DNA of 64,000 nucleotides from positions 55-64,054 of the forward strand of contig JAUWCU010000003.1 of assembly GCA_030609135.1 (NCBI GenBank), given 5' to 3'. This stretch comes from Candidatus Stahliibacteriota bacterium (GTDB lineage: Bacteria; Hydrothermota; Tepidihabitantia; SM23-42). The position numbers and the translations under genes were made by a program. Below, piece by piece: positions 1-64,000 of the stretch; positions within the stretch are counted from its first letter, which is position 1, and each line of letters starts with the position of its first letter. The notes beneath the pieces were generated by a model. The model had not been told where the DNA came from, searched no databases, and saw only the letters and a list, made by a program, of their open reading frames with translations.

Positions 1-2372
1 GTAGCCGTATACGGGAACCCCGAATGATATGAGATTATGAAATCTGTGGAAAAATCCCTTAGTGGACTGAGATAGAAATCATCAGGGAGCATAATTCCAA
101 CGCTTGAATTTACAATGTGTCGTTCATCAAAATCCAACCAGTAATCAATCCGTGGTAAGGCGTATTCACCAGATATTGGATCCGGACCTCCAACATAAAC
201 ATCATAATAATGCTGCCAGGCATAAGAAGCAGTACCTTTGGCAAATTGCAATGTATAGGACAAATCAAAACGCCAGTAATCCAACATCTTTTTCTTGATA
301 GTAAATTCAATACCTTTTACATTACCGTAGTCAACATTCGTAACCTGATAATAAGGATAAGGCTGGGACAGTACCCTACGTGTTTGAATGAGGTCGTAGA
401 TATCTTTGTAATAAGCAACAAAACCAAAGGCAAAAGCATCAGATATTTGATTCTCATAACCCAATTCATAGGCAATTGTTTTTTCAACTGTAAGGTCAGG
501 ATTGCCAAGGACTGAGTTATATCTATGGAGAAGTAACCAGACAACGACCGGATTGGTTGAACGATAGAGGTTGTGTGCTGTGGGGGTTTGAAAGAAATGC
601 CCATAATTGAACCGTAACTTTGATCTCTCGGTAATAGGCATTGAAAATCCGAGACGGGGAGAAAAACGCCATTTAGCTGGGTATTGAACCATGGTTGTGT
701 CATCCATGTCTGAAGGGTTGTTCAAACCACTTGCCTTTGAATCGAAATAGTCGTAGCGAAGACCGATTCGACAAATAATACCTTCAAAATCTACCCTGTC
801 CTGTAAATAGACGGCTATTTTCAAAGGGTTTTTTTCATAAATGTCCCAGAAAGGGATTCTTGCCCAGGGCAGGTTATTGTCAAACCAGCCCACATTTTGA
901 GACATCAGGCTAACCCCGGATTTAACTTCGTGTATTTTAGCGATTGATTTTGTGATAGAAAAAACTCCTTGATAATCACGGTTATATAAATACCTCCAGA
1001 GCCTATTATCGCCTACAGTATAATAAAAACCGGTTGCTCCAAACGGGTTATTTCTTAAACTTGCAGCATTACGCTTACTCCATTCCTCGTAATAATTCAT
1101 CATGGAATCAACAAGATAAAGTTTTATCAAGGAATCATCTTCCATTTCCATTAACAGTTCAGGAAAGTGGTTGGCTTTAAAAATGTAGTCATCATACCAT
1201 TGCCTGTTCGCAGCTGCTTCTGCTTCGAGATCTCTTACTGCGTAAAACCGGATTGATTTTGTGTAACCCAGTTTCGATTCCAAAACAGTATTCTTTGTTA
1301 ACATATAATTAAACGTCACACTGGCGAGATAATTCTTCAGAGTTTCCGCCGTATTACGTTCAAGATTGTATATGAAGCTGAGATTACCCCAGATGTCTTT
1401 GTAGTGTGCGAACTGTTCACGGGAATAGAATCCGGAAAGAGTAACCTTGCCTTTTGCACCGGGCAGACGATAAGATACTTTTCCACCTAACTTGTAATCA
1501 AACCTTTCAGATTGAATTTTATATTTTGCTGCTTCAAACGCATCAGTTATCAGTGCTTCACCCGAGATAAAATATCTAAAACGGGATTTCTCCAATGCTC
1601 CACCCCCGAGGCTTATCTCATAAAGATTGTATCCATAATTTATTTTATCCGAAGCAAAGACCTCGTCGGTAGTATAACGGAATCTGCCACTTGGTTTCGC
1701 AGAGCCTTCACGCGTTATGATGCTAACGATTCCGGATAGAGCTTCACCGTATTCTGCGTCAAAGCCCCCCGTGGTTATTGCAATTTCTTCAACCGCTTGT
1801 TTATTTATTTTCACTGACTGATGACCATAATGCGGTGCTTTAGTGAGTATTCCATCAACATAATAGGCGATTTCTGTATCCCGACCGCCCCGGACATGAA
1901 TTCCTCTTTCACTGGTTGATACACCTGCCTGCAGGGTGATAATTTCGTTAATATCGCTTATCGGCATCATGTCAATATCGTCACCCGTTATGGTCCTCTG
2001 GGTCTGCGTCTGGGTTTTAATAACCAAGGGTCTTTCCGCGTTAACAACTATTGGTTCCATGGTAATTACTGCGGGGCTCAGCGTAAAATTAACAAAAACT
2101 GTCTGGTCGGAAAAAACAATGGTGTTGGATTTCGACACCGTGTTATAACCCAAATAAGACGCGGTTATTGTATGCATACCCACTGGGACAAAAGGTACGA
2201 TGAATTCGCCCTCCAGATCAGTGGCAGCACCCAATTCTGTTTTTTCAATTACGACGTTCACCCCAACTAAGGCTTCGCCATCTTCATCAATTACTTTTCC
2301 TTTTACTTGTCCTGTATTCGATGCTATTACAAAAGAGAAGATTACACAAACCGCGATAAAACATCTCTTCAT
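1..2372 (-). CDS. TonB-dependent outer-membrane receptor (SusC/RagA-like; N-terminal carboxypeptidase-regulatory-like domain), partial. The C-terminus runs off the window start.
   Basis: Manual reverse-strand translation from ATG (complement of 2370-2372) preceded by GGAGG: MKRCFIAVCVIFSFVIASNTGQVKGKVIDEDGEALVGVNVVIEKTELGAATDLEGEFIV... This is a typical CarbopepD_reg-like N-terminus of SusC-type receptors. The open frame continues to position 1, so it has no stop in the window and is absent from the ORF track. Confidence 0.65.
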   Translation of the reverse strand, partial: MKRCFIAVCVIFSFVIASNTGQVKGKVIDEDGEALVGVNVVIEKTELGAATDLEGEFIVPFVPVGMHTITASYLGYNTVSKSNTIVFSDQTVFVNFTLSPAVITMEPIVVNAERPLVIKTQTQTQRTITGDDIDMMPISDINEIITLQAGVSTSERGIHVRGGRDTEIAYYVDGILTKAPHYGHQSVKINKQAVEEIAITTGGFDAEYGEALSGIVSIITREGSAKPSGRFRYTTDEVFASDKINYGYNLYEISLGGGALEKSRFRYFISGEALITDAFEAAKYKIQSERFDYKLGGKVSYRLPGAKGKVTLSGFYSREQFAHYKDIWGNLSFIYNLERNTAETLKNYLASVTFNYMLTKNTVLESKLGYTKSIRFYAVRDLEAEAAANRQWYDDYIFKANHFPELLMEMEDDSLIKLYLVDSMMNYYEEWSKRNAASLRNNPFGATGFYYTVGDNRLWRYLYNRDYQGVFSITKSIAKIHEVKSGVSLMSQNVGWFDNNLPWARIPFWDIYEKNPLKIAVYLQDRVDFEGIICRIGLRYDYFDSKASGLNNPSDMDDTTMVQYPAKWRFSPRLGFSMPITERSKLRFNYGHFFQTPTAHNLYRSTNPVVVWLLLHRYNSVLGNPDLTVEKTIAYELGYENQISDAFAFGFVAYYKDIYDLIQTRRVLSQPYPYYQVTNVDYGNVKGIEFTIKKKMLDYWRFDLSYTLQFAKGTASYAWQHYYDVYVGGPDPISGEYALPRIDYWLDFDERHIVNSSVGIMLPDDFYLSPLRDFSTDFIISYHSGFPYTA

Positions 2373-2532
2373 ACTTACCTCCAATTATAAATATATTAAC
2401 AAAAAATATACTTAAGTCAAGACCCAATAATCAAACGACCGAGAATTAAAAGTAGGGCATTTAAGCCCAGTATATCTCGAAGTTTTGAAGATGTGAGGCT
2501 CAGAACCTCTGAACAGATTGTTTAATAGCTGT

Positions 2533-2700
2533 AGTTGTCCAATTCATTGGACTGCCCGATAAATCCCGCAATCCTATTTATAGAATCTTGATACGAAACG
2601 GGATAAATCCCGCAATTCTATTTATAAAATCTTAATACGAAGCGGGATAAATCATCTGTCTGCCTCAGGCTGAGGCGACTACAATTGATTGAATCATAAG
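2533..2700. repeat. nested hairpin-repeat cluster (GTAG-headed hairpin, two GATAAATCCCGC palindromes, reversed GTAG-headed hairpin)
   Basis: tgtagttgtccaattcattggac. cccgataaatcccgcaatcctatttatagaat...cgggataaatcccgcaattctatttataaaat...gcgggataaat. gcctcaggctgaggcgactaca. Confidence 0.65.
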
Positions 2701-2880
2701 TGATTGGAAGTCACGCTGGCGCTGTGATTGTTAAAAAGGGAGAGGGAAAAAGCCTGCTCTGAACCTTGTGCTGAATATCATTTCAGTATTGTTTCAGAGG
2801 TGAGGGATAAAGATGTGTTCAAGTTTCTGTTATTAGTATTGACATAAGAGAAGCGCTAATTATAATCATTATACGGTCAT

Positions 2881-5451
2881 ATGAATTATCATATTATTTT
2901 AGTGCTTTTCATAAATAATCTTTCATTTATCCCTGGTATTAACGATACAATTACAATACACCAGTGGCAATATCTGGGTCCTTTTTCAATGGGGATGCGT
3001 GAGGGGATCATCGGCGTCGAGGAAAATATTAGACTTCTTGAGGATTTTGAGCCAGATAAAAGGTCGATATATCCAAGTCTTCTCGTGCAGGGCGGCAAAG
3101 TCATGTGGCGAACAATAGAATCTGCTAATGGAATAGTTAAGATCGAATATGAAAATGTCTTATGGGATAGTATTCAGGATTATTATGGTGCTGCCGGAGT
3201 TCTCTGCGGCGCTTATGCCTACGGTGATTTTAGTAGCGGCAGCACAAGGAGAGCATTGGTTATTGCACAAGATGTTTCTTCCTTCATCTTGAACGGCGTG
3301 AAATTCCCGGGTGATCCCTATAGCAATGGATTTTTGCAGGTCCCGGTTGTTCTAAACGAGGGAAAGAACAGAGTAATAGTCAAACTCAGCGGGTTTGGGG
3401 ACCATGAATTCACATTTAAACTCATCCCCGTACCAGGTCCTTTAATGTTGATAACCAAAGATATTACTACACCGGATTTTTTAAGGGGTGAACCGGTATG
3501 TGCCTGGGCAGGGATACCGATTGTCAATGCGACAAATCAGAGACTCTTTGATATTCAACTTAAAATAGAAGGCGTGAACATTAAAACAGACATTCAAACG
3601 GTTGCTAATATAATGCCTTTTTCAGCGGTTAAGATACCATTGAACATCGAATCAGAAGATAAAATAGAGACAGAAGAGGATAGCATTCTGATAACTATAA
3701 CGGCTTCCTTTGACACTTTTTCTACACAAGAAGATTTCTGGATCAAAGTGAAGCATAGAGATGAAGCATATGTTAAGACCTTTGTCTCTAATATAGATAA
3801 TTCATGCCAATACTATGCGATTCTGCCACCAGAAAACTATAATGAAGATTCATCTTATGCCCTCATAATGACTTGTCATGGAGCCAGTGTTAAGGCAAGA
3901 GGTCAGGTGAAAGCCTATACACAGAAGGATTGGGCTTTTGTCGTTGCGCCGACTAATCGCCGCAGGTTTGGTTTTGACTGGCAGGATTGGGGTAGACTCG
4001 ATTTTCTTGAGGTTCTGGAAGATGTTAAGAAGAATTTCAAGATTGATACAAATAGAATCTATCTTACTGGACATTCTATGGGTGGCCATGGTGCCTGGCA
4101 TATCGGCATAACCCATCCAGATATCTTCGCGGCAATGGCACCTTCTGCTGGATGGACCAGCTTTCAACTCTATGTCCCGTGGTTTCTTCAAAAAAGTGAG
4201 CTCTTTGCGCATCCTGATCTGATAAAGTATCGCGATATGGTATTGCGACAAGACAATCCGCTTTTATTCCTGGAAAACGCATATAATCTGCCGATCTATA
4301 TCTTGCAAGGCGGAACTGATGACAATGTGCCTCCAATCCAGGCAAGAATGTTCTGCAAATATCTGACCAATCTTGGCTATGATTATATATACAACGAGCT
4401 TGAGGGCAAAGGTCACTGGTGGAATATAGATTCCACGCCAGGTACTGACTGTGTGGATTTAAAAGAAATGATGGATTTTCTGAAAACCAAGGTGCGCAAC
4501 CCCTACCCTGAACGTATAATCTTCAAAACCTCAGATGTTGACTGTTCAAATAAGGCATACTGGGTGAGGATCGATGAACTTGAAAATCTATACCAGGATG
4601 GGATAATAGATATTTGGAAAACTGGAATGATAGGAGATCACACCGTGTTTTCAGTGGGACCACGCATTGGGTTCTTGGTGAAAACGAGCAACATAAACGG
4701 ATTCACCGTAGTATTAAATGATAAGGTTATTCCTAAAAGCATGCTAGGTGGAAAAATATGGTTTGAAATTAATGGTCAAAAAATTGCCTTCGACTATAAA
4801 GAAATAAGCGAAATTTCCTTCCACAAAAACAATGTGGGATTTGAAATCGTCAAACCGAAAGACCAAGGCTTGAAAAAACAGAAAAGGTTTTATGGACCTA
4901 TAAAAAAGGCATATTTTGAGCCTTTTGTTCTTGTCTATGGCACAACTGGAGATTCGGTTTCGACCGAGAACAACCTTCACCAAGCACGATTACAGTCTTA
5001 TACCTGGTGGTATCGGGCAAATGGATTTGTTGAGATACTGCCTGACACTGAAGTTACCGAAAAAATTATCAAAAACTATAACCTTGTTCTCTTTGGGAAT
5101 CCTGTAACTAACTCCATTCTCAAGTGGATTAGCTACAGATTACCTCTTCATATTGAAGAAGGTAGAGTGATTGTTGATAGAGATACAATAAGGGGGGATC
5201 TCTGTCTTGTAGAAATATATCCCAACCCTCTAAACCCTGAAAAATTCGTATTATTATATTCAGCAACTACAAAACCCGCAGAGAAATTAATCGGTCTATT
5301 TTCCACACTTTATGCAGGTGCCGGTTTACCTGATTTTCTTGTTTATGATAAATCAGCGCTTAAATACGGATGGGGTGGTGTAAACGCAGCCGGTTTTTTT
5401 GACAAAGACTGGAAATTTGATAGTAAATTGAGTTACTACTCAGAACCTTAA
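2881..5451 (+). CDS. secreted alpha/beta-hydrolase fold protein (S9 peptidase/esterase-like)
   Basis: 856-aa ORF with a hydrophobic N-terminus. Nucleophile-elbow motif LTGHSMGGHGAWHIG (GxSxG). Consensus promoter TTGACA-N16-TATAAT directly upstream (about 2841-2868). Confidence 0.55.
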   Translation: MNYHIILVLFINNLSFIPGINDTITIHQWQYLGPFSMGMREGIIGVEENIRLLEDFEPDKRSIYPSLLVQGGKVMWRTIESANGIVKIEYENVLWDSIQDYYGAAGVLCGAYAYGDFSSGSTRRALVIAQDVSSFILNGVKFPGDPYSNGFLQVPVVLNEGKNRVIVKLSGFGDHEFTFKLIPVPGPLMLITKDITTPDFLRGEPVCAWAGIPIVNATNQRLFDIQLKIEGVNIKTDIQTVANIMPFSAVKIPLNIESEDKIETEEDSILITITASFDTFSTQEDFWIKVKHRDEAYVKTFVSNIDNSCQYYAILPPENYNEDSSYALIMTCHGASVKARGQVKAYTQKDWAFVVAPTNRRRFGFDWQDWGRLDFLEVLEDVKKNFKIDTNRIYLTGHSMGGHGAWHIGITHPDIFAAMAPSAGWTSFQLYVPWFLQKSELFAHPDLIKYRDMVLRQDNPLLFLENAYNLPIYILQGGTDDNVPPIQARMFCKYLTNLGYDYIYNELEGKGHWWNIDSTPGTDCVDLKEMMDFLKTKVRNPYPERIIFKTSDVDCSNKAYWVRIDELENLYQDGIIDIWKTGMIGDHTVFSVGPRIGFLVKTSNINGFTVVLNDKVIPKSMLGGKIWFEINGQKIAFDYKEISEISFHKNNVGFEIVKPKDQGLKKQKRFYGPIKKAYFEPFVLVYGTTGDSVSTENNLHQARLQSYTWWYRANGFVEILPDTEVTEKIIKNYNLVLFGNPVTNSILKWISYRLPLHIEEGRVIVDRDTIRGDLCLVEIYPNPLNPEKFVLLYSATTKPAEKLIGLFSTLYAGAGLPDFLVYDKSALKYGWGGVNAAGFFDKDWKFDSKLSYYSEP

Positions 5452-5645
5452 ATAGTTTAATTTGATAGTTCTCCATAGCTTGCTACAGAGTTTCTTCTGT
5501 CATTCCCTGGCTTGACCAGGGAATCCAGGAAAATAAGGAAATACAAAAGACTGGATTCCGCCTCAGGTGCGGAATGACGACATACATTGAGCAGTATTTG
5601 ATTAAACTATTTAATGTTCTCCGTAATATATTGAGGATTGAGCAT

Positions 5646-6902
5646 TTACACCAATTCTATCCCCTTCTGTTCCTTTCTGAAAAATGCAAATATTATTACT
5701 GTCGAAATCAAATAAAGTACGCTTGTCGATAAAAAGGGTATTGTGTAAGAAAAGCGCTCAATGAGAAACCCACCCACACTGGCACTAGCTCCCCACCCTG
5801 CGGTCCAGGCTATGACAAGTAAAGCATTGGTAAAAGCTTGTTCATCGTGTTTGACTTTTTCCATTGCAAAGTTGGTGAATAAAGGCTGGGCCATATTCAT
5901 TAGCGCCGCCCTAACAAGGAATGCTATAATAGCTAAGATAAAATTAGTTGTTAGCCCCAGAACTACTAAAAAGGGTATTGATACTAATTGTGAAACGACA
6001 ACGGTTCTTATCTTTCCAATTCTTTCTGCAATGACCGGCGCAATCAGCAAGCCTGTTATCATTAGTAATTGTTGGCCGCTATAGAGTATGCCGATGTAGC
6101 TGGTTCCGGTCTGGAATACGTTCTTAAAATAAAGATTTAGAAAAGGGATACTTAAACCTGCTCCAATGCCGACGACCAAGCCAGGCAAAAATAATTTTAG
6201 AATAAGTCGCCACGAATGAATTTTCATTTTCTCTACTTTGCCAACAGGTTTTTCTTTAATCATTGAATAGGGTAATAGTGCGATCAACACCAAACAGGCA
6301 AAAATATACAATGTGTATCTGTATGCAAGATAGGGTACAGTACCGGTTTGTTCAATAATACCTGGAAGAAAACCAGCTAAGAGACTACCGATGATACCGG
6401 CAACGAGCATGAGCGCGAACTGCATGCTGAACAGATAAGGTCTTTCTTTTTGGGTGCTATTGCGCATGAAAAATGGTGCGGAGGCAACCCTTGAGAAAAC
6501 CGCAGCTAAACCAGCCATAAACCCACCGGCGATAATCAAATGATATGTTGATACACTTACCTGGATTAGGTAGGAGAATGTTGCAATCGGTGTGGCAATT
6601 AAGAGGATACGTTTTATTGGAACCCTTCTAATCAATACTGAAGCAGGTAATGCCATTATAAGCGTACCCAGCGTTGTTGCAGTTATTATGTTGCCGATTC
6701 GACTTTCCAGAAAGCCCATTTCTTTAAGGTAGAGGTTGAAAAGCAACATAAAACCAGAAAACCCCATACCCATAAAGAATGTCCCGATAAGGAATAATCG
6801 GGCATTTATTGAAAACAAACCTAGGTTATTTAGGTAATTGGAAATACCCCTTACTTTTGCGGAGCTGGTTTTGTTCTTTGGTCGGAACTCTTGGCTCGTC
6901 AA
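5646..6902 (-). CDS. MFS transporter
   Basis: 418 aa with about 12 hydrophobic helices. The MFS-like two-halves organisation is visible in the translation. Confidence 0.7.
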
Positions 6903-7669
6903 AGTTTTTTAATCACTATTTCAGCGACTTTTTTACCCGACAATAGCATGCCGCCAAAAATAGGACCCATCCTTGGTCCACCAAATACGGCATTTGCTGC
7001 CATGCCAGTGACATATAAATTTGGAAAAACCTCCTTGGTATTTTGCATAGTTAATTGTTCAGCAACCTCTGCCCACATGGACTTTTCACCCTCGATTTTT
7101 CCTGAAGGTGTGAGCAGTTTACCGCCACTTTTCCTTTCGACAATATGAGCTATCTCGCACGGGTGACCAGTTGCATCGATCACTATCTTGGACTTGAAAG
7201 ATAATGGGTCAATATGCAGTTTTGCTAATTCAACGCTTGACCAGTTGATTACGACTCCGTTCACGCTATTCTCACGCACGATTACATCTTCTATGGATAG
7301 TAAATTGTAGATTCTCAAACCTGCCTTTATTGCTTTGTCAGTGAGACATGCGGTTGTCTCTAATGAGTTGGCAACGTAGTAGCCGGGCTGGTATTCATGA
7401 TAACCAATGCCGAATTCATCGAGCAAATGTTTTGCTTCATCTTGTACAACGATTCGATTGAACATGATACCGCCGCCTGGTAAACCACCACCAAGCTTGA
7501 GTCCCCGCTCAAAAAGTAGGGTTTTGTACCCTTTTTGCGCTAGATAATACCCGGCACAGAGTCCAGACGGTCCAGCACCACCGATTATGACATCGCTTTC
7601 AACTGAGCTGAGCAATTCCTTGAGATAGGTTTCGATTATCGCTTTTGTAATGACCGTTTCTTCGATCAT
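6899..7669 (-). CDS. thi4: thiazole synthase Thi4 family (ribose-1,5-bisphosphate isomerase-like)
   Basis: 256 aa. FAD/NAD dinucleotide-binding motif [18 protein letters not shown]. Overall Thi4-like length and motif spacing (GGxxFN..., C-terminal GMxxxA). Confidence 0.7.
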
Positions 7670-8169
7670 TTCAAGACCCCGAACCTTGCTCCTATAGAAA
7701 GTCGGAATGTTACATCAGTGTCGCCGTTATCAGTAATAATCACACCGGGTTCGACAAAAAGATTAGTTGCCCGGCTCCATGGATAGGTTAAACCTAAGCC
7801 GCCGCGGATTGAGAAAAGTGTGACTGAACCACCATTACCTATCATATTAAACCCAAAACCAGCATGTACGTAGGGTTGCGGACCCCGCATCGGGAAATAA
7901 ATAAGTGCATCAAGAGAGTTGCCAAAATTCAAGTAGAATTGTGTGTAATTACCAAAACTGAGTTCTGTAAGACCAAAACGAAAACTTACTGTTTTCAAGG
8001 GGTTGAATATAACATCACAGCCGAGTCCAAAACGCACACTGCCAATATAAAGACTAACCTTTGGTTCAACCTCAACCAATGATCTGTAGCGTTTGGCATC
8101 CGCTGCCACAACAAAGAGCAGTATTGCACCAATGATAAGAATCTTCTTCATACATCCTCCTTTTTTCAT
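7666..8169 (-). CDS. outer-membrane beta-barrel protein (OmpW/porin-like), hypothetical
   Basis: Signal peptide [19 protein letters not shown]. Alternating hydrophobic beta-strand pattern. Terminal aromatic-rich strand. Confidence 0.4.
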
Positions 8170-8222
8170 TATGTAATTCTATATACATTTAGTTAAATTT
8201 CAAGGGTTATTTATCCGCACTT

Positions 8223-8436
8223 TGTAGTTGCTCGATTCATCGAGCATTGCCTGATAAATCAGGGGACTACATTATGCCTGATTCAGCGTGGGCTTGAGCG
8301 TGGAAAGTGTAGTTGCTCGATTTGCCCATACTTTGTAGTTGCCCAATTTATTGGGCTTATGGCCATGTTCATGTCCGATAAATCCCGCAATTCTATTTAT
8401 AGAATTATAATACGAAGCGGGATAAATCGGAGAACT
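8223..8436. repeat. nested hairpin-repeat cluster upstream of the OMP-thi4 unit
   Basis: tgtagttgctcgattcatcgagca. gcctgataaatcagg. tgtagttgcccaatttattgggc. gataaatcccgcaattctatttatagaatt..gcgggataaat. Confidence 0.65.
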
Positions 8437-10987
8437 ACTCAATTTTGGTTTTCAGGAAATCAATTGCTTCTGCGACCTTTTTTGGATCGCCACCGCCGCC
8501 TTCTGCCATATGGGGTCGACCACCACCCCCGCCGCCAAGGATTTTGCTGACATCTTTGATGAGCTTGTTAGCAGGGTATTTTTTTACTAATTCATCGCCG
8601 ACAAATATTAAGAAGTTAATTTTACCCTTTGTCTTCTCATAGAAAAAACCCGCTGCTTTTTTAGATTTTTCTCTTATTAAATCAGCTACCAGACGCATTC
8701 CCTGACCCCCATAATTTTTGAGTTCTTTTGCGACAAAATTGCTTTTTTCCTCCCACATTTTAGCAAGTAGAACCATTGCTTCACTGTGTGTGAGTTGAGC
8801 AAGGGCTTCCTGGAAAGATTTCTCTGTTTCCTTGAATTTCTGTAGCGAATCAGAAATCCAGCTAACCAAATCGACATTCTTCCCGCCGACCAAATTTGTG
8901 ATTTCCTTGAGAATAGTTTCGTTCTTACGCAATTCCTCAAATAGCCTCAAGCCGACAATTGCTTCTACCCTACGTATACCAGCAGCTGCAGCTTCCTGCG
9001 AGATAATTTTGAAGAGACCAATTTGACCGGTATTATCAAGGTGGATCCCTCCACAGAGTTCAATTGAGAAATCATTGATCTTAACCACCCTGACTTTATC
9101 ACCATATTTCTCGCCGAATATCGCCATTGCACCGAGTCGCTTTGCTTCATCCAATGTTGTATTGAATTTTTCAACGGGTATATTGTCCAGGACCTTTTCG
9201 TTTACTGTATTTTCAATGACATTGATTTCATCGTTGCTCAACGGCTTAAAGTGCGAAAAGTCAAAACGGAACCTTCCTGGTTCAACAAATGAACCTTCCT
9301 GGCGGGCATGTTCGCCAAGGGTTTTCCTGAGCGCAGCATGGAGTAGATGGGTTGCCGTATGCGCACGCGCGCTTTCTTTGCGTTTCCTTAAATCTACCTC
9401 AGCAACAACTTTGCCAGGTGTAAACTTACCTTGAGCAAGTTTGCAATGGCATACAATCATGCCCTGGTACCAGTAAGTATCCTGGACTATCAATTTATAG
9501 GTTTTTCCGACAATTTCACCTTGGTCGCCTACTTGACCTCCAGCCTCAGCGTAAAAAGGTGATTCTTTTAATACTATCTCAATGATCTTTTCATGCGCAT
9601 TGAATTTTATTATTTTGGTTTCAACGCTGACTTTATCGTAACCAACGAATGTGCCATTTTCATCGTTTAAGATAGTCCACTCACCCTTGGGAATGAATTT
9701 TGTTTCTGCTTTTGAGATCTCGCGGGCTTGTTCAAGCTTAGCCATGAAGCCTTTTTCATCAACACTAATACCTTTTTCCTTGGCTATTTCCTGAATTAAT
9801 TCAATGGGGAATCCGTATGTGTCATAGAGCTTGAAAGCTTCTTCTCCAGAAATGGAGTTGTGGGTTTTGCTTATTACTTCAAATTGCTGTAATCCTTTTT
9901 CCAACGTGGTTAGAAATCGTTCTTCTTCTGATTTTATAATAAGAGTAATTTCTTCTCTTCTTTCAACTAAATCAGCATATGCAGGTTTATACATATCTAT
10001 AACCCTCGGTACAAACCTGTAGAGAAAAGGGTTGTTTATAGCCAGATTTCGACACAATCGGACAGCCCTACGTAAAATCCTTCGTAGCACATACCCGCGT
10101 TCTTCATTTGAAGGGATAATACCATCACCTATTGCAAAGACTAATGCCCTGACGTGGTCTGCCATCACATTGATAGCTACATCAATTCTTCTATCTTCAC
10201 CATATTTCAAATTCTTGTGTTTAATAATATCCTCAATAATAGGATAAAACAGGTCGGTCTGAAAAACCGAGTCCTTATTTTGCAGGATCGCTGCAAGTCT
10301 TTCAAAACCCATGCCCGTATCCACCCCGCGGTTCTTTAGAGGTAATCTTTCGCCGGCTACGGTCTGGTTAAACTGGGGGAATACCAGATTCCAGATTTCC
10401 GGATACCGGTCGCAGTCGCAGCCCGGTACACAAGTTTTCTTACCGCAGGAATATTTCTCGCCAAGGTCAAAAAATATTTCTGAGCATGGTCCACATGGTC
10501 CAGAATTCCCCGCCGGTCCCCAGAAGTTATCCTCATCACCAAACCTGAAGATTCTTTCTTTTTTCAAACCAATCTTCTTATGCCAGATATCATATGCCTC
10601 ATCATCATCCTTATATACTGAGACAGACAATCTGGTCGGGTCGATTCCCAGTACCTCAAGCAGGTATTCCCATGCCCATAAAATAGCCTCTTCCTTAAAA
10701 TAGTCGCCAAATGAAAAATTGCCCAGCATTTCAAAGAACGTATGGTGGCGTCTGGTCTTTCCCACATTATCTAAATCCGATGTCCTGAAACATTTTTGCA
10801 CACTTGTTGCGCGTTTATACGGCAGGAGCACAGAGCCTGTCCACAAAGGTTTAAACTGCACACAGCCGGCACTTGTGAACAATAGACTCGGGTCATCTTT
10901 CGGAATCAATGACATTGAAGGAACAATAGTATGGTCCTTGTTTTTAAAGAATTCTAAGAAACTCGTGCGCAGTTCGTTACTATTCAT
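8435..10987 (-). CDS. alaS: alanine--tRNA ligase
   Basis: 850 aa. Class II AlaRS catalytic core, editing-domain HxxxH...CGGxH motif (HTATHLLHAALRK..., ELCGGIHL) and C-terminal DHHA1 region are all recognisable. Confidence 0.95.
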   Translation of the reverse strand: MNSNELRTSFLEFFKNKDHTIVPSMSLIPKDDPSLLFTSAGCVQFKPLWTGSVLLPYKRATSVQKCFRTSDLDNVGKTRRHHTFFEMLGNFSFGDYFKEEAILWAWEYLLEVLGIDPTRLSVSVYKDDDEAYDIWHKKIGLKKERIFRFGDEDNFWGPAGNSGPCGPCSEIFFDLGEKYSCGKKTCVPGCDCDRYPEIWNLVFPQFNQTVAGERLPLKNRGVDTGMGFERLAAILQNKDSVFQTDLFYPIIEDIIKHKNLKYGEDRRIDVAINVMADHVRALVFAIGDGIIPSNEERGYVLRRILRRAVRLCRNLAINNPFLYRFVPRVIDMYKPAYADLVERREEITLIIKSEEERFLTTLEKGLQQFEVISKTHNSISGEEAFKLYDTYGFPIELIQEIAKEKGISVDEKGFMAKLEQAREISKAETKFIPKGEWTILNDENGTFVGYDKVSVETKIIKFNAHEKIIEIVLKESPFYAEAGGQVGDQGEIVGKTYKLIVQDTYWYQGMIVCHCKLAQGKFTPGKVVAEVDLRKRKESARAHTATHLLHAALRKTLGEHARQEGSFVEPGRFRFDFSHFKPLSNDEINVIENTVNEKVLDNIPVEKFNTTLDEAKRLGAMAIFGEKYGDKVRVVKINDFSIELCGGIHLDNTGQIGLFKIISQEAAAAGIRRVEAIVGLRLFEELRKNETILKEITNLVGGKNVDLVSWISDSLQKFKETEKSFQEALAQLTHSEAMVLLAKMWEEKSNFVAKELKNYGGQGMRLVADLIREKSKKAAGFFYEKTKGKINFLIFVGDELVKKYPANKLIKDVSKILGGGGGGRPHMAEGGGGDPKKVAEAIDFLKTKIE

Positions 10988-11148
10988 ATATCTATCCCCC
11001 TCTCTTTATCTCTCCCCCTTTGAAGGGGGAGAGAAAGGTGGGGGTTCGTTCGGAATTTACCGGACATTATTGTGATTCCTATGATTGAAAAATTGTCAAG
11101 CCCAGAAGGGCTTTCCCACAATATGTGGGAGCGGGCTGCCCGCGATTA

Positions 11149-11748
11149 TCATTCTTTAATAATTTCATATACAATGCTCGGGGTGAATCCTCGAGTCAGC
11201 AAGCGACGGACAAGTTTCTGGCGTTCTTTAGGATTTTTTATATCTAAATTGCCCGCTTTTTTTTCGATGTAATTTCTTATCAGTTCTCCCTCATCCCTTG
11301 TGTCAAGCAAATTCGTAATGATTTCTCTATCAACACCCCTTCTAGTCAGTTCGCTTAAGATGAAACGATTCCCCTTTGGCTTCAAGTTTGTATAGTCATT
11401 TACAAAAGCCCTGGCAAACCGTTTATCGTCAAGTGTTTTATCAGCGATCAATTCGTCAATCACTTCATCTGCGAGTGAATTGTCAAAACCAATACGCATC
11501 AGTCTATCCCTGAGTTCCTCAACTGATCTTTCACGATAGTGGAGTATTTTGAATGCTCGCTCCATGATTTTGGCTTTATCTGCATGGTGCACAATTTCAT
11601 CAATTTCCCGGTCGGTAATTTCAACACCTTCATACAAACCATACTGGAGAACTATTTCCTTTGGTAATCCAAATCTGAATTCACCGTCGATAAATATGGA
11701 ACAACGTTTCCTATTTTTTTTCTGAGGTTCGATCTTGCTTATCTTCAT
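11149..11748 (-). CDS. recX: recombination regulator RecX
   Basis: 199 aa made of three-helix repeat modules typical of RecX. Sits immediately downstream of recA with a 38-nt overlap. Confidence 0.85.
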
Positions 11749-12754
11749 GCTTGGATCTCTGTGCAGGGTTCATCTCTTCGCGTATTTTCTGTTCGATTTT
11801 CTGGGCGATGTCGCTGTCTGTTTTTAATAACTCGATAACTGCATCACGTCCTTGGCCGATTCGTTCATCGCCGTAAGAATACCAGGAACCTGCTTTCTGG
11901 ATAATTTTCAGATCCACGCCGATATCGACTAATTCTCCATATTTGGATATTCCTTCTCCGTAAATAATATCGAACTCCACTTTCTTAAAAGGTGGTGCGA
12001 GTTTGTTCTTTACCACTCGAACCCTTGTTCTTGAACCGATCATTGTATCGCCTTTCTTTATCGTGGCGATCCGTCTAATATCACATCGGACTGACGAATG
12101 AAACTTTAAAGCCATGCCTCCAGGTGTTGTTTCGGGTGAACCATATATAACCCCGATTTTGTAGCGTATTTGGTTAATGAAAACTGCGCAGGTATTTGAT
12201 TTGCTGATGACGCCAGTCAGTTTTCTCAGTGCTTGAGACATGAGACGGGCAATCAAGCCGACTTGTAGTTCACCCATTTCTCCGGCAATCTCCGCCTTCG
12301 GTACTAAGGCGGCAACTGAATCAAGCACGACAATATCAACACCGCCAGAACGGGTTAGGATTTCGGTAATTTCTAAAGCCTGTTCAGCAGTATCTGGTTG
12401 GGAAATGAGCAGGTCAGTTAGATTGATCCCAAGATTTTGAGCATAAGTTGGGTCAAAAGCGTGTTCGACATCAATGAAGATCGCGGTGCCACCAGCTTTT
12501 TGAGCTTGAGCAATAGCCTCTAAGGCAAGCGTGGTCTTACCACCTGCTTCTGGGCCAAATATCTCTACAACCCGACCACGTGGGAATCCACCAACACCCA
12601 GGGCAAAATCAAGACCGATTGAGCCAGTTGGAATCACTTCGACATCTACTCTTGCTCCTTTGTCGCCAAGGCGCATAATGGATCCTTTACCGAATTGTTT
12701 TTCAATTTGACTGATTGCTACATTCAAGACTTTTTGTTTATCGTCTTTTGCCAT
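11711..12754 (-). CDS. recA: recombinase RecA
   Basis: Walker [14 protein letters not shown]1/L2 loops, highly conserved RecA sequence throughout. Confidence 0.97.
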
Positions 12755-12794
12755 ATTCCTCCTTGCCTATATCATAATTAAAATCGTCACCAAG

Positions 12795-13454
12795 TCAAGG
12801 GGAAGTAGGGTTATGATGTTTTATTACTTTTCCCTCCACTGCAAATATTACCTCTTCACAAATATTTGTGGATAAATCAGCAATACGTTCTAAATTTTTT
12901 GTAATATTAAGTAAATGGAAAGAACGTTCAATAGTGGTTGCGTCTGAAATCATATAAGTGATTAGTTCTCTTAAAATCTGATCTCGCAAGGCATCTACAA
13001 CACTATCTCTTTCACAAATACCCTTAGCCAATCCGGGGTTTTCATTTATAAAAGAATTTATACTGTCATTTAACATTTTAATTACTTCCTCTGCCATCCT
13101 TGGTATATCTATTAAGGGTTTAACCAAAGGTGTTTCTATTAAATACAATGCGCTCTGCGAAATATTTACTGCATGATCTGCAATTCTCTCCAGGTCATTA
13201 TTCATTTTTAATATCATTAATATTGTCCTTAGATCTATTGCTCTGGGTTGAAACTTAACAATGAGTGTTATACATATTTCATCTAATTCTATTTCAAAAT
13301 CGTTTGCATTAGGTTCATCTTTTTCTATTATGCCAGTGAGTAATTCCACGTTTTTTTCTACTAATCCTTTAATACTTTTCTCGACCATACTCACAACAAG
13401 ACAAGTGTAATCGACAAGCCTCTTTTTAAGCTCGTTTATTTTTTCCTCTAACAA
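12795..13454 (-). CDS. phoU: phosphate signalling complex protein PhoU
   Basis: 219 aa. Two PhoU repeats with the conserved D-x-x-E-R-I-A-D motif (LERIADHA, LERIADLS). Located at the end of the pst operon. Confidence 0.9.
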   Translation of the reverse strand: MLEEKINELKKRLVDYTCLVVSMVEKSIKGLVEKNVELLTGIIEKDEPNANDFEIELDEICITLIVKFQPRAIDLRTILMILKMNNDLERIADHAVNISQSALYLIETPLVKPLIDIPRMAEEVIKMLNDSINSFINENPGLAKGICERDSVVDALRDQILRELITYMISDATTIERSFHLLNITKNLERIADLSTNICEEVIFAVEGKVIKHHNPTSP

Positions 13455-13465
13455 TCAATACCTCC

Positions 13466-14296
13466 TTATCCAAAACGTCCGGTTATATAATTTTCTGTTA
13501 GCTTTTCTTTTGGGGCAGTAAAAAGCTTTGTTGTTTCGCCAAACTCGACCAACTTACCCAGGTAGAGAAACCCCGTGTAATCTGAAATTCTTGCTGCCTG
13601 CTGCAAGTTATGAGTGACAATAATAATTGTATATCTTTGTTTAAGGTTAATCATTAAATCTTCTATTTTTGCTGTGGAGATAGGATCCAGGGCAGAACAC
13701 GGTTCATCAAACAGGATGACTTCAGGCTCAATTGCTAAAGCGCGGGCAATACAGAGTCTTTGTTGCTGTCCACCGGAAAGAGAAAATGCTGAATCATGTA
13801 AACGGTTTTTCACCTCATCCCATAAAGCAGCTGATTTTATAGCAGAAACAACTCTTTTTTCAATTTCTCTTTTATTTTTTATACCGTGTAGTCTTAACCC
13901 AAATGCGAGATTTTCAATGATTGATTTGGGAAATGGATTCGGTTTTTGAAAAACCATCCCAACTTTCTTTCTAAGTTCATACGGTTCATAATTGGGATCA
14001 TAAATATTAATATCATCCAAAATAATTTTACCTGTTATTCGTGCTGAAGGTATAATGTCATTCATCCTGTTTAAGCAGCGAATAAAGGTAGATTTACCAC
14101 AACCAGAGGGTCCGATGATTGCGGTAATACTATTACATTTTATATTAAATGTAACATCTTTTAAAACATGATTTTTACCGAAAGAGACATTTAATTTTTC
14201 AATTTTAAGACGCGTGTTATTTTTATCGCATTTAGACGTAGTGTCTAATAACGCAGGTATTATTTTTGGAGGATTGATATTTGCTACTTTTACCAT
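13466..14296 (-). CDS. pstB: phosphate ABC transporter ATP-binding protein PstB
   Basis: Walker [10 protein letters not shown], signature [14 protein letters not shown], Walker B ILFDEP. The true start may be an internal Met. Confidence 0.92.
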
Positions 14297-15207
14297 AATT
14301 TTTTCTTCCTTGCTCTTGTTCTTATTATGATTGCAATAAGATCCAGTCCTAAGACTAAAAGGAGAAGGACTAAAGCACTACCATAGGCAATTGGAATCTG
14401 TTCCTTAGGATGTGTACCTTCTGTCACTAATGCATAAATATGGTATGGAAGTGCTTGAACTTCAGAAAGAATCGATTTGGGCAGTTTCCTGGAAAAGAAG
14501 GTTACTGCAGTAAAAAGTATTGGTGCGGTCTCTCCTGCTGCCCTGCCTATCCCTAATATTGTTCCTGTGAGAATGCCCGGAAGTGCCGCTGGTAAGATAA
14601 TACCTCTAACCATTTGCCATTTTGTAGCACCAACACCATAACCTGCTTCACGAAATGAATCGGGTATAGATTTTAACGCTTCTACTGTTGTGCTAATAAT
14701 GACCGGCAGAATCATAATTGCCAGGGTCAGTGAACCGGATAAAAGGGATACTCCAAATCCGAAAAACTTAACAAATATTGCCAAACCAAAAAGACCGAAT
14801 ACAATAGAAGGTACACCCGCAAGATTGTTTATACCCATTTTTATTATTCTCACCAATGTGTTGGCACCGGTATATTCATTTAAATATATCGCCGTAAGAA
14901 TACCAAGCGGCAGGGCGAAAATAACAGCTCCTAATGATAAGTAGAATGTGCCGAGGATTGCCGGTAATATGCCTCCTTTTGTCATTGCCTGTCTAGGCAT
15001 GGCTGTTAAAAATTCGATATTTAAAACGCCTGCGCCGCGTACGGCTATAAAAATCACAATTATGAAAAGGAAAAATATAGTTACGATGAGTGAAAGAAAT
15101 AGTATAGAAATACCAATTTTTTGAACTAATCTCCGGTGATTTGCATACGATTTTATATTTAAGGGTGTATTCAACGCCGGTGAAATTTCCATTGCCCGAT
15201 TCTCCAT
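14290..15207 (-). CDS. pstA: phosphate ABC transporter permease PstA
   Basis: Multi-TM permease with the EAA-like loop ([12 protein letters not shown]). Sits between pstC and pstB. Confidence 0.9.
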
Positions 15208-15209
15208 GG

Positions 15210-16097
15210 CTATCTGGTTGCTGTAAATTTTTTATGGAATTGATAAGAGATTCGGTCGGCAATGAAATTGAAACATAAGGTCATTATGAATAATACAATA
15301 GCAATACCAAAGAGGGCATAATAATGCTCACTGCCCATTACAGTCTCTGCCATTTCAGAAGCAATTGTTGAAGTCATTGCCCGCACTGGTTTTAAAAACG
15401 AGAAGACTATTCTTGCAGAACCACCGGCAACCATCAAAATAGCCATTGTCTCTCCAATTGCCCGGCCAATCCCTAAGATTAAAGCCGTAGAAATACCTGA
15501 AGCTGCGGCCGGCAACGTAATCTTAGTCATTGTCTCCCATTTGGTAGCTCCAACAGCAAAAGCCGCTTCTTTATATTCCTTTGGGATTGAAGAAAGGGCA
15601 TCTTCAACAATACTGGTCACTGTAGGTAAAACCATTATCCCCAGAATAATCGCTGCAGAAAATGCAGTAAGCCCAATAGGTAAATTGAATAGCTTCTGAA
15701 CAATTGGGGCTATTAACAACACACCGAAAAGTCCATAGATAACTGAAGGGATACACGCAAGGAGTTCAACAATCGGCTTCATTATTTCCTTGAGCCAAAA
15801 AGGAGCAACTTCAGCTATATATAAGGCACTGAGGATACCAAGAGGTGCAGCAAAAATTAATGCGCCGAGCGTGATGATAAGTGAACCGTAGATCATGGGA
15901 AGGATTCCAAATTCAGCATATTCGTGTGTTGGATACCAATGTGTGCCAAATAAAAATTCTCCAATACCTACATACTTTAATATGGGTAGCCCCTGAGTAA
16001 ATAGAACGATAACAATACCGCCAAGAAAGAGAAGCGAACTCAAGGCGCAGAATAGTAGTATTGATTTGATTATTAATTCTTTTAGTTTTCTACTCAT
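15210..16097 (-). CDS. pstC: phosphate ABC transporter permease PstC
   Basis: Multi-TM permease (GRAIGETMAIL). First permease gene after pstS. Confidence 0.9.
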   Translation of the reverse strand: MSRKLKELIIKSILLFCALSSLLFLGGIVIVLFTQGLPILKYVGIGEFLFGTHWYPTHEYAEFGILPMIYGSLIITLGALIFAAPLGILSALYIAEVAPFWLKEIMKPIVELLACIPSVIYGLFGVLLIAPIVQKLFNLPIGLTAFSAAIILGIMVLPTVTSIVEDALSSIPKEYKEAAFAVGATKWETMTKITLPAAASGISTALILGIGRAIGETMAILMVAGGSARIVFSFLKPVRAMTSTIASEMAETVMGSEHYYALFGIAIVLFIMTLCFNFIADRISYQFHKKFTATR

Positions 16098-16147
16098 GTT
16101 CAGTCAATCTTCTTCCTTTTAATTAAGTAACAGTTTAGTTTTTCAAA

Positions 16148-16183
16148 ACCTGTCCTGGTCCTGAATTAAGTTCAGGACAGGTC
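16148..16183. promoter_or_regulatory. strong hairpin (10-bp stem ACCTGTCCTG / CAGGACAGGT) in the unusually long pstS-pstC intergenic region
   Basis: Read directly. The intergenic region is about 350 bp and also contains a GTAG-headed hairpin (tgtagtggtcggattcatccgac) and a ccccgt...acgggg hairpin. Confidence 0.45.
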
Positions 16184-16445
16184 AAGATTGTAGTGGTCGG
16201 ATTCATCCGACATTAATAAAAATGTGCAATAAATTGCACCGCTACAATTATTAATTGTACAACCATCTGAATATTGACATCTGTACTTTTTAATTTGTTC
16301 AAAGATAAACCCCGTAGGACATTTGCTGTCCAACGGGGTAAAGCCTTCTCCACGGTTCAAATTAGATACAAAAGCTTTTTGCTTTAGCAATAGCTGTTCT
16401 ATTTTATACATATCACCGCGGAGAAGACTTTACCATTATCTCTAT

Positions 16446-17240
16446 TTATTTAACTGGCACAAAACCAGCTTCTTGAACGATTTTCTGTCCTTGTTCTGAC
16501 ATGATAAAATCGATAAAATCCTTGGCTAAACCATCTGGTGAACCATTCGTATACATGAAAAGTGGACGGGCAAGTGGATAAGTTTCATTCCTTACAGTCT
16601 CTTCTGAAGGTGTTATACCATCAACCTTTAATGCCTTGACCTCGTCACTCAAATAACCAAGTCCAACATAACCAATTGCACCAGGTGTTTGGGCAACAAT
16701 TCTGGCAACCTCAAGATTTGATATAAGCATAAGTGCACCATCAGTCACTTTTGCTTTATTTAATGCCAGTTTGTTAAAGGTCTCAAATGTTCCTGATGCT
16801 GCATCTCGCGAAATCACGACAATTGTCCCAGAACCTCTGCCAATTTTATCCCAACGGGTAACTTCACCAGTGTAGATTTTTTTCAGATCCTCTTTTGATA
16901 TCTCATTTAAGGGATTATCAGGATGAACAATAACCGCAATGCCATCACGGGCAATGATATTGGCAACAGGATTCACGCCTTTTTCTCTTGCTTTTTTGAT
17001 TTCTTTTGTCTTCATGGGTCTTGAGGCATCTGCAATATCTGTTGCTCCATCAATAAGTGCTGCAATTCCTGTTCCTGAACCTCCCCCACGGATTGTAATG
17101 TCCGCTTCAGGGTTATTATCCATATAAACCTCTGCAGCATACTGTGCTATTGGAAGCACAGTTGTTGAACCCTGGATTGTCAGTTTCTGGGCAAAAAGCC
17201 CAACTGATAATACCAAAGCAAGAAAAGATAGTTTTTTCAT
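16446..17240 (-). CDS. pstS: phosphate ABC transporter substrate-binding protein PstS
   Basis: PBP_like_2 fold with GSTTVLP and GSGTG motifs. The likely start is the internal Met (MKKLSFLALVLSVGLFAQ, signal peptide) preceded by GGAGA. The ORF-track start at 17321 is probably an upstream extension. Confidence 0.88.
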   Translation of the reverse strand: MKKLSFLALVLSVGLFAQKLTIQGSTTVLPIAQYAAEVYMDNNPEADITIRGGGSGTGIAALIDGATDIADASRPMKTKEIKKAREKGVNPVANIIARDGIAVIVHPDNPLNEISKEDLKKIYTGEVTRWDKIGRGSGTIVVISRDAASGTFETFNKLALNKAKVTDGALMLISNLEVARIVAQTPGAIGYVGLGYLSDEVKALKVDGITPSEETVRNETYPLARPLFMYTNGSPDGLAKDFIDFIMSEQGQKIVQEAGFVPVK

Positions 17241-17364
17241 TATTTCTCCTTTTGAATCTTTATTAAAATAAAGATTCAATGATTGCAATGTTTTTTTTAG
17301 ATTACAATGACAATTTTTCATTTTTATATTAATCGTTGTAATCGTTTAATGATCGCTGTAATCA

Positions 17365-17389
17365 AAAATATGTTTTGAAAACATATTTT
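17365..17389. promoter_or_regulatory. 25-bp perfect palindrome AAAATATGTTTT-G-AAAACATATTTT between the porin gene and pstS
   Basis: Read directly. The arms are exact reverse complements. Entirely A/T except for 4 positions. Overlaps the porin stop codon by 1 nt. About 150 bp upstream of pstS. Confidence 0.45.
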
Positions 17390-18363
17390 CAATATGAATA
17401 CTTAAACTGGATCATTGCCTTATCCGAAGAATCGCTGTCGTCCTCATACGTCTTTATCTGATAATTAACCTGGGTTAAAAGAGTATTAGAGATTTTATAA
17501 TTAAAACCTCCAATAATCCTATTATGTGCATCATCATCAGTATCAACATCTTTGTCAAAGTAATCATACCTGCCAAGAATACTGAAATTTTTATTAATGG
17601 CAATTTCTCCAAGCCCTGTATAACCCATTCCTTTTATTTCGTCGTCTTCTGTTCCAAGATATTCTGCGATCAGTGTTACTGGTCCGTATTTCAATTGCAA
17701 GAGTCCTGCATATCTGTTTTGATCGACCTGTGTTACTATTGTATCACCCGCTGGCTGATCTGCATACCAGTAAGAACCTTTGAACATAACTCCTGGTATA
17801 GGGATCATTGCCAAATTTGCGCATAGAGCTTTATTCGTATTATTTTCTGTATAAGAATAACCATTTCCATTAAAGACCTGAACAGCAAATTCACCATATC
17901 CACCTGGCAATAGTCCATAAAAACCAACACCTAAATCCGCACTGTTTGTCTTCTTTTCAACCTCTTCTAAATTCTTCTCGATTACTGGATATTTCCAGAT
18001 ATCCATCATTCCAAAATAGACCTTTTGCAAACCAATAATTAGTTTTGCATCAGGTATGTATTCACCTATATAGGGAAGTTTCCAGTCTGCCTGGGCATAC
18101 TTTAATCTGACACGCCAGTCTGATTTATTTGTCGCACTACTTTTCTGAGCAATGTCTATGGTTCCTTTAAAAGAAACCGGTTTGGTCTTTGTTTTCCAGC
18201 GGATATAGCCTCTTTTGATTGCGAATTCGTGTTCATTCTCATCAACCTCGGGTGTGGTAGGATTTTCATAAGTATACCGACACCAGAAATAGCCGTATAT
18301 TGGTGCATCTGCATAACTAAAAACAGCGCACCCTAATAATAGAACCAACAAAAGCTGTTTCAT
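17389..18363 (-). CDS. outer-membrane porin, candidate Pho-regulon (phosphate-selective OprO/P-like) porin
   Basis: Signal peptide. Beta-barrel signature with a C-terminal aromatic strand (...IQFKYSY). First gene of the pst transcription unit, with a Pho-box array directly upstream. The porin-family assignment is by context only. Confidence 0.5.
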   Translation of the reverse strand: MKQLLLVLLLGCAVFSYADAPIYGYFWCRYTYENPTTPEVDENEHEFAIKRGYIRWKTKTKPVSFKGTIDIAQKSSATNKSDWRVRLKYAQADWKLPYIGEYIPDAKLIIGLQKVYFGMMDIWKYPVIEKNLEEVEKKTNSADLGVGFYGLLPGGYGEFAVQVFNGNGYSYTENNTNKALCANLAMIPIPGVMFKGSYWYADQPAGDTIVTQVDQNRYAGLLQLKYGPVTLIAEYLGTEDDEIKGMGYTGLGEIAINKNFSILGRYDYFDKDVDTDDDAHNRIIGGFNYKISNTLLTQVNYQIKTYEDDSDSSDKAMIQFKYSY

Positions 18364-18398
18364 TAAGCCTCCTTTCTTATAATATAATAATACTATAT

Positions 18399-18437
18399 GG
18401 TTAATGTATGATTAAGAAATTGTTAAAATATGGTTAA
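18399..18437 (-). promoter_or_regulatory. array of four Pho-box-like hexamers with exact 11-bp phasing upstream of the porin-pst operon
   Basis: Minus-strand reading: TTAACC-n5-TTAACA-n5-TTAATC-n5-TTAACC. Plus-strand ggttaa/gattaa/tgttaa/ggttaa at 18399, 18410, 18421, 18432. Matches the TT(A/T/C)ACA direct-repeat logic of PhoP/PhoB boxes. Lies about 35-75 bp upstream of the porin start (18363). Confidence 0.55.
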
Positions 18438-18719
18438 CCCCGTTAGAAATTCAAACGGCAAATTTATGATCTATCTATAAATATTTGTGTTTTTTAAATC
18501 ATTCAGGTTGTTTAAAAAGTCATTTTTCACTGGAGTAGAGCATTTATGCTCGCCCCGTTAAATAAAGGTATAGCAAAATGTTTTTGGTATAGTGAAATTA
18601 GTATTTAAACGGGGCTCGTGAAAAACGATGAAATTTCATTGCTTTTAACGGGGCTAAAGCCCCTACTCCACTAAATCAACAGCCTGATTAAATCATTTTT
18701 CTCGCAGTTATTGGGATTT

Positions 18720-20441
18720 CTAACGGGGTAAGATAATCGTAACTTTTGAGCCTTTATTGACTTTGCTCTCAATCTTTATCTCACCTTTATGTACCTGGAC
18801 AATATGTTTTACAATAGCAAGGCCAAGTCCTGTCCCTCCCATTTTTCTTGAACGCGATTTATCCACTACATAGAATCTTTCAAAAATCCTGGATAAATGT
18901 TCTCCTGAAATACCTATACCAGTATCCTCGATTCCTATTTTTACAGATGAATTTATTTGATCTACTGTTATTGTAATACCACCTTTTTCAGTATATTTGA
19001 GGGCATTGTCAATTAGATTAATAAACATTTGTTCAAGCTTAAATGAATCTGCCCTGATTACAGGAAAATTATCTGCTATGTTGAGTTTGAAATATAGATT
19101 TTTTTCTGTTAATCTTTGATTGAACATTTTGAATATATTATTAACAAGCTTCTGTAAATTTACGTTTTCTAACTCCAGGTTTTCCTTCTCCTCAAGTTCT
19201 GAGAGCAATTGTAAATCCTGCACGATATTTATGAGTCGATCTGTATGTCTTTTGATGATATCAAGATAATGTTTCGTTTTTACATTTTTTTCTTGTTCCA
19301 GTGTTTCTACAAATCCTTTTATTGCAGTAAGTGGTGTTCTTAATTCATGTGATACATTCGCGACAAAATCTTTTTTCATCTTTGTTACCTGTAAAATTTC
19401 TGTAATATCATGTAAGGTTAGTACGATCTGCTCTGCAGAACTCAAAAAAGCAGCACTACATATATAATTTCTCTCATTTATTTCTATTTCTTCATTTGCT
19501 ACAGTATTTTCCCTGCCAATATTTCCTATCAATTTGCCAAGTTTAAGTGACCTTATTAATTCCCAGTAGAATTTACCTTTGACTGCTGTATTGTTCACGA
19601 TTTTTCCAAAGCTGTTATTACTCAATAAAATTTTACCCTTTTTATCCAGGACCACAATACCCTCCTGAATCGAAGCGATGATTATATTTAAAGCCTCTTT
19701 TTCCAGTGATAACTCAGTAACGAGTTTTTTAATCTGGGTAACCATATAATTAAAACTCTCAGCAAGTTCTCCCAACTCATCTTTGCGTTTTGAAAGTATC
19801 ATTACATCAAAATCTCCAGCAGCAACGCGATGCGATGCATTAACTAATTCGCCAATAGGTTTTGATAAACTTTTAGAAAAAATTGCCGCTACAAAAAGGG
19901 ATACAGCTATTATTATAATTGCAATTTGAAGAATTTTTGTCTTTAAATTGTTGAGTAAACCATTTATCTCGCTCAAGAATAAACTTACCCTCAAAACACC
20001 TAATACCGCATCTTCTTCATTGATTGGTATGGCGACATACAACATTTCTTCTTTTATAGTTCGGCTAAACCGTATCGACTTCCCTGTTTTCCCTTCTAAT
20101 GCCTGGATTATTTCTAATCTCGTACTATGATTCTCCATAGCTTTGGGGTCTTTTTCAGAATCTGCTAAGACCATTCCGTCCGGGGCGATTATTGTAATTC
20201 TTGTACCTATTTCTGCGCCCAGTTCTTTTACAAGAGTATCTAATTTGTCGAATTGATTTTCTCTTACCAGAGGTGTTACTTTTAATTTTAAGGTAGTGGC
20301 AAGATTTTTTAAATCATTAGTCAGGGTTTGAATGTAGTGATCTTTTATTGTTGCAAAGGTAAAAACCAAAATCAAAACAGAGAGTAAAAGAGTTATTAAA
20401 AGATAGCCACTAAATATTTTGAAAAAGACAGACCTTTTCAT
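18720..20441 (-). CDS. phoR: sensor histidine kinase, PhoR-like (TM-HAMP-PAS-HisKA-HATPase)
   Basis: N-terminal TM segment. H-box VANVSHELRTPLTAIKGF. G-boxes GGTGLGLAIVKHIV. Overlaps the response regulator upstream by 4 nt and is adjacent to the pst operon. Confidence 0.7.
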   Translation of the reverse strand: MKRSVFFKIFSGYLLITLLLSVLILVFTFATIKDHYIQTLTNDLKNLATTLKLKVTPLVRENQFDKLDTLVKELGAEIGTRITIIAPDGMVLADSEKDPKAMENHSTRLEIIQALEGKTGKSIRFSRTIKEEMLYVAIPINEEDAVLGVLRVSLFLSEINGLLNNLKTKILQIAIIIIAVSLFVAAIFSKSLSKPIGELVNASHRVAAGDFDVMILSKRKDELGELAESFNYMVTQIKKLVTELSLEKEALNIIIASIQEGIVVLDKKGKILLSNNSFGKIVNNTAVKGKFYWELIRSLKLGKLIGNIGRENTVANEEIEINERNYICSAAFLSSAEQIVLTLHDITEILQVTKMKKDFVANVSHELRTPLTAIKGFVETLEQEKNVKTKHYLDIIKRHTDRLINIVQDLQLLSELEEKENLELENVNLQKLVNNIFKMFNQRLTEKNLYFKLNIADNFPVIRADSFKLEQMFINLIDNALKYTEKGGITITVDQINSSVKIGIEDTGIGISGEHLSRIFERFYVVDKSRSRKMGGTGLGLAIVKHIVQVHKGEIKIESKVNKGSKVTIILPR

Positions 20442-21124
20442 TCTTCTACTTTATATCCTATCCCTCTCACATTTTTAATGAATTTGCCAGCCTTACCCAA
20501 TTTTTCCCGTAAATGTTTAATATGAACATCTATTGTTCTATCAATGACAATTTTATTTTCACCCCAGAGAGAATTCAATATTTGTCCTCTTGAAAACACC
20601 CACCCTTTTCTTTCGGATAACGTTTTTAGGATTTTAAATTCGGTTGATGTTAAATCTATTCTTTCTCCATTAACCTTGACTTCGAATTTTTGTAAATCTA
20701 TTACAAGAATTTCACCTATTTCAATCTTCTTTACCTCTTGTTTTTGCTCTTTTCTTCGTAAAACTGCCTTTACCCGTGCAACAAGTTCCCTTGTAGAAAA
20801 TGGTTTGGTAACATAATCATCTGCACCCAGTTCCAGTCCTAAAACCTTGTCTGTTTCATGACCTTTTGCCGTAAGCATAATAATCGGGAGAGATGAAAAT
20901 TTATCTTTCATTTTTAAATATTTACAAATATCAAAACCATCTGCATCGGGCAGCATTAAATCAAGAATCAAAAGGTCTGGGATGTGGTAATTTAGAAATT
21001 TTAAAAAACTACCGGCATCTGAAAACCCCTTAACTACAAAATTCGCTTTTTTAAGGTGAATAGATACCAGTTCTAAAATATCCGGTTCATCATCAACAAT
21101 TGCTATTAGTTTTCCCATAAACAT
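20438..21124 (-). CDS. phoB: OmpR/PhoB-family response regulator
   Basis: Receiver domain (IVDDEPDILEL...DLMLPD...K). Winged-helix trans_reg_C (…RGIGYKVEE). Confidence 0.8.
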   Translation of the reverse strand: MFMGKLIAIVDDEPDILELVSIHLKKANFVVKGFSDAGSFLKFLNYHIPDLLILDLMLPDADGFDICKYLKMKDKFSSLPIIMLTAKGHETDKVLGLELGADDYVTKPFSTRELVARVKAVLRRKEQKQEVKKIEIGEILVIDLQKFEVKVNGERIDLTSTEFKILKTLSERKGWVFSRGQILNSLWGENKIVIDRTIDVHIKHLREKLGKAGKFIKNVRGIGYKVEE

Positions 21125-21190
21125 TCTCTTAGATTAGCTTATATTATGAATAAATACGTGCAAGTCAAGGGGAAGCGGATAATTAGTCTC

Positions 21191-21318
21191 GTAATTGTTC
21201 AATTTTCAGTGGAGAAGCGTAGTTGCGACATTTATGGCGTCTATTTATGTGGCATATCGAGACTTTCTGCACGATGAATCGTGCGACTACAATGTTCCAC
21301 CAAGTTTTGAACAATTAC
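21191..21318. mobile_element. MITE-like element, copy 1 (12-bp terminal inverted repeats GTAATTGTTCAA / TTGAACAATTAC)
   Basis: A second copy lies at 62661-62818 with the same termini and internal blocks (gtagttgcgacatttatggcg ... cacgatgaatcgtgcgactaca ... ccaccaagttttgaaca). No coding capacity. Confidence 0.65.
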
Positions 21319-21326
21319 TTAGCCTC

Positions 21327-21354
21327 TTGACACCTTATTAACACTTGTTATAAT
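21327..21354 (+). promoter_or_regulatory. sigma70-type promoter (TTGACA-N16-TATAAT) giving a leaderless transcript for the downstream lipoprotein gene
   Basis: TTGACA at 21327-21332, TATAAT at 21349-21354, ATG at 21361 (6 nt after the -10, no SD). Confidence 0.5.
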
Positions 21355-21360
21355 ACTTAT

Positions 21361-22773
21361 ATGAAGAACATAGTATATATAGTTCTATCAGTAATTTTGG
21401 TCGTGAATTGTAGTGAAATGGAGACCAAGTGGGAAGTAAAATTCGAACCAGCAGGTCCAGGTAATTATCGAATCAATGGGATTTCTTCTTCAAAGACATA
21501 TACTACTCCAGACAACTACGACCACCGAGTCAAAGGAGTTCCTTGTTCAAGGACACATTCTTATGTTGTTACTGGGGCATTTTGGGAAGATAAGCAGGAA
21601 TCAGTCTGCATTACTGCAAACTATGATGCTAATGGTGAACTCATCTGGCACACAGTCTATGAATCGCATGGCTTGAAATCTTCGAAAGGAAATGCTATCC
21701 GTACCATCACAGGTGAAATTGAAGAGGTTAAACATGACATTTATGTACTAGCACAAACCACTGACTTAAAAGGTATCAACGCCGTAGTCCTGATACAATA
21801 TGACAGCCTTGGTAATATGCAATGGGACAAGGTTATTGAAAAATCCCGAGGAGAGATAACGAGTGTATTGCTGAACGACCACTTGAATAACCTCTATATA
21901 GCGGGCTGGACAAGTAATTCCGCAAATTCTACAGATATCTTCATTGCCAAATATCGACCTTCAGGAGAACTGGCTTGGTTGAACAAATATCATAACCCTC
22001 CTCTTGTTTTTAATACCTTAGTGTTTTGCTCTAGCAAGAATGACCAGTTTCTGGTTGCCGGTCATCTGAGACATAACAAGGATTTCTTTTTCATGAAATA
22101 TGATAGCCTTGGGAAACTTGTGCATCTGACAAAGTGCGAAACTTCTATGCAGGAGATTTCATTGGCAGATGCACAACTTGATGAACATGGTAATGTTTAT
22201 CTTCTGGGCACAACCCACAACAATAAAACTGGCAAGGATTACGTAACTGTAGTCTATGATAAAAACGACAGTCTCCTATTTGAGAAATGCTTTGATGGAC
22301 CAACGCATCATGACGATGTCGCCAATGCCTTGATTGTGGAGGATTCGTACGCGGGGTCATTGTATGTCTATGCTATCGGCAGCAGTGAGAACGAAAATGG
22401 CGTGAGTGAAGTGCTTACCGTGAAATATGATCTAACCGGCAACGAAATATGGACAAAAGCATTCAAGGGGAGAAAAAACGAATCAGCAAAACCCTATCTG
22501 CACGGTCCCAGAATAATCTATTCTCCAACACAGCACGGCGTCAATAATTTCTACATAACCGGATATGTGGGCGATGATGCATTGGTTTTGAAACACAATA
22601 CTAAAGGATTTATTTCCTGGTTTACAAGATACGCAAAGGTTGGCACAGTATGCAAGCCAACCGCATTCAGAAGTTTCTGCGTTGGTATAGAAAGCGTGTC
22701 AGATAAGGGGTCTGATGCATACTTAATAAAATTCGGAAAAACTGAACAGCTCGGCATTATCCGCTGGGATTAA
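21361..22773 (+). CDS. lipoprotein with beta-propeller-like repeats (SBBP/PQQ-like), hypothetical
   Basis: Signal plus lipobox (LVVNCSE). Repeated G-x-x-x-W blade-like motifs (GELIWHTVY, GNMQWDKVI, GELAWLNKY, GNEIWTKAF). Confidence 0.45.
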   Translation: MKNIVYIVLSVILVVNCSEMETKWEVKFEPAGPGNYRINGISSSKTYTTPDNYDHRVKGVPCSRTHSYVVTGAFWEDKQESVCITANYDANGELIWHTVYESHGLKSSKGNAIRTITGEIEEVKHDIYVLAQTTDLKGINAVVLIQYDSLGNMQWDKVIEKSRGEITSVLLNDHLNNLYIAGWTSNSANSTDIFIAKYRPSGELAWLNKYHNPPLVFNTLVFCSSKNDQFLVAGHLRHNKDFFFMKYDSLGKLVHLTKCETSMQEISLADAQLDEHGNVYLLGTTHNNKTGKDYVTVVYDKNDSLLFEKCFDGPTHHDDVANALIVEDSYAGSLYVYAIGSSENENGVSEVLTVKYDLTGNEIWTKAFKGRKNESAKPYLHGPRIIYSPTQHGVNNFYITGYVGDDALVLKHNTKGFISWFTRYAKVGTVCKPTAFRSFCVGIESVSDKGSDAYLIKFGKTEQLGIIRWD

Positions 22774-22826
22774 CTTCTCACTACGCCATTATGCCAATTG
22801 GCGAATTACCGTAGTGCGAGAATGTG

Positions 22827-24278
22827 CTAATGAATTGTTTCTCGTATCAATTTTGTACTACGGCAGGATTTTCTTTTGATCGTAAATACTGCATGCATTT
22901 GTTTGGCTACAGCCCTTGCTTTTGATCGGTTGTCACAAATGATTTCTATTAAACATTCGCCTTTTTTTACATAATCACCGATTTTTTGGTTGACTTTAAA
23001 TCCACATGATGGGTCGATTTTGTCTTCCTTTTTAAGTCTACCCCCACCCAATTGTACGAGCAACATGCCGATATCAAAAGTATCAATATGATGTATATAC
23101 CCTGTTTGTTGTGCTTTGATTTTAATTCTATTTTTTGCTACTGGTAAACGTGAATAATCATCAATGATACGAACATCACCACCCTGATAATGAATAATCT
23201 CTTTAAATTTATTTAAGGCTTCACGGTTTGCTATCTTTTTCTCAAGGAGGTTTTTCCCGCCTTTAATTTTAGCGAGCTTAAGCATTGCCTTGCCAAGCTC
23301 GAACGTGACTTCCATCAAATCCTTTGGACCACTGCCCTTTAGCGCCTCGATCGTTTCAATAATCTCTAAAGAATTGCCTATATAGTTACCTAATGGATTA
23401 TTCATATCAGTTAGGATGGCGATGACTTTAACTTGGAATCCCCCGTTGCTTGCGGCGTGGGATGAGATATAATACTCCCTCTCCCTTGAGGGAGAGGGTA
23501 GGGGTGAGGGTGAAATTGAAAGTAAGATACCCTGCCCCAAGGGGCAGGGAGCTTCATTCTTTTTGCAACGAGAGTCTCGTTGCACTCCAAAGCGTTTGCC
23601 GATTTGAATCATGGTCCGCGCAAGCTTTTTTGCTTTTTTATAATCAGTCATGAATGCGCCACTGCCAAATTTCACATCGAGCACCAGACCATCGAGATTT
23701 TCAGCAAGTTTCTTAGACATTATGCTTGCGGCAATGAGAGGGATTGAATCAACCGTTGCTGTTACATCGCGCAAGGCATATATTTTTTTGTCAGCGGGCG
23801 CAATTTCTCCGGTTTGTCCAATCATGGCAACGCCAAGTCTTTTTAACTGGCGCTTGAATGCTTTGAGCGTTAGATTAGTACGAAACCCGGGGATTGATTC
23901 TAATTTGTCTAAAGTACCACCTGTATGACCCAGACCGCGACCCGAAATCATGGGCATACAGATACCACATGATGCCATCAAAGGTGCCAGAATAAGTGAT
24001 ACCTTATCACCGACCCCGCCCGTAGAATGCTTGTCGATCTTTGGCTTTTTAATTTCTGAAAGGTTGAGCATCTTTCCAGTGTGCATCATGGCTTGCATCA
24101 AATCAGTGGTTTCGTTAATATCCATACCCTGAAAATATACCGCCATTAAAAAGGCAGCCAGTTGATAGTCAGGGATATTGTGTTTTGTGTATTCAGAAAT
24201 CAGATACTTTATTTCGTGTTCATTTAATTTTTTACCATCACGTTTTTTACGAATAATATCAAGGACGCTAAATTCCAT
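22827..24278 (-). CDS. pdp: thymidine / pyrimidine-nucleoside phosphorylase carrying a ~50-aa in-frame insertion
   Basis: N-terminal region matches the family (DYQLAAFLMAVYFQGM, KHSTGGVGDKVSL, MISGRGLGHTGGTLDKLESIPGF). The C-terminal ...LTDMNNPLG block is also present. Between IGKRFG and VKVIAILTDM lies an extra segment encoded by three GC-rich hairpins (23434-23583). The likely start is Met29 (MEFSVLDIIRKKRDG). Confidence 0.85.
   Translation of the reverse strand: MEFSVLDIIRKKRDGKKLNEHEIKYLISEYTKHNIPDYQLAAFLMAVYFQGMDINETTDLMQAMMHTGKMLNLSEIKKPKIDKHSTGGVGDKVSLILAPLMASCGICMPMISGRGLGHTGGTLDKLESIPGFRTNLTLKAFKRQLKRLGVAMIGQTGEIAPADKKIYALRDVTATVDSIPLIAASIMSKKLAENLDGLVLDVKFGSGAFMTDYKKAKKLARTMIQIGKRFGVQRDSRCKKNEAPCPLGQGILLSISPSPLPSPSREREYYISSHAASNGGFQVKVIAILTDMNNPLGNYIGNSLEIIETIEALKGSGPKDLMEVTFELGKAMLKLAKIKGGKNLLEKKIANREALNKFKEIIHYQGGDVRIIDDYSRLPVAKNRIKIKAQQTGYIHHIDTFDIGMLLVQLGGGRLKKEDKIDPSCGFKVNQKIGDYVKKGECLIEIICDNRSKARAVAKQMHAVFTIKRKSCRSTKLIRETIH
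23434..23583. repeat. triple-hairpin repeat element inserted in-frame within pdp
   Basis: Three consecutive hairpins: ccctctccc-ttga-gggagaggg, ccctgccc-caag-gggcaggg, ttgcaacgaga-g-tctcgttgcaa. Related GC-rich hairpins occur in intergenic DNA at about 11010-11033 and 25600-25640. Confidence 0.7.
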
Positions 24279-24912
24279 TACACCCCATAGCTTCGCGCAA
24301 TCGCTTGCACGATGCGCATTTACCGCACATTTCTTTTTTGCCAAGATAGCACGAGTAAACATATTGGACAGGCGCCTTGTATTTTAGTCCGAGTTTGTAG
24401 ATTTGTTTCTTTGTATATTCAAGAACAAAGCTCCTCACCTTAACCTTGGTAAGTGTGCTGAACATTAGGGCGTGGTTTATTGCTGCCATGAATTGTGGTC
24501 TGTTGTCCGGGAATTCTTCGGCTTCTTCGCGGTTAAACCCTGTAATAATGAACTCGGCGCCTAAATATTCTGCATAACACGCCGCAATATTTATGAAAAG
24601 ACCATTTCTGTTTGGAATCCAAACGTTCTTTAAGTTGCTAAATTTCCTAATCCTGACATTTTTGGACTGAAGCATAAGGAGTTTCTTGAATTCTTTGAAA
24701 AAAGGTATTTTGATAACCTTGTGTTTGATTTGTAATGCCTTACATATCTTTCTGGATGCGGAAATTTCCATTTTTGCAGCCCGTTGGCCATAATCAAATG
24801 TTAGCGCAAATAGCGGTCTTGTTTTCTTCTTGGCTATTGTCGCGCTGACTAAGGAGTCAAGACCGCCGGATAGGAGGATGATGCTCTTCAATTGGCGAGA
24901 TTGCTTCGTCAT
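24268..24912 (-). CDS. queC: 7-cyano-7-deazaguanine synthase QueC
   Basis: PP-loop SIILLSGGLDS. C-terminal zinc-binding Cys cluster CGKCASCKRL. The ORF-track N-terminal extension (to 25101) is translated from repeat DNA, so the start is more likely the internal Met (MTKQSRQLK...). Confidence 0.85.
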   Translation of the reverse strand: MTKQSRQLKSIILLSGGLDSLVSATIAKKKTRPLFALTFDYGQRAAKMEISASRKICKALQIKHKVIKIPFFKEFKKLLMLQSKNVRIRKFSNLKNVWIPNRNGLFINIAACYAEYLGAEFIITGFNREEAEEFPDNRPQFMAAINHALMFSTLTKVKVRSFVLEYTKKQIYKLGLKYKAPVQYVYSCYLGKKEMCGKCASCKRLREAMGCNGI

Positions 24913-24957
24913 TTCATTCCTCGCAATGACAAGGAGAGAGGGGTTCCTCGCAATGAC
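24908..24957. repeat. tandem duplication (2 x ~25 bp, ttcctcgcaatgacaaggagaga) of the GTCATTGCGAG-family repeat
   Basis: Visible as ...ttcctcgcaatgacaaggagagaggggttcctcgcaatgacaaggagagatg... Same family as 25137-25175, 34180, 34365, 39190, 39656, 47978. Confidence 0.6.
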
Positions 24958-25173
24958 AAGGAGAGATGAGTATTTTCGAATGACGCAAGGAGTAGGGGCT
25001 TTAGCCCCGTCGTATATCGAAGCTTTGAAGATGTGAGGCTCAGAACCTCTGAACTTCTCAACTTCGAGATTGCTTTGGGGCTGCGTGTCTTGCAATGACA
25101 AGAATGGTGGGTATTCTTTGCCCGACCGATGAGTGTGTCATTGCGAGCCTGAACGAAGTTAAGGCGTGGCAAT

Positions 25174-25533
25174 CTAATCTTCATAATATGTGACGGTATT
25201 GTTACGTCCTTCCCACACCGTGACCGCTTTCATCATATTAATTTTTTTCTTCATTTCATTAAAAACATACATCGCGACATATTCTGCGGTGGCATTACGT
25301 TCTTTGAAATATTTAAGCTCATTCAAGTTTTTGTGGTCGAGTTCAGAAAGTATTTCATCAAGCGCGGTTTTCACACGTCTGAAGTCAATAGCCATCCCTA
25401 TATTATCCAGCTTATCCACTTTTAATATTACTCTTACCTGATAAGTATGGCCGTGTATACCAGCACAATCACCAGGATATCCTTTTACCTGGTGTGCTGC
25501 TGAAAATATTCCTTCAACTGAAAGATCAAACAT
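25174..25533 (-). CDS. queD: 6-carboxy-5,6,7,8-tetrahydropterin synthase QueD
   Basis: 119 aa. PTPS-family motifs (CxxxHGH: CAGIHGHTY; E...H). Confidence 0.85.
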   Translation of the reverse strand: MFDLSVEGIFSAAHQVKGYPGDCAGIHGHTYQVRVILKVDKLDNIGMAIDFRRVKTALDEILSELDHKNLNELKYFKERNATAEYVAMYVFNEMKKKINMMKAVTVWEGRNNTVTYYED

Positions 25534-25804
25534 TATCTCCCCCTAATATAAAACACCTCCACCCACTGAAACAATACTGAAATGATATTCAGCACAAGGT
25601 TCAGGGCAAGCTTTTTCCTCCCCCTTCCAGGGGGAGGAAGACAGTTTGCAGTCTTTTCCTTGTGGGAAAGCCCTTCTGGGCTTGATATTCGCGGGCAGCC
25701 CGCGCCGCTTCGCAAGGCGAGGCCGGGCAAGCCCGCTCCCACTATGCAAATGCCTAAAACACCTAAACCCCGTTAGATGTGTACTATCTAAATGGGGTAA
25801 ACAC

Positions 25805-26347
25805 CTAAACACTAAATTGATTACCCAAACGATTTTTCAGTATCTCCCGGGCTTTTTCAAAGAAATCAAGAACGATTTTTTCCTGGTGATCCGGGTATGT
25901 CCACGCTAAGGGTCTGAATCCCTTATTCTTGTAAATGAGCGTGACTTCTGCGTAAATACCTTTACCTATATAAATACGATGGGAAAAATCCTTAGTTGAA
26001 GCAAGGACTAAATTGCTCAAGGTTATGAGTCCGGGATCAATATTAACCTTCCTTCTTTTGTTTTCATTGACAAAGGAGCTTTCAATTCTATTGGTTCGGT
26101 GTTTCAAATCCGCGAGGACATCAGGATTTACCAAATCATCAAAGACACACCACTGTCGCAAGAGCTTATCGCCCATTTCCTTATTGTAGTATGTTGTGTG
26201 CGTAAACGGGATGATTTCAGATTTCATGGATATATTCCCGAAGTCTTTAGTTAATGCATCTAACACGTTCCTCACTCGAAAATCGTTAACAAAAATCAAT
26301 CCAGTCATAACCAGGACTTTCTGGGTCGGTTTAATCTCTGCCATCAC
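25805..26347 (-). CDS. hypothetical protein embedded in the queuosine cluster (possibly a DUF-type family)
   Basis: 180 aa with no recognisable catalytic motif. Located between queD and the QueG-like gene on the same strand, overlapping the latter by 17 nt. Confidence 0.35.
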   Translation of the reverse strand: MMAEIKPTQKVLVMTGLIFVNDFRVRNVLDALTKDFGNISMKSEIIPFTHTTYYNKEMGDKLLRQWCVFDDLVNPDVLADLKHRTNRIESSFVNENKRRKVNIDPGLITLSNLVLASTKDFSHRIYIGKGIYAEVTLIYKNKGFRPLAWTYPDHQEKIVLDFFEKAREILKNRLGNQFSV

Positions 26348-26978
26348 AGACCTTTACGCACACGCCACATATATACTGACCAATACCTCTGATCTTGGAG
26401 AATTCCTTTAATTGTTCCAGGCAGCGAGTTAGGTCAACACCGTCTTTAGAAATAGCCTGACCTGGACATGCCTCAATACATTTGATACATTCACCACAAC
26501 TTTGTTCCACTTTTTGGTCAGGCTCAAATGATAAGTCGGTCAGGAGTGAGCAATACCGAACCCTGGCTCCATATTTTGGATGGATGAGTAAGCCACTTCT
26601 GCCGATAAAGCCAAGACCAGCTGCTTTTGCCAATGATTTATGAGAAATATGGCCTTTTTGCATCTGCCAATCAACTGTCTGAGATGCTGGAATGGCAATT
26701 GCCTTTGCGCCTTTTTCTTCGATAAAACGCACAAGGTGATAGGCAGTTTGGTCTAATATCCAGTTCACCGTCTTGTAATGATGTTTATAAATGAGTGTTG
26801 GCCGGTCTTTTATCGTCTGTAAAACCGATTCTGATAATGGGTAGCCAAAAACAATTGCCCTTGGCAACTCAGCTTTGATTTCTAATAATTCAACATCTTC
26901 TGGCACTTTGCCAAAACCAATGATTTTGACATTATAGTTCAGAAGGAATGAGCAGACTTCTTTTTTGATTGATGTCAT
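26331..26978 (-). CDS. epoxyqueuosine reductase-like 4Fe-4S protein (short QueG-family member)
   Basis: AKAAGLGFIGRSGLLIHPKYGARVRYCSLLTDL resembles the QueG core. CGECIKCIEACP and CGVCVKVC are ferredoxin-type cluster motifs. At 215 aa it is shorter than canonical QueG. Confidence 0.5.
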   Translation of the reverse strand: MTSIKKEVCSFLLNYNVKIIGFGKVPEDVELLEIKAELPRAIVFGYPLSESVLQTIKDRPTLIYKHHYKTVNWILDQTAYHLVRFIEEKGAKAIAIPASQTVDWQMQKGHISHKSLAKAAGLGFIGRSGLLIHPKYGARVRYCSLLTDLSFEPDQKVEQSCGECIKCIEACPGQAISKDGVDLTRCLEQLKEFSKIRGIGQYICGVCVKVCDGRD

Positions 26979-27640
26979 ATAAGGAACGATTCATCAGGTT
27001 TGTCTTTTACTGTCTCGTCATTTGTTTCTTCATCCTCAGTAGTTTCTTGCTCTGCTCCCTCAGTGCTCGGTTCAGGTTCTTGTTCATTGCCAGAAGGTTT
27101 AGTACCAGTGTGTTCCATGGTTGCAATTGCTTCACCAAAATCTTCTTCCCGGGGTAGATCACCCAGTTCTTTTATGCCAAAATATCTTAAGAATTCTTTG
27201 GTCGTGCCATACCTAATTGGTCTACCAGGAACCGGCAGTCTGCCGCATGTTTTAACCAGATTTTTCTGCAGGAGAACGTCTAATATCCAGGTTGAATCAA
27301 CACCCCTTACTTTTTCGATTTCTGGTCTGGTAATAGGTTGGTGGTATGCTATTATTGCAAGGGTTTCCAGTCCAGCTTTTGAAAGCCTGCTCTTGCGGTC
27401 GTGGAGTGCACCGACCCATAGAGCAAATTCTGGTAGGGTGTATATCTGATAGCCTCCAGCGATTTCCTTTATTTCAAAAGCTCGTTGTGACTCGTGATAT
27501 TCTTGATTCAGTTCTTTAACACAGCTGACAATCTCATCTTTTTGTAAATTGGCTATTTCAATGATCTTTTGCAATGTCAAAGGAGCATCAGTTGCTATTA
27601 ATAGTGCTTCTATAGTGCGTTTCATATTAGATCTGTCCAT
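26975..27640 (-). CDS. scpB: segregation and condensation protein B
   Basis: Two winged-helix ScpB repeats (EALL..., PITRPEIEKVRGVDS..., RPIRYGTTKEFL). Acidic C-terminal tail. Confidence 0.85.
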   Translation of the reverse strand: MDRSNMKRTIEALLIATDAPLTLQKIIEIANLQKDEIVSCVKELNQEYHESQRAFEIKEIAGGYQIYTLPEFALWVGALHDRKSRLSKAGLETLAIIAYHQPITRPEIEKVRGVDSTWILDVLLQKNLVKTCGRLPVPGRPIRYGTTKEFLRYFGIKELGDLPREEDFGEAIATMEHTGTKPSGNEQEPEPSTEGAEQETTEDEETNDETVKDKPDESFLI

Positions 27641-28813
27641 TTATTTCTCCTTGGTGGCATATAGCGAAATCAATTTATTTACAATCTTATCCCAATTGAA
27701 CCTATCGTCAATGCTTTTCTTAGCCCTCTTCCCCATTTCTTCACGTAGTTTTTTATCAATTGCCAGTCTTCGTATTGCCCTGGCAAGTGCCGGGACGTCG
27801 CCGGGCGGGACAAGAATGCCGTTCACACCATCTTCAACAACATCGGTAATGCCCCCAGCCTTCGAGGCAATAACTGGTTTATAGCAACTCATCGCCTCGA
27901 TCAAGACTACACCAAGACCTTCAATATCGCCTTGTTTATCATATACTGCCGGCAGCACAAAAAAGCCGCATTTTTCATAGTGCCGCAACTTTTCATCAAC
28001 TGAAATCCAGCCGGTAAAATAAACCCGGGAGCGTAGATCAAGACGGTCAACAAGGTTTTCCAGTTCAGGTCGCTCTGCTCCATCGCCGATGATCACTAAT
28101 TTATGGGGTATTTCATTTCTTAGCTCAGCCATGGCCTGTATCAAATACTTGATCCCTTTGCGCTCCACCAGCCGGCCAACAAAAAGAATTTCATTTTCAT
28201 CGCTGATGCTCGATACTCTTTCCGGAACTGCAGCGCTGAACGGTATGACTTCAATTTCACTTTTTATATAACTTCCTAATTCAGTTCTTGTATGGGTAGA
28301 TATCGCAGTAATCGTATCAGACTTATTCAGCAAAATCGAAAGACACTTTGTCAGCCACTTGAATTTTTTCGTGAACCAGCGTATTTCGCGTCCATAAAAA
28401 GTAGAGAATAAGCGGGTTTTACCGGCAATGCGGGCGAATACTCCAAAAATGATATGAGGAAATGGCCAGTGAACGTGAACGATATCATATTTTTCTCTTT
28501 TGACTAATTGGACAATTGCCCAGGTACCAGCTATCATATAGAAAAATATCAGCAGTAGGTTTAAGGGGTTGCGGCTTACCCGGTCGACAACGGTTTCGTC
28601 ATGCGTGAGTTTTTCCAGATTTTTGAAGAAATAACGGAAACGATGAACTTTAACCCGGTCAAGGATCTGATCACGCAAACCTTTGTATGATGAAGTAAAT
28701 ACTTCGACATCGATTTTTTTGTCACGAAGCCGGAGTATTAGCTCGGTAAGCCAGGGGGTTATTACATCCCCTTCATAACGTTTGTAAGCAGTAGTAACAA
28801 ATAATACCTTCAT
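27641..28813 (-). CDS. glycosyltransferase family 4
   Basis: GT-B fold. C-terminal E-x7-E region (EGLGVVLIEAMSCYKPVIAS). Confidence 0.8.
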   Translation of the reverse strand: MKVLFVTTAYKRYEGDVITPWLTELILRLRDKKIDVEVFTSSYKGLRDQILDRVKVHRFRYFFKNLEKLTHDETVVDRVSRNPLNLLLIFFYMIAGTWAIVQLVKREKYDIVHVHWPFPHIIFGVFARIAGKTRLFSTFYGREIRWFTKKFKWLTKCLSILLNKSDTITAISTHTRTELGSYIKSEIEVIPFSAAVPERVSSISDENEILFVGRLVERKGIKYLIQAMAELRNEIPHKLVIIGDGAERPELENLVDRLDLRSRVYFTGWISVDEKLRHYEKCGFFVLPAVYDKQGDIEGLGVVLIEAMSCYKPVIASKAGGITDVVEDGVNGILVPPGDVPALARAIRRLAIDKKLREEMGKRAKKSIDDRFNWDKIVNKLISLYATKEK

Positions 28814-29472
28814 TTCTTAAATTTCCACTTGATCAAGCTCCAGATTGCCTGAATGCCGTCTTTCACACCTATTTTCTTACCTTTTTTGCGTCCGGTGTAG
28901 CTAATCGGTATTTCGACAATTTTCTCTCTTCTTTTCAGGATTTTGCAGGTTATTTCGGGTTCGATCTCAAAATGCGATGAGATTAGGTGTAGATCCCTTA
29001 GGAGATCAGTTTTTATGACCTTATAACATGTCTCCATGTCTGATATATGGCTGCCAAATAAAACATTAGTCAAAAAGGTTAAGAACCGATTCGCAAAATA
29101 ACTTGATTTTAAGAAGCTACCTTTTCCTAAAATTCTTGAACCATACACAACATTTGTTCTTTTTTCTTTAATAGGTTTAATCAGCTGTGGATACTGTTTA
29201 GGTGAATACTCTAAATCAGCATCCTGAATAATAACTATATCTCCAGAGGCAATTTGCAAACCACTTCGGATGGCGGCTCCTTTTCCTCTGTTTTTCTCGT
29301 GAAATATTGTTTTTATTCCTTTTCGCCTTTTCAAAAAATCTCTGGTGCCGTCCACTGAAAAATCATCAACTACGACAATTTCGCGTGCTAAACCTACTTT
29401 TTCGACATCGGTTATTATCGTCTCTATATCGTTCTTCTCATTATATACAGGGATTATCACCGTAACCTCCAT
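28810..29472 (-). CDS. glycosyltransferase family 2 (DPM1-like)
   Basis: VIIPVYNE, DDFSVDGT, IQDADL(D-x-D) motifs. Confidence 0.8.
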   Translation of the reverse strand: MEVTVIIPVYNEKNDIETIITDVEKVGLAREIVVVDDFSVDGTRDFLKRRKGIKTIFHEKNRGKGAAIRSGLQIASGDIVIIQDADLEYSPKQYPQLIKPIKEKRTNVVYGSRILGKGSFLKSSYFANRFLTFLTNVLFGSHISDMETCYKVIKTDLLRDLHLISSHFEIEPEITCKILKRREKIVEIPISYTGRKKGKKIGVKDGIQAIWSLIKWKFKK

Positions 29473-29811
29473 GCCCAGATTATATGGAAAAATCCCTCAA
29501 TGTAAAGTATATTCATAAATCTGACATGTTGTAGTCCTGACAGGCATTTGCAGAGTAAACTCTGCCACTACAGAATGTGCGAAATATCACTGTCCCGCTA
29601 TGCGGGATCTTCGATTTTCCTATAGTGTATGCTAATATGATAAATCCCGCAATTCAATTTATAGAATTACAATACGAAGCGGGATAAATAGGGCGGAGAG
29701 AGTAGATGGAGTGCAACGGCTTGCCGTTGCATGCAGTAGCAAGCTACTGCACTCCGTAGCAAAATCAAGGGATAAGGGATAAAGATGTGTCCAAGGTTTC
29801 TTAATTAAAAG

Positions 29812-29839
29812 TTGACATTTCGTGCTATATATCTATAAT
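29812..29839 (+). promoter_or_regulatory. consensus sigma70 promoter for tRNA-Glu
   Basis: TTGACA 29812-29817, 16-nt spacer, TATAAT 29834-29839. The tRNA 5' end lies 8 nt downstream. Confidence 0.55.
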
Positions 29840-29846
29840 ATCCCAC

Positions 29847-29922
29847 GGCGCCATCGTCTAGCTTGGTTTAGGACGTCGCCCTCTCAAGGCGAAGATCACG
29901 GGTTCAAATCCCGTTGGCGCTA
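29847..29922 (+). tRNA. tRNA-Glu (anticodon CUC)
   Basis: Cloverleaf folded by hand. Acceptor stem GGCGCCA/UGGCGCU. D-arm GUCU...GGAC. Anticodon stem UCGCC/GGCGA with loop CU-CUC-AA. T-arm ACGGG-UUCAAAU-CCCGU. Discriminator A, no encoded CCA. Confidence 0.8.
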
Positions 29923-29939
29923 TTTTTTGAAATCGTTTA

Positions 29940-29967
29940 TTGACAAAATGAAGATTTTGCATATAAT
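29940..29967 (+). promoter_or_regulatory. consensus sigma70 promoter for the bactofilin operon
   Basis: TTGACA 29940-29945, 16-nt spacer, TATAAT 29962-29967. AGGAGG at 29993-29998 and ATG at 30004. Confidence 0.5.
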
Positions 29968-30003
29968 TTATGTTAATAAATTACTGATTCAAAGGAGGAT
30001 TGG

Positions 30004-30351
30004 ATGGCGAAAGAAGGTCAGATAGACAGTGTTGTGGGAAAAGGGACTGTTATAAATGGCGATATCAAAGTTGATGGTTCAACTAAAATTGACGGGAAGG
30101 TCAAAGGAAACCTTACAGTAAAAGATAGTCTCTTTGTTGGTAAAAGTTCCGTGATAAAAGGTGATATTTACTGCAAATCAGCAATCATTGGAGGTAAGAT
30201 TCAAGGCAATATCCATATCCAAAACATTGTTGAATTCCAGAGTGGCGCGCAGATGTTTGGTGACATTATTTGCAAAGGCATAATCATCCATGCGGGCGTC
30301 TTTTTTGAAGGTACTTGCCAGATGTCTGAAAAAACAAAGGAAAAGCCGTAG
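30004..30351 (+). CDS. bactofilin (DUF583) cytoskeletal protein
   Basis: 115 aa. Repetitive beta-helical G-x-I/V-x-G-D/N-I pattern (VINGDIKVDGSTKIDGKVKGNLTV...). Confidence 0.8.
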   Translation: MAKEGQIDSVVGKGTVINGDIKVDGSTKIDGKVKGNLTVKDSLFVGKSSVIKGDIYCKSAIIGGKIQGNIHIQNIVEFQSGAQMFGDIICKGIIIHAGVFFEGTCQMSEKTKEKP

Positions 30352-31173
30352 ATGATAATCAAGTTGTACGGAACAAGAGGTTCCATAGCAGTTGCTAATA
30401 AAGAAACTAAAAAATACGGCGGCAATACGACTTGTCTATATGTTGAATCGAATTCGGGTGATGTAATAGTAGTTGACGCGGGGACTGGTATCCGGCTATT
30501 AGGTGTTCATCTAATACAGGAGAAGAAGGGCAAGATAAATATGCTATTCACCCATTATCACTGGGATCATATTCAGGGCTTTCCCTTTTTTACACCGATA
30601 TTTTTGCCTAGTTCAGTTATAGATATTTACGGTTCATCAAAAATGACAGATCCAAAAAAGGCTTTGTCGTATCAAATGACTCGACCGTACTTTCCCGCAG
30701 TATTGTCTGAATTACCTTCTAAAATCACATTCAAAACCTTAAAGAATAAATTAACTATCGGAGATATAGAAATTCAGACCATTATAAATAACCATCCAGA
30801 TCAAGCCTTAGGCATCAGATTTACTGAAGGCAAGAACTCGTTTGCCTTTTTAACGGACAACGAGCTTTTTGACGAGAATGGCAATACTCCATACAAAAAA
30901 TTCGTTGATTTCATAAAAGGTGTAAATTTCTTCATACATGACGCACAATACAAAGACGATATCTATAAAAAAAGATTGGGCTGGGGTCATTCAACGTACA
31001 GTCAAGTCATGAAGCTTGCTGAGGATGCTGGTGTAAGAAATGTTATGTTTACCCACCACGATCACGGCAGTATTGATAAATGCATAGATGGCATTGTGAA
31101 AGGGTACCGGGGTAAATATCCCAAATACAACATTCAAGCCGCCGCCGACGGTAAGACAATCATTTTAAAATAG
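30352..31173 (+). CDS. MBL-fold metallo-hydrolase
   Basis: HYHWDH motif (HxHxDH). Downstream D and H ligands (HHDH). Confidence 0.75.
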   Translation: MIIKLYGTRGSIAVANKETKKYGGNTTCLYVESNSGDVIVVDAGTGIRLLGVHLIQEKKGKINMLFTHYHWDHIQGFPFFTPIFLPSSVIDIYGSSKMTDPKKALSYQMTRPYFPAVLSELPSKITFKTLKNKLTIGDIEIQTIINNHPDQALGIRFTEGKNSFAFLTDNELFDENGNTPYKKFVDFIKGVNFFIHDAQYKDDIYKKRLGWGHSTYSQVMKLAEDAGVRNVMFTHHDHGSIDKCIDGIVKGYRGKYPKYNIQAAADGKTIILK

Positions 31174-31182
31174 AAACGTATA

Positions 31183-31950
31183 GTGAAACCCAAGGTTTTA
31201 GTTCTTCGAGCCGCTGGGACAAATTGTGATGTCGAAACAGCTTATGCCTTTAAGATCGCCGGTGCGGAAATTGAAAGCGTATATATAGATGAACTTGAAC
31301 ACCGACAACTAACCGATTACCAAATTATCGCTCTGTCTGGTGGGTTTACTTATGGTGATGATATTGCAGCCGGGAAAATCCTTGCCAATGAGATCAAATA
31401 TAAATTCCGGGATAAGTTTCTTGAGTTTATTGAGCTGGATAATTTGATAATTGGAATCTGTAATGGCTTTCAAGTATTGGTGAAATGCGGGATTTTACCT
31501 GCTTTTGATGAAAGCTTTGAAGCACAATCAGTGAGCCTGATAAGTAATGATTCTGAACGCTTTGAGGATCGTTGGGTCCATCTGAAGGTCTACAGTAATA
31601 GGTCGATTTTCACTAAGGGAATGAAATCAATAATAACCCTTCCAGTAGCCCATGCTGAGGGCAAATTTGTTGTTAAGGATGACGACATTCTAAAACAAAT
31701 CCAAGAACATATTGTTTTCCAGTATGTTGACAAAAAAGGTAATGAAGCCGGTTATCCATTCAACCCAAATGGTTCAATACTTGGTGTCGCTGGCATAACT
31801 GATCAAACCGGTAGAATTCTTGGGTTGATGCCGCATCCAGAACGGCATATTTCGTTTTTGCAACACCCCAATCATACCCGGGAAAAACTCGATGAAACCG
31901 GTGATGGGCTGCGGATTTTTGAAAATGCAGTTAAGTACTTTGAGGTATAA
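31183..31950 (+). CDS. purQ: phosphoribosylformylglycinamidine synthase subunit PurQ (class I glutamine amidotransferase)
   Basis: Block-by-block similarity to PurQ: AAGTNCDVE, LSGGFTYGDD, IGICNGFQVL (catalytic Cys), PVAHAEGKF, NPNGS, LGLMPHPER. GTG start. Confidence 0.75.
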   Translation: MKPKVLVLRAAGTNCDVETAYAFKIAGAEIESVYIDELEHRQLTDYQIIALSGGFTYGDDIAAGKILANEIKYKFRDKFLEFIELDNLIIGICNGFQVLVKCGILPAFDESFEAQSVSLISNDSERFEDRWVHLKVYSNRSIFTKGMKSIITLPVAHAEGKFVVKDDDILKQIQEHIVFQYVDKKGNEAGYPFNPNGSILGVAGITDQTGRILGLMPHPERHISFLQHPNHTREKLDETGDGLRIFENAVKYFEV

Positions 31951-32138
31951 ACAAGTGTTTTTTAACAGAATTATTAATAGCTATCATTATGGTGAGTTCT
32001 CGACAAGCCCCGTTAAATAATAGAGATCGATTTATGATAGAAGCAAAAAAGCGGGTTTAATGAGATGATAGATTTACTCGGAGGTGTAATATCTTGTATT
32101 TAACAGGGCAAGCTATCTCGATTTTACTCGATACAGGT

Positions 32139-32404
32139 CGAACAATAATGATTTTATACTTCGAGCGACCATGAGTTTTACGAATGAGAGTCGAGAATCG
32201 AGCGTTAATAATTGTAGTTGTCCAATTTATTGGACAAAACCTGATAAATCCCGCAATCCTATTCATAACATCATAACACGAAGCGGGATAAATCACCTGT
32301 CTGCGTGCGATGCACAGGCAGGCCTGTCTACCTCAGGCAGAGGCGACTCGAACAATAATGATTTTATACTTCGAGCGACCATGAGCTTTACGAATGAGAG
32401 TCGA
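32139..32404. repeat. composite repeat locus: 56-bp direct repeats (32139-32194 and 32349-32404) flanking three nested hairpin-repeat modules
   Basis: The direct repeat is cgaacaataatgattttatacttcgagcgaccatgag(t/c)tttacgaatgagagtcga. The interior holds a GTAG-headed hairpin (tgtagttgtccaatttattggaca), a GATAAATCCCGC...GCGGGATAAAT palindrome, and cacctgtctgcgtgcgatgcacaggcagg. Confidence 0.6.
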
Positions 32405-32578
32405 TAAGTACCATTCTGTCATTGCCTGGCTTGACCAGGCAATCCAGAATACCTATTCCGGGATCATTCGGCTAAACCGTATGATGACGACTAAAAATTT
32501 TTTGGATTTGATCATTGGAATTTGTTTAAGATTTAGAATTTTGATTTTGGGATTTACCGAACGAAGTGAGGTGTCATT

Positions 32579-32890
32579 ATGGATGGTTACTTAAAAGAAC
32601 ATCCGATTTTAGAATTCAAACGCGGCAAAAAAATTAAGTTCTTTTTCGAAGACCGGGAAATCGAGGGCTATGAAGGACTTCCTATAGCCGCCGCGTTACA
32701 TGCAGCCGGTATTAAGGTGCTCAGTTTCTCAGAAAGGTATAATCGACCCCGAGGGTTCTTTTGTGCAGTTGGCAAATGCTCTTCTTGTTTAATGGAGGTT
32801 GATGGTCATTCCAATGTAATGGTTTGCATGGAATTACTAAAACCAGGTATGAAAGTGCGTCGGCAAAAAGGAAAAAGTCAGAAACAATGA
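32579..32890 (+). CDS. (2Fe-2S)-binding small subunit (sarcosine-oxidase-alpha / HcnA / OoxA-N-terminal type)
   Basis: 103 aa. Cys cluster FFCAVGKCSSCLMEVDG...VCME. Confidence 0.55.
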   Translation: MDGYLKEHPILEFKRGKKIKFFFEDREIEGYEGLPIAAALHAAGIKVLSFSERYNRPRGFFCAVGKCSSCLMEVDGHSNVMVCMELLKPGMKVRRQKGKSQKQ

Positions 32891-34026
32891 ATTCAAGCGC
32901 CAAGAACCAAGACCCAAGACCCAAAAATAACATTCAAAACTTCTCATCTTCAGAATTTCCTAACTTCGATATTTGTATTATCGGCGGCGGTCCTGCAGGT
33001 CTTGAAGCCGGGATCATTGCACGTAGGCTCGGAGCCAAGGTTATGATAATCGATGATAACCCAGTGCTCGGTGGACAATTAATCAAGCAGACGCACAAGT
33101 TTTTCGGCTCTAAAGCGCATTATTGCGGTGTAAGAGGCGTTGATATAGCAGGTATTCTCAGCAAAGAGATTAAGGATTTAGGTTTTGACGTTCTCCACAA
33201 TGCAACTGTAGTTGGGTATTATGATGATGATATCATCGGTGTGCTGCAACATGATAAATTGTTGTCAGTAAAGGCAAGGGCGTACATTTTTGCAACCGGG
33301 GCTAGTGAAAACATGCTCGCCTTTGACAACGCAGATTTACCTGGTGTTTATGGCGCTGGTGCTGTACAGACCATGATGAATGTCTATGGTGTTGTGCCCG
33401 GGAAAAGAGCGGTGGTAATCGGGTCTGGTAATATCGGCTTGATTGTTCCTTATCAGTTGCTGCAGGCTGGTGTTGAGGTGGCGGCAATTATAGAAATCAT
33501 GGATAAAGTCGGTGGTTATTATGTTCACGCGGCAAAGCTAAAAAGAGCCGGTGTACCGATTATCCTCAAACACACAATTATCCAAGCCCAGGGTAGAGAT
33601 TGTGTTGAAGCTGCACTTATCAGCAAGGTCGACGGAAAATATAAGTGCCTGCCCGGTACAGAAAAAACAATTGAGTGCGACATGATTCTGATTGCGATCG
33701 GTCTTTCGCCACTCTGCGAATTGCTCTACCAGGCAGGATGTCGTATAGATTATATCCCTGAGCTTGGCGGTCATGTACCCCTTCACAATGAAGACATGAT
33801 GACTACCCAGAAAAACATCTTTGTGTGCGGTGATCTGGCGTGTATTGAGGAAGCGTCTACGGCTATGCTCGAAGGCAAGATTGCCGGAGCCAAGGCGCAT
33901 GAAGTTATATACGGCGAGACCAAGCAGGGTAAAGAGATTGCCCAACAGGCAAAAAGAGAACTCGCGGTTATTCGGTCTTCTCCATTTGAACAAAGGATTA
34001 CTTACGGTCTGAATAAGTTGAAGTAG
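32887..34026 (+). CDS. FAD/NAD(P)-binding pyridine-nucleotide-disulfide-type oxidoreductase
   Basis: ICIIGGGPAGLEAGIIARRLG (first Rossmann fold). VVIGSGNIGLIVPYQL (second Rossmann fold). The start overlaps the upstream stop (ATGA). The ORF-track start at 32824 is probably an extension. Confidence 0.65.
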   Translation: MNSSAKNQDPRPKNNIQNFSSSEFPNFDICIIGGGPAGLEAGIIARRLGAKVMIIDDNPVLGGQLIKQTHKFFGSKAHYCGVRGVDIAGILSKEIKDLGFDVLHNATVVGYYDDDIIGVLQHDKLLSVKARAYIFATGASENMLAFDNADLPGVYGAGAVQTMMNVYGVVPGKRAVVIGSGNIGLIVPYQLLQAGVEVAAIIEIMDKVGGYYVHAAKLKRAGVPIILKHTIIQAQGRDCVEAALISKVDGKYKCLPGTEKTIECDMILIAIGLSPLCELLYQAGCRIDYIPELGGHVPLHNEDMMTTQKNIFVCGDLACIEEASTAMLEGKIAGAKAHEVIYGETKQGKEIAQQAKRELAVIRSSPFEQRITYGLNKLK

Positions 34027-34473
34027 CTGCAAATACGTCTTCAACAATTCAACAGGACTATTGTCATTACGAGTGTAGTCGAGAACCCTCAACATGATTA
34101 TTGTTCCTCTCACCTTGTTCGAGACAGGCGAGCGAAGTTGAGAACTTCCGCAATATGGGTGATGGCCCTAGATAAAAATGTCATTGCGAAGGCGTAGCCT
34201 GAAGCAATCTCACCTCCTTTTGTCAATCAAGCGCGTGAGGGCATAGTATTTGTAGTGGTCGAGTTTACTCGACAAACATCCCTGCACGCTACGGTATTTG
34301 TGCAGAGCAAGCTCTGCCACTACATATGTTGGGGTAGGTCTTTACACGAGCGGGACTCTGTTTCATGTCATTGCGAATCCGCCGCGTCATATAGCGGACA
34401 AAGTCCCGCAATGCAAGGATCCTCGATTTTCATTTATTAGAAATATATAGTACGGAAAATCGGGATAGTCTCA

Positions 34474-34501
34474 TTGACAGCCCAATTTTTCTCTATATAA
34501 T
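34474..34501 (+). promoter_or_regulatory. sigma70-type promoter, leaderless start for the RnfB-like gene
   Basis: TTGACA 34474-34479, N16, TATAAT 34496-34501. ATG at 34510 with no SD. Confidence 0.45.
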
Positions 34502-34509
34502 ACCATGTT

Positions 34510-35526
34510 ATGAATGCAATAGAAGTCATAAAATCAGTTGCTGGTCTTGGCGGTCTCAGTTTGATTTTTGGTATTGTTCTGGCTGTTGCATTTAAGAAAC
34601 TCGCGGTCAAAGTTAGTGAACAAGAGCAGAAACTGAGAGATGCTTTGCCAGGTACAAATTGCGGTGCCTGTGGTTTCCCGGGTTGTGATGCCTATGCCCA
34701 TGCCTTAGCTGAAAATACTGGTGAGGTAGCGTCAAACCTCTGCACCGTCGGTGGTGCTGAAACAATTAGGAAAATCGGCGAAATCCTGGGCATTGAGGTT
34801 GAGGCAGCAGAACCAATGATGTGTGTATTACGATGCCGGGGCGGTAGGGAAAACGCAGTTGAAAAGTTTGAGTATATAGGGCCAGGTGATTGCCGAAGCA
34901 ATTACATCCTCTTGGGCGGTAATAAAGCATGTGAGTGGGGGTGTTTGGGCGGTGGTCACTGTGAGACTGTTTGTCCATTTGACGCCATTACAATGGGGCC
35001 GAATCGTCTACCTATTATTGATCCACACAAATGCACGGCATGTGGTATTTGCGTAAAAGAGTGTCCGCGTCAGGTACTTGAGTTACTACCCCGCGTTCAA
35101 TTGATATACTTGGCCTGTAAAACTCTGGATAAAGGTAAAGTGGTCAAAAATGTCTGCAAGGTTGGTTGTATTGGTTGTACCCTCTGTGTTAAGTCCTGTC
35201 CTTATGAAGGAGCAATACAAATGGATGGTAATCTTCCCAAGATGGACTATACCAAGTGTATATCATGTGGTATTTGTTATAATAAATGCCCTACCAAATC
35301 ATTTGTTGACCGTGCTCCAGCGCGACCTTATGCGATTATTTCTTCAAAGTGCGATGGCTGTGGAGAATGCGTAAAAGTATGTTTGTTCAAGGCAATTGAG
35401 GGAAAACCAGGAAAACGCCACACCGTGATAAAAGATAAGTGCATAGGCTGTGGCAGGTGTTTTGAAGTTTGTCCGATAAAAGTTATTACCATGGCTGGCG
35501 CCTTGGGATATGTAGAAACAGCATAG
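34510..35526 (+). CDS. RnfB-like Fe-S protein / polyferredoxin (N-terminal membrane anchor, RnfB-type Cys domain, multiple 4Fe-4S ferredoxin motifs)
   Basis: LPGTNCGACGFPGCDAYA (RnfB N-terminal cluster). Then more than 6 CxxCxxCxxxCP-type motifs (CTACGICVKECP, CIGCTLCVKSCP, CISCGICYNKCP, CDGCGECVKVC, CIGCGRCFEVCP). Confidence 0.6.
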   Translation: MNAIEVIKSVAGLGGLSLIFGIVLAVAFKKLAVKVSEQEQKLRDALPGTNCGACGFPGCDAYAHALAENTGEVASNLCTVGGAETIRKIGEILGIEVEAAEPMMCVLRCRGGRENAVEKFEYIGPGDCRSNYILLGGNKACEWGCLGGGHCETVCPFDAITMGPNRLPIIDPHKCTACGICVKECPRQVLELLPRVQLIYLACKTLDKGKVVKNVCKVGCIGCTLCVKSCPYEGAIQMDGNLPKMDYTKCISCGICYNKCPTKSFVDRAPARPYAIISSKCDGCGECVKVCLFKAIEGKPGKRHTVIKDKCIGCGRCFEVCPIKVITMAGALGYVETA

Positions 35527-35557
35527 TGTTAGAACATCAGGCTATCAGAGGATCAGG

Positions 35558-36373
35558 ATGAAGTTATATTATGCCAACTCCACATTGGACAATGCTCAAG
35601 TTATCATCCTTGGTCTTGGTTATGATAGAACTTCATCATTTATCCCTGGTTCGCGATTTGGACCCGAGTTTATAAGATTATGTTCTAATAATATTGAGGA
35701 ATATTCACCATATCAAGATAAGAGTCTTTGTAATGTGAACATATGTGATTGCGGGGAGGTAGAGTTTGACACAAAAGATTGGGTCTTAAAAGCGCGTACC
35801 GCAGTCAAAGAATACATAGATGAACAGAAATATCTCATTGCACTCGGCGGAGAGCATACGATTACCTTACCGATTACTCAAGTCCTAAAAGAGAAATATG
35901 AAAATTTTTCACTGGTTCATTTTGATGCTCACTGTGATCTACGCGATGAGTATCTTGAGCAGAAAATCTGCCACGCTACAGTGATGCGCCGGGTGAGCGA
36001 TATTATTGGGCTTGATAATCTATACCAGTTTGGTATTCGTTCAGGAACCCAGGAGGAATTTAGTTTTGGCAAGAACCTGTACAAATTCGATCTTTTTAAA
36101 CCTTTATCTTCAGTAATAAACAATATCAAAGAACCTATTTATCTATCAATAGATGTGGATGTTTTGGACCCGGGAGTATTACCGGCAGTTTCCACACCTG
36201 AACCAGGCGGGGTTTCATATCAGGAGTTTATTAAAGCACTGCTATTATTTAAAGACAAGAAAATACTTGGAGCTGATATTGTTGAATACAACCCTTTCGC
36301 TGCCTCACCATATGCGTCAGGCTCCACTGTCGCTGAGATACTGCGGGAGCTCATTCTGGTCGGAACTCCCTGA
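35558..36373 (+). CDS. speB: ureohydrolase (agmatinase/arginase family)
   Basis: Mn-binding motifs GGEHTIT, HFDAHCDL, SIDVDVLDP, and S/TPEPGG. The speB symbol is tentative (arginase, formiminoglutamase or guanidino-hydrolase are alternatives). Confidence 0.65.
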   Translation: MKLYYANSTLDNAQVIILGLGYDRTSSFIPGSRFGPEFIRLCSNNIEEYSPYQDKSLCNVNICDCGEVEFDTKDWVLKARTAVKEYIDEQKYLIALGGEHTITLPITQVLKEKYENFSLVHFDAHCDLRDEYLEQKICHATVMRRVSDIIGLDNLYQFGIRSGTQEEFSFGKNLYKFDLFKPLSSVINNIKEPIYLSIDVDVLDPGVLPAVSTPEPGGVSYQEFIKALLLFKDKKILGADIVEYNPFAASPYASGSTVAEILRELILVGTP

Positions 36374-36391
36374 TCCAGGTAAGTTTATAGT

Positions 36392-37080
36392 ATTCGTAGT
36401 GGTCGAGTTCACTCGACAAACATCCTTGCACGCCACGGTATTTGTGCAGAGCAAGCTCTGCCACTACATGTGTTCTTGATTCGTTCCAGTATCCAACCCA
36501 AACCCTTTTTCCATACTCACAGTTATAGTCGCTCGATTCATCGAGCCAATCTAATGGAGCGTCTGATAAATCAGACAACTACAAAGATTAATCAAATTGT
36601 TACATCATATCATTGTAGTTGCTCGATTCATCGAGCCAATTTACGCGGAAAGCCCCTCAGACTAGCATAATTACTGTTTCTCTCACCTTGTTCGAGACAG
36701 GCGAGCGAAGTCGAGAACCACCCTTTGCATTTTTCGCCGCCCAATTCATCCCGCTTCGTATTGTAATTCTATAAATAGAATTGCGGGATTTATCGGGCCA
36801 ATTTACGCGGAAGTATGTAGTCGCTCGATTCATCGAGCCAATCTAATGGAGCGTCTGATAAATCAGACAACTACAGCGCAGCGTATCTTCAGTGAAACGT
36901 GTCTCCAGCGTAGCGTGTCTTCAACAGAGTGTGTTCTCCATTTCTCCCATACTCCTTTTGTCGATCAAACGCGTGAGGGCATAGTATTTGTAGTGGTCGA
37001 GTTTACTCGACAAACATCCCTGCACGCTACGGTATTTGTGCAGAGCAAGCTCTGCCACTACATGTGTTCGGAATTCCTAA
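36392..37080. repeat. largest cluster of nested small hairpin repeats (about 700 bp, non-coding)
   Basis: Multiple GTAG-headed hairpins (tgtagtggtcgagttcactcgac, tgtagttgctcgattcatcgagc x3, tgtagttgtctgatttatcagac x2). One reversed GATAAATCCCGC element. The tctcaccttgttcgagacaggcgagcgaagtcgagaac element (also at 34100-34145). Duplicated 75-bp block 36392-36466 = 36985-37060. ORFs called here (36153, 36351, 36470, 36846) are repeat-derived. Confidence 0.7.
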
Positions 37081-37165
37081 TTACCAAATTACTCGGTTAC
37101 ACAACTATAAAAGGCTCGTATTGACACCGCCCATACCGTGCTTATAATTATCGTAAGGAGGAACA

Positions 37166-39016
37166 ATGACACTAATAATATTGTTTTTAGCAGGTCAATC
37201 ATTTTTTAACATTGAGAACAAGCAAGTATTCTATCCTGAACCAGTTAGAGCTGAATCAACGCACTCGTATGATGTACTGCACTATTTCATAGATCTGAAC
37301 CTTCCAATGACTTCCCGCTATCTTGAAGGCGCGGTTACGATTTCAGCCCGGAGTAATCAGGATAATTTGACGATTCTTGACCTCCACCTTTTAGGCTTGA
37401 GTGTTGATTCTTTAAAAGTCGATGGAGTTACTGCATCTTACTCCCACAATTACGAGACTTTATATGTGAATCTGCCTCAAGTCTATAATCAGGGTGATTC
37501 CTTTGATATAATGGTGGGATATAGTGGCACGGCTTCGGGCAGCATGGGTTATCTCAGGTATACCAGCACCCACCCCATTTCATATACCCTGGGTTGTCCA
37601 TTCTGCACAAGAAGATGGCTACCCTGTTATGACCGATTATGGGACAAGGCTGATTATGGTGTCGAGTTTTTTATAACTGTACCGGATTCCTATTATGTCT
37701 GCGCTACCGGAGAATTAATTGACGTAGATACTACGGCAGGTTATGCAACATTCAATTGGAAACATAATTATCCTATCGCTCCTTATCTTATTCACTTTGC
37801 TTCAAGCATCTTTACCACATATTCAGATTGGTATTATCCAGCGGCAGGAGATAGCATTGAGATTAAAAATCATTTCTGGCCTGAGGATATGATTTATGCC
37901 CCGACCGCGTTTCAATATACCACAGACATGATGTCTTATTATGATTCGCTTTATGGCGCTTATCCTTTTGAACGCTATGGTATGGTAATACTTCAGCCAT
38001 TCTATTATGCGGGCATGGAACATCAAACCATGAGCTCGATATATCGTACAGGTTTTGTTGGTAATGATTATTACCTGATGGCGCATGAGATGTCGCATAT
38101 GTGGTGGGGTGATATGGTAACGTGTTTTGGTTGGCAGAATGTCTGGCTGAACGAGGGTTTTGCAACATATTCTGATGCCCTGTACCGTGAACACCATGTT
38201 AATCATCAGCTTTTCATTAATACCATGATCTCCCGCCGCAATGCATACTTCAGCTCAGAAGCGTCGTTTCCACATCCGATCTATGACCCGCCGGCAAATC
38301 ATATTTTTAATTGGGGTCATTCTTATTGCAAGGGTTCATGGCTCTGTCATATGATCAGATATTTGTGCGGTGATGATAATACCTGGTTAAACCTGCTTGC
38401 CACATACCGTGATTCATTCGCATATCAAGATGCCTCAAGCGATGATTTGAACCGGATAATGGACCAGGTACTCGGAGGAAATTATGATTGGTTCTTTAAT
38501 GAATGGGTGTATGATCTTTACTATCCAATCTATGATATCGTGTGGGTAAAAATCTATGAATCGCCGAACTGGCGTTTGATTTTGGACATCACTCAAACTC
38601 AACCCATGGGCCCTTCGGTTTTTCATATGCCATTGCCAATCGGCGTAGATTTCTCAAGCGGTGATACAATATTAACGCTCGACATAAATCAATCCCCACA
38701 ACACTTTGAGTATGTATTGCTACAAGAGCCAATGGACATTATCGTTGATCCAGAAACCTGGGTAATTCAAAAAAATACTGTGACCCAGGGTATTGCAGAA
38801 TATGTTGCTCCCGGTATATTTATTGAGAACATCAACACGATCGGTCGGGCAATCGAGCTCAAGCTTACTCAACCCGGTTTAATTCGAATTTTTGATATTA
38901 CAGGCAGAAAGGTCTATGAAACACATGCTCAGGAGGTTAAATATCAACCTTCAAGCGCGGGTATCTACCACGTAATAATCGGTGACAAGAAACAGCGAGT
39001 AGTCGTTGTAAAATAA
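37166..39016 (+). CDS. M1-family zinc metallopeptidase with T9SS C-terminal sorting domain
   Basis: HEMSHMWWGD...NEGFATY (HExxH-x18-E). Exopeptidase-type motif YAGMEHQ (GAMEN variant). C-terminal ~80 aa ending ...AGIYHVIIGDKKQRVVVVK is typical of Por/T9SS CTDs. Consensus promoter plus AGGAGG upstream. Confidence 0.75.
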   Translation: MTLIILFLAGQSFFNIENKQVFYPEPVRAESTHSYDVLHYFIDLNLPMTSRYLEGAVTISARSNQDNLTILDLHLLGLSVDSLKVDGVTASYSHNYETLYVNLPQVYNQGDSFDIMVGYSGTASGSMGYLRYTSTHPISYTLGCPFCTRRWLPCYDRLWDKADYGVEFFITVPDSYYVCATGELIDVDTTAGYATFNWKHNYPIAPYLIHFASSIFTTYSDWYYPAAGDSIEIKNHFWPEDMIYAPTAFQYTTDMMSYYDSLYGAYPFERYGMVILQPFYYAGMEHQTMSSIYRTGFVGNDYYLMAHEMSHMWWGDMVTCFGWQNVWLNEGFATYSDALYREHHVNHQLFINTMISRRNAYFSSEASFPHPIYDPPANHIFNWGHSYCKGSWLCHMIRYLCGDDNTWLNLLATYRDSFAYQDASSDDLNRIMDQVLGGNYDWFFNEWVYDLYYPIYDIVWVKIYESPNWRLILDITQTQPMGPSVFHMPLPIGVDFSSGDTILTLDINQSPQHFEYVLLQEPMDIIVDPETWVIQKNTVTQGIAEYVAPGIFIENINTIGRAIELKLTQPGLIRIFDITGRKVYETHAQEVKYQPSSAGIYHVIIGDKKQRVVVVK

Positions 39017-39382
39017 GTCTGCTGTCATTGCGTAAGTATTTAATAATTGTAGTGGTCGAGTTTACTCGACAAATATCCTTCACGCTGCTTTTGCCCAACT
39101 GTAGTTGCCTCTGCCTGAGGCAGACAGGCCTGCCTGTGCGTCGCACGCAGACAGGTGATTTATCAGGCTGCATCAATCCGCCATCTTATGTCATTGTGAA
39201 GGCGAAGTCCGAAGCAATCTCCAAAAAAGAGATCGCTTCGTTCACACTCGCGATGACAGGAAAAAAATGTTACTGCGAGCGGAATCGAGAACCTTCAGCA
39301 GTAGTATAATATTGTTCTCTCCGTTGCTCCGATACTCCCTTTCACCGTTTCTCCCATTCTCCTGTTCTTGCCCGTTATCACG

Positions 39383-39410
39383 TTGACATATAGCCCTTTC
39401 TCGCTATAAT
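39383..39410 (+). promoter_or_regulatory. sigma70-type promoter with leaderless GTG start
   Basis: TTGACA 39383-39388, N16, TATAAT 39405-39410, GTG 39416. Confidence 0.4.
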
Positions 39411-39415
39411 ATATA

Positions 39416-40618
39416 GTGTCTCAGCAACTAAATATCTTGGTCACCGGCGCCGCCGGCTTTATCGGCTGGAAAGTCTGCGAACTCCTCCTCACCAAACCAG
39501 AGCTAATTCCGAGTGACATAATGACCAATGACTCAATGACTGTTTCTGTTATTGGCATCGACAACCTCAACGACTACTACGACATCCGCCTCAAACAATG
39601 GCGTCTTGAGCAATTAAAGAAGTTAAATAGTCATTGCCAGGAACCTTCCTCTTCCGTCATTGCGAGGAATCCCGAGTTTGTCGAGGGAGACGAAGCAATC
39701 TCACCCAATCGATTCATGTTTCACAAACTCGACATCGAAGACTACGCATCTCTTAAGAAATTGTTCCAAAAATACTCTGTTCATTCAAAAAGTACCGCAC
39801 AAAGTGCTCATAACCGCCCCGACACTTTGAATAAAAGTGTGGGGGCCAAAACCGCATCTTTGATGCCAGAACCGCCGTTTACGGCAGTGATCAATCTCGC
39901 TGCTCGTGCTGGTGTTCGCTACAGTTTGGAAAACCCGTTTGTATATTATACGACAAATGTCATCGGTACTTTAAACCTTCTCGAACTGTGTCGTGAATTT
40001 GGTGTGAAAAAATTCATCCTTGCATCTACTTCATCACTATATGCCGGACAGAAAATGCCTTTTAAAGAGGAGTTACCGGTGAATGAACCCATATCGCCTT
40101 ACGCAGCATCAAAAAAGAGTGCTGAAGTTACCTGTTATACATATCACAATTTGTATGATATCGATGTGACGATTTTAAGGTATTTCACTGTGTATGGACC
40201 AGCATCCAGACCTGATATGAGTCCCTTGCGTTTCATATCCTGGGTATATCAGGAAAAACCTGTTATCATATATGGAGATGGTACCCAGTCACGAGATTTT
40301 ACCTATGTCGATGACATCGCCCGCGGCACAATAATGGCATTAAAACCTTTGGGTTTTGATATAATAAACCTTGGCTGTGATCAACCCCATGAATTGCTCG
40401 AATTTCTTCACATGATTGAGGAGAAGCTGGGCAAGAAAGCAAAGATTGTCAATGAACCCATGCATCCTGCAGACATGAAAGCAACCTGGGCAGATATCAC
40501 TAAAGCTAAGAAAATACTCGGCTGGCAGCCTTCAGTAAGATTGGAACAGGGGCTCGATACTGCGGTTGTTTGGTTCACAAAAAACCGTACCTGGCTTGCT
40601 GATATCAAGCTCTCTTGA
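39416..40618 (+). CDS. NAD-dependent epimerase/dehydratase (UDP-glucuronate 4-epimerase-like) with three extra in-frame segments in the N-terminal Rossmann region
   Basis: ILVTGAAGFIGWKVCELLL ... VIGIDNLNDYYD ... KLDIEDYASLKKLF ... AVINLAARAGVRYSLENP ... YAASKKSAEV (YxxxK). Extra segments sit at about 39495-39545, 39625-39720 and 39765-39880. The middle one contains the repeat gtcattgcgaggaatcccgagtttgtcgagggagacgaagcaatctcac (39656-39704). Confidence 0.75.
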   Translation: MSQQLNILVTGAAGFIGWKVCELLLTKPELIPSDIMTNDSMTVSVIGIDNLNDYYDIRLKQWRLEQLKKLNSHCQEPSSSVIARNPEFVEGDEAISPNRFMFHKLDIEDYASLKKLFQKYSVHSKSTAQSAHNRPDTLNKSVGAKTASLMPEPPFTAVINLAARAGVRYSLENPFVYYTTNVIGTLNLLELCREFGVKKFILASTSSLYAGQKMPFKEELPVNEPISPYAASKKSAEVTCYTYHNLYDIDVTILRYFTVYGPASRPDMSPLRFISWVYQEKPVIIYGDGTQSRDFTYVDDIARGTIMALKPLGFDIINLGCDQPHELLEFLHMIEEKLGKKAKIVNEPMHPADMKATWADITKAKKILGWQPSVRLEQGLDTAVVWFTKNRTWLADIKLS

Positions 40619-40645
40619 CTTTTTATTGAATGGAGGTTACTTAAT

Positions 40646-41566
40646 ATGAATCGTAGTGCAGTGTGTACATGCCCTATTTGCAAGGGTAATGACGTGATAT
40701 TGATGGGAAAACCACAGATCTCTCCTCAAGGTGTCGATATAATAAACAAAGAATATCAGGTCGTAAAGTGTAAAACATGTAACTTCTATTATGTTTATCC
40801 GCAGATTTCACTTAGTGCTGAAGTCTGGGAGAAACTTTATGCGGTTGAGTATTTTAGTAATAAGACATCATGGTGGATAAGAAAAAGAGATAAGGACTTA
40901 AAACAGCGTTTTGACTGGCTTCAAAAATATTGCAGGCATAATATACAAAATTTCCTTGATGTTGGTTGTGGCGAGGGATATACACTCTTAGAAGCTCTTA
41001 AAAGAGGCTGGAAAACATACGGTATTGATATCTCGGATAATAGAGTAGCCGAAGCAAATAATGAACATGTCATCTTTCACAAAAGTGATATATCCCAGAC
41101 TAACTTCCCAACAGACTTCTTCGATTGTATATATATGGATTCAGTGCTGGAACATCTAACAGATCCCTGCCGCCATCTACTTGAAATTAAACGAATACTC
41201 CGTAAAGGAGGAGTTTTGTATATTGGAGTACCGAATGAAGATTGTTTGTTCAACGAGGTCAAAAGGCTTCTCTTCATATTGATGGGTAAGCATAATTTCT
41301 CCGCTTACCTATATCCTTTCAAACGTCCGTACCATATTATTGGATTTACAAAAGACTCCCTACTTAAAATTTTACAAAAAAGTGGTTTTGACATTTTACG
41401 ATTTAGAAATTTTTCCGGTGAATATGAATACAGGAAATTCAAATTTTTTACTAAGCCGTTTTTGGTTAATTTTTTCCTGTTGCCTGTGCACTTAGTTGCC
41501 ATACCACTCAAAAAGAGGATATATCTGGATACAATAGTGACTAAGAGTCATTCATCACGGCAGTAG
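40646..41566 (+). CDS. class I SAM-dependent methyltransferase with N-terminal zinc-ribbon
   Basis: CTCPICKG...CKTCNF (four-Cys zinc-ribbon). Motif I LDVGCGEGY. Post-I DISD. Confidence 0.65.
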   Translation: MNRSAVCTCPICKGNDVILMGKPQISPQGVDIINKEYQVVKCKTCNFYYVYPQISLSAEVWEKLYAVEYFSNKTSWWIRKRDKDLKQRFDWLQKYCRHNIQNFLDVGCGEGYTLLEALKRGWKTYGIDISDNRVAEANNEHVIFHKSDISQTNFPTDFFDCIYMDSVLEHLTDPCRHLLEIKRILRKGGVLYIGVPNEDCLFNEVKRLLFILMGKHNFSAYLYPFKRPYHIIGFTKDSLLKILQKSGFDILRFRNFSGEYEYRKFKFFTKPFLVNFFLLPVHLVAIPLKKRIYLDTIVTKSHSSRQ

Positions 41567-41678
41567 AATAATTAAGCTTTAAACCAGAATATAGAAAAGG
41601 TCATAAATCTGTATATAATCCTTTATCTAATTTGATTCACTATATAAAGGTCTTCTCCCTGATTCACACAATTCTTTT

Positions 41679-42578
41679 ATGCTGGCAACTAATCTTACCG
41701 TTCATATAGATTCTTCCTACATCCCTTGGCGAGTTCAAGCTGGAGAAGAACCACAGTATTTGTGGCGCTGGGCAATGGCATACGGTGAGTCATACTGGCG
41801 GAATTTTTATGCCTGCACCACCAAGGTGCAATGCCTGCGGAATTATGCAGACACAACTTATGACGACACCTATTTTGATGGTGTCTTTGTTGACAATTTG
41901 CTCCACTTCGTTGATGGTTTGAGTTATGGTTACAACATTTATCCTGCACAATATCGTCCTTATCCGGATACCAATAACTTTGCACAATGGGATGCAAACT
42001 TACGTGCGGCAGTAGATACTTTTGTGCAAACAGTAAGCGCTGAATACCATAACCCTAACACACCTTCTGGTCATCCTTGCGAGGTTTTAGCAATAGGCAA
42101 TACAAACCGGGCACATTTGGTGGATGAATATGCTACTTTATGGAAAAATTTTCTGCAATATCTGGATGGCGCAGTGGAAGAATCTGATTTTGCGCGTGCT
42201 GATATAGAATTTGGTCGCTGGCAGAGAATGATTCATGAAATGGCGATTGCCGAATCATTGGGCAAGATATGCCTCATTCATGTGCCCTGTTCCACAGAAT
42301 TTTATAGTCCTAATGACCCTTTGAGTGTCTACTATTATGACTCAACTCAGATGATTTATGGTTTTGCAAGTTACTTGATGGCTTACGATTCTGTGAGTCA
42401 TTTCGCTTTAAATAAGAATCTTTCTCCCAATTATGCCCATATCTACTGGGCACCGATTTTTTCAATTTGTTCAATTTCTGAATTGGTGAATAGGCGGTTT
42501 CGGAATAGATATTTCGGCTTAAATGTTTCTGGAGATTTTCCCATAAAACAATTATACATATTTTTTGCGAGAACTTAA
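41679..42578 (+). CDS. N- and C-terminally truncated paralog of the 45127-47931 secreted protein (possible gene fragment)
   Basis: Homologous to residues ~175-470 of the 934-aa paralog but lacks a signal peptide. Shares a 103-bp identical DNA tract (41763-41865 = 45646-45748). Ends at a TAA immediately followed by a G9 run. Confidence 0.4.
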   Translation: MLATNLTVHIDSSYIPWRVQAGEEPQYLWRWAMAYGESYWRNFYACTTKVQCLRNYADTTYDDTYFDGVFVDNLLHFVDGLSYGYNIYPAQYRPYPDTNNFAQWDANLRAAVDTFVQTVSAEYHNPNTPSGHPCEVLAIGNTNRAHLVDEYATLWKNFLQYLDGAVEESDFARADIEFGRWQRMIHEMAIAESLGKICLIHVPCSTEFYSPNDPLSVYYYDSTQMIYGFASYLMAYDSVSHFALNKNLSPNYAHIYWAPIFSICSISELVNRRFRNRYFGLNVSGDFPIKQLYIFFART

Positions 42579-42587
42579 GGGGGGGGG
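42579..42587. repeat. poly-G homopolymer (9 G)
   Basis: ttaaGGGGGGGGGtaatatgagg. Lies between the stop of the truncated paralog and a small unannotated ORF (MRTFLSKQLSVKILRPQKVHSRV..., ~50 aa). Confidence 0.8.
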
Positions 42588-42758
42588 TAATATGAGGACC
42601 TTTTTATCGAAACAATTATCGGTAAAAATTTTAAGACCCCAAAAAGTGCATTCGCGTGTTGACAAAGACAAAACCAATGATTATAATTATAATATGAATT
42701 TTGATACCACGAAGTTTTGGGGAAAATTAAATTATTACTAAAAAGACAAGGAGGAAAT

Positions 42759-45069
42759 ATGAAAAGAGTGGTCATTGGGATATGTGCAATAGTGATAGGG
42801 TTTATGCCCTTGTCCATCTATGGTTCTGAAATTGCAACTGTAACTTTGGAAACCTGGATGAATGCTTCCCAGGGTTTTGAACCAAACCTTGGTCAGATTG
42901 GCGATTTTGAAGGGAATGTGGTTAATAATATCTTGTGCGCTTTCAAGGGTAATGGACTTGGTATATTCATTAATGAAAAAGGGGTAAGTTATGTTATTTA
43001 TCAAGCGGAAAAAATCTTAAGAGATGAGTCCCAGAGAATTGATTTAAGAGAACCTGAAAAAAATCTTATCCACTATGCAAGGATTGATGTGGAGCTTGTG
43101 AATTCCAATTTTGAAAAGTCAAAAATCGTTTATGAAGATGAGCTACCCGGATATGCGCATTATTATTTGCCACAATGTCCTGATGGTATTCTTTATGTGA
43201 AAAGTTTCAGAAAGGTGCGGATTAAAGAGATATATCCGGGCGTTGACTGGATATGGAAATATGAAGATGGACGGTTGCATCATGAATTTGAGGTCAAACC
43301 TGCGTCTGATGTTTCAAAGATAAAGATGAAGGTTAAATGGGCTGATGTTGAGATAAGCGAAAATGGTAGAAAACTTATATATTCTACGCCACTTGGTAAG
43401 ATAAAAGATGGAAATATACTTGGTTATGAAAATCCGAAATCCAAAATCCGAAATCCGAGACCGATTGATATTTCTTATATAAAAAATGAAGATGGGATAA
43501 TTTCCTTTGAAATAAAGAATTATTCCGGTAAAAATCCTCTAATTATTGACCCACCCCTTGCACTATTATGGGGGACATATTACGGAGGCAATGATCCTGA
43601 TCGTGGCTATTCAATTACAACCGATAATTCAGGTAATATTTTTGTAACTGGGACCACTTATTCAACAGAATTTTCCCACACAAGACCCCGGTGGTGGTGC
43701 TTATTATCAAGGTACAAAAGCAGGATATTTTGATGTATTTGTTTTAAAGTTTACAAATACAGGGGTTCGGCTTTGGGCGACATATTACGGAGGAAATGAC
43801 AGAGATGGGGGCGCTTCAATTATAACTGACAATTCAGGTAATGTTTTTGTAGGTGGAACCACCTATTCAACAGATTTTGCCACACAGGACCCTGGCGGTG
43901 GTGCTTATTATCAAGGAACATTTGCAGGTGTTGGTGATGCATTTATTTTGAAGTTTACAAATGTTGGTATTCGCCTCTGGGCAACATATTACGGCGGAAA
44001 TGATAGTGATATGGTGTGTTCGATTACCACTGATAATTCAGGTAATGTTTTTATAACTGGGTGGACTCTTTCAACAGATTTTCCCATACAGGACCCTGGC
44101 GGTGGTGCCTATTATCAGGGAGCAAATGCAGGTTATAGAGATGCATTTATTTTGAAGTTTACAAATACGGGTGTTCGTCAATGGGCAACGTATTACGGAG
44201 GAAATGCTGGTGATTGGTGCAATTCAATTACAGCGGATAGTTCAGGTAATGTTTTTATAGCCGGATACACCTATTCAACAAATTTCCCCACATATGACCC
44301 CGGGGGAGGTGCTTATTATCAGGAAACACTTGGAGGTGTTCATGATGCATTTATTTTGAAGTTTACAAATACCGGTGTTCGGCAAAGGGCGACATATTAC
44401 GGCGGAAATAATGAGGATATGTGTAATTCAGTTACAACTGATGCTTCAGGTAATATTTTTGTGACTGGATACACTTTTTCACCAGATTTTCCCACATATG
44501 ACCCCGGGGGAGGTGCTTATTATCAGGGAGCACTTGCAGGCGGATATGATGCATTTGTCTTGAAGTTTACAAATAGCGGTATTCGCCAATGGGCAACGTA
44601 TTACGGAGGAAATGATGTGGATTGTGGCTTTTCAATTAAAACCGATAATTCAGGTAATGTTTTTGTAACTGGACTAACTGTTTCAACAAATTTCCCAACA
44701 CAGGACCCTGGCGGTGGTGCTTATTATCAGGGGACACATGCAGGTGTTGGTGATGTATTTCTTTTGAAGTTTGAAACTTCACTGGGAATTGTAGAGGAAA
44801 ATACTAAAAAGAATGAGCCTTCGGTTCTAATTATTTCTTCTATCTTTATCAACAGAATACGAATAGACCTTTCATTATCTTCTAAAAAACCCATGGCTCT
44901 TATCCTTTATAATTTATTGGGGCAGAAAATCTTTTCAAGGTCTTATCCTGAAACTAAGTCTCTTATTATAAGAGGCAGAGAGATTGAAGAATTGAGTAAA
45001 GGAATATATTTCTTATCTGTCTATTCAGGAAAAAAAGAGATTGGCAGGGTTAAGCTGATAAAGAGATAA
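42759..45069 (+). pseudogene. SBBP (beta-propeller) repeat protein with T9SS C-terminal domain, disrupted by a +1 frameshift near 43669-43670 (assembly error not excluded)
   Basis: ORF-track pieces 42717-43733 and 43948-45069 are one gene. The repeat [16 protein letters not shown]...WATYYGGND reads through in the alternate frame after an extra A in tcaacagAAttttccc (other repeats have tcaacagAttttccc). Six ~204-bp tandem repeats. The likely real start is ATG 42759 after AAGGAGG. C-terminus ...[22 protein letters not shown]. Confidence 0.6.
43560..44780 (+). repeat. six tandem ~204-bp (68-aa) intragenic repeats encoding SBBP blades
   Basis: The tattacggaggaaatga core recurs at about 43579, 43786, 43987, 44196, 44397, 44601 with high nucleotide identity. 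Confidence 0.8.
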
Positions 45070-45126
45070 AGGCTCCATGTTTGCGCGTTGGTTTAATAAT
45101 AACTTTGTAATAATTGGAGGTGTGCG

Positions 45127-47931
45127 ATGGGGCGATTTAAGGTAATTCTTATCGTGATTGTAATCTATTTAATGGCTCAGATTGTTTTTGCTGAGCCCAC
45201 CGCAAAGACTTATATCTTTGCCGCATCCCAATATATGTTTTACCATCCCTGGTATGGTGGAAACCCTCTGGATTCGCTTTGCAAACACTTTGATGTGATT
45301 ATCTTTCATGACTGGAATAGGGATACAATCCCTACGATTCGGGATAGCACAAAAGTAGAATGGCGTAGAAATAATGCGCCAATACTTTTATTGTATAAAG
45401 ATGCAATGACTATATGTGGTCCAGGTCGTCCCTGGCATCCTGAACCAGACCCGACAATTGGTGGTCGTGAAACTGTTGGTGGGTATAATCATTTTGATTC
45501 GTTATTAAAGCAAAATTACCCGTCAGATACTTTCTTTATGTTAGCGACGACCGTAGGTTCTCAGCAAACTTCCCATTATGATACCATCGTTATCGGTAAT
45601 GATACTCTGCATCGTGTCAAGGCTGGTAGTGATCCCTCCTGGCAGTGGCGCTGGGCAATGGCATACGGTGAGTCATACTGGCGGAATTTTTATGCCTGCA
45701 CCACCAAGGTGCAATGCCTGCGGAATTATGCAGACACAACTTATGATGATACCTATTTTGACGGTGTACTCATTGATAATTTGTTACCCTTAAGAAGTCT
45801 GCATGGCTTATATCCACAACAATATCCCGACAATAACAGTTTTAGAGAGGCGGTTTATTCTTTCACCCAGACCGCCTGCTCTGAATATCATAATCTTACA
45901 TCACCTCCGGGTAATCCCCGTTCAATTCTTGGTACTGGCAATTTGAACTATATTTACTTAACACCTCTAAGTGATACAGTATGGAAAAAGCTTCTCCATA
46001 TTTTAGATGGCGGTATGGAGGAAGGCTCAGATGGCTTACACAGATTGTCTTTTAATGACTGGCATAGAATTATGCAGGAAATTGCAATGGCTGAATCTTT
46101 AGGTAAGATATCTTTTATACGTGAGGCAGTTGACTCATGCGAATACGATACAATTATCAATCCCTTTGGATTACTTTCGTTTAGTTCTACAAATCTGATG
46201 TTTGGTTTTACAAGTTATCTTATGGTCTTTGATTCTATGGCGCACTTCTATTTTTGTCCACGGGAAGGTCCGCATTACGCGTTTATCTGCTGGGCGCCAG
46301 TCTTAGATATTGATATTGGTAAGCCAATGGGGCGGTACATCCTGACCGCAGACACCCTCGCATATCGTTATTATGAAGGTGCAGCAGTATTTGCCAATCC
46401 GTGCAGTCTTTCATCAGTAACTGCAGGTTTCCCCGGTGATACTTTGTTGTTCATAAAGACAGCATCCTGCACAGTGGATGTTACAATTGACCAGTTAATA
46501 CTTCCTTCTCATACAGGGGTAATTGGACTTTATCCATTAAACTATTTCCAGGCAAGCGGTTTTGAGCCTGATGACCGTTTGTGCTGGGAGAACTACTGTC
46601 TTGAGGTTGAGGGGGTTACAAATTGCTATGCAAAAAGAGTGCAGGGTATTCCGCCAAACGGTGTGACACCACATTCCGGTCAATGGATGTATAAGGTTTA
46701 TGGTCAGGATGAGAGCACTGATACAAGTTTTGTCAGCTTCAAGGTCTTTCCGTACGATGTGCTGATTGAAGATCCCACTTATCTGTCTTTCTGGATATAT
46801 GTTGAAGATGCACCCGGCGATTCAGCACCGATTGGTATAGACTGTCTACTAAAGAGCGGCAAGCGGTTGAGTGAGTGGACAAAATTTGGCACGATTTTAG
46901 ACCAGTATGGTAAAGAAATAAATCCCGCTGACCGCCGTGTGCCCGAAGGTGCGTGGTATCAATATGTGTTTACATTTAACCCGGCAGTCAACGAAACGAT
47001 TGACCACATTGAGTTGGTTTATGATGGCTCGCAGATTTCAGAGACCGGCGATTTTTGTGCGTATATTGATGATATAGAGATACTAACTCAATTCCCGATA
47101 CTCGATACCTGGTATGCGGAGAAGTTTCCGGTTGGCAGTCCCATCAATAATCCTAACAATTATGACCCGAACTTCTATATGAACTTCATTGCTCAAGGCG
47201 ATTCTGTTAGATTGATTATCAATCCACAGGGTGATGGTGGTGAGGGTGCGCACTGGGTTAACCCGGCGCCAGGGATTAGAAACAACATTACTGATATTTC
47301 TGTTGATTCATTCACAACAGTCATCTGGAGTCAGTATGATAAGGCACACAGTCTGATTCTTTCGCTATTTGTCCATGATAACCAGGAGAATAACCGATGG
47401 CTTATGTATGCAAAGAATGCGAGCAATTGGTGGCCACAAACCGGCTGGGTTGATATGGGAGATACGGCGAGGCATTATAATATGTGGGAAGGGTTTTTTA
47501 GGAACATTAGAGATGATTATACTGCGGAATACGGCGGTGAAGTTGAACCCGAATCTATCATAGAGTTGAGACTGGAGCACTTTGCCCGGTCAGAATGGGT
47601 TGGTGATTCCGGTGGGACAATCAGGAATCTTTTCATCGTGCCCTTCACCCAGGAATTTACCATAAATCAAAATCAGACCTATACCAATATGCCATATGTA
47701 GCACTGAGGACCAAAGTGACTTCTGAGATTGTGGACTCAATGAATATCCATCAGGATTATAGCGATTCGCTTACGGATTCTACTGGCTGGATTGCCTATG
47801 ATACTTCCTATTGCTGGTATCTGCGAGAGGGAGAAGGAAACAACACAGTTTATATTCAATACAAGGTTGGTGGTTTCAGCGAGAGTCCGGTCTATTGCGA
47901 TACCATCATCTTTGATAAAACTTTGACTTGA
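45127..47931 (+). CDS. large secreted hypothetical protein (signal peptide; paralog of 41679-42578)
   Basis: 934 aa. N-terminal MGRFKVILIVIVIYLMAQIVFA. No recognisable catalytic motif. SD GGAGGTG upstream. Confidence 0.5.
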   Translation: MGRFKVILIVIVIYLMAQIVFAEPTAKTYIFAASQYMFYHPWYGGNPLDSLCKHFDVIIFHDWNRDTIPTIRDSTKVEWRRNNAPILLLYKDAMTICGPGRPWHPEPDPTIGGRETVGGYNHFDSLLKQNYPSDTFFMLATTVGSQQTSHYDTIVIGNDTLHRVKAGSDPSWQWRWAMAYGESYWRNFYACTTKVQCLRNYADTTYDDTYFDGVLIDNLLPLRSLHGLYPQQYPDNNSFREAVYSFTQTACSEYHNLTSPPGNPRSILGTGNLNYIYLTPLSDTVWKKLLHILDGGMEEGSDGLHRLSFNDWHRIMQEIAMAESLGKISFIREAVDSCEYDTIINPFGLLSFSSTNLMFGFTSYLMVFDSMAHFYFCPREGPHYAFICWAPVLDIDIGKPMGRYILTADTLAYRYYEGAAVFANPCSLSSVTAGFPGDTLLFIKTASCTVDVTIDQLILPSHTGVIGLYPLNYFQASGFEPDDRLCWENYCLEVEGVTNCYAKRVQGIPPNGVTPHSGQWMYKVYGQDESTDTSFVSFKVFPYDVLIEDPTYLSFWIYVEDAPGDSAPIGIDCLLKSGKRLSEWTKFGTILDQYGKEINPADRRVPEGAWYQYVFTFNPAVNETIDHIELVYDGSQISETGDFCAYIDDIEILTQFPILDTWYAEKFPVGSPINNPNNYDPNFYMNFIAQGDSVRLIINPQGDGGEGAHWVNPAPGIRNNITDISVDSFTTVIWSQYDKAHSLILSLFVHDNQENNRWLMYAKNASNWWPQTGWVDMGDTARHYNMWEGFFRNIRDDYTAEYGGEVEPESIIELRLEHFARSEWVGDSGGTIRNLFIVPFTQEFTINQNQTYTNMPYVALRTKVTSEIVDSMNIHQDYSDSLTDSTGWIAYDTSYCWYLREGEGNNTVYIQYKVGGFSESPVYCDTIIFDKTLT

Positions 47932-48053
47932 AAATTGTTTTTAAAATAAGAAATTCTGTAACAATTAGAACTCTTGTTATTGCGAGCCCACACACCAATG
48001 CATTGGTGTGCGGGCGTGGCAATCTCTATTTAGGATATCTGCAATTAAAAAAT

Positions 48054-49031
48054 CTATTTATTAACTTCATTAGCTAAGTACCAATCTATCATTCTTCGGA
48101 ACCCTTCTGTTATCTCTATCTTTTGTATAAACCCCTGTTCTCGTATTTTCTCTGCTTTATGGTGTGTAGCGGTAGCGAACTTCTTCATTCTTGCGGCGGT
48201 AATGGGAAGGTTGCGTCCTGTTATCTTGGCAAGGAGATCAAATATGCTGCCGAGAGATACTGCAAGAAATAAAGGTAGTTTGATTTTCGGTGCACCATAA
48301 GGCAGGCATGTGCCAATCACGTCTACTATCTGAGCTATAGTCATTTGTGGTTCATCAGAATAAGAGAAAATCTGAATACCAGGTTTTAGTTTGTCAATCA
48401 AGAATATGTTTGCATCCACTAAATTTTCTACATAAGCAACCGATTTTATATTATCACCTTTACCAACAAAAACAAATTTCTTCTTGTATATTTTGTCAAT
48501 TAAATTATAAACATTCGCGAAATTATTTGGCCCAAATATTACAGATGGTCTAATAATTATTACATTTCTGCTTTTGTCATCATCAACCCACTTCTGTATA
48601 ACTTTTTCTGCAGCCAGTTTCGATTCACCATAATTATTATCTGGTTGCGGAATAGTATTTTCAGTGCTGGGTTCGTCGTTTGTTCCGTATACTGCCACAG
48701 AGCTATAGAAAATCAGCTTCTTGATCTGCAATTTGGCTGCGCAGTCGAGCAGCATTTGGGTACCGGTTTCATTTACGTGAAAGAATTCTTCCCTTGTGAC
48801 GCCAAAATCATGGTGTTTTGCTGCGAGCGTAATGATTAAATCCACGCCCCGCGCTGCTTTAAGGATATCTTCAGGACATAGCATATTACCAACAAGGCAA
48901 GTGCAGAGCTTATTCAGTTCTTTTGGACCAGGGTTGATATCCAAGCCAATGACTTCATGTTTTTTCTCGACAAGCTTCTTAACCAGAAATTGACCGATAA
49001 AACCTGTGGAACCTATCACCAGTATTTTCAT
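48054..49031 (-). CDS. NAD-dependent epimerase/dehydratase family protein (SDR)
   Basis: MKILVIGSTGFIGQFLVKKL Rossmann motif. YGESKLAAE (YxxxK). Confidence 0.75.
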   Translation of the reverse strand: MKILVIGSTGFIGQFLVKKLVEKKHEVIGLDINPGPKELNKLCTCLVGNMLCPEDILKAARGVDLIITLAAKHHDFGVTREEFFHVNETGTQMLLDCAAKLQIKKLIFYSSVAVYGTNDEPSTENTIPQPDNNYGESKLAAEKVIQKWVDDDKSRNVIIIRPSVIFGPNNFANVYNLIDKIYKKKFVFVGKGDNIKSVAYVENLVDANIFLIDKLKPGIQIFSYSDEPQMTIAQIVDVIGTCLPYGAPKIKLPLFLAVSLGSIFDLLAKITGRNLPITAARMKKFATATHHKAEKIREQGFIQKIEITEGFRRMIDWYLANEVNK

Positions 49032-49044
49032 GTGGATATTATAG

Positions 49045-50238
49045 CTAAAATGGATAATATTTCAATATTTCTCTTACTACTTGTTTTGAATCGAATTTTT
49101 GAAGAGCTATATCTCTACTTGCTTGGCCCATACTGGAAATCAACCCTGGGTTAGCAATATACTTTTCCATGGCTGAGGCAAGTTTTGCTGAATCCTTAAT
49201 TGGCACCAGAAAACCATTTATACCATCCTCAACAACCTCCCTACAGCCAGTTGAATCGGTAGTAATTATGGGCATTCCCATTGCGGCACCTTCTAATAGT
49301 GATAAAGGAAGCCCCTCTCGATAATAGGATGGCAAAACTATCACATCTGCCTTTTCATAATAGGTTTTTATATTATCAGTCATGCCAAAGTATTTCACTG
49401 TGCCTTCTTTATTCCATTTCTCCAATTGCTCTGAAGATATGCCTTTTGGGTTTTGTAGATCTACAGGACCCAATAACCAGAAATCAACGTTATTATATTT
49501 CTTGCGGAGCGTATATGCAGCATCGACAAACTCTTTAATCCCTTTGTCCCATAACATGCGGGCGGCAAGAATGAAGGTGACTACTTTTTTTCGCTCGTGC
49601 TTACGTGGCGAAAATTTGGCGGTATCAACACCTGTTCCTGGAATCACGCTTGTTTTCTGTTTATCTACCATTTTATGTTCAAGAAAGTAATTTCTATCAT
49701 CCTGATTTTGGAAAAATACATGTTGGGAGAATAGCATAGTTCTTCGGTAGAGAAATCTTACAATCTTTTGAACCCAGAACTTCTTGAAACTAGTACCAGT
49801 AAAGACATAACCCAATCCTGGAACCATATTGTAGATATGTCTAACACGCGATACGCGGGCTGCTATTGTGCCATAGATCACAGGTTTAACAGTGAAGTGT
49901 TGGACTATATCTGGCTTGTGGCGTTTATAAATGCTAAGGAATTTGAGAAATAGTACAATATCCTCAAATGGATTAATGCCACTGCGTGTAATCTGTATAT
50001 CTAGGTGCTTAATACCGTATTCTTGAAAATGTTTTGCATAGGAGTCAAACGGAGCAAGTGCAAATACCTGGTATCCACGCTTTACCAGTTCTTTAAGAAG
50101 CGGTAAACGAAAATTGAAAAGATACCAGGATGTGTTACTTGAAACTACAGTTTTTTTTGGTTTATCGTGAGACACTCGGGTTATTATATACGTTGGCATA
50201 ATAAAGTCAAGGATTCTCAAATGATTATTTCTTGACAT
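49045..50238 (-). CDS. glycosyltransferase family 4
   Basis: C-terminal EGLPLSLLEGAAMGMPIITT (E-x7-E). Confidence 0.75.
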   Translation of the reverse strand: MSRNNHLRILDFIMPTYIITRVSHDKPKKTVVSSNTSWYLFNFRLPLLKELVKRGYQVFALAPFDSYAKHFQEYGIKHLDIQITRSGINPFEDIVLFLKFLSIYKRHKPDIVQHFTVKPVIYGTIAARVSRVRHIYNMVPGLGYVFTGTSFKKFWVQKIVRFLYRRTMLFSQHVFFQNQDDRNYFLEHKMVDKQKTSVIPGTGVDTAKFSPRKHERKKVVTFILAARMLWDKGIKEFVDAAYTLRKKYNNVDFWLLGPVDLQNPKGISSEQLEKWNKEGTVKYFGMTDNIKTYYEKADVIVLPSYYREGLPLSLLEGAAMGMPIITTDSTGCREVVEDGINGFLVPIKDSAKLASAMEKYIANPGLISSMGQASRDIALQKFDSKQVVREILKYYPF

Positions 50239-50348
50239 ATGCGTATAATTTGTGTATTGTTATGAGCGAATTCAAGTGGTGCGGATTTATTATTACAATC
50301 TGAAAAAGGTGTTTCCAAATAGGGTGATAAAGAAAGGAAGGTAGAGAT

Positions 50349-50777
50349 ATGCCTCTTAATCAAATGAATGACCAACTGAACGACGCATTTGAAACATATT
50401 TTCCAAAATTTGGGGTTTTGATAAGATTTGTTTATAGATTATTTAGTTTACTCGTACTAATTGGGTTGAAACTACGAATTATGCTATTACCAGAAGCAGA
50501 TAGACGAGCTGTTGCTCAGGTATCAAAGTGGCTAAGACGAGGAGGTCAGCTTCTTGTCACCGTTCCATTTGGGAAACCTGAGGTGACCAAGAAGCACCGA
50601 ATTTATGATATTGGTAGATTGAAATATCTTTTTTCTGACTTCAAGTGGGTACAACAGCGGTTTTTTGAGCGAGTTGAGGGAGCATGGGTTCAGAGCAGTG
50701 CTGAGAAATTAAAAAATGTAGCTTCTTCTACCCTACCTCCTAATGACGTAGCGATTCTTGACCTTGAAAGGAAATGA
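50349..50777 (+). CDS. hypothetical protein, possibly a methyltransferase fragment
   Basis: 142 aa. The LRRGGQLLVTVPFG segment resembles the post-motif-II region of class I methyltransferases. No motif I. Confidence 0.3.
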   Translation: MPLNQMNDQLNDAFETYFPKFGVLIRFVYRLFSLLVLIGLKLRIMLLPEADRRAVAQVSKWLRRGGQLLVTVPFGKPEVTKKHRIYDIGRLKYLFSDFKWVQQRFFERVEGAWVQSSAEKLKNVASSTLPPNDVAILDLERK

Positions 50778-50826
50778 TTAGAAAAGGTCACATATCAGTG
50801 TTAATGATTGCTGTGCACACCTCATC

Positions 50827-51939
50827 ATGTCCTTAAAGAAAATATTAATAGATGCTACAGGAATCGTTGATATACCCACTGGTTTAGGGAAATATAGCTA
50901 CTATCTTTTAAAAGCATTACTTAAAAGTTCAGATTATACATTTGTAGTACTTCACCAGGTAAGTTTAATGAAAACCCATCCACTTTTTCAACTAAGTAAG
51001 ACAAATCTGAGATTCATGCCCGTGGATGCTCCTACAATTGGTCCAAAGCGAGAGCTGACAATGTTCAGTTTGCGAAAGGAAATAAACGAGTATGATATTT
51101 TTCATTGCCTCAGCTCATATTTACCAGCTTTTGGTTTGCGCATTCCATCAATAGTAACGATACATGACCTGAAATATCTTCTGTTTCCTGATTTTTTTGG
51201 TAACCGATTTAAAACGCTATATTATGATTGGATAATTCGGAAAGGAATTCGAAACGCATCTCGTGTTATTGCTGTATCTGAGGCTACAAAAAGAGACATT
51301 GAAGATATTGGTGTGCGGTCAAATAAGATCCAGGTAATATATGAAGCTTCAACAATTCCATTTTCTGGTTCCAGCGATGATTTACCAGACGAATTGCGTG
51401 GTAAATCATACTTGCTATTCGTGGGTGAAAATCGACCCCACAAGAATATATTCAGACTCATAAAGGCATACAACAAAGTACTTTGTAGACTTGGTGAACT
51501 ATGTCCTTTTCTTGTGTTTGTCGGATCAGGATTTAATAGTCTAAAAGAGAGGTGTAAGTGTGAAAAAATACTTATTTGTGGACTAGTCTCGGAAGCAAAA
51601 GTAGTAAGTTTATATAGACATGCAATAGTGCTCATTTATCCATCTTTGTATGAAGGCTTTGGATTGCCAATATTAGAGGCAATGTCTACAGAAACGCCAG
51701 TCATTACTTCAAATTGTTCATCTATGCCTGAGGTTGCTGGAGAAGCAGCAATTCTTGTCGATCCATACAATGTAGATCAATTGGCAGATGCAATATTAAA
51801 GGTCATACAGAACAATTCCGAAAAGAGGAGATTAGGACATTTGGGCACACGACGTGCAAAATGTTTTTCCTGGGGAAGAGCAGCAAAATCGATTGAAGCT
51901 CTATATGCAAGAATTTTATCATATAGAGAAAACCGATAG
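50827..51939 (+). CDS. glycosyltransferase family 4
   Basis: EGFGLPILEAMSTETPVITS (E-x7-E). Confidence 0.8.
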   Translation: MSLKKILIDATGIVDIPTGLGKYSYYLLKALLKSSDYTFVVLHQVSLMKTHPLFQLSKTNLRFMPVDAPTIGPKRELTMFSLRKEINEYDIFHCLSSYLPAFGLRIPSIVTIHDLKYLLFPDFFGNRFKTLYYDWIIRKGIRNASRVIAVSEATKRDIEDIGVRSNKIQVIYEASTIPFSGSSDDLPDELRGKSYLLFVGENRPHKNIFRLIKAYNKVLCRLGELCPFLVFVGSGFNSLKERCKCEKILICGLVSEAKVVSLYRHAIVLIYPSLYEGFGLPILEAMSTETPVITSNCSSMPEVAGEAAILVDPYNVDQLADAILKVIQNNSEKRRLGHLGTRRAKCFSWGRAAKSIEALYARILSYRENR

Positions 51940-51981
51940 TTATTAACCCACATCCTCAATCAAAAAAACCGGGCTGGATCA

Positions 51982-53082
51982 TTATAATTGTTCGCTATTC
52001 AAGAATTTTTTTTGCGGTCTGTCCAAAAACGGCAGAATTGCTTTATAATTTTCCCTGCCAACATCATCCCAGGTTCTTAATTTTTTGCTTAACCGGACAT
52101 TGTTTTTCATTATGGCATATCTTAAATTAGTATCACATGCTAATTTGCGAATTGCCAGAGCAAGCGATTCAGAATCTTCAGTGTCATAGAGAATACCATT
52201 GGTATTGTTGTCAATGATACCAACAGTTGTCGGTATACTAGATGCAATTACCGGAAGCCCAAATGAAATTGCTTCTACTAGAACCATACCAAATGTTTCG
52301 TGACGCGATGGAAAAACGAATAAGTCAGCCTTCTTATAGAGGTTTGAGAGTTCATTTGGTGACAAGCAACCATGAAATGATACATGGTCAGTCAATTGAC
52401 TTTCGTTGATTGTTTTTTGAATATTTCTGAAATAACTCGAATTTCTGTTATATAAACCAGCAACGTCCAAATGCAAGTCGAGATCTTTCAATCTACCCAT
52501 GGCCTTAATTAAAATATCCAAGCCCTTTCGCCATTCAACATGTCCGGTGAATAGTATTTTACTAACCTGCCTGTGAAATAATACTTCGTTCTGTCCTACA
52601 ACATTGGGCGCAGGATTGACTACAACTATTTTTTTTCTTTCGATATGAAAAACTTTGAATTGTTGGATGGCGGCTTTACTTGGTATAATAAGCAATGAGG
52701 CGCCTTGAAGAATTAGATATTCGCACAGAAATTCAAGCCATCTCATAAAGAAATTTTTCCTGAGATTGTATTGGGTTAAATGACAACCACATCCGTATTT
52801 GTTTCCCATTAGGCGGCTGAAAAAAAGCGGAATTAAAAGATAAAAATAGAGATTATGGTTGGTAAAAGAAAAAATACCTTTTCTGTTTCTCAAAAAGTGT
52901 TTAAGGATATAAACAACGAAAAGAAAACGATTATTTCTGGCTTTTATTGGAACTGTATCGCAATTAAACACATCCATATTTAATTTTTCACGCTTCAGAT
53001 ATTGTATAGTATTTGCTAAATAGTAATGTCCACCTGTACTAAGATTCTTGAAATTTCTATGAATTACTATGAGCTTATTCAT
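51982..53082 (-). CDS. glycosyltransferase family 4
   Basis: ETFGMVLVEAISFGLPVIAS (E-x7-E). Confidence 0.75.
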   Translation of the reverse strand: MNKLIVIHRNFKNLSTGGHYYLANTIQYLKREKLNMDVFNCDTVPIKARNNRFLFVVYILKHFLRNRKGIFSFTNHNLYFYLLIPLFFSRLMGNKYGCGCHLTQYNLRKNFFMRWLEFLCEYLILQGASLLIIPSKAAIQQFKVFHIERKKIVVVNPAPNVVGQNEVLFHRQVSKILFTGHVEWRKGLDILIKAMGRLKDLDLHLDVAGLYNRNSSYFRNIQKTINESQLTDHVSFHGCLSPNELSNLYKKADLFVFPSRHETFGMVLVEAISFGLPVIASSIPTTVGIIDNNTNGILYDTEDSESLALAIRKLACDTNLRYAIMKNNVRLSKKLRTWDDVGRENYKAILPFLDRPQKKFLNSEQL

Positions 53083-53839
53083 AATAATATAGTAGCATAA
53101 TATTATTTCCAGCCTATTATACTGATATCAGTGTGTATGTCAACGACGTAAAACTCTCAGTAATTTGGAATATAATATTTTTGATACGGAAATAAACCAA
53201 GTAGACCTACCAAATACGTTTTGATGTTTCTGACGTTGAAGCATATGTATTTGTGCTAATTGAGATGTGTAAGTTGCTCTGAAGCGATAGCTCTTGACAC
53301 ACAAAGGGTTGGGAGTATAATGGTGCGATTAGATTCGCTCCGTTCTTGCAGCACGATATGCATATTCTGTTTTCATGAGGCATTATCAACTAGCTAATGT
53401 GGAACGTCATTTTACTTGCTTGGAATTAGGTCCAGGAGACTCTTTTTTCTCTGATTTAATACGGCAATCTGATTTCTTTGCTAAATCAGGGTTTTGCACG
53501 AATAGAATTAGGTTTGCAGAAATGCAAAACTTGTTTAAAAAAGCGGGATTTTAAGTTGAAATAATTAAAAAAAAGCGAATTGACACTAAAGAGATACTTG
53601 ACCTTAAGTAGCATTTACATATAATGTGTGGTAGTGGTGTGGTTTCAATCCTTGTTGGTTTTGTGATAAGGATTTCCTGGATGGGAATCGTTAATTATTA
53701 TTCTATAAAACGTGAGTTATGCCAAGATTGCAAAATATTTGTGTTTAGATACACTCGTGCGGGTGTGTGTTATATCATTAGGTAAAATCACAGTTGCTGA
53801 TGCTAAGAATATCAAACAAGCCGTGATTCATAAAACGAG

Positions 53840-55270
53840 ATGACCTATAATACTGATGCAATACATTCATCATTGATTCAAAAACTTTCAACTATATTTA
53901 ATCGTAGCAATCAGGGTGGGATTTTAGTTACTATGCTACTTATTTTGATATTGAGTCTAGAAGTCCTAACGGTGGTATTCTTTGCTTATTATGGATTTTA
54001 CGTTATTATTTCGTTACTACTTATTTTTCTGTTTCTTTTTACCGCATTTGCAATGGAGAAATCATACTATTTATTTACTGCATATTTCCTTATTCTTCCA
54101 GAGAAATTTTACAGTATTTTTTTTCCAGGTGTACCTATTACCTTTCACTGGGTAATTGGCTATCTTTTATTTCTTTTATTATTATTTTATTGGATTATCT
54201 ACGTATTGAAAAACTCTGTACAATTTTCATTTAAAGCTACAGATAAAATGTTGATAGTTTTTTTTATAGCAATTGCTGTTGCATTAGTGTCTGGGGTTCT
54301 AAGAAAGCACCAATTCTCGTTTATTCGATTAGAAATTATCGCTCTATCACTATATTTAGCCTATTTTATGGTCCTATATTCACCCTTGAAAAATAATCCA
54401 AAGCGGTTCTTTGATTTTGTAACATTGTGTTCAGTTATAATAGCATTTCAATTTTTGGATTCACTTTTTAAATTCGGAGGGAGTATTTTCTTGGTGCGTG
54501 TAGTTTCTATGCATATTCACGTGGCATTGCTTGCGATTTCTTATATTTGCATTACGTTAGTCTACTCAATGAATAGGATTAGAAGAATAATTATGGGATT
54601 GCTACTACCTCTTATATTCGCGAGTGTTATAATATCACAGCAACGAGCATTGTGGGGTGCTTCCTTGGTTATATGTGTGTTGGTTTTGTTAATATACATT
54701 TATCACAAACGTCATAAAATGAGAATTATTTTAATAACAATTGGTGGATCTATTGCTTTTGTGGTTTTGTCTTTTCTTATTATCAATTATTTAACAGCAG
54801 GTAGTTTCTATAATACTATAATTTCAAGGGGTCGTGTTCTATTGAATATTGAAGCAACCTTATCCGACGCATCATATATAATTCGAACAAATGAAATAGC
54901 TGAAGCGATCCAGACTGTAAAAGGTGATTTTCTTTTAGGCAAAGGAATTGGAGCTTCAACAATTTCAAGATGGCGTTTGATGAACCATGCCACCGTGGAT
55001 AATAGCTATGCTTACATCTATTGGAAAATGGGAATCTTAGGCTTGATAGGGTTTGTTGGTTTCTATATTGTTTTCTTTGTGAGGGGATTAAAATTACTTA
55101 GGTTACCAATAACCACCGATGAACGGATATTCACGATTGCCACGCTTTTAAATTTTGTCGGTCTGTTCATTGTTGGACTGACAAATGTGTGCATTGTGCA
55201 TTATAGATTTATACTCATTTGGGCTGCCAGTATTGGGTTTATAGAGTTTATTATAAGAAAATATGATTGA
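53840..55270 (+). CDS. wzy: O-antigen polymerase/ligase family protein (Wzy-like)
   Basis: 476 aa with more than 10 TM segments and a large loop. Located in the polysaccharide locus next to wzx. Confidence 0.55.
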   Translation: MTYNTDAIHSSLIQKLSTIFNRSNQGGILVTMLLILILSLEVLTVVFFAYYGFYVIISLLLIFLFLFTAFAMEKSYYLFTAYFLILPEKFYSIFFPGVPITFHWVIGYLLFLLLLFYWIIYVLKNSVQFSFKATDKMLIVFFIAIAVALVSGVLRKHQFSFIRLEIIALSLYLAYFMVLYSPLKNNPKRFFDFVTLCSVIIAFQFLDSLFKFGGSIFLVRVVSMHIHVALLAISYICITLVYSMNRIRRIIMGLLLPLIFASVIISQQRALWGASLVICVLVLLIYIYHKRHKMRIILITIGGSIAFVVLSFLIINYLTAGSFYNTIISRGRVLLNIEATLSDASYIIRTNEIAEAIQTVKGDFLLGKGIGASTISRWRLMNHATVDNSYAYIYWKMGILGLIGFVGFYIVFFVRGLKLLRLPITTDERIFTIATLLNFVGLFIVGLTNVCIVHYRFILIWAASIGFIEFIIRKYD

Positions 55271-56567
55271 ATACTTCAAAAAATCTTTTGTAACTTACGT
55301 TAATCTACTTCTGCGATTAGTGTTACTTGCTGGCAGTAACGTAATTATTGCAAATTATTTAGGTCCGTCTGGTAAAGGTATTCTATCATTAATTATGAGC
55401 TTTCTGGCAATCATTTTGATGATTGGAATGTCTGGTGTTGATGAAGCTAACGTGTATTTTATGAGTAGTGGAAAAGCACCGCATAGAAAAATAATCACGA
55501 ATGCCTTATTTCATACATTTTTTATTTCATGTATTTGCATTTTTATTTGTATAGTCTTTATGAAATGGTTCATTACGAATCCACTGAAAGGGATAGATAT
55601 CAAATATTTTTATATAATAATCATGCTAATTCCTTTTTATTTCATTAACCAACATTTTAGAAGTATTTTATTGGGCCATCGTGCAATATATAAATACAAT
55701 ATTCTTATAATAGCACAATTTATCGTTCTCTTTCTTATTCAGTTAATTTTTATACCGAAAACAGGTTTATTTGGAGGTATTTTGGCGATTATCGTTAGTA
55801 CTTTTACACTTACACTTTTAGGGTCAATATTATTGTTGAAATATGAATTACCTGGAATTTCTATCGACTTTTCGTTGATGAAAAAATCATACTTTTTTGG
55901 CATGAAATCTCAGTTAGGCATTATTTTTAGTTTTCTAAATCAACGACTGGACTTTTTTGTTGTTAATTTTTTTCTCAACCCTTCTCAGGTTGGTATATAT
56001 GCAATAGCTGTTGTAGTTGCTGAACTACCGTGGCACCTGCCTGCGGCTGCGGCAACTGTGCTGTTCCCATGGATAGCTGATAAGAATAAAGATGAGGCTG
56101 CAAAATTTACAGCATATATCTTGCGTAATATTCTATTTTTTACAACCATTATGATAATTGTGTTAGCATTATTTGGTAAATATATCATTATTACATTATT
56201 TGGTGCAGCTTTTCAGGGATCTATTGTCTTAATGTATGTACTTTTACCTGGTATTTTAGCACTCAGTATAACCAGAATACTCGGTAGTCATTTTCAGGGT
56301 TCAGGGAGACCAGAATTAGGAACCATAATGGTTGCATTTTCATTTATTGAAACTATCGTTCTTGATATAATACTTATTCCACGTTTCGGAACCTTAGGAG
56401 CTGCAATAGCTTCATCAATAGCTTATATGACTTCCGCTATCGTGGGACTATTTATATTTATAAGAATATGGCATATTAATATATTTGAAATCGTAATTCC
56501 AAGGTGGCAAGAGATAATTAAAATCCGTAAATTTATACAAATTTTAAAAAGGAGTAAGAACAAATGA
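55263..56567 (+). CDS. wzx: polysaccharide flippase (Wzx, MOP superfamily)
   Basis: 434 aa, about 12 TM helices, typical Wzx length and topology. Confidence 0.7.
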   Translation: MIEYFKKSFVTYVNLLLRLVLLAGSNVIIANYLGPSGKGILSLIMSFLAIILMIGMSGVDEANVYFMSSGKAPHRKIITNALFHTFFISCICIFICIVFMKWFITNPLKGIDIKYFYIIIMLIPFYFINQHFRSILLGHRAIYKYNILIIAQFIVLFLIQLIFIPKTGLFGGILAIIVSTFTLTLLGSILLLKYELPGISIDFSLMKKSYFFGMKSQLGIIFSFLNQRLDFFVVNFFLNPSQVGIYAIAVVVAELPWHLPAAAATVLFPWIADKNKDEAAKFTAYILRNILFFTTIMIIVLALFGKYIIITLFGAAFQGSIVLMYVLLPGILALSITRILGSHFQGSGRPELGTIMVAFSFIETIVLDIILIPRFGTLGAAIASSIAYMTSAIVGLFIFIRIWHINIFEIVIPRWQEIIKIRKFIQILKRSKNK

Positions 56568-57610
56568 AAAAAAGATTGCTTCTCTCTACACCATTTGGCG
56601 CACCTGGTCCAATGACTGCGTTCAGAAATCATAAGGCTATATTAGAACCATATATCGCATGTGATCTTGTTCCCTTGGAAGAGTTGGTATCTCCATCGTT
56701 TTTGAAACCGATAGACTATAAACGAATAATTTATCGTATAGGCAAAAGAACAAAAAGGATTTTTTCTGTTAAAAACATAATGAAATATGGTGATAATGTT
56801 ATTTTTGGTACTTTTGGTTCTGTTCATGAAGGAATAATCAAAAAATTGAATAAACATGGAATAAAACCCTCTTTCATGTGGTGCAGTACATTAGGCCAGA
56901 TGGAATTGACGCCATATGAAATGAGAAATTTCATGCGATTAGTTGAACTTCGGAAAAAAGGCTACGTTAATTTTCTTTTTCTTCAGCATCGATTATATAA
57001 TTCCGTTGGGCATTTTGTGAAAGAAGCCACACTTCTCCCTTACAGCATTGATTTATCACCTTACAAAGTTTCAGAACAAATCGAGCTTCCCGGTATAAAC
57101 ATAGATCTTTTTTGTCGACCACGTCAGGGTAAAAATATTCTTAATCAGATCGCCTCGTTTACTATGGCTGGCATCAATGGTAAACTTCATATTAACTTTA
57201 AAACGGATTTTCTCTCAGGTATACCGAATTTACTATCTAAAAAAATTGTTTACCATAAGTGGATCCCTGATTCTATGTATTATAATTTTATCGCAGGGAT
57301 GAACCTTTCATTGCAGGTTACAATTGGCGAAAGTTTTAATTATGTTGCATGCGAGCGGATGTGTCTTGGGGTACCTGTTCTAACAACGAAGGATATATAT
57401 CTTGTTGCGGGTGATGATTTTTTGGCTAAATATCTTTGTGTTGAAGCACCAGATACACCTACCACTATAGCAGCTAGGATTAAATTTTTAATTGATGAGA
57501 ATAATTTAAGAAAGGAACTTGCTATAAAATGTAGATCAAGAATAAAAGATATTGCCAGATGTAATAATAGCATGGTTGTTGATATAATACAAAAACATTT
57601 CAATACGTAG
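56564..57610 (+). CDS. divergent glycosyltransferase-like protein
   Basis: ESFNYVACERMCLGVPVLTT resembles the GT4 E-x7-E motif. Otherwise unrecognised. Confidence 0.4.
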   Translation: MKKRLLLSTPFGAPGPMTAFRNHKAILEPYIACDLVPLEELVSPSFLKPIDYKRIIYRIGKRTKRIFSVKNIMKYGDNVIFGTFGSVHEGIIKKLNKHGIKPSFMWCSTLGQMELTPYEMRNFMRLVELRKKGYVNFLFLQHRLYNSVGHFVKEATLLPYSIDLSPYKVSEQIELPGINIDLFCRPRQGKNILNQIASFTMAGINGKLHINFKTDFLSGIPNLLSKKIVYHKWIPDSMYYNFIAGMNLSLQVTIGESFNYVACERMCLGVPVLTTKDIYLVAGDDFLAKYLCVEAPDTPTTIAARIKFLIDENNLRKELAIKCRSRIKDIARCNNSMVVDIIQKHFNT

Positions 57611-57730
57611 ATCTACAATGTGAATCATTTATTCGACAATAATATATAAATGTTGACGCATTAACATATTAATATATAATTAAACAGAAAAAAGTTAGGG
57701 CATTTGAGATTATAATATACGAAAGCAAAT

Positions 57731-59914
57731 ATGGGAATAAAAAGGTCAATCGGGTGTCGAAAATTGATGCTTCTTTGCATTTTACCTTTGTTATTATGCG
57801 CCAAAACCGTACGCTATGAAGCAGAGCATTTATTCGCGCGGTCGCCTTGCGACAGTGTTATCAAAGATGTCACAGCAAGTAACGACAGTTGTAGGGTAGC
57901 ATATACAAAACATAATTCCAGAGGGTATTTAATATATGGTCCAAACATTTCTTTCTCTTCTGGATTCTATGTGGCAACATTCAGATTAAAAACAGGAAAT
58001 GTTGGTGTTAGCGTTAATCCTGTTGGTATAATAGACATAACTAGCCGTCGTGAATATCCGCTTAAATATCATGCACGACAACCAATTTATGCATCCAGCT
58101 TCGATTCAATCTTCAGGTGGCAGAACATAAGGGTCGGCTTTTATCTTGAACGTACCATCGAGTGCTTTCAATTGAGAATTGAGTGGTTTGATAGTGTGGA
58201 TCTCTATGTCGACTATGTTGATGTTCAGCCGTATCCGCGCAGAGAGAATATCACATTTGCCATTAATCTCCAGGATCTCAATCTTGATATGATACCAGAC
58301 CTTTTTGATGAAATTATGACAGATCGTCGCATATTGCTTGCATCAATCCAGGCCGGTGTCAACAGAGATAAGGCAAATCTTGTATTACTGCACGATTACC
58401 GCGATTACGAAGGGCAGGGTATTTATCGATGGCTTTGTGCTTTCGACATGCCGTACGTTTTACTAACATATGATGAGTGTATCGAGAAATCAGCAATACC
58501 TAACACGTTTAATGGCTGTGTTTTTTTCGATCCTGGAGAACTCTCTATAGACGCAATAAATAATCCGCCAGAATATCAAAAGTCGCTTTTTCAAGTAAAA
58601 GCAATTGCGACAAATCTAGCAGCTCTCGACTCTCTATTAATTGTTACACCTCGAACAATTAATGATATTGACTTGACAAAATTCCCAATTAAATACGACC
58701 TCACAAATAGAGATATATATCCCTTTTTGAAAGACCTGTCTGGGGATGAAGCGATGGCTTTCAACATACAGTTGTTTGAAACGTATAGATTTAACAAAGA
58801 TGTCCTGTTTAAGTTGTTTCCCTATATGAGTAGTAGTCCATTAAGAAATGCGAGTGAAAAACTGACCGATTATGTCATTCAAAATAGATGCTGGTCTTTC
58901 TATAAAGATCTGCGTAATGATACTGATAATTCTTTTTTTGAAAATGAGGTATTCAACCAGAGCCATTTTCTTATGGGGTGGCCTGATGAGGGTTGGACCA
59001 ATGAGAGTACACACTATTGCAAAGAATACGAGCATATTAAGTTGGCAAGTGAAGCAGGTAAACTGTGGATAGGTGATATGAATAGGATACACAACCTTTC
59101 ATTTTTCGCGAGATTGCCAAATGACATACATTATATCTATCGCCAATCTGCCCCTCAAATTCCAAAACTGGAACACAAGACATATATTTCTTTTATAACA
59201 ATGGATGGTGATAACCCTCTACTTTGGCTCAAACATTATCGTAGAGATTGGGATTCACCTCTGCGGGGAACAATTCCTGTTTCCTGGGGGATTCCACCCA
59301 AGCTTTTGGATCTTGCGCCGGCTGTTCTTCAGTACTTGTATAGGACGAAAACGCAGAATGACTACTTTATTGCAGATATCAGTGGTCTTGCATGGCATCT
59401 GACAGACCATTTTGATTTCAATGATTTTCCGGAAATGTTAATTGTAACTGCTGATTATCTTGAGAGACTCGATATTAGAGTTGTCAAATTGATGGCTGAT
59501 CGTAATGATGATATTGTAGATATTGCGTACCTTCGGAAATGCGTAGAAGGATATCCAGATGTGAGTGGTTTTGTTGAAGGATACTGGCCTCCCGCGGAAC
59601 AGGGATATGTAATGGTGAAAGAAAAATATCCGTCCATTAGACTTGCAGTACACGAGCCTCGCGGCAATGGTGGAGTGTACAGGGTCGTAGATTCCATTGA
59701 ATCAGTTATTGAAGCAACGTCAAATCGACCACTATTTTTGCCAGTTATATATAATATTTACAGTGATAGCTATCGAAAAAGAAACCAAACATTATTTGAT
59801 AAACTTGATAGTATAAGAACAATTTTGGATGATAAACATCAAACTATCGTATATGTACGTCTGGATGTTATGATGGAGTTAATAAAGGAATATAATGAAA
59901 CGAGCAGTAAATGA
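57731..59914 (+). CDS. secreted hypothetical protein in the polysaccharide locus
   Basis: 727 aa. Signal peptide MGIKRSIGCRKLMLLCILPLLLCA. Consensus promoter TTGACG-N16-TATAAT at about 57653-57680. Confidence 0.4.
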   Translation: MGIKRSIGCRKLMLLCILPLLLCAKTVRYEAEHLFARSPCDSVIKDVTASNDSCRVAYTKHNSRGYLIYGPNISFSSGFYVATFRLKTGNVGVSVNPVGIIDITSRREYPLKYHARQPIYASSFDSIFRWQNIRVGFYLERTIECFQLRIEWFDSVDLYVDYVDVQPYPRRENITFAINLQDLNLDMIPDLFDEIMTDRRILLASIQAGVNRDKANLVLLHDYRDYEGQGIYRWLCAFDMPYVLLTYDECIEKSAIPNTFNGCVFFDPGELSIDAINNPPEYQKSLFQVKAIATNLAALDSLLIVTPRTINDIDLTKFPIKYDLTNRDIYPFLKDLSGDEAMAFNIQLFETYRFNKDVLFKLFPYMSSSPLRNASEKLTDYVIQNRCWSFYKDLRNDTDNSFFENEVFNQSHFLMGWPDEGWTNESTHYCKEYEHIKLASEAGKLWIGDMNRIHNLSFFARLPNDIHYIYRQSAPQIPKLEHKTYISFITMDGDNPLLWLKHYRRDWDSPLRGTIPVSWGIPPKLLDLAPAVLQYLYRTKTQNDYFIADISGLAWHLTDHFDFNDFPEMLIVTADYLERLDIRVVKLMADRNDDIVDIAYLRKCVEGYPDVSGFVEGYWPPAEQGYVMVKEKYPSIRLAVHEPRGNGGVYRVVDSIESVIEATSNRPLFLPVIYNIYSDSYRKRNQTLFDKLDSIRTILDDKHQTIVYVRLDVMMELIKEYNETSSK

Positions 59915-60110
59915 AAATCGAGGTTCTATGACTGTAAATTTGGAACAAAACATAAGAAATTACTTTGATAAAAAATATCAACTGAATAAATTTACGTAAG
60001 ACATATTGAAACTTTAATGTTGGTAAATTGGTAATACCATTAAATATCGTTATTATGGGGTATTATTGTAAAACAACAGGACCTGACTTTATCCAATTGC
60101 TAAGCACAGG

Positions 60111-61346
60111 TTATTTTTTTGAAAAAAACCTTCTGATTACTTTCAAATCATCGGATATATTATCTATAAACCTACTAACAGTTTTGTGAGAACTGGGATT
60201 CGCTTTATAGTCATGTATGTATTCAAAAAGGAATGCAAGGAACACATTACCAAAGATTGACAAGAAGAAAGCGAATAGAACAATTTTCATTCGTTTGGGG
60301 AAACTTCTTTTTTCAGGCGGTGAAGCGCGATCTAAAAACTGGACTGTCGGTGTATCCTTTAATTCCATTAGCTTAGCCTGTTCGTATTGTTGTGTTAATA
60401 ATTCATAAATTACTGATTGAACTTCAACGTCACGTAATAACCGAGCATATTCAAGGGAAACCTCTGGAAGCTTTGAAAAAGGTACAGCAAAACCAGCTCC
60501 AAATGCCTTTTTAATCGTATCCTGGTCTCCAAATTCGATTTTTAATAGTTGATTTTTAAATTCTTTTAATTCTTTATTTATATCGTACAAATAGGGATTA
60601 TTGAATCGCGAAGAGGAAGATAGCACTCCTTTTTTAACTTCTAGGAGAATTATCTGACTTTTTAATTCGGCGATGGTTTGAATTGCAGTTATGATTTCTT
60701 CTTCAAGAGCGATAGTGTGATGTTCTTCTTGGAAACTTCTTAGAGCTTCCTCTGTCTGTTTTAGGGTATCGATATTGCCTTTTAATCTTTGCTCAATAAA
60801 TATGCGATATTTCTTTCCAGTCGTCATCGCTGTTTCAGTATTGAATTTGTCAAGCTCTTCAATAAAGGAGTTAGCTATATCAGCGGCCAGGTATTTATTC
60901 TTGTAAGTTATACTCACCGAAATAATTCCTTCAGGACTAACAGCGATCGTGGTAATTTCATCCAATGCTTTCATTGCATCGGTCATTGTTTTGGTTTTGA
61001 ATTCCTTCATCAAATTATTCTTATGAATTACCTGACTTTTAATACGACCGCTATTTAAGATAGCGGCATATAAGTCCGACGGACTTGTTAGACCAGGTAT
61101 GCCACTTGTTAATCTTGATAGATTTGCTATACTTGATGGCATATTAGATGTAAACATTCCCAACATCATTGATTGGTCAGAAGTCGGAGGTAAGGTTGTT
61201 GCGGTGGCAGAATATTGATGTACTAATAGGAGGCTTATTATTGCAGCAGTAATTACAACTGCTATTGAATTACGATAGAAATACTTACGGTATTTCAGGA
61301 TGATTAACCAATATTCTGACGGCTTTGATTTTTTAGTAACGGTCAT
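60111..61346 (-). CDS. wzz: polysaccharide chain-length determinant (Wzz/GumC family)
   Basis: Two terminal TM helices flank a coiled-coil periplasmic region. The likely start is the internal Met (MTVTKKSKPSEYW...). The ORF-track extension to 61520 runs through a repeat. Confidence 0.6.
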   Translation of the reverse strand: MTVTKKSKPSEYWLIILKYRKYFYRNSIAVVITAAIISLLLVHQYSATATTLPPTSDQSMMLGMFTSNMPSSIANLSRLTSGIPGLTSPSDLYAAILNSGRIKSQVIHKNNLMKEFKTKTMTDAMKALDEITTIAVSPEGIISVSITYKNKYLAADIANSFIEELDKFNTETAMTTGKKYRIFIEQRLKGNIDTLKQTEEALRSFQEEHHTIALEEEIITAIQTIAELKSQIILLEVKKGVLSSSSRFNNPYLYDINKELKEFKNQLLKIEFGDQDTIKKAFGAGFAVPFSKLPEVSLEYARLLRDVEVQSVIYELLTQQYEQAKLMELKDTPTVQFLDRASPPEKRSFPKRMKIVLFAFFLSIFGNVFLAFLFEYIHDYKANPSSHKTVSRFIDNISDDLKVIRRFFSKK

Positions 61347-61420
61347 ATCTAGATAGTATAATAAAATTAGTACCGAAGTCAATACGTCAACATCACTAAT
61401 CTGGTCTTGACTTTTTTTGA

Positions 61421-61507
61421 ATAATATCTGTAGTGTTAGAATACGATATGGGATTAATATCTTTGAGGAGGATTTTTGGGCGATCAAGGATACGTTAAAC
61501 CGTCTCT
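61421..61507. repeat. direct repeat A (~85 bp, imperfect); partner at 62521-62598
   Basis: ataatatctgta..gaata...gatgggattaatatcttt(c)aaggaggatttttgggcgatcaa(g/t)gatacgtta. The core 61449-61507 and 62549-62598 are near-identical. Confidence 0.7.
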
Positions 61508-61618
61508 TGCAAGATACCAATGCATAAACAACTTTTCGTTGATCAAAAAAACCGTTTTCGGTATTGTAAATATGTATGTACTTGCGGATTTCATGGGATG
61601 AATAAAGGCGGAATATTA

Positions 61619-62038
61619 TTAGGTAGATTCTAAGTAATTTACAATTGCTTGGGCAAAGCTATTGAAATCAGCTAATTGATTCTGTAGGATATCATAAACC
61701 TGATTGGGATCAGTATAAAGATAATTATGCACTAAAATGTTTCTAAAACTAACCATACCTTTAATTTTCTTAATCAATTCTTCTGGCAACACGCCATTTT
61801 TGCCTAAAACAACAAAGATATTTTCCTGTTCATCTGGCACTAATAGATTTTGTCCAGCAATAATGTAATTAGCAATGTCAATACAGGTTTGCATAGCTAC
61901 CTGAAAATTTCTTTCAGCAATATCCTGGTAATCTTGATTATTGGTATATTCATCCTTTGATATTCGTTGAATTCTTTTCAGCCTTGATACGGCATGATCG
62001 AGTTTTTTTAATCGCACCTCAATAACCTTTTTATCCAA
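61619..62038 (-). CDS. hepT: HepT-family toxin (DUF86, RNase)
   Basis: R-x4-H-x-Y motif (FRNILVHNY). 139 aa. Overlaps the upstream MNT gene by 8 nt. Confidence 0.75.
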   Translation of the reverse strand: MDKKVIEVRLKKLDHAVSRLKRIQRISKDEYTNNQDYQDIAERNFQVAMQTCIDIANYIIAGQNLLVPDEQENIFVVLGKNGVLPEELIKKIKGMVSFRNILVHNYLYTDPNQVYDILQNQLADFNSFAQAIVNYLEST

Positions 62039-62453
62039 TGCCTACCTCTTTGATTTTTTTCTTTAAATACCTTGAATGAAACTCAAAATATTTCTTATAA
62101 TCGTAATACAATCCCATTGAATATGCTTGGAATAGCGCCCTTTTGTTTTCATCTTTCTCATAAATTAATTGTCCCTTTTCAAAAACCTGGGCCCTTAAAA
62201 GTAGATTTGCAAAGTTCAAAATTACAAGGTCAACTTTTCCTTTTAATAGCTCCATTAAATCTGTACTAAGATTCATTCGATAGAACAGTGGATTCTCTAT
62301 TTTCTTTTCATTAATCAATAGCGCGATATCAATGTCACTATCTTTTCTTTGTTTCTTTTCAACTACTGAACCAAATAAATAAGCCGAATAAATTTCAGGT
62401 TTTGTAGTAAAATATTTCCGGAGTTTTTCAGTTATTTCCAGTTGGAATTTCAT
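62031..62453 (-). CDS. mntA: MNT-family nucleotidyltransferase antitoxin
   Basis: GS-x10-D-x-D motif (LFGSVVEKKQRKDSDIDIAL). Confidence 0.75.
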   Translation of the reverse strand: MKFQLEITEKLRKYFTTKPEIYSAYLFGSVVEKKQRKDSDIDIALLINEKKIENPLFYRMNLSTDLMELLKGKVDLVILNFANLLLRAQVFEKGQLIYEKDENKRALFQAYSMGLYYDYKKYFEFHSRYLKKKIKEVGIG

Positions 62454-62520
62454 AAAGAAATTGTATTCAATTTAATAGTGAAGTCAAGGTAGAACCCACA
62501 TTCTATTTAGATTTTTTTTG

Positions 62521-62598
62521 ATAATATCTGTAATATTTGAATAAAAGATGGGATTAATATCTTTCAAGGAGGATTTTTGGGCGATCAATGATACGTTA
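62521..62598. repeat. direct repeat B (partner of 61421-61507)
   Basis: See repeat A. Confidence 0.7.
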
Positions 62599-62660
62599 TG
62601 ATTCAATTGGTTCTTTGATAGAGCGGCAATGATCATAATGGTTGGGATGATATGTTACAT

Positions 62661-62818
62661 GTAACTGTTCAATTTTCGGTGGAAACTTGTAGTTGCGACA
62701 TTTATGGCGCATATTTGTTTTAAATTTCAAGACATTTTGCACGATGAATCGTGCGACTACACCCCGCCATTTTGTAAAAGAGCGGGGTACATTAGTCCAC
62801 CAAGTTTTGAACAGTTAC
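62661..62818. mobile_element. MITE-like element, copy 2 (with a 30-bp internal hairpin insert ccccgccattttgtaaaagagcgggg)
   Basis: Same terminal inverted repeats and internal blocks as 21191-21318. Confidence 0.65.
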
Positions 62819-62876
62819 TGTTGTCTCTTGACATAGATTCCATATTCTGTATAATTTTATACAGAAGAAGGGAACT

Positions 62877-63458
62877 ATGAAGGCGATAGAAATAATCCAG
62901 AAAATCGGCAGGTTAAACTGCCGGGTTGTGAGTATCCGCGACCTCGCGAAATTGACCAATACATATAATGATAATACTCTTTATAAAATCGTAGAAAGGT
63001 TGATAAAAAACGGGATTCTCACACGAATAGCCCCTGGTTTATATATGCGAAGTGACAACACTCCGGAATCGTTCGAGATTGCAAATGTACTCTATGGACC
63101 ATCATATGTTTCCCTTGAATCGGCCCTTTATCGATACGGAGTCATTGCCCAGGCACCATACACTATTACATCGGTGACACCACGAAAAACAAAGAAGAAA
63201 ACAGTTTTTGGTCATGAATATGAATATGTACACCTGAATCCAAAATTTTTTTTTGGATATATACGTGATAAAAATATCCTCATTGCTGTTCAGGAAAAAG
63301 CATTACTTGATTTGCTATACCTCGTTTCAAAAAAGACACGAAGTATTAACTTAAATAACCTCGATTGGACCACAGTACGGAAGAACGTGTTTAATAGATA
63401 TGCACGATTATATAAATACAATCCACTGGCTCATTTGATTAAAAGGATTAGACCGTGA
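62877..63458 (+). CDS. abiEi: AbiEi-family antitoxin / transcriptional regulator (type IV toxin-antitoxin system)
   Basis: 193 aa. N-terminal winged-helix-like region. 4-nt overlap (GTGA) with the downstream nucleotidyltransferase gene. Consensus promoter TTGACA-N16-TATAAT at about 62826-62853. Confidence 0.6.
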   Translation: MKAIEIIQKIGRLNCRVVSIRDLAKLTNTYNDNTLYKIVERLIKNGILTRIAPGLYMRSDNTPESFEIANVLYGPSYVSLESALYRYGVIAQAPYTITSVTPRKTKKKTVFGHEYEYVHLNPKFFFGYIRDKNILIAVQEKALLDLLYLVSKKTRSINLNNLDWTTVRKNVFNRYARLYKYNPLAHLIKRIRP

Positions 63459-64000
63459 TTGAACGAAATGTGGTTACTGAATATGCACGCAGATTTGACA
63501 TAGATGAATACACCGTGCTCCGAGAATACCTTCAATTGATTTTCCTGCGTAATCTTTATGATATTTCCGAATGTAATCATCTGTATTTTAAAGGCGGCAC
63601 TAGTATTCATTTTTTGCTACACTCATTTCGGTTTTCAGAAAATCTGGATTTTACAGCAAGAATTAAGCAACAGAATATAGACAGAATAATTCAATTGGCA
63701 ACAAAGAAAACACGTTTGGAAGCGCCTGATCTGAAGGTAGAAACACGATCTTCTACACGATTATCATCTTCCTACCGATTGATATTTCCTACAGAACTGT
63801 CGCGCCAGCCACTTACAATTCGCGTTGAGATTTCTACCCGGGAAAAGCCTTTGACAAGACGGATAAGTGTTATTGAAACTGAATTGCCTGTTTCACCCTA
63901 TCCAATGGTTGTACACCTCGATTACGAGGAGATCCTTGCAGAGAAAATCAGAGCCATGCTTACACGTTCACAAGGACGTGATATATTTGATACATGGTTC
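63455..64000 (+). CDS. abiEii: AbiEii/AbiGii-family nucleotidyltransferase toxin (DUF1814), partial at the window end
   Basis: N-terminal region with YFKGGTSIHF (the GG-T-S/A motif of the family) and a downstream acidic block. Runs off the window. Confidence 0.6.
   Translation, partial: MIERNVVTEYARRFDIDEYTVLREYLQLIFLRNLYDISECNHLYFKGGTSIHFLLHSFRFSENLDFTARIKQQNIDRIIQLATKKTRLEAPDLKVETRSSTRLSSSYRLIFPTELSRQPLTIRVEISTREKPLTRRISVIETELPVSPYPMVVHLDYEEILAEKIRAMLTRSQGRDIFDTWF

Follow-up and report, generated by a model that had tools for sequence, protein, structure and literature searches.

A probable MITE family with a REPIN-like core, found upstream of promoters in the WOR-3/Stahlbacteria lineage

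MITEs and REPINs are usually regarded as separate classes, the former depending on DDE transposases and the latter, reportedly described by Bertels and Rainey in 2011, on Y1/HUH transposases. Among the GTAG-tagged REPs, the GTAG-1/2 families form head-head heterodimers with a 20-100 bp spacer (Di Nocera 2013, PMC3733652). Published ends of IS66-family elements begin GTAAGCG... or GTAACCG... (PMC12888890, PMC12898284), and ISDge4, a member of the ISBst12 group, has the end GTAACTGCTCAGCA and an 8-bp direct repeat (PMC12898284). Here we describe an element that joins the ends and footprint of a MITE to a REPIN core, in a candidate phylum (WOR-3/Stahlbacteria) without cultured genetics.

The element was noticed in a single stretch of 64 kb, the whole of which we call the window, where an earlier note made from the letters alone had described a 128-bp MITE-like unit in two copies, the second with a nested hairpin insertion. 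A profile search of the 64-kb window recovers exactly two full copies, at 21191-21318 and 62661-62818 as the earlier note had placed them, and the two align over the whole unit, with an extra 30 nt in copy 2. Their features, and those of the flanking sequence, are as follows.

21183..21190, forward strand: left target-site duplication of copy 1, TTAGTCTC, a direct repeat of 21319-21326 with 7/8 identical
21191..21318, forward strand: probable MITE copy 1, the canonical 128-bp form
21191..21202, forward strand: left terminal inverted repeat (TIR) of copy 1, GTAATTGTTCAA; an imperfect repeat runs on to about 21213 through GTGGA
21219..21240, forward strand: left REP unit of copy 1, with GTAG head, 2 nt, an imperfect 7-bp stem and a 2-nt loop
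21269..21290, reverse strand: right REP unit of copy 1, GTAGTCGCACGATTCATCGTGC, with a perfect 7-bp stem
21307..21318, forward strand: right TIR of copy 1, TTGAACAATTAC
21319..21326, forward strand: right target-site duplication of copy 1, TTAGCCTC
21327..21354, forward strand: host promoter by copy 1, TTGACA-N16-TATAAT, 12/12, driving the lipoprotein gene 21361-22773 and kept in element-free orthologues
62653..62660, forward strand: left target-site duplication of copy 2, TGTTACAT, 5/8 against 62819-62826 and 7/8 against the right flank of the orthologous locus L133, TGTTACCT
62661..62818, forward strand: probable MITE copy 2, 158 bp, the 128-bp form plus a 30-nt module
62689..62710, forward strand: left REP unit of copy 2
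62739..62760, reverse strand: right REP unit of copy 2
62762..62791, forward strand: optional 30-nt module of copy 2, the hairpin CCCCGCCATTTTGTAAAAGAGCGGGG plus a repeated TACA
62819..62826, forward strand: right target-site duplication of copy 2, TGTTGTCT
62828..62855, forward strand: host promoter by copy 2, TTGACA-N16-TATAAT, 12/12, driving the gene 62877-63458

Both copies have 12-bp terminal inverted repeats that begin GTAA, and the internal blocks said to be common to them, GTAGTTGCGACATTTATGGCG and TGCACGATGAATCGTGCGACTACA (21- to 24-nt blocks), are indeed identical, with 0 chance matches expected in the window. The termini had been called identical as well; in fact they read GTAATTGTTCAA...TTGAACAATTAC in copy 1 versus GTAACTGTTCAA...TTGAACAGTTAC in copy 2, with one substitution per arm, and these substitutions are complementary (AATT/AATT in copy 1, AACT/AGTT in copy 2). 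The gene context agrees with that already described for the two copies: copy 1 lies between a phoB-type response regulator (PF00072/PF00486) and the lipoprotein gene, and copy 2 has MNT (PF18765) and HepT (PF01934) upstream and AbiEii downstream, the gene 62877-63458, which is without a Pfam match, coming before AbiEii. The element has no coding capacity, as had been stated; the sole open reading frame, of 58 aa, runs across copy 2 and is missing from copy 1.

Beyond the window, full-length members of the family were found at many loci with a profile built from 10 copies. Relatives complete with the outer arms occur in WOR-3/Stahlbacteria MAGs (loci L071, L076, L089, L094, and L107) and in the majority of the 24 metagenome contigs with a conserved 24-mer in common, so that related genomes and metagenomes together give about 20 independent loci; this sample includes several loci from one metagenome population and is not a whole genome. 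Among the extracted copies, length ranges from 128 to 295 bp and is exactly 128 bp in 10/18, with a mean identity of 93%. The TIR, GTAAYTGTTCAA, is perfect over 12 bp from its GTAA start and reaches about 23 bp when imperfect positions are included; across 10 copies, 93% of cells in the 12-bp arms are paired. The short-read contigs for both neighbouring genes stop inside the element, as expected for a repeat. Moreover, the contig Ga0209986_10003080 (L124:92-2565) is 96% identical to window positions 1-2469 and reaches beyond the left end of the window, where L124 holds another copy about 4 kb outside it, so that the host population has more than two copies.

The element is flanked by target-site duplications of 8 bp whose sequence varies from site to site. 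They are perfect at seven loci (TCAATATT, AAAAACAT, CCATTTTA, AGTTTGAT, ATCGATTT, ATATTTTC, and ATTTAGCT) and match at 7/8 at three further loci, copy 1 of the window included, so that 10 of the 16 loci with both flanks reach at least 7/8, and the direct repeats overall average 6.4/8; control flanks paired across different loci have a mean of 2.4/8, and none of 240 reaches 7. A DDE transposase leaves duplications of this length and of variable sequence as its footprint. Duplications are poor in some copies (3/8 at L094, 1/8 at L142, and 3/8 at L139), and the flanks of L139 and L120 suggest recombination between copies, decay being another possible cause.

Empty sites were found as well. Orthologues of the lipoprotein gene downstream of copy 1 (57-86% identity; L143-L148) are preceded by ccTTGACAC-N15-TATAAT-N5/6-ATGAAGAAC, and no profile match to the element is listed in these loci; since the orthologous promoter is kept without the element, these are empty sites. 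Taken together, the inverted ends, the 8-bp duplications, the presence at about 20 unrelated loci and the empty orthologous sites make it highly probable that the 128-bp unit is a non-coding, non-autonomous cut-and-paste transposon (a MITE) with GTAA TIRs and an 8-bp target-site duplication. On these data, the WOR-3/Stahlbacteria lineage has a MITE family that is both genuine and new, and the MITE interpretation of the earlier note stands.

As to what moves it, GTAA ends combined with 8-bp duplications are the signature of the IS66 family, and on this ground the element would be moved in trans by a DDE transposase of that family (ISBst12-like); 10 of the first 14 bases of the element match the ISDge4 end. 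No autonomous IS bounded by such ends turned up in the window, the 148 loci or the viral collection. An inverted-repeat-pair search across all loci returned MITE-sized pairs only, the 23-nt arm scanned against the viral collection gave no match, and inspection of the N-termini of 55 ORFs of 330-650 aa in related loci revealed no obvious transposase. The assignment to the IS66 family is therefore putative.

The interior of the element is a REPIN-like core, in which two 22-nt REP hairpins of the GTAG type form a dimer with their heads outward. Each copy is built in five nested layers: the outer 12-bp GTAAYTGTTCAA, a short arm GTGGA/TCCAC, a GTAGT/ACTAC pair, and two hairpins inside. The REP units consist of GTAG, 2 nt, a 7-bp stem and a 2-nt loop, with the heads pointing outward, and the left and right units of copy 1 together make a 72-nt head-outward dimer. 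A scan of the window for similar hairpins finds 28 with GTAG or GTGG heads in 64 kb, about 21-22 of them canonical. These window REPs have in common a GTAGT.G head and an ATT(C/T)AT centre, with diverse stems that are each mutually complementary, and their consensus is GTAGTNGY + 5 nt + ATTYAT + the complementary 5 nt + RC. Many lie in head-outward pairs, for example at 16190-16245, 34252-34323, 36396-36467, and 36990-37061, and there is a dense cluster at 36390-37070.

Canonical REPs in the window: 2531-2552, 8224-8356, 16190-16245, 29550-29571, 32214-32235, 34252-34323, 36396-37061, 39049-39122

Similar REPs are widespread. A genome-collection scan with GTAGTYGCWCGATTCATCGWGC gave at least 115 loci, and the labels among the matches listed include Zixibacteria, Ignavibacteria, Nitrospinaceae, WOR-3/Stahlbacteria, Brocadiales, candidate-phyla-radiation groups, Actinomycetota, and others. 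Among the matches listed (L004-L118), the 22-nt REP sequences occur in MAGs labelled as about a dozen phyla, a spread that is unusual because REP families are usually lineage-specific. This breadth may be inflated by mis-binning, yet the matches listed include contigs of more than 100 kb and closed chromosomes, such as OZ250172.1 (Nitrospinaceae) and OY970208.1 (Zixibacteria). Three loci, from two Zixibacteria MAGs and one MAG labelled 'uncultured bacterium', hold REPtrons, in which a Y1 transposase gene has REP clusters of the window type on both sides.

L104:659-1105 (-): REPtron Y1 transposase
L017:567-980 (-): REPtron Y1 transposase
L098:7016-7453 (-): REPtron Y1 transposase

The three proteins are closely alike, 138-149 aa in length, and belong to the Y1 transposases (PF01797). 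That of L104 passes the cut-off of the RAYT model NCBIfam NF047646, and those of L017 and L098 have this model as their best match, below the cut-off. Because these Y1 genes are flanked by the same type of REP, the core of the element belongs to a RAYT-associated REP family.

The whole unit might accordingly be read as a plain REPIN, that is, a REP doublet copied via single-stranded DNA by a RAYT (Y1/HUH), its arms being an extension of the REPIN hairpin. The geometry of the core, which is that of a head-outward GTAG REP dimer like the other dimers in the window, is consistent with such an origin, as are the folding of the whole unit into one long single-stranded hairpin (z = -4.8 and -6.1) and the existence elsewhere of Y1 genes with the RAYT model as their best match and REPs of the core's type on their flanks. 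However, variable 8-bp duplications flank the 128-bp unit, and to our knowledge HUH/Y1 transposition (IS200/IS605, TnpA-REP) leaves no target duplication. Moreover, we looked for a RAYT in the window, in the loci with full elements, and in the lipoprotein-orthologue loci, and found none; L090, a locus from a different WOR-3 MAG with a partial match to the element only, encodes a 336-aa Y1 protein with a DnaA-like tail and has no flanking REPs. Ordinary REP dimers, which are without GTAA arms, are also without the promoter bias described below. A plain REPIN is therefore a very unlikely account of the unit: given the 8-bp duplications we do not class the whole as a REPIN, and the core alone is REPIN-like.

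The same strong predicted secondary structure could be that of a structured non-coding RNA gene, or of a REP element acting at the RNA level as a stabiliser or terminator, and a reading of this kind agrees with the few G-T wobble positions in the stems and with the location that the element would have, in the 3' untranslated region, wherever the upstream gene is co-directional. In both window copies, however, the upstream gene is divergent, so that no known transcript crosses the element. Searches of Rfam at the gathering threshold and at E <= 1 gave no match, and there is neither a promoter inside the element nor a T-run after it. Covariation among 10 copies is no better than in shuffled alignments (one pair changed on both sides, equalled by 284/500 shuffles) and thus leaves the RNA-gene reading unsupported. 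We consider an RNA function of this kind extremely improbable.

Copies of the MITE differ by whole hairpin modules, which are gained, lost or swapped in the core. The nested insertion claimed for copy 2 is borne out in this sense, the 30-nt block being one of several optional modules; it had been described as a 30-bp perfect hairpin, and is really a 26-nt hairpin (62762-62787) with a 6-bp stem and a 14-nt loop, plus a repeated TACA. L123, L126/L140, and L142 have the same CCCCGCC... block, which the orthologous copy L133/L138 lacks. A 27-nt hairpin, CCTGTCTGCGTGCGACGCACAGGCAGG, is nested within the left REP of the copies in L124, L131, L140, and L141, and also stands free in the window beside REPs, at 32296-32322 (+) and 39129-39155 (-); it may be a tiny mobile hairpin in its own right. 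In addition, some copies have a block of about 23 nt after CATTTATG, and three alternative spacers between the REPs are found among copies. The orthologue of copy 2 in L133/L138, with flanks 97% identical, has a different spacer and the 27-nt insert in addition to lacking the 30-nt block, which indicates that modules turn over faster than flanks diverge. Furthermore, L120 and L139 have their right flank in common and not their left, and this one-sided sharing suggests recombination between MITE copies that rearranges the genome; L125 and L142, which have similar left flanks at different loci, may be a further case.

Other repeats were noted in the window. Synteny with L147 identifies the ORF 22827-24362 (-) as the thymidine phosphorylase gene. 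It encodes 511 aa compared with 475 aa in the L147 orthologue and has, at 23440-23590 and in frame, an insert of some 150 nt that consists of three hairpins (CCCTCTCCCT/AGGGAGAGGG, CCCTGCCCC/GGGGCAGGG, and TGCAACGAGA/TCTCGTTGCA); it looks like an intragenic palindromic insertion. Short intergenic repeats (e.g., GTGGGAAAGCCCTTCTGGGCTT and GTAGGGGCTTTAGCCC) at 18614-18691, 25546-25640, and 61405-61523, and in the pairs 11098-11119 (-)/25662-25683 (+) and 18651-18666/24992-25007, recur in the related-strain contigs L124, L133, or L138 or occur twice in the window.

Nearly all copies of the MITE lie close above a pre-existing, near-consensus sigma-70 promoter and face it with the same end. A promoter scoring at least 9.5/12 follows the right end in 21 of the 23 evaluable right flanks, with the -35 box beginning either 7-9 or 14-15 nt past that end; these promoters are near-consensus TTGACA-N16/17-TATAAT, most of them TTGACA-N16-TATAAT. 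As a control, the left flanks were read outward and gave scores of 6-8.5, apart from L071, in which the promoter lies on the left, 4 nt away. With orthologous duplicates removed and loci counted by hand, about 18 of 20 independent loci follow the pattern. Among the flanks of ordinary REP dimers, just 4/178 have a strong promoter no more than 70 nt away, and on this count we rejected the promoter bias as a property of the REP core. At copy 1, the right TIR had been said to abut the -35 box; the gap is 8 nt there and 9 nt at copy 2, and the stretch between TIR and -35 box is the right-hand target-site duplication. In the 7-9 nt class generally, the 8-bp duplication touches the -35 box, and in the 14-15 nt class it lies 7 nt further off. 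We found no correlation, by eye, of insertion register with spacer or end variant, and no target consensus is visible in the duplication or the left flank.

Perfect promoters of this kind are also a feature of the window at large. Eleven TTGACA-N16/17-TATAAT promoters, nearly all with a 16-nt spacer, occur in the 64 kb, highly consensus-like promoters being a feature of the host genome.

Perfect promoters, forward strand: 2839, 21327, 29812, 29940, 34474, 37121, 39383, 42659, 53294, 62828
Perfect promoter, reverse strand: 53143

That of the lipoprotein gene ends 6 nt before the ATG, and its mRNA may therefore be leaderless.

The earlier note had proposed that the element may donate or displace a promoter. 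Donation does not hold. The core promoter is there at the empty sites too, and at the occupied ones the target-site duplication separates the -35 box from the element, so that we rejected a promoter supplied or carried by it; promoter prediction inside the element likewise gave none. Displacement is the part that may survive, in that the element would displace sequence upstream of about -45 without supplying the core promoter. A different view of the same arrangement takes the unit for a host regulatory segment (an operator, upstream element or insulator) that was duplicated together with its promoter and is not mobile. The strong promoter downstream and the single orientation would fit, yet the promoter spacers and the 7-15 nt beside the -35 box are unrelated between copies, the 8-bp direct repeats are different at every site, and the orthologous promoters work without the element. 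The downstream genes are unrelated too (sugar transferase, PorV, ABC ATPase, LolA, RsmF, aconitase, S49 peptidase, BNR protein, lipoprotein, and the gene before AbiEii), their starts lying 42-65 nt past the arm at most loci. Duplication of a host segment is thus barely credible.

For the MITE so placed, the promoter association may have one of two origins: insertion may be targeted to a promoter landmark with protein bound to it, or selection may favour copies whose right arm acts as an upstream element or insulator. At 18/19 loci the element faces the promoter in the same orientation (binomial p = 8e-5). The arms are identical over 12 nt, so that a symmetric transposase complex offers no obvious route to a fixed orientation, which needs either asymmetric, landmark-guided insertion or selection on the right arm beside the promoter. 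While purifying selection in a compact genome might by itself leave the same MITE adjacent to promoters, surviving in dispensable bases above the -35 box with neither targeting nor function, and intergenic spacers are indeed short, with the end of the upstream gene 6-43 nt from the left end of the element at some loci, the distances to the promoter fall into two tight classes (7-9 or 14-15 nt) and those on the other side range from about 6 to more than 200 nt; moreover, neutral tolerance does not predict the same orientation at 18/19 loci. We therefore consider survival through purifying selection unlikely as the sole cause. As a tentative alternative, and one that we hold to be possible rather than probable, the element or its unseen transposase uses the promoter (the -35 hexamer, or bound RNA polymerase/sigma) as a landmark, for oriented insertion in two registers about 8 and about 15 nt upstream. 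In a related reading, co-option may have turned the right arm into a portable insulator or upstream module for many housekeeping promoters. Oriented placement close to the -35 box would mean either that a transposon reads bacterial promoters or that a mobile hairpin has been recruited as promoter-upstream architecture.

What is new here is the chimeric build, with IS66-like GTAA arms around a REPIN-like core, together with the nested modules and the oriented placement above -35 boxes. In practical terms, short-read assemblies break at promoters because of the element, which also appears to mediate rearrangements. Similarly to MITEs of the IS66 family (ISBst12 group), it is short and non-coding, with GTAA inverted ends and an 8-bp target duplication; it differs from them in that its interior is a REP dimer and not IS-derived, and in that no cognate autonomous IS or IS66 transposase was found in the sequences searched. 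We know of no promoter-proximal, orientation-fixed insertion by IS66 elements. With GTAG REP dimers, REPINs and BIMEs it shares inverted GTAG hairpins with 2 nt following GTAG and a TY loop, set apart by a spacer of 20-100 bp (PMC3733652), and RAYT genes flanked by REPs of the core's type exist. REPs are reported mostly downstream of genes (PMC3733652), whereas the element lies upstream of promoters. The mobile unit described here, in contrast to those dimers, adds GTAA inverted repeats and 8-bp duplications.

Correia elements (CREE, Neisseria) and ERIC sequences (enterobacteria) are intergenic palindromes, about 100-155 bp long and bounded by inverted ends, which influence promoters or occur beside them, and the element resembles both as a palindromic intergenic repeat with inverted ends and a promoter association. 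While Correia elements duplicate TA and have promoter hexamers within their own ends, the element described here duplicates 8 bp and leaves the host promoter intact, and there is no sequence similarity. Insertion next to a landmark has precedents in IS5, which inserts upstream of glpFK and flhDC, and also in the IS1202 family. Members of that family insert beside dif sites, at 5 bp from the XerC side (PMC10132070). The likeness lies in a fixed distance and orientation relative to a protein-bound DNA landmark, and the difference in the putative landmark, here a sigma-70 -35 box, in the many genes involved, and in the two registers 6-7 nt apart. Ty3 and Tf1 are promoter-targeting retroelements, and promoter-landmark insertion, if true, would be the bacterial counterpart of their targeting.

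Follow-up and report, generated by a model that had tools for sequence, protein, structure and literature searches.

In-frame hairpin repeats of different families at a single site of a bacterial pyrimidine-nucleoside phosphorylase gene

The pdp gene of an uncultured WOR-3/Stahlbacteria-like bacterium (a candidate phylum) contains, within a conserved enzyme-coding frame, a block of palindromic DNA of intergenic type, which raises the question of how such DNA came to lie there and whether the enzyme tolerates it. An earlier note had described the block as one triple-hairpin element, likened it to Rickettsia palindromic elements (RPEs), and named no equivalent description for an FCB-group organism. 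The window analyzed here is the whole 64-kb stretch of DNA that carries the gene. The pdp coding sequence (22827-24278, minus strand) encodes a pyrimidine-nucleoside phosphorylase (PyNP), an enzyme of nucleoside salvage. Its open reading frame can be extended to an ATG at 24362, yielding the 511-aa protein of the earlier note; because the closest orthologs begin with MEFSVLD and the 28 upstream codons overlap queC, the ATG at 24278 is the likely start and the protein is likely to have 483 aa. All three Pfam domains of PyNP (Glycos_trans_3N, Glycos_transf_3, and PYNP_C) were found in the product, no Pfam family beyond these was reported for it, and it matched the PyNP structure PDB 1BRW with E = 8e-120. 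The phosphate- and pyrimidine-binding motifs were among the invariant alignment columns, all catalytic motifs were intact, and there were no stops or frameshifts over 1452 nt; dN/dS of the whole gene against relatives was 0.08-0.23. Exact-product look-ups in the protein collection found neither version of the pdp product (511 or 483 aa) nor that of queC on record.

The alignment of the pdp product with 1BRW was split in two, with residues 33-260 of the query on 3-230 of the chain and 313-510 on 232-432, and therefore the extra ~51 residues fall between chain residues 230 and 232. A codon map against orthologs with an empty site placed the whole in-frame insert at 23430-23582 (minus strand), a stop-free stretch of 153 nt and 51 codons specifying residues 233-283 (Q233-V283) of the 483-aa protein. 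The earlier estimate of about 50 extra residues thus held, as did the description of a frame open through ~150 bp of three hairpins, all of which are perfect inverted repeats: hairpin 1 (23477-23498) has a 10-bp stem and a 2-nt loop, hairpin 2 (23530-23549) a 9-bp stem and a 2-nt loop, and hairpin 3 (23564-23584) a 10-bp stem and a 1-nt loop. The 51-aa peptide is of low complexity. When the 181-nt stretch spanning the insert was folded, its energy was -35.5 kcal/mol, compared with -21.6 +/- 3.3 for shuffled sequences (z = -4.3), and none of 200 shuffles folded as well. Perfect hairpins of at least 9 bp numbered 15 in the 64 kb, including all three of pdp, compared with 0-5 in shuffled sequence; those of pdp were the only G+C-rich ones within a long ORF. 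When the limit was set at 8 bp or more, 16 of 24 hairpins in the window were located in non-coding DNA, which makes up ~17% of the sequence. At up to 3 mismatches, hairpins 1-3 matched only themselves in the window. The sequences at 11010-11033 and 25600-25640, previously taken for their relatives, proved to be different polypyrimidine/polypurine hairpins. Rfam models scanned over 23300-23700 gave nothing near any gathering score. A structured RNA, an intron, and an intein were dropped as candidates on the grounds that the insert has no Rfam match and no splicing motifs and is short, open, and in frame; ribosomal bypass was likewise dropped, the insert being open, in frame, short, and without matching motifs.

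Comparison with orthologs resolved the insert into two layers. The site was empty in 105 of 111 orthologs, so that the insert is lineage-specific, as the earlier note had expected of the alignment; in L013 the DNA of the empty site reads GGA GTA|AAG GTC. In the pdp genes of the sister genomes (L001-L006, L008, and L009), an identical 27-nt (9-codon) insert was present. Their products are 84-91% identical to that of the window at the amino acid level, and the insert consists of just QRDSRCKKI, which corresponds to hairpin 3; the window has 42 codons more. In a third lineage, the ortholog P0047 (L011) carries two tandem REPs (repetitive extragenic palindromes) at the site, encoding 26 aa. Four states were therefore observed at one position: empty, one REP, two REPs, and REP plus block. 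In a neighbor-joining tree, insert-bearing and empty orthologs were interleaved; the history of the site therefore requires repeated gain, precise loss, or recombination. Given that hairpin 3 stands alone in the sister genomes and the other 126 nt came later, the insert took at least two steps to form, drew on different repeat families, and is not one triple-hairpin element. Hairpin 3 is a REP associated with a RAYT (REP-associated tyrosine transposase), hairpin 1 is a BoxC/TM_ECO triplex motif, and hairpin 2 is a simple G+C palindrome.

The older layer (23559-23588, minus strand) comprises a GGAGT tag (23588-23584), the hairpin GCAACGAGA-c-TCTCGTTGC within 23564-23584, and an A-run (23563-23559), and its tag overlaps the pre-existing Gly-Val codons. 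This REP showed 0-1 change in 24 nt while 4-fold sites differed by 20-37%, a conservation beyond the 4-fold-site divergence with P = 2e-5 to 5e-3. The true relatives of hairpin 3 in the window lie at 29708-29755, where GGAGT-GCAACGGC-tt-GCCGTTGC and, on the other strand, GGAGT-GCAGTAGC-tt-GCTACTGC form an intergenic inverted doublet. The doublet shares with hairpin 3 the tag and the GC...GC-A frame, the differences in the stems are compensated, and one of its copies has an ortholog in L012. Across the family, stems vary in sequence, every listed copy is perfectly paired, and the tag is GGAGT or GGACT. There are 3 copies in the 64-kb window and 4-5 in each ~20-kb sister locus, near a RAYT gene or in pdp. 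In L001-L006 this RAYT gene sits directly upstream of pdp, between queC and pdp. Its product scored 107 bits against NCBIfam NF047646 REP_Tyr_transpos (cut-off 80) and 36 bits against Pfam Y1_Tnp (cut-off 23); its best PDB match was 4ER8, the E. coli TnpA_REP, to which both the HUH motif and the Y...NPVKHG region aligned. Upstream of RAYT are copies beginning GGAGT-GCAACGAG and downstream is an inverted copy beginning GGACT-GCGACGAG; in L001, three forward copies (9277-9400) and one inverted copy (9957-9983) surround the coding sequence (9403-9954). Among the sister genomes, the family flanks RAYT in L001-L006, L012, and L013. The RAYT of L012 is internally deleted, and L013 has a RAYT and an empty pdp site in which GGAGTA is already present. 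A tblastn search found no RAYT in the 64-kb window. The tagged palindrome, the inverted copies flanking RAYT, and the Y1 HUH enzyme together argue that hairpin 3 is a REP of a RAYT-linked GGAGT family.

The younger layer is a block of 126 nt (23433-23558, minus strand; codons N241-Q282), with boundaries ambiguous by a few nt. When the window was compared at the DNA level with L001, L004, L006, L008, and L009, the block was confined to the lineage of the window. Hairpin 1 was recognized through a blastn match to E. coli as part of a BoxC element, also named PIT and TM_ECO (Bergler 1992 and Hoyne/Maher 2000, both cited after Holder et al. 2015, PMC4666352); a literature search with the sequence string itself matched no bacterial paper. 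The motif (23477-23510, plus strand) reads CCCTCTCCC-TTGA-GGGAGAGGG-TAG-GGGTGAGGG, that is, hairpin 1 plus a G-rich third arm. It fits exactly the TM_ECO consensus 5'-CCCTCNCCC N3-6 GGGNGAGGG N3 GGGNGAGGG-3' (Holder et al. 2015, PMC4666352) and is the sole match in the window; none of 100 shuffles matched, and 0 matches were expected. By inspection, the duplex CCCTCTCCC/GGGAGAGGG and the antiparallel third arm GGGTGAGGG give only G*G.C, A*A.T, and T*A.T triads, and the three 9-nt blocks would thus be able to form a purine-motif triplex. Such a triplex of BoxC has been observed in vitro, not in vivo; the sites are hot spots of insertions and deletions in E. coli, with local indel instability, and no associated transposase was found (Holder et al. 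2015, PMC4666352). The conserved flanks of the pdp element reach to about 23473-23517. With its flanks, the element occurs in E. coli and in at least 10 phyla. It was found at 43 loci of many phyla and in 4235 of 5426 E. coli genomes; it is also present in Planctomycetota, Chloroflexota, Armatimonadota, Melainabacteria, Stahlbacteria, and others, and its non-structural flanks (AACT..., ...TGAAATG) are almost identical across phyla. Two clear further in-frame cases occurred among the 43 loci scanned, one in an Inositol_P domain (L024) and one in a linker of a type ISP enzyme (L038). In viral contigs there was 1 match to BoxC, on a G+C-rich contig, and none to the REP. A tblastn search of RAYT against the BoxC loci found none adjoining any sampled copy.

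The remainder of the block is less distinctive. Hairpin 2 (23530-23549), CCCTGCCCC-aa-GGGGCAGGG, is a perfect 9-bp palindrome and is 80% complementary to hairpin 1. Its position is that of the second BoxC in inverted pairs such as the one of E. coli phnD-phnE, and it may be the partner in a pair of this kind, without the third arm. Its palindrome alone had more than 120 matches in JGI metagenome contigs; these lie in unrelated contexts (terminators and other mosaics) without common flanks and are therefore uninformative on family membership. The composite of hairpin 1 and hairpin 2 had no match in these contigs. At the far end of the block, a weak imperfect hairpin (23438-23463) was seen in the MFE and centroid folds only, and none of the loci examined held a relative of it. 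No second copy of the 126-nt or the 153-nt unit was present in the window, in ~130 kb of related loci, or in the JGI metagenome contigs; when the window and every locus were searched with the block by blastn-short, just the ~40-nt BoxC module was shared. The peptide of the block shared common words with no protein among 5.8 billion predicted proteins. Terminal inverted repeats, as in a MITE, are absent from the ends of both units, and there is no clear target-site duplication, just an ambiguous 3-nt AAG at both block junctions.

The position of the insert in the protein was examined with AlphaFold2 (AF2). With 111 input sequences, the model had a pLDDT of 88 and fell below 50 only at residues 232-280 (a run with 17 sequences gave a pLDDT of 42). 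Superposition on 1BRW gave a TM-score of 0.95 (normalized to 1BRW) and an rmsd of 1.8 A. In the model, helix 213-233 precedes the insert and strand 284-291 follows it, which accords with the loop position that the earlier note had proposed to look for on a structure. The insert is thus predicted to lie in a helix-to-strand loop, unstructured in the AlphaFold model, with the remaining fold confident. The enzyme probably still folds with this 51-residue loop disordered, and we infer that it is active despite the insert.

Building on the anatomy, the two layers and their families, the empty and filled sites, the loop position, and the intact domains and motifs, we consider that the block is a nest of selfish or structural hairpin repeats that accreted in two steps in one loop-coding site (probability roughly 0.7). 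The agent that would have moved the pieces and the manner of their insertion are inferred. In an old step common to the sister species, the 27-nt REP would have entered immediately 3' of the pre-existing GGAGT of the Gly-Val codons, presumably placed by the RAYT encoded directly upstream of pdp in sister genomes; single-strand cut-and-paste in the style of IS200/IS605 may have been the route, leaving no target duplication. In a recent step, restricted to the lineage of the window, the 126-nt block with its triplex motif, partner hairpin, and flanks would have joined the 3' edge of the REP, either through hairpin-targeted insertion or through replication stalling and template switching at the hairpin. 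Because there is no RAYT in the 64-kb window, this second step is not attributable to a local enzyme. The insert may have persisted since the length of every piece is divisible by 3, no stop interrupts the frame that is read, and the site is predicted to be a loop leading from a helix into the N-terminal end of a beta-strand in the alpha/beta domain. Besides the lack of a RAYT in the window, several observations count against this account. No donor of the 126-nt block was found, neither through the composite of hairpins 1 and 2 in JGI metagenome contigs nor through the peptide among predicted proteins; the tag is GGAGT rather than the GTAG or CGTC of the described REP superfamilies; and Holder et al. 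found BoxC without an associated transposase. The block has slightly ambiguous boundaries with just the AAG repeat beside them, filled and empty orthologs are interleaved in the tree, hairpins 1 and 2 resemble terminators on the sense strand, and the REP-side junction of the block is known from the window alone.

The second step could also have involved no transposase at all. A fork stalled at the REP hairpin or at a triplex could have led, by template switching or illegitimate recombination, to the copying of a mosaic segment of intergenic DNA, taken from another place in the genome, through an error of replication or repair. In E. coli, BoxC/TM_ECO sites have no associated transposase and are hot spots of indels; this fits such copying, as do the intergenic regions of the window, which are mosaics of such modules, and the position of the block against an existing hairpin and A-run. 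The Logan contig L007, which came from a separate assembler, was reported for 2 samples, and is 100% identical to window positions 21198-23519, breaks inside the block, as would happen if the sample contained repeats of part of it. However, the donor locus was not found in the window, the related loci, or the JGI metagenome contigs, and copying leaves the near-identity of BoxC and of its non-structural flanks across phyla unexplained. We therefore regard copying of this kind as a possible, tentative alternative.

It is less probable, and in our judgment unlikely, that the insert inactivated pdp, either because the gene is a young pseudogene that is still open or because transcription is shortened at the new hairpins. 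As an enzyme of salvage, PyNP can usually be dispensed with. Two of the three sense frames are open through the insert, and an open frame is therefore weak evidence of selection; the 126-nt layer is also too young for dN/dS to inform. Moreover, a U-rich stretch follows each of hairpins 1 and 2, and on the sense strand both receive terminator-like scores, so that expression of pdp may be impaired; against this, work cited in PMC4666352 is reported to have found no terminator activity of PIT/BoxC in E. coli. The gene itself argues against inactivation through its 1452 nt free of stops and frameshifts and its intact catalytic motifs, the predicted fold is intact with the insert as an external loop, and orthologs that have diverged but are conserved elsewhere retain different, shorter inserts of 9 and 26 aa at this site.

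Insertion of the whole as a single composite mobile element, of RPE-like or MITE-like type, is largely refuted: all three hairpins sit side by side, the insert as a whole keeps the frame, and RPEs too are ~100-150 bp and lie in frame within enzymes, but hairpin 3 alone occupies the same site in sister genomes, neither unit has a second copy in the DNA searched, terminal inverted repeats and a clear target duplication are lacking, and the pieces belong to separately known families. An assembly chimera, in which a repeat-induced misjoin put intergenic repeat DNA into pdp, is very improbable, for while repeats do break assemblies, L007 stops within the block, and no pdp product of either length is on record, the frame is continuous on both sides of exactly 126 extra nt, L007 joins the 3' half of pdp to 86 nt of the block, and the REP side matches six sister assemblies up to the A-run.

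Accretion of hairpin repeats in pdp can be set beside several known systems. Intragenic GTAG- and CGTC-tagged REPs occur in several species, where dimers encode 20-30 aa and clusters 43-82 aa, and CGTC families are present in Chlorobi and Bacteroidetes (Di Nocera et al. 2013, PMC3733652); the case is thus not without precedent outside Rickettsia. Like the pdp REP, these are tagged palindromes, normally extragenic, that at times lie entirely inside ORFs of known proteins as a single copy, dimer, or cluster, and the GTAG type is linked to RAYT genes. In pdp, however, the tag is GGAGT, the host phylum lies outside the survey of that paper, the cluster mixes REP and BoxC, and a graded series exists at one site. 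REP/RAYT (TnpA_REP)/REPIN systems (Bertels & Rainey 2011, PMC3116915; Ton-Hoang 2012, PMC3333891; Messing 2012, PMC3479197, structure 4ER8) share a single-copy Y1 HUH gene between inverted copies of the hairpin that it is thought to mobilize, a conserved unpaired 5' tag, and inverted doublets such as 29708-29755. They differ from the present family in its apparently low abundance (roughly 1 copy per 20 kb of the DNA examined), its different tag, the copy inside a coding sequence ~0.7 kb from RAYT, and a RAYT that the window lacks and that has an internal deletion in L012. The BIMEs (bacterial interspersed mosaic elements) of E. coli similarly juxtapose different small palindromic modules as a mosaic at one site, but are extragenic and composed of REP variants, whereas the pdp mosaic is intragenic and translated. 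RPEs, as described in summaries of Ogata et al. 2000 (PMC10969869 and PMC3733652), are palindromic repeat DNA in frame in unrelated housekeeping enzymes, judged compatible with fold and function, and the comparison with them stands for the in-frame, loop-located, and lineage-specific character of the insert. In these summaries, however, each RPE is one unit of ~100-150 bp that encodes a conserved peptide and recurs many times in a genome, while the pdp insert has two layers of different families and a block for which no second copy was found. Intragenic, in-frame hairpin repeats are therefore a known phenomenon, of which pdp, with its intact PyNP domains, is a clear further case.

The BoxC/PIT/TM_ECO element departs from some of its described habits. 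The pdp copy matches the consensus exactly; the element is known to occur in inverted pairs and to be associated with local insertions and deletions. In E. coli MG1655, however, the element is 'always' intergenic, and TM_ECO was counted in proteobacterial genomes (PMC4666352), whereas here it occurs in many other phyla and is translated in pdp, L024, and L038. In the DNA examined, BoxC/TM_ECO is confined neither to Proteobacteria nor to intergenic DNA, and its intergenic location is a habit of the family and no structural requirement. When filled and empty sites were compared between the window and the sisters, the BoxC-bearing unit of 126 nt was found to adjoin precisely the 3' edge of a REP hairpin of the RAYT type. 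A doubtful extension is that BoxC/TM_ECO is mobile DNA, moved by Y1 transposases (RAYT or IS200-like) that use existing hairpins as landing pads; if true, this would account for near-identical BoxC elements from E. coli to Planctomycetes and WOR-3, and for the accretive growth of repeat mosaics.

The pdp site offers a natural series of four states at one codon position of one enzyme, with the presumptive transposase gene adjoining it in sister genomes. The series is material for testing the choice of target by REPs (here 3' of GGAGT) and whether an existing hairpin attracts more repeats, and the insert illustrates the tolerance of a TIM-unrelated alpha/beta enzyme for a foreign loop. For annotation, low-complexity stretches such as 'SPSPLPSPSRERE' or 'PLSLQGEGRGEG' in otherwise good proteins are translated repeat elements and not errors. 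Finally, at the queC end and pdp start of the window (24268-24292, minus strand), GCTATGGGGTGTAATGGAATTTAG resembles GCTATGGAGTGCAACGAG... of L012, a likeness that at most suggests a possible remnant of the 5' REP of RAYT.

The open reading frame at 22827-24362 (minus strand) encoded a pyrimidine-nucleoside (thymidine) phosphorylase, Pdp, with all three Pfam domains, and its product matched PyNP crystal structures (E = 8e-120). Alignment to 1BRW was split into two pieces (query 33-260 and 313-510 against chain 3-230 and 232-432), thus leaving about 51 residues without a counterpart. An insert in Pdp, as reported in the earlier note, was therefore supported, but the protein length given there (511 aa) was not; because the closest orthologs begin MEFSVLD, the start was taken as ATG 24278 (483 aa). 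In this numbering, codon mapping placed the extra residues, Q233-V283, at 23430-23582 (minus strand). The insert DNA contained three perfect inverted repeats (hairpin 1, 23477-23498; hairpin 2, 23530-23549; hairpin 3, 23564-23584) and folded far more strongly than its shuffles (z = -4.3), which bore out the presence of a hairpin block in the open pdp frame. The window had 15 perfect hairpins with stems of 9 bp or longer, these three among them, and only these three were both G+C-rich and inside a long ORF; most window hairpins fell in the ~17% of the DNA that is non-coding. The best Pdp homologs were metagenome proteins, followed by those of candidate division WOR-3 and TA06, and a Candidatus Stahlbacteria MAG shared 95%-identical segments with the window.

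Consistent with a lineage-limited insert, the site was empty in 105 of 111 aligned orthologs; it held 9 residues in four (QRDSRCKKI and variants), 26 in one, and 51 in the window. At the DNA level, the site was empty in locus L013 (GGA GTA/AAG GTC), whereas the sister genomes L001-L006, L008 and L009 carried 27 nt comprising hairpin 3 alone (GGA GTG CAA CGA GAC TCT CGT TGC AAA AAA ATT/AAA GT), and L011 carried 78 nt with two tandem hairpins of the hairpin 3 type. The window followed the 27-nt state as far as TGC AAA AA, contained 126 nt more (23433-23558) that included hairpins 2 and 1, and rejoined at GTT AAA GTC. The insert thus consists of two layers, rather than the single triple-hairpin element proposed earlier. 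Each increment was a multiple of three nucleotides, and two of the three sense frames were open through the insert. In a neighbor-joining tree, empty and insert-bearing orthologs were intermixed, which implies repeated gain, precise loss or recombination at this site.

With respect to the older, 27-nt layer, a 215-codon gene was located between queC and pdp in L001-L006 (L001 9307-9954). This gene was identified as a REP-associated tyrosine transposase (RAYT): it scored 107 bits against the NCBIfam equivalog model of that name (cut-off 80), matched Pfam Y1_Tnp, and had E. coli TnpA_REP (4ER8) as its best PDB match, in an alignment that took in the HUH motif and the Tyr/NPVKHG region. Three copies of CTATGGAGTGCAACGAGTCCTCTCGTT... 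preceded the RAYT gene and an inverted GGACTGCGACGAG-TCT-CTCGTTGC followed it; the pdp hairpin, GGAGT-GCAACGAGA-c-TCTCGTTGC-AAAAA, belonged to this RAYT-flanking repeat family. An inverted doublet of the same family lay in intergenic DNA at 29708-29755, with stems (GCAACGGC and GCAGTAGC) unlike the pdp copy yet perfectly paired. In L013, the RAYT was present (3-602; 82% identity), the pdp site was empty, and GGAGT pre-existed as Gly-Val codons. In L012, the RAYT was internally deleted, with both REP flanks kept and the first 14 codons left (5757-5880). The N-terminal extensions of two Pdp orthologs, P0004 and P0018, were attributed to these RAYT and REP remnants, fused to the Pdp N-terminus by gene callers. 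No RAYT was found within the window, where the queC stop possibly carries a remnant of the RAYT 5' REP. The pdp REP showed 0-1 change in its 24 nt where 4-fold sites differ by 20-37% between genomes (P = 2e-5 to 5e-3); the L012 copy had 4 changes, consistent with neutral decay. Elements of the IS200/IS605 family insert as single strands without target duplication, and the older layer would likewise have entered 3' of GGAGT as a single strand, in a RAYT-type event that left no target duplication. The RAYT-proximal REP loop was also ~28 nt longer in L001 (9340-9400) than in L012 (5762-5790), the extra nucleotides being another nested insertion inside a REP hairpin.

Within the younger layer, hairpin 1 and the adjacent G-rich run read CCCTCTCCC-TTGA-GGGAGAGGG-TAG-GGGTGAGGG. 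By its match to the published consensus CCCTCNCCC N3-6 GGGNGAGGG N3 GGGNGAGGG (Holder et al. 2015, PMC4666352), this unit is the BoxC/PIT/TM_ECO intrastrand triplex motif. The window contained one exact consensus match and no other, and no relatives of the unit elsewhere. When one genome per species was scanned, its 36-mer pattern turned up at 43 loci; these came from many groups (Phycisphaera, Gastranaerophilales, Micavibrio, Dehalococcoidia, Anaerolineales, Armatimonadota, Burkholderiales, Syntrophales and Desulfobacteraceae) and included three contigs of the Stahlbacteria MAG. The copies frequently formed inverted pairs and were frequently positioned directly after stop codons. By blastn, BoxC had hits in 4235 of 5426 complete E. 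coli genomes, the phnD-phnE spacer being one such site. Short flanks outside the triplex blocks recurred across phyla (AACT before, TGAAATG after), and the loop TTGA also recurred among copies from E. coli to Chloroflexi and WOR-3 (L015-L057, L178). For such conserved non-triplex sequence, shared ancestry or horizontal transfer is a better fit than structural convergence. Two copies in Stahlbacteria MAG JAUVZL01 (L018 6541-6650 and L040 759-870) had identical flanks for >70 nt upstream and ~20 nt downstream, making the element part of a larger repeated unit there.

Hairpin 2 occupied the position of the second, inverted BoxC of such pairs; one compensated pair sets it apart from the BoxC hairpin, and the third arm is missing. 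By itself, the palindrome is both common and uninformative. The remainder of the 126-nt block had no relatives, and neither related loci nor JGI metagenome contigs nor the protein collection yielded another copy of the block. A bolder, rather unlikely reading of the site is that a Y1 transposase inserted BoxC at a REP hairpin. According to PMC4666352, BoxC has no known transposase, marks indel-prone sites and is always intergenic in MG1655; it lacks promoter or terminator activity, and its triplex was seen in vitro and not detectable in vivo. In-frame copies were found in other genes: L024 has one within an Inositol_P domain, and in L038 one occupies the linker of a type ISP restriction enzyme. 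In a Dehalococcoidia MAG (L053 1676-1713), two CaiB-like CoA-transferase genes were separated by a BoxC with no in-frame stop, and the whole read as a single 833-codon ORF.

A Logan contig, L007, matched window 21198-23519 at 100% identity, covering the pdp 3' half and 86 nt of the block, and ended within the 126-nt block, as contigs do at repeats; the block's other junction was present in the window alone. AlphaFold modeling with the 111-sequence alignment gave a pLDDT of 88, below 50 only at residues 232-280, and a TM-score of 0.95 (target-normalised) to 1BRW (rmsd 1.8 A). In this model, the insert fell between helix 213-233 and strand 284-291. Functional impairment of the gene seems unlikely. 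Hairpins 1 and 2 with their U-rich tracts had terminator-like scores on the sense strand; catalytic and phosphate-binding motifs fell among invariant alignment columns, and dN/dS to relatives was 0.08-0.23, a range that indicates past constraint and is silent on the time since the recent 126-nt addition.

Palindromic repeats read in frame are the hallmark of Rickettsia palindromic elements (RPEs). There are also precedents outside Rickettsia: intragenic GTAG and CGTC REPs are listed for several species, some of them in clusters that encode 43-82 aa (PMC3733652); in-frame palindromic repeats and RPEs are also treated in PMC10969869. REP/RAYT and BoxC are each already well described as separate systems. 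New here, though modest, are the host lineage, the GGAGT tag, the nesting of REP and BoxC in one coding loop, the graded series at a single site beside the RAYT, and BoxC within coding sequence and outside Proteobacteria.

Other repeats were also observed in the window. Intergenic mosaics of other small hairpin families (2520-2680, 8200-8440, 16187-16212, 29540-29700, 32205-32310, 34214-34333, 36358-37075 and 39032-39080), many with GTAG before the stem (e.g., TGTAGTGGTCGAGTTTACTCGACA, TGTAGTTGCTCGATTCATCGAGC and GGGATAAATCCCGC), form BIME-like arrays of REPs of the classic GTAG type. The queC ORF had a long 5' extension (24905-25101) built of repeat modules, with CCTCGCAATGACAAGGAGAGA twice, the peptide SLLVIARN encoded twice, and a 64-nt repeat shared with 2451-2514; the true queC start is probably near 24903, at an ATG inside a repeat module. 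Directly after a stop codon, 11009-11050 comprised a 12-bp polypyrimidine/polypurine hairpin (TCTCTCCCCCTT/AAGGGGGAGAGA) followed by a G-rich tail (AAGGTGGGGGT); it possibly represents another intrastrand-triplex-type motif, distinct from BoxC. ORFs 42717-43733 and 43948-45069 contained, at 43569-44784, a 204-nt unit repeated in tandem five to six times (76-81% identical; families D1/D2), an arrangement that looks like a protein of repeated ~68-aa domains. Dispersed repeats of 147 nt (family D6; 41762-41908 and 45645-45791) and 53 nt (family D20; 34093-34145 and 36666-36718) were 93% and 92% identical, respectively.

Follow-up and report, generated by a model that had tools for sequence, protein, structure and literature searches.

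What are the GTAG-headed hairpins that crowd the spacer around 36392-37080, and what moves them? The original prediction, made on the 64,000-nt stretch of DNA analysed here (the window), took them for REP elements of the RAYT type. Our analysis upholds that reading: their anatomy matches the published one, and the window's REPs flank a Y1 transposase on a metagenome contig (L095), with dimers of the same type beside its homologues elsewhere. We conclude that the elements are very probably GTAG-tagged REPs of the REPtron/BIME kind, i.e., non-autonomous units processed by a RAYT as single-stranded DNA hairpins.

The motif TGTAGTNG occurs 27 times in the window, against 4.7 ± 1.9 expected from dinucleotide-preserving shuffles, none of 100 of which reached 27. 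A strict census, in which GTAGT had to be followed within 0-3 nt by a perfect stem (≥5 bp), a loop of 3-6 nt and the matching stem, yielded 22 elements, compared with 1.1 ± 1.1 in 50 shuffles (shuffle maximum 4). All 22 are intergenic, although intergenic DNA amounts to just 11.2 kb of the 64 kb (17.5%). Four matches to TGTAGTNG inside ORFs (at 5264, 18863, 33207 and 56012) were checked, and no hairpin was found at any of them. Each copy listed by the original prediction proved to be a real element; the head at 36518 reads ATAGT, and the copies at 21212 and 62688 have one stem mismatch each. It had also placed the elements in nearly every intergenic region, which was too broad a claim, since GTAG elements occupy only 10 of the 27 spacers longer than 60 nt. 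Eight hairpins are found in the flagged 792-nt spacer, and three divergent promoter spacers (21125-21360, 29473-30003 and 62454-62876) also carry elements. The features are collected in Table 1.

Table 1. Hairpin elements and an associated insertion, by window coordinate (HH, head-outward)
Position	Strand	Feature	Details
2531..2682	+	HH heterodimer split by two tandem 44-nt GATAAATC units	GTAGTT-GTCCAA-TTCA… / …GCCTCA-GGC-TGAGGC-GACTAC
8224..8270	+	Minimal 47-nt HH heterodimer	Fold z = -6.5; GTAGT/ACTAC make outer stem
8309		Truncated REP	
8335..8356	+	Class-B REP singlet	GTAGTT-GCCCAA-TTTA-TTGGGC
16190..16245	+	HH dimer	Right head degenerate (CCGCTAC)
21219..21290	+	HH heterodimer inside larger palindrome	Upstream of promoter of 21361+ gene
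29531..29571	+	41-nt HH dimer	Right REP = GTAGTG-GCAGAG-TTTA-CTCTGC, minus strand
32214..32348	+	HH heterodimer, right head truncated to ACT	Nested 44-nt GATAAATC unit + 27-nt extra segment
34252..34323	+	Class-A HH heterodimer	
36396..36467	+	Class-A HH heterodimer	GTAGTG-GTCGAG-TTCA-CTCGAC, 28-nt spacer, GCAGAG-CAAG-CTCTGC-CACTAC
36525..36582	+	Class-B HH heterodimer, head ATAGT	(A)TAGTC-GCTCGA-TTCA-TCGAGC … GTCTGA-TAAA-TCAGAC-AACTAC
36615..36636	+	Class-B REP singlet	GTAGTT-GCTCGA-TTCA-TCGAGC, then shared 3' flank CAATTTACGCGGAA
36745..36800	-	36-nt micro-element CCGC…GCGG	Between GATAAATC/GATGAATT, in loop of class-B REP, outer arms CCC/GGG
36817..36874	+	Class-B HH heterodimer, second identical copy	Fold z = -3.1
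36990..37061	+	Class-A HH heterodimer	Within 120-nt unit 36952-37071
39049..39070	+	Class-A REP singlet	= left half of class-A dimer
39101..39165	+	REP GTAGT-TGCCTC-TGCCT-GAGGCA + adjoining segment	
62689..62760	+	HH heterodimer	Paralogue of 21219-21290 (83% over 101 nt)

The general unit is ~22 nt long: a (T)GTAGT tag that stays unpaired is separated by a single variable base from a perfect 6-bp stem, which is closed by a TTYA loop. Stems in the census are of 5-7 bp, mostly 6, and are perfect, so that the earlier description as an imperfect palindrome was wrong. Loops are of 3-5 nt, with TTCA or TTTA in 17 of the 22 elements and CTTG in three. Two classes can be told apart, class A with the head GTAGTGG and the stems GTCGAG and GCAGAG, and class B with the head GTAGT[TC]G and the pattern NNNGA-TTYA-TCNNN. 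In a comparison of 22 distinct elements, taken from the window and from L023 and L039, which are closely related to it, the five bases G-T-A-G-T were invariant, with the stem beginning one base further on, and the TTYA loop was likewise conserved. By contrast, all six stem pairs covary with changes on both sides (39 cells); one-sided G-T changes are absent, the variation being strictly Watson-Crick, and 97.7% of stem cells are paired, compared with 22-39% in slid controls. Most elements are paired in head-outward dimers (GTAGT…ACTAC), of which the window has at least 12; these are heterodimers of 41-152 nt. The predicted fold of a dimer is a three-way junction, made of an outer GTAGT/ACTAC stem and two inner hairpins.

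The link to a transposase comes from contig L095, which encodes a 146-aa Y1 transposase between hairpins whose sequences are exactly those of class A in the window. A ~110-nt REP cluster is present in the same form on either side of the gene, whose stop codon falls inside a GTAG head. Both hairpins of the dimer at 36396..36467 are found there, the left loop being TTCA in the window and TTTA in L095. The protein matches Pfam PF01797 (E=1.7e-12) and scores 76.8 bits with NF047646, the NCBIfam 'REP-associated tyrosine transposase' model (cutoff 80), versus 38.6 for IS200. Its best meaningful PDB match is the E. coli TnpA-REP structure 4ER8, with weak similarity (E=0.013). In this alignment DHLH stands opposite EHMH, the Y of REYVLNNP lies opposite Tyr115, and when FWQRNYYEHIIR is aligned to IWQPRFWEHAIR of 4ER8 the residues W94, Q95, E100, H101 and R104 are all identical; in E. 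coli TnpA-REP, GTAG is contacted by these five (PMC6006769). The L095 protein has 4959 homologues, several of them named RayT by JGI, and their clusters are mostly on 1-3 contigs each. Seven more homologues (59-65% identity) at ten loci (L103-L108 and L110-L113) all have GTAG dimer flanks of the same type, and L111 carries two different RAYTs, each with its own REP type alongside. The REP stems are nearly identical across RAYTs that are just ~60% identical (one REPtron type), and annotations place related RAYTs in Omnitrophota, Brocadiales and Patescibacteria. A TnpA on L072 (8888-9319) was also considered as a RAYT and rejected, being a classical IS200 transposase with no GTAG REP flanks.

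In the mechanism that we propose, the RAYT (TnpA-REP), a HUH/Tyr nuclease, would be encoded once elsewhere in the genome with the same REPs alongside (a REPtron). It would bind the folded hairpin, the GTAG tag would position cleavage next to the tag, and rejoining of the strands would excise or copy dimers without target duplication. That the window's genome encodes such a RAYT, that this enzyme serves class A and class B alike, and the cleavage chemistry itself are all inferences. So far no in vivo demonstration of REP transposition by a RAYT exists, E. coli being no exception (PMC8266576). The earlier idea that recognition goes via the GTAG head stands as far as GTAG is needed for cleavage of short perfect REPs, but the head is not the whole signal, because the loop and an intact stem count as well (PMC8266576).

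We next weigh the other explanations. It could be argued that the elements are relics, either of a RAYT since lost or of spread only by segmental duplication, slippage and recombination without a dedicated enzyme; we consider this unlikely. As had been stated originally, the window has no RAYT gene: tblastn with three Y1 transposases gave no match at E≤1. A regex plus tblastn search of the window and the first 24 loci, and a search of 8-9-kb stretches of the relatives L039, L023, L041 and L052, also yielded none, and the three Logan-only RAYT homologues (P0021, P0029 and P0037) are from samples other than the window's SRR14923480/SRR14923492. This absence is uninformative, since only ~64 kb was searched of a genome that is probably larger than 2 Mb. 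The relevant passage of a survey of GTAG-tagged REPs reports that REPtrons are deleted in many E. coli strains (PMC3733652), which would fit a lost RAYT. Some copies do resemble segmental duplicates: the 120-nt units at 36952-37071 and 34214-34333 are 97% identical, their class-A dimers sharing 38 nt of left flank, and the composite at 32138-32407 is surrounded by two copies of a 60-nt host segment. Contigs >99% identical from the population differ in how many whole tandem units they have, a kind of variation that assembly collapse could mimic, and in a few unrelated indels, and no clean filled versus empty site for a GTAG element was found among them. Against relics, the two 58-nt class-B dimers (36525.. 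and 36817..) are 100% identical but have unrelated flanks, and the spacers are remodelled fast when compared with L039, a relative with 92% identity. The flagged spacer has ~790-840 nt versus ~440-470 nt for its L039 orthologue, and the two cannot be aligned outside the shared REPs, one of which is the singlet at 36615..36636 (L039 at 2778); upstream of the ferredoxin-like gene, a spacer of 483 nt in the window corresponds to one of ~35 nt in L039.

The hairpins might instead work at the RNA level, as terminators, mRNA 3'-end stabilisers or attenuators kept by selection, rather than as mobile DNA. Their position would suit such a role, as they lie mostly between a stop codon and the promoter of the next gene, with perfect TTGACA-16-TATAAT promoters at 34474, 37121 and 39383, downstream of the clusters, and the same survey mentions that REPs elsewhere in bacteria affect mRNA stability (PMC3733652). 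However, no hairpin is followed by a T-tract, A-rich or mixed sequence being found there, and a terminator scan of the spacers within 34000-39450 detected none. The lack of G-T wobble in the stems, the presence of hairpins in both orientations within dimers and the elements in divergent promoter spacers also speak against it. With Rfam, only tRNA reached the gathering score and the elements had no match (a single meaningless miRNA hit, E=0.33, fell in the region). We therefore regard an RNA-level origin as very improbable; a host role of the hairpins would be a secondary use and would not displace their origin as REPs.

A third possibility is that a DDE-type insertion sequence gave rise to the elements as MITEs, whose terminal inverted repeats would be GTAGTGG/CCACTAC. 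It draws on the 5-7-nt inverted termini of the 41-152-nt dimers and on the breaks of assemblies there. Yet the two identical dimers show no target-site duplication (gtta|…|aaag versus tatg|…|gcgc), singlets and head-to-tail arrays of 24-nt units occur, and the sole gene repeatedly flanked is a Y1/HUH transposase, so that we give MITEs hardly any chance.

The alanyl-tRNA synthetase of the window has its closest named relatives in candidate division WOR-3. In a genome scan, 24 stretches contained the exact 23-mer, and the MAGs that they come from are labelled Desantisbacteria, WOR-3, PVC-group or unclassified. A metagenome scan found the exact 22-mer in 76 contigs; a plasmid search with the flagged region gave no match. 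Head-to-tail arrays of 24-nt units are seen in L005, and tandem dimers in L008. The small dispersed repeats (SDRs) of Nostocales cyanobacteria, known here by description and not by sequence, were suggested by the AT-rich sequence of the window and resemble the elements in the nesting of 20-50-nt repeats, as far as the descriptions cited in PMC5861425 and PMC3116915 go, but this host is not cyanobacterial and the explanation can be set aside as next to impossible. The RAYT-associated REP of N. punctiforme (gttgggtt…aacccaac; Bertels & Rainey Table S2) was compared as well and is unrelated to the window elements.

GTAG-tagged REPs thus remain the preferred reading. The families surveyed by Di Nocera, De Gregorio & Rocco (2013, PMC3733652), as described in the portion of that survey used here, share the unpaired GTAG tag and short stem-loop (theirs of 6-13 bp), sub-families set apart by complementary stem changes, the occurrence as singletons, HH dimers (1-100-nt spacers), heterodimers and clusters, and the coexistence of several families per genome with RAYT genes beside their cognate REPs. 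Judged against the same portion, the window's elements differ in a tag extended to (T)GTAGT, in 4-nt loops (TTYA or CTTG) where the others have mostly 2-3 nt, in lacking the G-T stem pairs often seen there, and in lying also in divergent promoter spacers; a WOR-3-like phylum is not among the hosts named in it (>80 species, 8 phyla). By features, not phylogeny, the system also resembles Group 3 (subclass 2.5) TnpA-REP with short perfect REPs, of which REPtron Sm of Stenotrophomonas maltophilia is an example (Corneloup et al. 2021, PMC8266576), with REPs of ~22-23 nt, a perfect stem and a small loop, and a RAYT of ~146-151 aa with DHLH and WQ motifs; the Tyr motif differs, being YVLNNP here and YI[VI]ANP there (PMC6006769). 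Published SELEX revealed that GTAG is needed for cleavage, that a loop base is critical and that the stem sequence is fairly free (PMC8266576), a pattern that the invariant head, conserved loop and variable stems of the window fit.

With E. coli BIMEs the window shares the alternation of two inverted REP types, conserved linkers and tandem repetition, an arrangement seen in L008 (2241-2392) and, less regularly, at 36396-37061 of the window; however, E. coli REPs are long, bulged palindromes, whereas those of the window are short and perfect. With REPINs (Bertels & Rainey 2011, PMC3116915) it shares an inverted REP doublet as the apparent copying unit, as in the pair of identical 58-nt copies, and a RAYT for which most clusters sit on one contig. 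In a REPIN the two arms are nearly the same sequence in inverted orientation and fold into a single long hairpin, whereas the arms here differ (GTCGAG versus GCAGAG; GCTCGA versus GTCTGA) and the 5-7-nt heads alone pair. With their different stems and three-way junction fold, the window dimers fall outside the strict REPIN definition.

The further repeat families said to be interleaved with the hairpins are real: GATAAATCCCGC has 6 exact copies versus 0.29 expected, GTCATTGCGA has 15 matches at ≤1 mismatch versus 3.5 expected, and two repeat pairs, 2451/24991 and 34093/36666, were recovered. Separately, we observed a non-coding 36-nt micro-element that sits in GATAAATC, at some sites within a REP hairpin loop, with an 8-nt direct repeat as its boundary. 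The orthologous L039 spacer is without the copy at 36745..36800. In class-B REPs the apparent insertion site of the element is the 8-nt GATAAATC of the loop region; the target would be restored at each insertion, and this would account for the tandem pair (period 44 nt). Similar behaviour is shown by a 27-nt segment with TGTCTGC at its boundaries, and 39101..39165 is the empty-site version of 32241-32348, with CCTGATAAATCACC on the minus strand and no insert. REP-targeting insertion sequences (IS1397 and others, as cited in PMC3116915) likewise land in REP hairpins, but the micro-element is non-coding, measures just 36 nt and shows a direct repeat of 8 nt. Outside the window's lineage class-B REPs were hardly seen, and no RAYT with class-B REP flanks was found. 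It is conceivable, though we rate it as rather doubtful, that REP hairpins form the lowest tier of successively smaller mobile elements, with class-B REPs perhaps lacking a cognate RAYT or served by a new one.

To our knowledge, REP/RAYT systems have been studied almost entirely in Proteobacteria. GTAG-tagged REPs are a known class, but in a WOR-3-like uncultivated bacterium they were previously undescribed (a literature search for WOR-3 and REP returned nothing), and the present results reveal a dense and diverse population of them in such a host. They inflate intergenic spacers and yield spurious ORFs, e.g., the upstream extension of the L095 RAYT ORF, which is translated REPs; short-read MAG assemblies break at them, and Logan contigs end inside them. 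Should the 36-nt and 27-nt insertions really have arisen by transposition, few mobile elements that duplicate their target would be as small, and the two would count as 'hyperparasites' of REPs. The pattern of REPs and RAYTs across phyla bears on how REPtrons are passed on: as 'domesticated' systems by strictly vertical descent, or with additional horizontal spread among co-resident anaerobes.

The window contains 27 copies of the motif TGTAGTNG, where dinucleotide-preserving shuffles give 4.7 ± 1.9. When GTAGT had to be followed, after 0-3 nt, by a perfect stem-loop with ≥5 bp in the stem and 3-6 nt in the loop, a structural census returned 22 hairpin elements, compared with 1.1 ± 1.1 (maximum 4) in 50 shuffles. 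All 22 lie in intergenic DNA, which accounts for 11.2 kb of the window, and the hairpin was absent at the four TGTAGTNG matches within ORFs that were checked. The coordinates given for the elements in the original prediction were correct, and repeat searches of the window showed its other repeat families to be real. It had placed GTAG hairpins and other micro-repeats in nearly every intergenic region, which is too strong for the GTAG elements: these occupy 10 of the 27 spacers longer than 60 nt. The flagged spacer (792 nt, 8 hairpins) is the densest.

The units are built very regularly: after (T)GTAGT comes a single variable base, then a 6-bp stem, mostly beginning with G, that closes a loop of 4 nt. 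This loop is TTCA or TTTA in 17 of the 22 elements and CTTG in 3. The majority of the hairpins are paired head-outward (GTAGT-hairpin1-spacer-hairpin2-ACTAC, 41 to 152 nt), and the two stems of one pair differ. As single-stranded DNA, such pairs are predicted to fold into an outer stem formed by the two heads and two inner hairpins, with z-scores of -6.5 (8222-8272), -3.1 (36815-36877) and -4.9 (one Desantisbacteria dimer). Two classes were distinguished: class A, with head GTAGTGG and stems GTCGAG and GCAGAG, and class B, with head GTAGT[T/C]G and stems NNNGA-TTYA-TCNNN.

An alignment was made of 22 distinct elements, taken from the window and from two close relatives, L023 and L039. It shows no variation in GTAGT and very little in the loop. 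Two-sided changes were observed at all six stem pairs (39 cells), and no one-sided G-T variants were found in the stems. Stem pairing was 97.7%, against 22-39% with the partner column slid, a figure that is circular because the elements were selected for pairing. Two observations are free of this circularity: how many stem variants are compensated, and the presence of a hairpin in fixed register at 21 of 32 intergenic GTAGT/ACTAC sites. Since the stem variation is strictly Watson-Crick, a hairpin acting at the DNA level would fit better than an RNA hairpin. No match to the hairpins was found in Rfam. The original prediction held that most of them lack the T-tracts of rho-independent terminators; in fact none is followed by a T-tract, and a terminator scan of these spacers gave no site. 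Perfect TTGACA-16-TATAAT promoters lie downstream of REP clusters. Two REP dimers are set within a larger palindrome, GTTCAATTTTCRGTGGA … TCCACCAAGTTTTGAAC, directly upstream of two genes (starting at 21361 and 62877) and of their -35 boxes; in the second copy a further hairpin, CCCCGC…GCGGGG, is inserted. The palindrome may serve both genes as an operator or promoter module.

A search of the 64-kb window found no RAYT gene, in agreement with the original prediction. On the related metagenome contig L095, a gene for a 146-aa protein has the same ~110-nt REP cluster on either side, containing the exact class-A hairpin sequences of the window, and its TAG stop codon falls inside a GTAG head. Pfam identifies this protein as a Y1 transposase (PF01797, E=1.7e-12). 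It scores 76.8 bits on the NCBIfam "REP-associated tyrosine transposase" model versus 38.6 bits on IS200, and among PDB entries the best meaningful match is to E. coli TnpA-REP (4ER8). In the alignment to 4ER8 the HUH motif and the catalytic Tyr115 are conserved, as are all five residues (W94, Q95, E100, H101, R104) reported as GTAG contacts of the E. coli protein (PMC6006769). A homologue search at E<=1e-5 gave 4959 proteins, several named RayT by JGI and mostly present on one to three contigs. Seven more homologues, with 59-65% identity, were examined on 10 other loci (L103-L108, L110-L113), and every one is flanked by GTAG dimers of the form GTAG-NN-GCARAG-YTTR-CTYTGC … G(T/C)CGAG-CAAG-CTCG(A/G)C-CA-CTAC. 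L111 (GCA_975966495.1) carries two RAYTs 2 kb apart, with a mutual identity of only 33%, each bordered by its own REP type (GTAGCGTCCTG… and GTAGTTGCAGAG…). The arrangement on L095 and the related loci is the published REPtron pattern. Class-B REPs were seen almost only in the lineage of the window, and no cognate RAYT for them was found at the RAYT loci examined. A classical IS200-type TnpA (143 aa, DHVHVF…YIKYQ) on L072, a Desantisbacteria-type contig, is without flanking GTAG REPs.

When the window was compared with its relatives (L039, 90-95% identical to 33174-40538; L023, L041 and L052, syntenic and ~75% identical), the genes could be aligned and the spacers were remodelled. The flagged spacer measures ~790-840 nt in the window and ~440-470 nt in L039, and a single class-A dimer and a single class-B singlet are all that the two have in common; the spacer at 34027-34509 measures 483 nt versus ~35 nt. 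Two 58-nt class-B dimers in the window are 100% identical and have unrelated flanks, which points to the dimer as the unit of copying. No clean empty site for a GTAG element was found among the contigs compared. Contigs more than 99% identical, among them L009 and L092 from different samples, differ by whole REP units in tandem, differences that assembly collapse could mimic. The gap between the M1 peptidase and epimerase genes is ~1.4 kb in L039 (92% identical), versus ~360 nt of repeats in the window, and short-read contigs bearing the M1 peptidase terminate within repeats.

The best-supported reading is that of the original prediction: the REPs are handled, as ssDNA hairpins, by a RAYT encoded elsewhere. 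What is shown directly is the anatomy of the elements, their number above chance expectation, the covariation of their stems, the association of RAYT genes with REPs in related contigs and the turnover from one relative to another. No RAYT from the window's own lineage was recovered among the loci of its relatives. RAYTs belong to the HUH/Tyr enzymes and cleave only one strand of a single-stranded REP; cleavage requires GTAG, and in short perfect REPs a loop base and an uninterrupted stem matter, the stem sequence being fairly free (PMC8266576). The conservation found here is the same pattern: an invariant tag, a conserved loop and freely covarying perfect stems. It is inferred that this genome possesses such an enzyme, that it acts on class A and class B alike, and that the strands themselves are cleaved and joined.

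The "GATAAATCCCGC palindrome" of the original prediction is a 36-nt unit CCGC…GCGG (CCGCAATTCTATTTATAGAATTAYAATACGAAGCGG), always between 8-nt direct repeats GATAAATC. The window has 6 copies, two of them arranged in tandem at a period of 44 nt; none was found in the loci of L039, L023, L041 and L052. Relative to a paralogous empty site, the copy at 32241-32295 has a 44-nt unit (36-nt core plus second GATAAATC) inserted after GATAAATC. At 8377 (flanks CC/GG) and 36745 (CCC/GGG) the outer flanks are complementary and the unit sits in a class-B REP loop. It may be a tiny element targeting REP loops, six copies in one window being no proof of mobility. Two copies of a REP dimer right half contain, and a third lacks, a 27-nt segment (GTGCGATGCACAGGCAGGCCTGTCTAC) that lies between TGTCTGC and TGTCTAC; this may be a further micro-insertion, with a direct repeat of 7 nt. 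A 60-nt host segment, single-copy in syntenic L023, is duplicated at 97% identity on either side of a composite REP dimer, whose right REP head is shortened to ACT at the junction. The GTCATTGCGA…GCAATCTC hairpins and related tgtcattccctgg…ccagggaatcc repeats (15 matches versus 3.5 expected) are unrelated to the GTAG elements.

Positions of features in the window and in related loci
Feature	Position	Remark
Flagged spacer	36374-37165	
36-nt unit	2558-2657, 8377-8432, 29639-29690, 32243-32294, 36745-36800(-)	
Empty site	39140-39153	CCTGATAAATCACC on minus strand, no 36-nt unit
27-nt segment	32296-32330, 39110-39135	missing at 2661-2668
60-nt host segment	32138-32197, 32348-32407	L023 2246-2305
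GTCATTGCGA…GCAATCTC / tgtcattccctgg repeats	34063-34400, 24917-25150, 39024-39260, 5495-5521, 32414-32440	also L023, L039
GTTCAATTTTCRGTGGA … TCCACCAAGTTTTGAAC with REP dimer	21191-21320, 62661-62840	
M1 peptidase-epimerase gap	39016-39380	L039 4993-6420
Cumulative GC-skew minimum	~29500-30000	gene strands switch from minus to plus; spacer with tRNA-Glu(CTC); may be replication origin or simply operon boundary
204-nt (68-codon) tandem repeats	43569-44784	five to six, across ORFs at 42717-45069
147-nt segment	41762-41908, 45645-45791	common to two genes 3.9 kb apart, 93% identity
Two RAYTs	L111 555-1046, 3001-3441	
IS200-type TnpA	L072 8888-9319	
Desantisbacteria MAG arrays	L005 2383-2577; L008 2241-2392	

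The gene content of the window is ordinary housekeeping, and its alanyl-tRNA synthetase is ~65-70% identical to WOR-3-named homologues, with nearer unnamed relatives at up to 91%. In a scan of species-representative genomes, the exact 23-mer was found in MAGs labelled Candidatus Desantisbacteria, candidate division WOR-3, PVC group and unclassified "bacterium"; a metagenome scan found the exact 22-mer in 76 contigs. A Nostoc-type cyanobacterium with "small dispersed repeats" was rejected as host, given the 23-mer in candidate-phylum MAGs and a synthetase nearest to WOR-3 among named homologues. The same hairpins are abundant in a Desantisbacteria MAG as tandem 51-nt dimers and as head-to-tail arrays of 24-nt singlets; published accounts of REP families call head-to-tail arrays rare.

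Di Nocera et al. (PMC3733652) sort GTAG-tagged REPs from more than 80 species and 8 phyla into 24 families, and describe singletons, HH, TT and HT dimers, heterodimers, sub-families with complementary stem changes, several families per genome, nesting within other palindromes, and REPtrons; the window elements share every testable defining feature set out there. Strictly speaking they are no REPINs, since neither arm is a copy of the other; their way of working is closer to that of the Y/Z BIMEs of E. coli. By its length and its DHLH and WQ motifs the L095-type RAYT is similar to subclass 2.5 (Bertels group 3), but its Tyr motif, YVLNNP, departs from that subclass (PMC6006769). It is mildly surprising that REP stems are near-identical across RAYTs only ~60% identical, in MAGs with different phylum labels, and that the spacers contain nested micro-insertions. 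What is new is that candidate phyla have a GTAG-REP/REPtron family, and that two classes of it coexist in one WOR-3-like genome.

Follow-up and report, generated by a model that had tools for sequence, protein, structure and literature searches.

Several kinds of short repeats are known to lie beside bacterial genes or to enter them. Rickettsia palindromic elements (RPEs; Ogata et al. 2000 Science, 2002 Genome Res) are about 100-150 bp long and, in a review (PMC10969869), are reported both in frame in unrelated housekeeping genes and between the genes of an obligate intracellular alphaproteobacterium. According to this review, the RPE peptides are translated and judged compatible with the fold of the host protein, several repeat families are distinguished, and insertions are mostly described as single, stable events per gene (PMC10969869). 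The review calls in-frame colonisation by palindromes beyond Rickettsia only conceivable (PMC10969869). Bacterial MITEs (Correia/NEMIS, ERIC, BOX, and cyanobacterial ones) are non-autonomous, occasionally create in-frame ORF fusions, and carry terminal inverted repeats and target-site duplications from the parent IS (PMC10969869). REP, BIME, and REPIN sequences are intergenic repeats of about 20-40 nt that fold into hairpins and occur in large numbers; RAYT transposases move them (Bertels & Rainey 2011, PMC3116915; PMC3337134).

So far, selfish palindromes lying in frame in housekeeping genes have largely been regarded as an oddity of Rickettsia. Here we describe an epimerase gene of an uncultured WOR-3 bacterium, from the free-living candidate phylum WOR-3/Stahlbacteria, in which an RPE-like situation involves elements that are far shorter. 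The whole stretch of DNA analysed, 64,000 nt in length, is called the window.

The epimerase gene and its three extra segments

The epimerase ORF (Table 1) matches the Pfam families Epimerase and GDP_Man_Dehyd, and the four Rossmann blocks that the original prediction described as retained (GAAGFIG, VIGIDNLNDYYD, KLDIEDYASL, and AVINLAARAGVRYS) are all present in the 400-aa protein. Across 102 sequences, the three glycines of the GxxGxxG NAD-binding motif (GAAGFIG, residues 11-17; G11, G14, and G17), the intact NLAA at residues 160-163 (N160-A163), and the catalytic set of S204/S206/S207 with Y229-A-A-S-K233 (YxxxK) are invariant. The AlphaFold model has a pTM of 0.84 with a confident core, and the Rossmann fold was confirmed by AlphaFold and Foldseek. 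The best structural match is the B. cereus UDP-GlcA 4-epimerase (6zl6/6zlk; E = 2e-55, TM 0.85-0.89 on the target), and some homologs carry the name UDP-glucuronate 4-epimerase at JGI. None of the NCBIfam equivalogs reaches its own cut-off on this protein; the substrate is probably UDP-glucuronate. Judged by its sequence, the gene is an intact enzyme gene in which all catalytic motifs are kept.

The protein is about 74 residues longer than its 321-324-aa relatives, and the excess is located at three sites, which we delimited by alignment with 120 homologs. In these shortest relatives, each site is only 3-4 residues long. The reading frame is open through sites 1, 2, and 3, as stated earlier. 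AlphaFold modelling, proposed earlier as a check on whether the inserts form external loops, places all three sites in alpha-to-beta loops of the Rossmann domain (H15-26 to E42-49, H57-73 to E100-104, and H110-124 to E157-160), with pLDDT values of 45-60 at sites 2 and 3 (predicted disordered) against the confident core. From the topology of the Rossmann fold, these loops presumably lie at the sheet edge opposite the NAD site, and the inserts are predicted to be exposed at the surface and distant from functional sites. The peptides encoded by the inserts include SVIARNPEFVEGDEAISPNR and TAQSAHNRPDTLNK.

Table 1. Positions in the window of the epimerase gene, its inserted segments, and the related repeats.
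Feature	Position	Strand	Description
Epimerase ORF	39416..40618	+	400 aa, GTG start; extended-SDR nucleotide-sugar 4-epimerase
Site 1	39497..39547	+	aa 28-44, PELIPSDIMTNDSMTVS; alphaA-to-beta2 loop
Site-1 cassette	39512-39547	+	7-8-nt tandem-type: GTGACATA ATGACCA ATGACTCA ATGACTGT
Site 2	39623..39712	+	aa 70-99, LNSHCQEPSSSVIARNPEFVEGDEAISPNR; alphaB-to-beta3 loop
Degenerate half copy of element	39630..39655	+	GTCATTGCCAGGAAC and pyrimidine-rich spacer; matches first unit of intergenic tandem 24957-24931 (-)
Full element copy	39656..39702	+	GTCATTGCGAG-GAATCCCGAGTTTGTCGAGGGAGAC-GAAGCAATCTC; both 11-mer ends exact
Site 3	39776..39883	+	aa 121-156, SVHSKSTAQSAHNRPDTLNKSVGAKTASLMPEPPFT; alphaC-to-beta4 loop; pLDDT 46-59
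Three-hairpin module	39794..39876	+	conserved arms ACCGCA…AACCGC
H1 of site 3	39797-39807	+	GCAC AAA GTGC
H2 of site 3	39816-39846	+	31-nt near-palindrome; enlarged nested version of the orthologs' 11-nt hairpin
H3 of site 3	39854-39866	+	GCATC TTT GATGC
Inverted element pair	39190..39257	.	160 nt upstream of epimerase gene; spacer CAAAAAA; REPIN/BIME-like
Pair member 1	39190-39221	+	type GTCATTG…GCAATCT
Pair member 2	39229-39257	-	type GTCATCGCGAG…GCGATCT
Tandem, half and full copy	24897..24957	-	intergenic or 5'-of-queC; closest in-window relative of the in-gene composite
Element copy	25066..25099	-	intergenic
Element copy	25137..25175	+	intergenic; right-end variant GGCAATCT
Element copy	34180..34211	+	intergenic; GCGTAGC mini-hairpin centre, fold z = -2.2
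Element, left end only	34367		in-window match
Element copy	47976..48026	+	intergenic; long central hairpin, fold z = -4.55; just 3' of SDR gene 48054-49031 (-)
pdp insertion	23427..23582	-	52 residues, in frame, in pyrimidine-nucleoside phosphorylase ORF 22827-24362
Repeat copy inside pdp insertion	23476-23512		family CTCTCCC…GGGAGAGGGTAGGGGTGAGGG

The element family between genes

The ends of the GTCATTGCGAG…GAAGCAATCTC element are over-represented about 8-12-fold in the window. The left end has 11 matches with at most one mismatch against 0.87 expected, and none of 100 shuffles reached 11; the right end has 8 matches against 1.06 expected. The two ends are linked by a 5-bp ATTGC/GCAAT complementarity only. 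The copies listed in the original prediction exist (24897-24957, 25137, 34180, 39190, and 47976), except that the one at 34367 is a left end only. It had also been stated that, outside the epimerase, the element is found only between genes in this window. This is generally the case: the intergenic copies all lie outside long ORFs, except the tandem at 24897-24957, which overlaps the 5' end of queC. About 24 of the 38 copies in 382 kb (the window and related loci) are intergenic. The intergenic copies fold with z-scores of -2.2 to -4.6, and inverted pairs other than the one upstream of the epimerase gene are present in L003 (5323/5371 and 7552/7607), L005 (1607/1662), L015 (178/234), and L023 (5901/5973).

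No GTAG is found next to the hairpin in the GTCATTGCGAG family. A GTAG-plus-hairpin design is present in other repeat families of the window (TGTAGTGGTCGAGTTTACTCGACA and similar). Neither the 13 profile-scanned ORFs of the window nor the precomputed annotations of related loci include a transposase (RAYT, IS200/IS605-type, or other). Rfam returned only a tRNA at gathering thresholds over the whole window and nothing at permissive E-values over 39000-39950, and a literature search with the element sequence string retrieved unrelated primers only.

Site 2 holds two nested copies of the element

The family, 28-60 nt long with conserved ends and a variable centre, is present at site 2 as a nested double copy. 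The earlier identification of the middle segment as an element copy is correct; its extent is revised to 39656-39702, and a half copy (39630-39655) precedes it. The element-derived stretch, 39630-39702, is composite, and as a whole it parallels the intergenic tandem at 24957-24897 on the minus strand. Exact ends of 14-15 nt are common to the site-2 copy and intergenic copies, and the centre of site 2, TCCCGAGTTTGTCGAGGGA, matches TCCTGAGTTTATCGAAGGA, which occupies the middle of a subfamily of intergenic copies from related genomes. At the identical insertion point, L002, L003, and L018 carry a simple 34-nt element, and site 2 of the window, L013, and L020 is 39 nt longer than this simple form.

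Empty alleles of site 2 have three residues (YPN) in place of the insert. No target-site duplication is evident at the junction between filled and empty sites, where YPN is replaced and not flanked. An AATCG repeat around the site-2 element of L003 was considered as a target-site duplication and dropped, because it is not conserved in the window. The hairpin potential of the full copy is no better than that of shuffles (z of about 0).

Site 3 covaries as three hairpins and site 1 is a tandem-type cassette

Site 3 folds with a z-score of -4.05, and none of 200 shuffles folds as well. In seven orthologs its stems covary, with 92.7% of cells paired and six pairs showing double changes, a result reached by none of 500 shuffles; slid controls give 15-38% pairing. 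The loops and the encoded residues change while the stems covary. The palindromic nature of site 3 has good support. The site-3 sequence has no other copy in the window, the module was not found outside epimerase genes in 382 kb (the window and related WOR-3 loci), and its left arm was not found in viral contigs.

Site 1 is not palindromic (fold z = +0.85). Comparison with PDB 5u4q gives a 14-residue gap at this site, and the PELIP in it is a lineage-wide loop extension that is conserved and confidently modelled. A periodicity of 7-9 nt is seen in every site-1 variant. Short tandemly repeated heptamer repeats (STRR) are known as intergenic arrays in cyanobacteria, and the site-1 unit TGACCAA is the reverse complement of STRR2, TTGGTCA. 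A 23-mer of site 1 (39518-39540) occurs exactly in five distinct non-coding, tandem-repeat-rich loci on other metagenome contigs. No further copies of site 1 were found in the window, and the cassette was not found outside epimerase genes in 316 kb of related WOR-3 loci. For sites 1 and 3, the evidence for an origin from dispersed repeats is indirect. Support for the proposal of up to three repeat-derived inserts is strong for site 2, good for site 3 as regards its palindromic nature, and valid for site 1 only in a looser sense.

Orthologs form a mosaic of cassettes

About 100 WOR-3/Stahlbacteria orthologs form a combinatorial mosaic, in which at least 10 cassette types occupy the same three loops. 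The original prediction would have been refuted by close homologs whose equivalent segments lack nucleotide likeness to intergenic repeats. This is not what is seen: homologs do carry such segments, and many of them are visibly repeat-derived, including HCEE…DEAIS, VIASEAKQS, and SPLxGEGKGEGV, the last of which matches window positions 23476-23512 (E = 1.6e-6). Fitch steps on the core tree are close to random (for example, 12 steps for the 12 tips with HCEE-DEAIS), and the distribution of cassettes in the mosaic shows no correlation with the core phylogeny; because the NJ tree (306 columns) is weakly resolved, the number of independent events is uncertain. The L016 locus is syntenic with the window at 88-95% nucleotide identity, yet all three of its sites differ. 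Many close orthologs lack a given cassette and retain a 3-residue loop, indicating that no cassette is required.

Because conservation is higher in the N-terminal core than elsewhere in the gene, the cassettes were compared with adjacent core codons only and not with the whole-gene substitution rate. Between the window and L013, 2 of 30 third positions of site 2 differ, compared to 39 of 93 in the adjacent core (p = 1.5e-4). Between L002 and L018, none of 17 cassette third positions differs, compared to 30 of 71 in the adjacent core (p = 3e-4). In this comparison, the cassettes of sites 1 and 2 and the SSKNSFP cassette remain less diverged than the adjacent core. Site 3 of the window and of L017, which differ in length, were compared with the whole-gene baseline; overall they are not more conserved (16/90, P = 0.58), and their third positions are more conserved (5/30, P = 0.007). 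Going by these comparisons, shared cassettes are conserved beyond coding need.

The epimerase and pdp inserts had together been taken to suggest a genome-wide habit, which is overstated. In about 382 kb (the window and related loci), the epimerase is the only gene with in-frame copies of the GTCATTGCGAG family. The insert in pdp is of another family, CTCTCCC…GGGAGAGGGTAGGGGTGAGGG, which occupies epimerase sites 1 and 3 in other genomes, and the paralogous SDR of the window (48054-49031, minus strand) is without inserts.

Discussion

We consider it likely that short non-coding repeats, plentiful in WOR-3 genomes, have colonised three Rossmann loops of a working UDP-sugar 4-epimerase. The repeats would have entered as small non-autonomous hairpin elements of the REP/REPIN or MITE type, moved in trans by a separate enzyme; site 1 may alternatively have arisen by slippage. 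Only stop-free copies with a length that is a multiple of three, in permissive surface loops, would have survived, and resident copies could then have drawn nested insertion or internal duplication. Homologous recombination of diverged alleles may have shuffled the cassettes among lineages, and the inserts would be translated as disordered surface loops with little effect on catalysis. Translational bypassing of the inserts was dropped, because they are stop-free and in frame and bypass signals are unneeded; inteins and introns were dropped because the segments are far too short.

A more far-reaching and rather unlikely reading is that WOR-3/Stahlbacteria harbour ultra-short hairpin elements (28-60 nt) of a class not described before, which insert into coding DNA and have fixed ends around a central hairpin of free form. 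The three epimerase loops would then be a cassette system shuffled by recombination, and the intragenic hairpins would be actively maintained. Compensatory changes in the stems, and third positions more conserved than coding requires, point in this direction; if true, the intragenic hairpins would be selected nucleic-acid elements in an enzyme gene and not passive debris.

It is unlikely that the cassettes are kept for their nucleic-acid structure (in mRNA or DNA, acting on stability, pausing, translation rate, or recombination signals) with the peptide as a by-product. Such a role would agree with stems at site 3 that covary while loops and residues change, with the fewer third-position differences in shared cassettes than in adjacent core codons, and with the related copies about 20 nt past the epimerase stop codon in L013, L015, L016, and L019, a location from which REP-like hairpins usually affect mRNA 3' ends. 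However, many close orthologs have a 3-residue loop instead of each cassette, the window copy at site 2 folds no better than shuffles, and no Rfam family matches. Covariation is also expected if the orthologs received different members of a hairpin-maintaining repeat family.

Ordinary lineage-specific loop growth by slippage and point mutation, with the likeness to repeats coincidental or with the gene as the source of the intergenic copies, is quite improbable. It is already refuted for site 2, which has two exact 11-mer ends at the family spacing and a centre shared with intergenic copies in other genomes. About 24 intergenic copies have different centres and the gene has one fixed centre, which suggests that the gene is the recipient. 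The 7-9-nt periodicity of all site-1 variants and the conserved, confidently modelled PELIP would suit growth in place, and the site-1 and site-3 cassettes of the window have no second copy there; against this, non-coding contexts unrelated to the gene contain the site-1 23-mer, and the GEGKGEG-type cassettes of orthologs match a repeat in a different window gene (E = 1.6e-6).

That the locus is a decaying pseudogene, in which inserts are tolerated because the gene is irrelevant, is very unlikely. Contig L020, which is 99-100% identical, lacks window positions 40225-40270, a 46-nt deletion that splits the ORF into 290 and 94 aa, so the gene may be dispensable or the contig may be mis-assembled; in addition, the N-terminus of homolog P0059 is scrambled. 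By contrast, the ORF of the window is complete with all catalytic motifs, including the YxxxK in which the original prediction would have read substitutions as decay (Y229 and K233 are intact and invariant in the 102 sequences). Over 100 homologs with inserts, taken from independent assemblies, keep their full length and frame, and the neighbourhood, devoted to polysaccharide synthesis, is conserved. The core shares amino-acid identities of 0.74-0.89 with orthologs at third-position identities of 0.44-0.61, as expected under purifying selection. Chimeric joins driven by repeats are a negligible explanation. Although every sequence comes from a metagenome assembly, in which short repeats can cause errors, reads are much longer than the elements, independent JGI, ENA, NCBI, and Logan assemblies have the same cassettes at identical in-frame positions, and the flanks are collinear with the syntenic locus.

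The loop cassettes of the epimerase have several uses. The orthologs provide a natural series of dozens of loop-insertion variants on a single fold, which offers data on the insertion tolerance of the Rossmann domain and could test selection on repeat hairpins within coding sequence. The series could also show how quickly cassettes turn over: at about 90% identity, genomes already have different cassettes at each of the three sites. For annotators, odd low-complexity protein segments in repeat-rich MAGs may be real. Repeated hits on the same three permissive loops by different families are a feature that we did not find described.

Compared to known systems, the epimerase inserts resemble STRR in that the site-1 cassettes are runs of 7-9-nt units, but the run in the window has 3-4 units, is in frame in a gene, and is identical across diverged orthologs. 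Like MITEs, the WOR-3 elements are small non-autonomous repeats that create in-frame fusions with host ORFs; unlike them, they have no evident terminal inverted repeats or target-site duplication and are several-fold shorter. The likeness to REP/REPIN sequences lies in short, over-represented imperfect palindromes that are mainly extragenic and often just downstream of genes, with two subtypes in inverted pairs separated by a short spacer. REPs, however, are extragenic by definition, whereas WOR-3 copies also lie inside coding sequence; the REP palindrome is conserved as a whole, whereas the WOR-3 elements conserve the ends GTCATTGCGAG and GAAGCAATCTC and leave the centre free; and the 5' GTAG tetranucleotide is missing from the GTCATTGCGAG family. 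REP/REPIN systems also include a cognate single-copy RAYT gene (a Y1 HUH transposase), usually flanked by the repeats, and no such gene turned up among the 13 scanned ORFs of the window or in the annotations of the related loci. The closest precedent is the Rickettsia palindromic elements. As with these, short repeats of several families are inserted in frame and also have copies between genes: a dispersed family outside genes exists for site 2 and, weakly, for site 1, and the frame and host motifs are intact. The WOR-3 elements are 28-60 nt long and their host is a free-living WOR-3/Stahlbacteria lineage; because size and host phylum differ, we claim kinship with the RPE kind and not with the RPE families. 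A further difference is that different families have repeatedly hit three loops of one WOR-3 gene, where copies are nested and orthologs form a combinatorial mosaic.

An interrupted N-terminal domain in a UDP-sugar epimerase

The epimerase gene comes from candidate division WOR-3 / Candidatus Stahlbacteria. All four Rossmann blocks quoted in the original prediction lie within its ORF, and GxxGxxG, the Ser cluster, Y229xxxK233, and NLAA are invariant in an alignment of 102 sequences. The protein matches the Pfam families Epimerase (E = 1.4e-49) and GDP_Man_Dehyd (E = 1.7e-52), and both matches are continuous as a single stretch only from about residue 138, which shows an interruption in the N-terminal domain. 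Among solved structures, the best relatives are a Klebsiella NAD-dependent epimerase (5u4q), whose alignment leaves a 14-residue gap opposite query residues 27-40, and the Bacillus cereus UDP-glucuronic acid 4-epimerase (6zl6). Some homologs carry the JGI name UDP-glucuronate 4-epimerase. Because no NCBIfam equivalog matches the epimerase at or above its cut-off, we use the general name UDP-sugar 4-epimerase, and UDP-glucuronate is only the probable substrate.

We delimited the inserts by aligning the epimerase with its best 120 homologs from a collection of 5.8 billion proteins. The alignment places length differences at three sites, in agreement with the claim of three extra segments that typical members lack. 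At each site, only three or four residues (GHQ, YKN, and SFD) are present in the shortest relatives (321-324 aa), so the window protein has approximately 14 + 27 + 33 = 74 extra residues. An AlphaFold model built with a 102-sequence alignment has a confident core (pTM 0.84), and Foldseek places it beside the B. cereus UDP-GlcA 4-epimerase (TM 0.85-0.89, normalised to the target). Each site is modelled as an alpha-to-beta loop: site 1 connects helix 15-26 with strand 42-49, site 2 helix 57-73 with strand 100-104, and site 3 helix 110-124 with strand 157-160. The pLDDT is low (45-60) at sites 2 and 3. The dinucleotide of a Rossmann fold sits at the C-terminal edge of the sheet, across from the edge that bears the alpha-to-beta loops. 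Insertions at sites 1-3 would be tolerated because these loops face away from the dinucleotide edge.

Coordinates of the epimerase sites, element copies, and other features (window positions unless a related locus is named)
Feature	Position	Strand	Remarks
Epimerase ORF	39416..40618	+	GTG start, 400 aa
Site 1 (residues 28-44)	39497-39547	+	Length difference vs homologs; cassette types MTNDS, ITQLPNN, GEGKGEG (short and long), NDxNDIN
Site 2 (residues 70-99)	39623-39712	+	Length difference vs homologs; cassette types empty, HCEE-DEAIS, composite, ICVNQ, IRPIRSHSS
Site 3 (residues 121-156)	39776-39883	+	Length difference vs homologs; cassette types 3 aa, 14-aa base form, VIASEAKQS (same element family, another frame); AHNR-TAS (hairpin module), GEGKGEG, SSKNSFP, combinations
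In-gene full element copy	39656-39702		Both end 11-mers exact
Element-derived stretch	39630-39702		Begins with half copy
Site 3 near-palindrome	39816-39846		31 nt
Segment absent from L020	40225-40270		46 nt
Inverted element pair	39190-39257		160 nt upstream of epimerase
Conserved element copy ~20 nt past epimerase stop codon	L013 4291-4347; L015 2736-2772; L016 11124-11180; L019 3971-4003
Intergenic tandem	24957-24897	-
Likely queC start within element copy	24897-24930	-
pdp gene	22827-24362	-
pdp insertion	23427-23582		52 residues, in frame
Paralogous SDR	48054-49031		325 aa
Other intergenic repeat families	16187, 32211, 34249, 36393, 36987, 39046; 2549-2663, 8368, 29630, 32234, 36518-36852
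67-nt inverted repeat pair	32282-32348 / 39103-39169		93% complementary, arms 6.7 kb apart
Tandem 204-nt units	43569-44784		Five to six copies, 76-81% identical
ORFs with SBBP beta-propeller repeats	42717-43733; 43948-45069

Origin of the inserted segments

The end motifs of the short repeat element are abundant in the window, with 11 matches to GTCATTGCGAG (<=1 mismatch; 0.87 expected) and 8 to GAAGCAATCTC (1.06 expected), and all previously listed copies are present together with two further ones. The middle segment had been described as one such copy, and its exact ends bear this out, while its extent required revision. A degenerate half copy (GTCATTGCCAGGAAC) and a pyrimidine-rich spacer precede the full copy, and an intergenic tandem has the same build (half copy, CT-rich spacer, full copy), so the element-derived stretch also takes in the half copy. 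Related genomes have, at this codon position and between the same flanks, a simple 34-nt element (GTCATTGCGAGGAGAGTAGCGACGAAGCAATCTC), read as HCEESSDEAIS; site 2 of the window therefore equals this insertion with 39 nested nt added. The centre of the in-gene copy (TCCCGAGTTTGTCGAGGGA) matches the centre (TCCTGAGTTTATCGAAGGA) of an intergenic subfamily in the related loci L003, L005, and L023. Judged from its sequence, site 2 holds a real copy of the element.

Neither the window nor 316 kb of related loci contains a further copy of the site 3 sequence. As single-stranded DNA, it forms three hairpins (-17.9 kcal/mol, z = -4.05, 0/200 shuffles as good). We aligned the DNA of seven orthologs with the same module, and in the structure derived from those same seven sequences 92.7% of cells are paired across three stems and six pairs are changed on both sides, values reached by 0/500 shuffles. 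The double changes include TCGC/GCGA, CAGC/GCTG, and TAGC/GCTA in the middle hairpin and GCATC/GATGC vs GCGTC/GACGC in the third. Sliding the partners lowers pairing to 15-38%, and the loops are free to vary (AAA, GAA, AGA; TTT, AAA, CTC, GCA). The window has a near-palindrome instead of the 11-nt middle hairpin; it encodes PDTLNKSVGAK, which is missing from the close homolog P0001. In P0059 (ENA contig, 379 aa), the N-terminus is unrelated up to site 3 and the AHNR-TAS cassette is nearly identical to that of the window; this may be an allele altered by frameshift or rearrangement.

The original prediction of repeat-derived inserts holds for the element copy at site 2; site 3 is palindromic in nature, and site 1 is not palindromic (fold z = +0.85). 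Site 1 is made of 7-8-nt units (GTGACATA, ATGACCA, ATGACTCA, and ATGACTGT), and other alleles are likewise periodic (AATNACYY or AACGNTNNN units). Its first part, PELIP, is kept clade-wide and modelled with pLDDT above 90, so the cassette comprises only about 12 residues. Scanned across metagenomes, the exact 23-mer ATAATGACCAATGACTCAATGAC of site 1 turned up in 11 contigs, three with epimerase genes and eight with other DNA (five distinct loci), indicating that the sequence circulates outside the gene. The eight contigs are stop-rich, non-coding-looking, and crowded with other short tandem repeats, and two of the five loci have 27-28 identical nt in common with the gene cassette. In these contigs (L021, L024-L027, and L029-L031), four of which represent one locus from different samples, the 23-mer lies among 7-9-nt tandem repeats (AAGCAAT, GTCAATAA, and GATAAGTGC).

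A cassette mosaic with proposed exchange among orthologs

Approximately 100 orthologs show a combinatorial mosaic of cassettes at the three loops, and the GEGKGEG cassettes match the palindromic repeat in the window's pyrimidine-nucleoside phosphorylase gene, pdp (E = 1.6e-6). When Fitch steps are counted on a neighbour-joining tree built from 306 core columns, the scatter of every cassette is nearly that of a random assignment; HCEE-DEAIS, for example, takes 12 steps for 12 tips (shuffled mean 11.6). All three sites differ between the window and L016, a syntenic locus with 88-95% nucleotide identity and M1 peptidase, arginase, and Fe-S genes upstream in both. We compared shared cassettes with adjacent core codons for third-position differences, and the cassettes have fewer: 2/30 in site 2 vs 39/93 in the core for the window and L013 (p = 1.5e-4), 0/17 vs 30/71 for L002 and L018 (p = 3e-4), and 2/17 vs 44/93 for site 1 of the window and L004 (p = 0.005). 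The centre is the same in the site 2 cassette of every lineage but differs from one intergenic copy to the next, a pattern that favours one origin and later spread over repeated insertion.

The MAG JBARXC01 has two epimerase copies on separate contigs (L003 and L005) with differing cassette sets (P0004 and P0021); either paralogy or a mixed bin could account for this. L020 (JGI 3300040951) is 99-100% identical to the window, is unrelated to it upstream of the epimerase, and lacks a segment so that the epimerase is split (290 + 94 aa); mis-assembly or decay at strain level could be the cause.

Repeats outside the epimerase

Approximately 38 element copies occur in 382 kb (window and 35 loci), and within this sample copies inside ORFs are confined to the epimerase, except at the 5' end of queC. 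An element copy (…GAAATGACGAAGCAATCTC…) contains the likely queC start (MTKQSRQLKSIILLSGGLDS). Since the QueC profile match covers the protein only from residue 13, the start codon and first residues seem to come from the element. Intergenic copies follow a T-rich flank, and their central hairpins vary; several contain GNA-type mini-hairpins (e.g., GCGAAGC and GCGTAGC). They often form inverted pairs of the subtypes GTCATTGCGAG…GCAATCT and GTCATCGCGAG…GCGATCT with a few-base spacer. The central hairpin of the copy past the epimerase stop codon varies in length between genomes; there, RHH/PIN and NTase/HEPN toxin-antitoxin pairs follow the epimerase, and in the window a methyltransferase follows instead.

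Repeat density in the window's intergenic DNA is unusually high. Some other repeats have the GTAG-plus-hairpin design typical of REPs (e.g., TGTAGTGGTCGAGTTTACTCGACA), and another family of 50-70 nt reads GATAAATCCCGCAAT…CGAAGCGGGATAAATC. One arm of a 67-nt inverted repeat pair lies directly upstream of the epimerase. The 204-nt units span two neighbouring SBBP ORFs, which may be one split gene.

A genome-wide habit of palindromes colonising coding sequence had also been proposed, and it holds only in part. It gains from pdp, whose insertion relative to solved pyrimidine-nucleoside phosphorylases (PDB 1brw) contains a GEGKGEG-type palindromic CTCTCCCTTGAGGGAGAGGGTAGGGGTGAGGG repeat, read as SPSPLPSPSRERE, of a family that also occupies epimerase sites 1 and 3 in other genomes. 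Against it, the window's paralogous SDR has no inserts, and across the 382 kb sampled the epimerase is the only gene with the GTCATTGCGAG family in frame. The epimerase looks like an insertion hot spot, possibly because it has three permissive loops and is flanked on either side by dense clusters of elements.

Proposed mechanism and comparison with known systems

In the best-supported reading, small non-autonomous repeats would enter permissive loops of the epimerase and only stop-free, in-frame copies would survive; nesting or duplication would extend resident copies, recombination would swap cassettes between diverged alleles, and the protein would tolerate the segments as disordered loops. 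Its chief competitor holds that selection acts on the hairpins themselves; the covarying stems and the third-position conservation of cassettes support this, but every cassette is dispensable in close relatives and the site 2 copy no longer folds. A pseudogene, ordinary loop growth, and an assembly artefact are each contradicted by several results. The observation of in-frame inserts is solid, and repeat entry is our proposal for how they arose.

A literature search by sequence string and Rfam gave no description of these elements. The inverted pairs of two subtypes share the design of REP doublets (REPINs, BIMEs; PMC3116915, PMC3337134), although the GTCATTGCGAG family, unlike REPs, is without the GTAG motif. 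The closest precedent, the same in kind, is the Rickettsia palindromic elements, described in PMC10969869 (citing Ogata 2000 and 2002) as integrating in frame into many genes and thought to be compatible with protein structure. Setting the present case apart from that precedent are a different host phylum, shorter elements (28-60 nt vs the ~100-150 bp described for Rickettsia), a REPIN-like intergenic organisation, and the recurrent use of the same three loops by several families, with nesting and fast cassette turnover.
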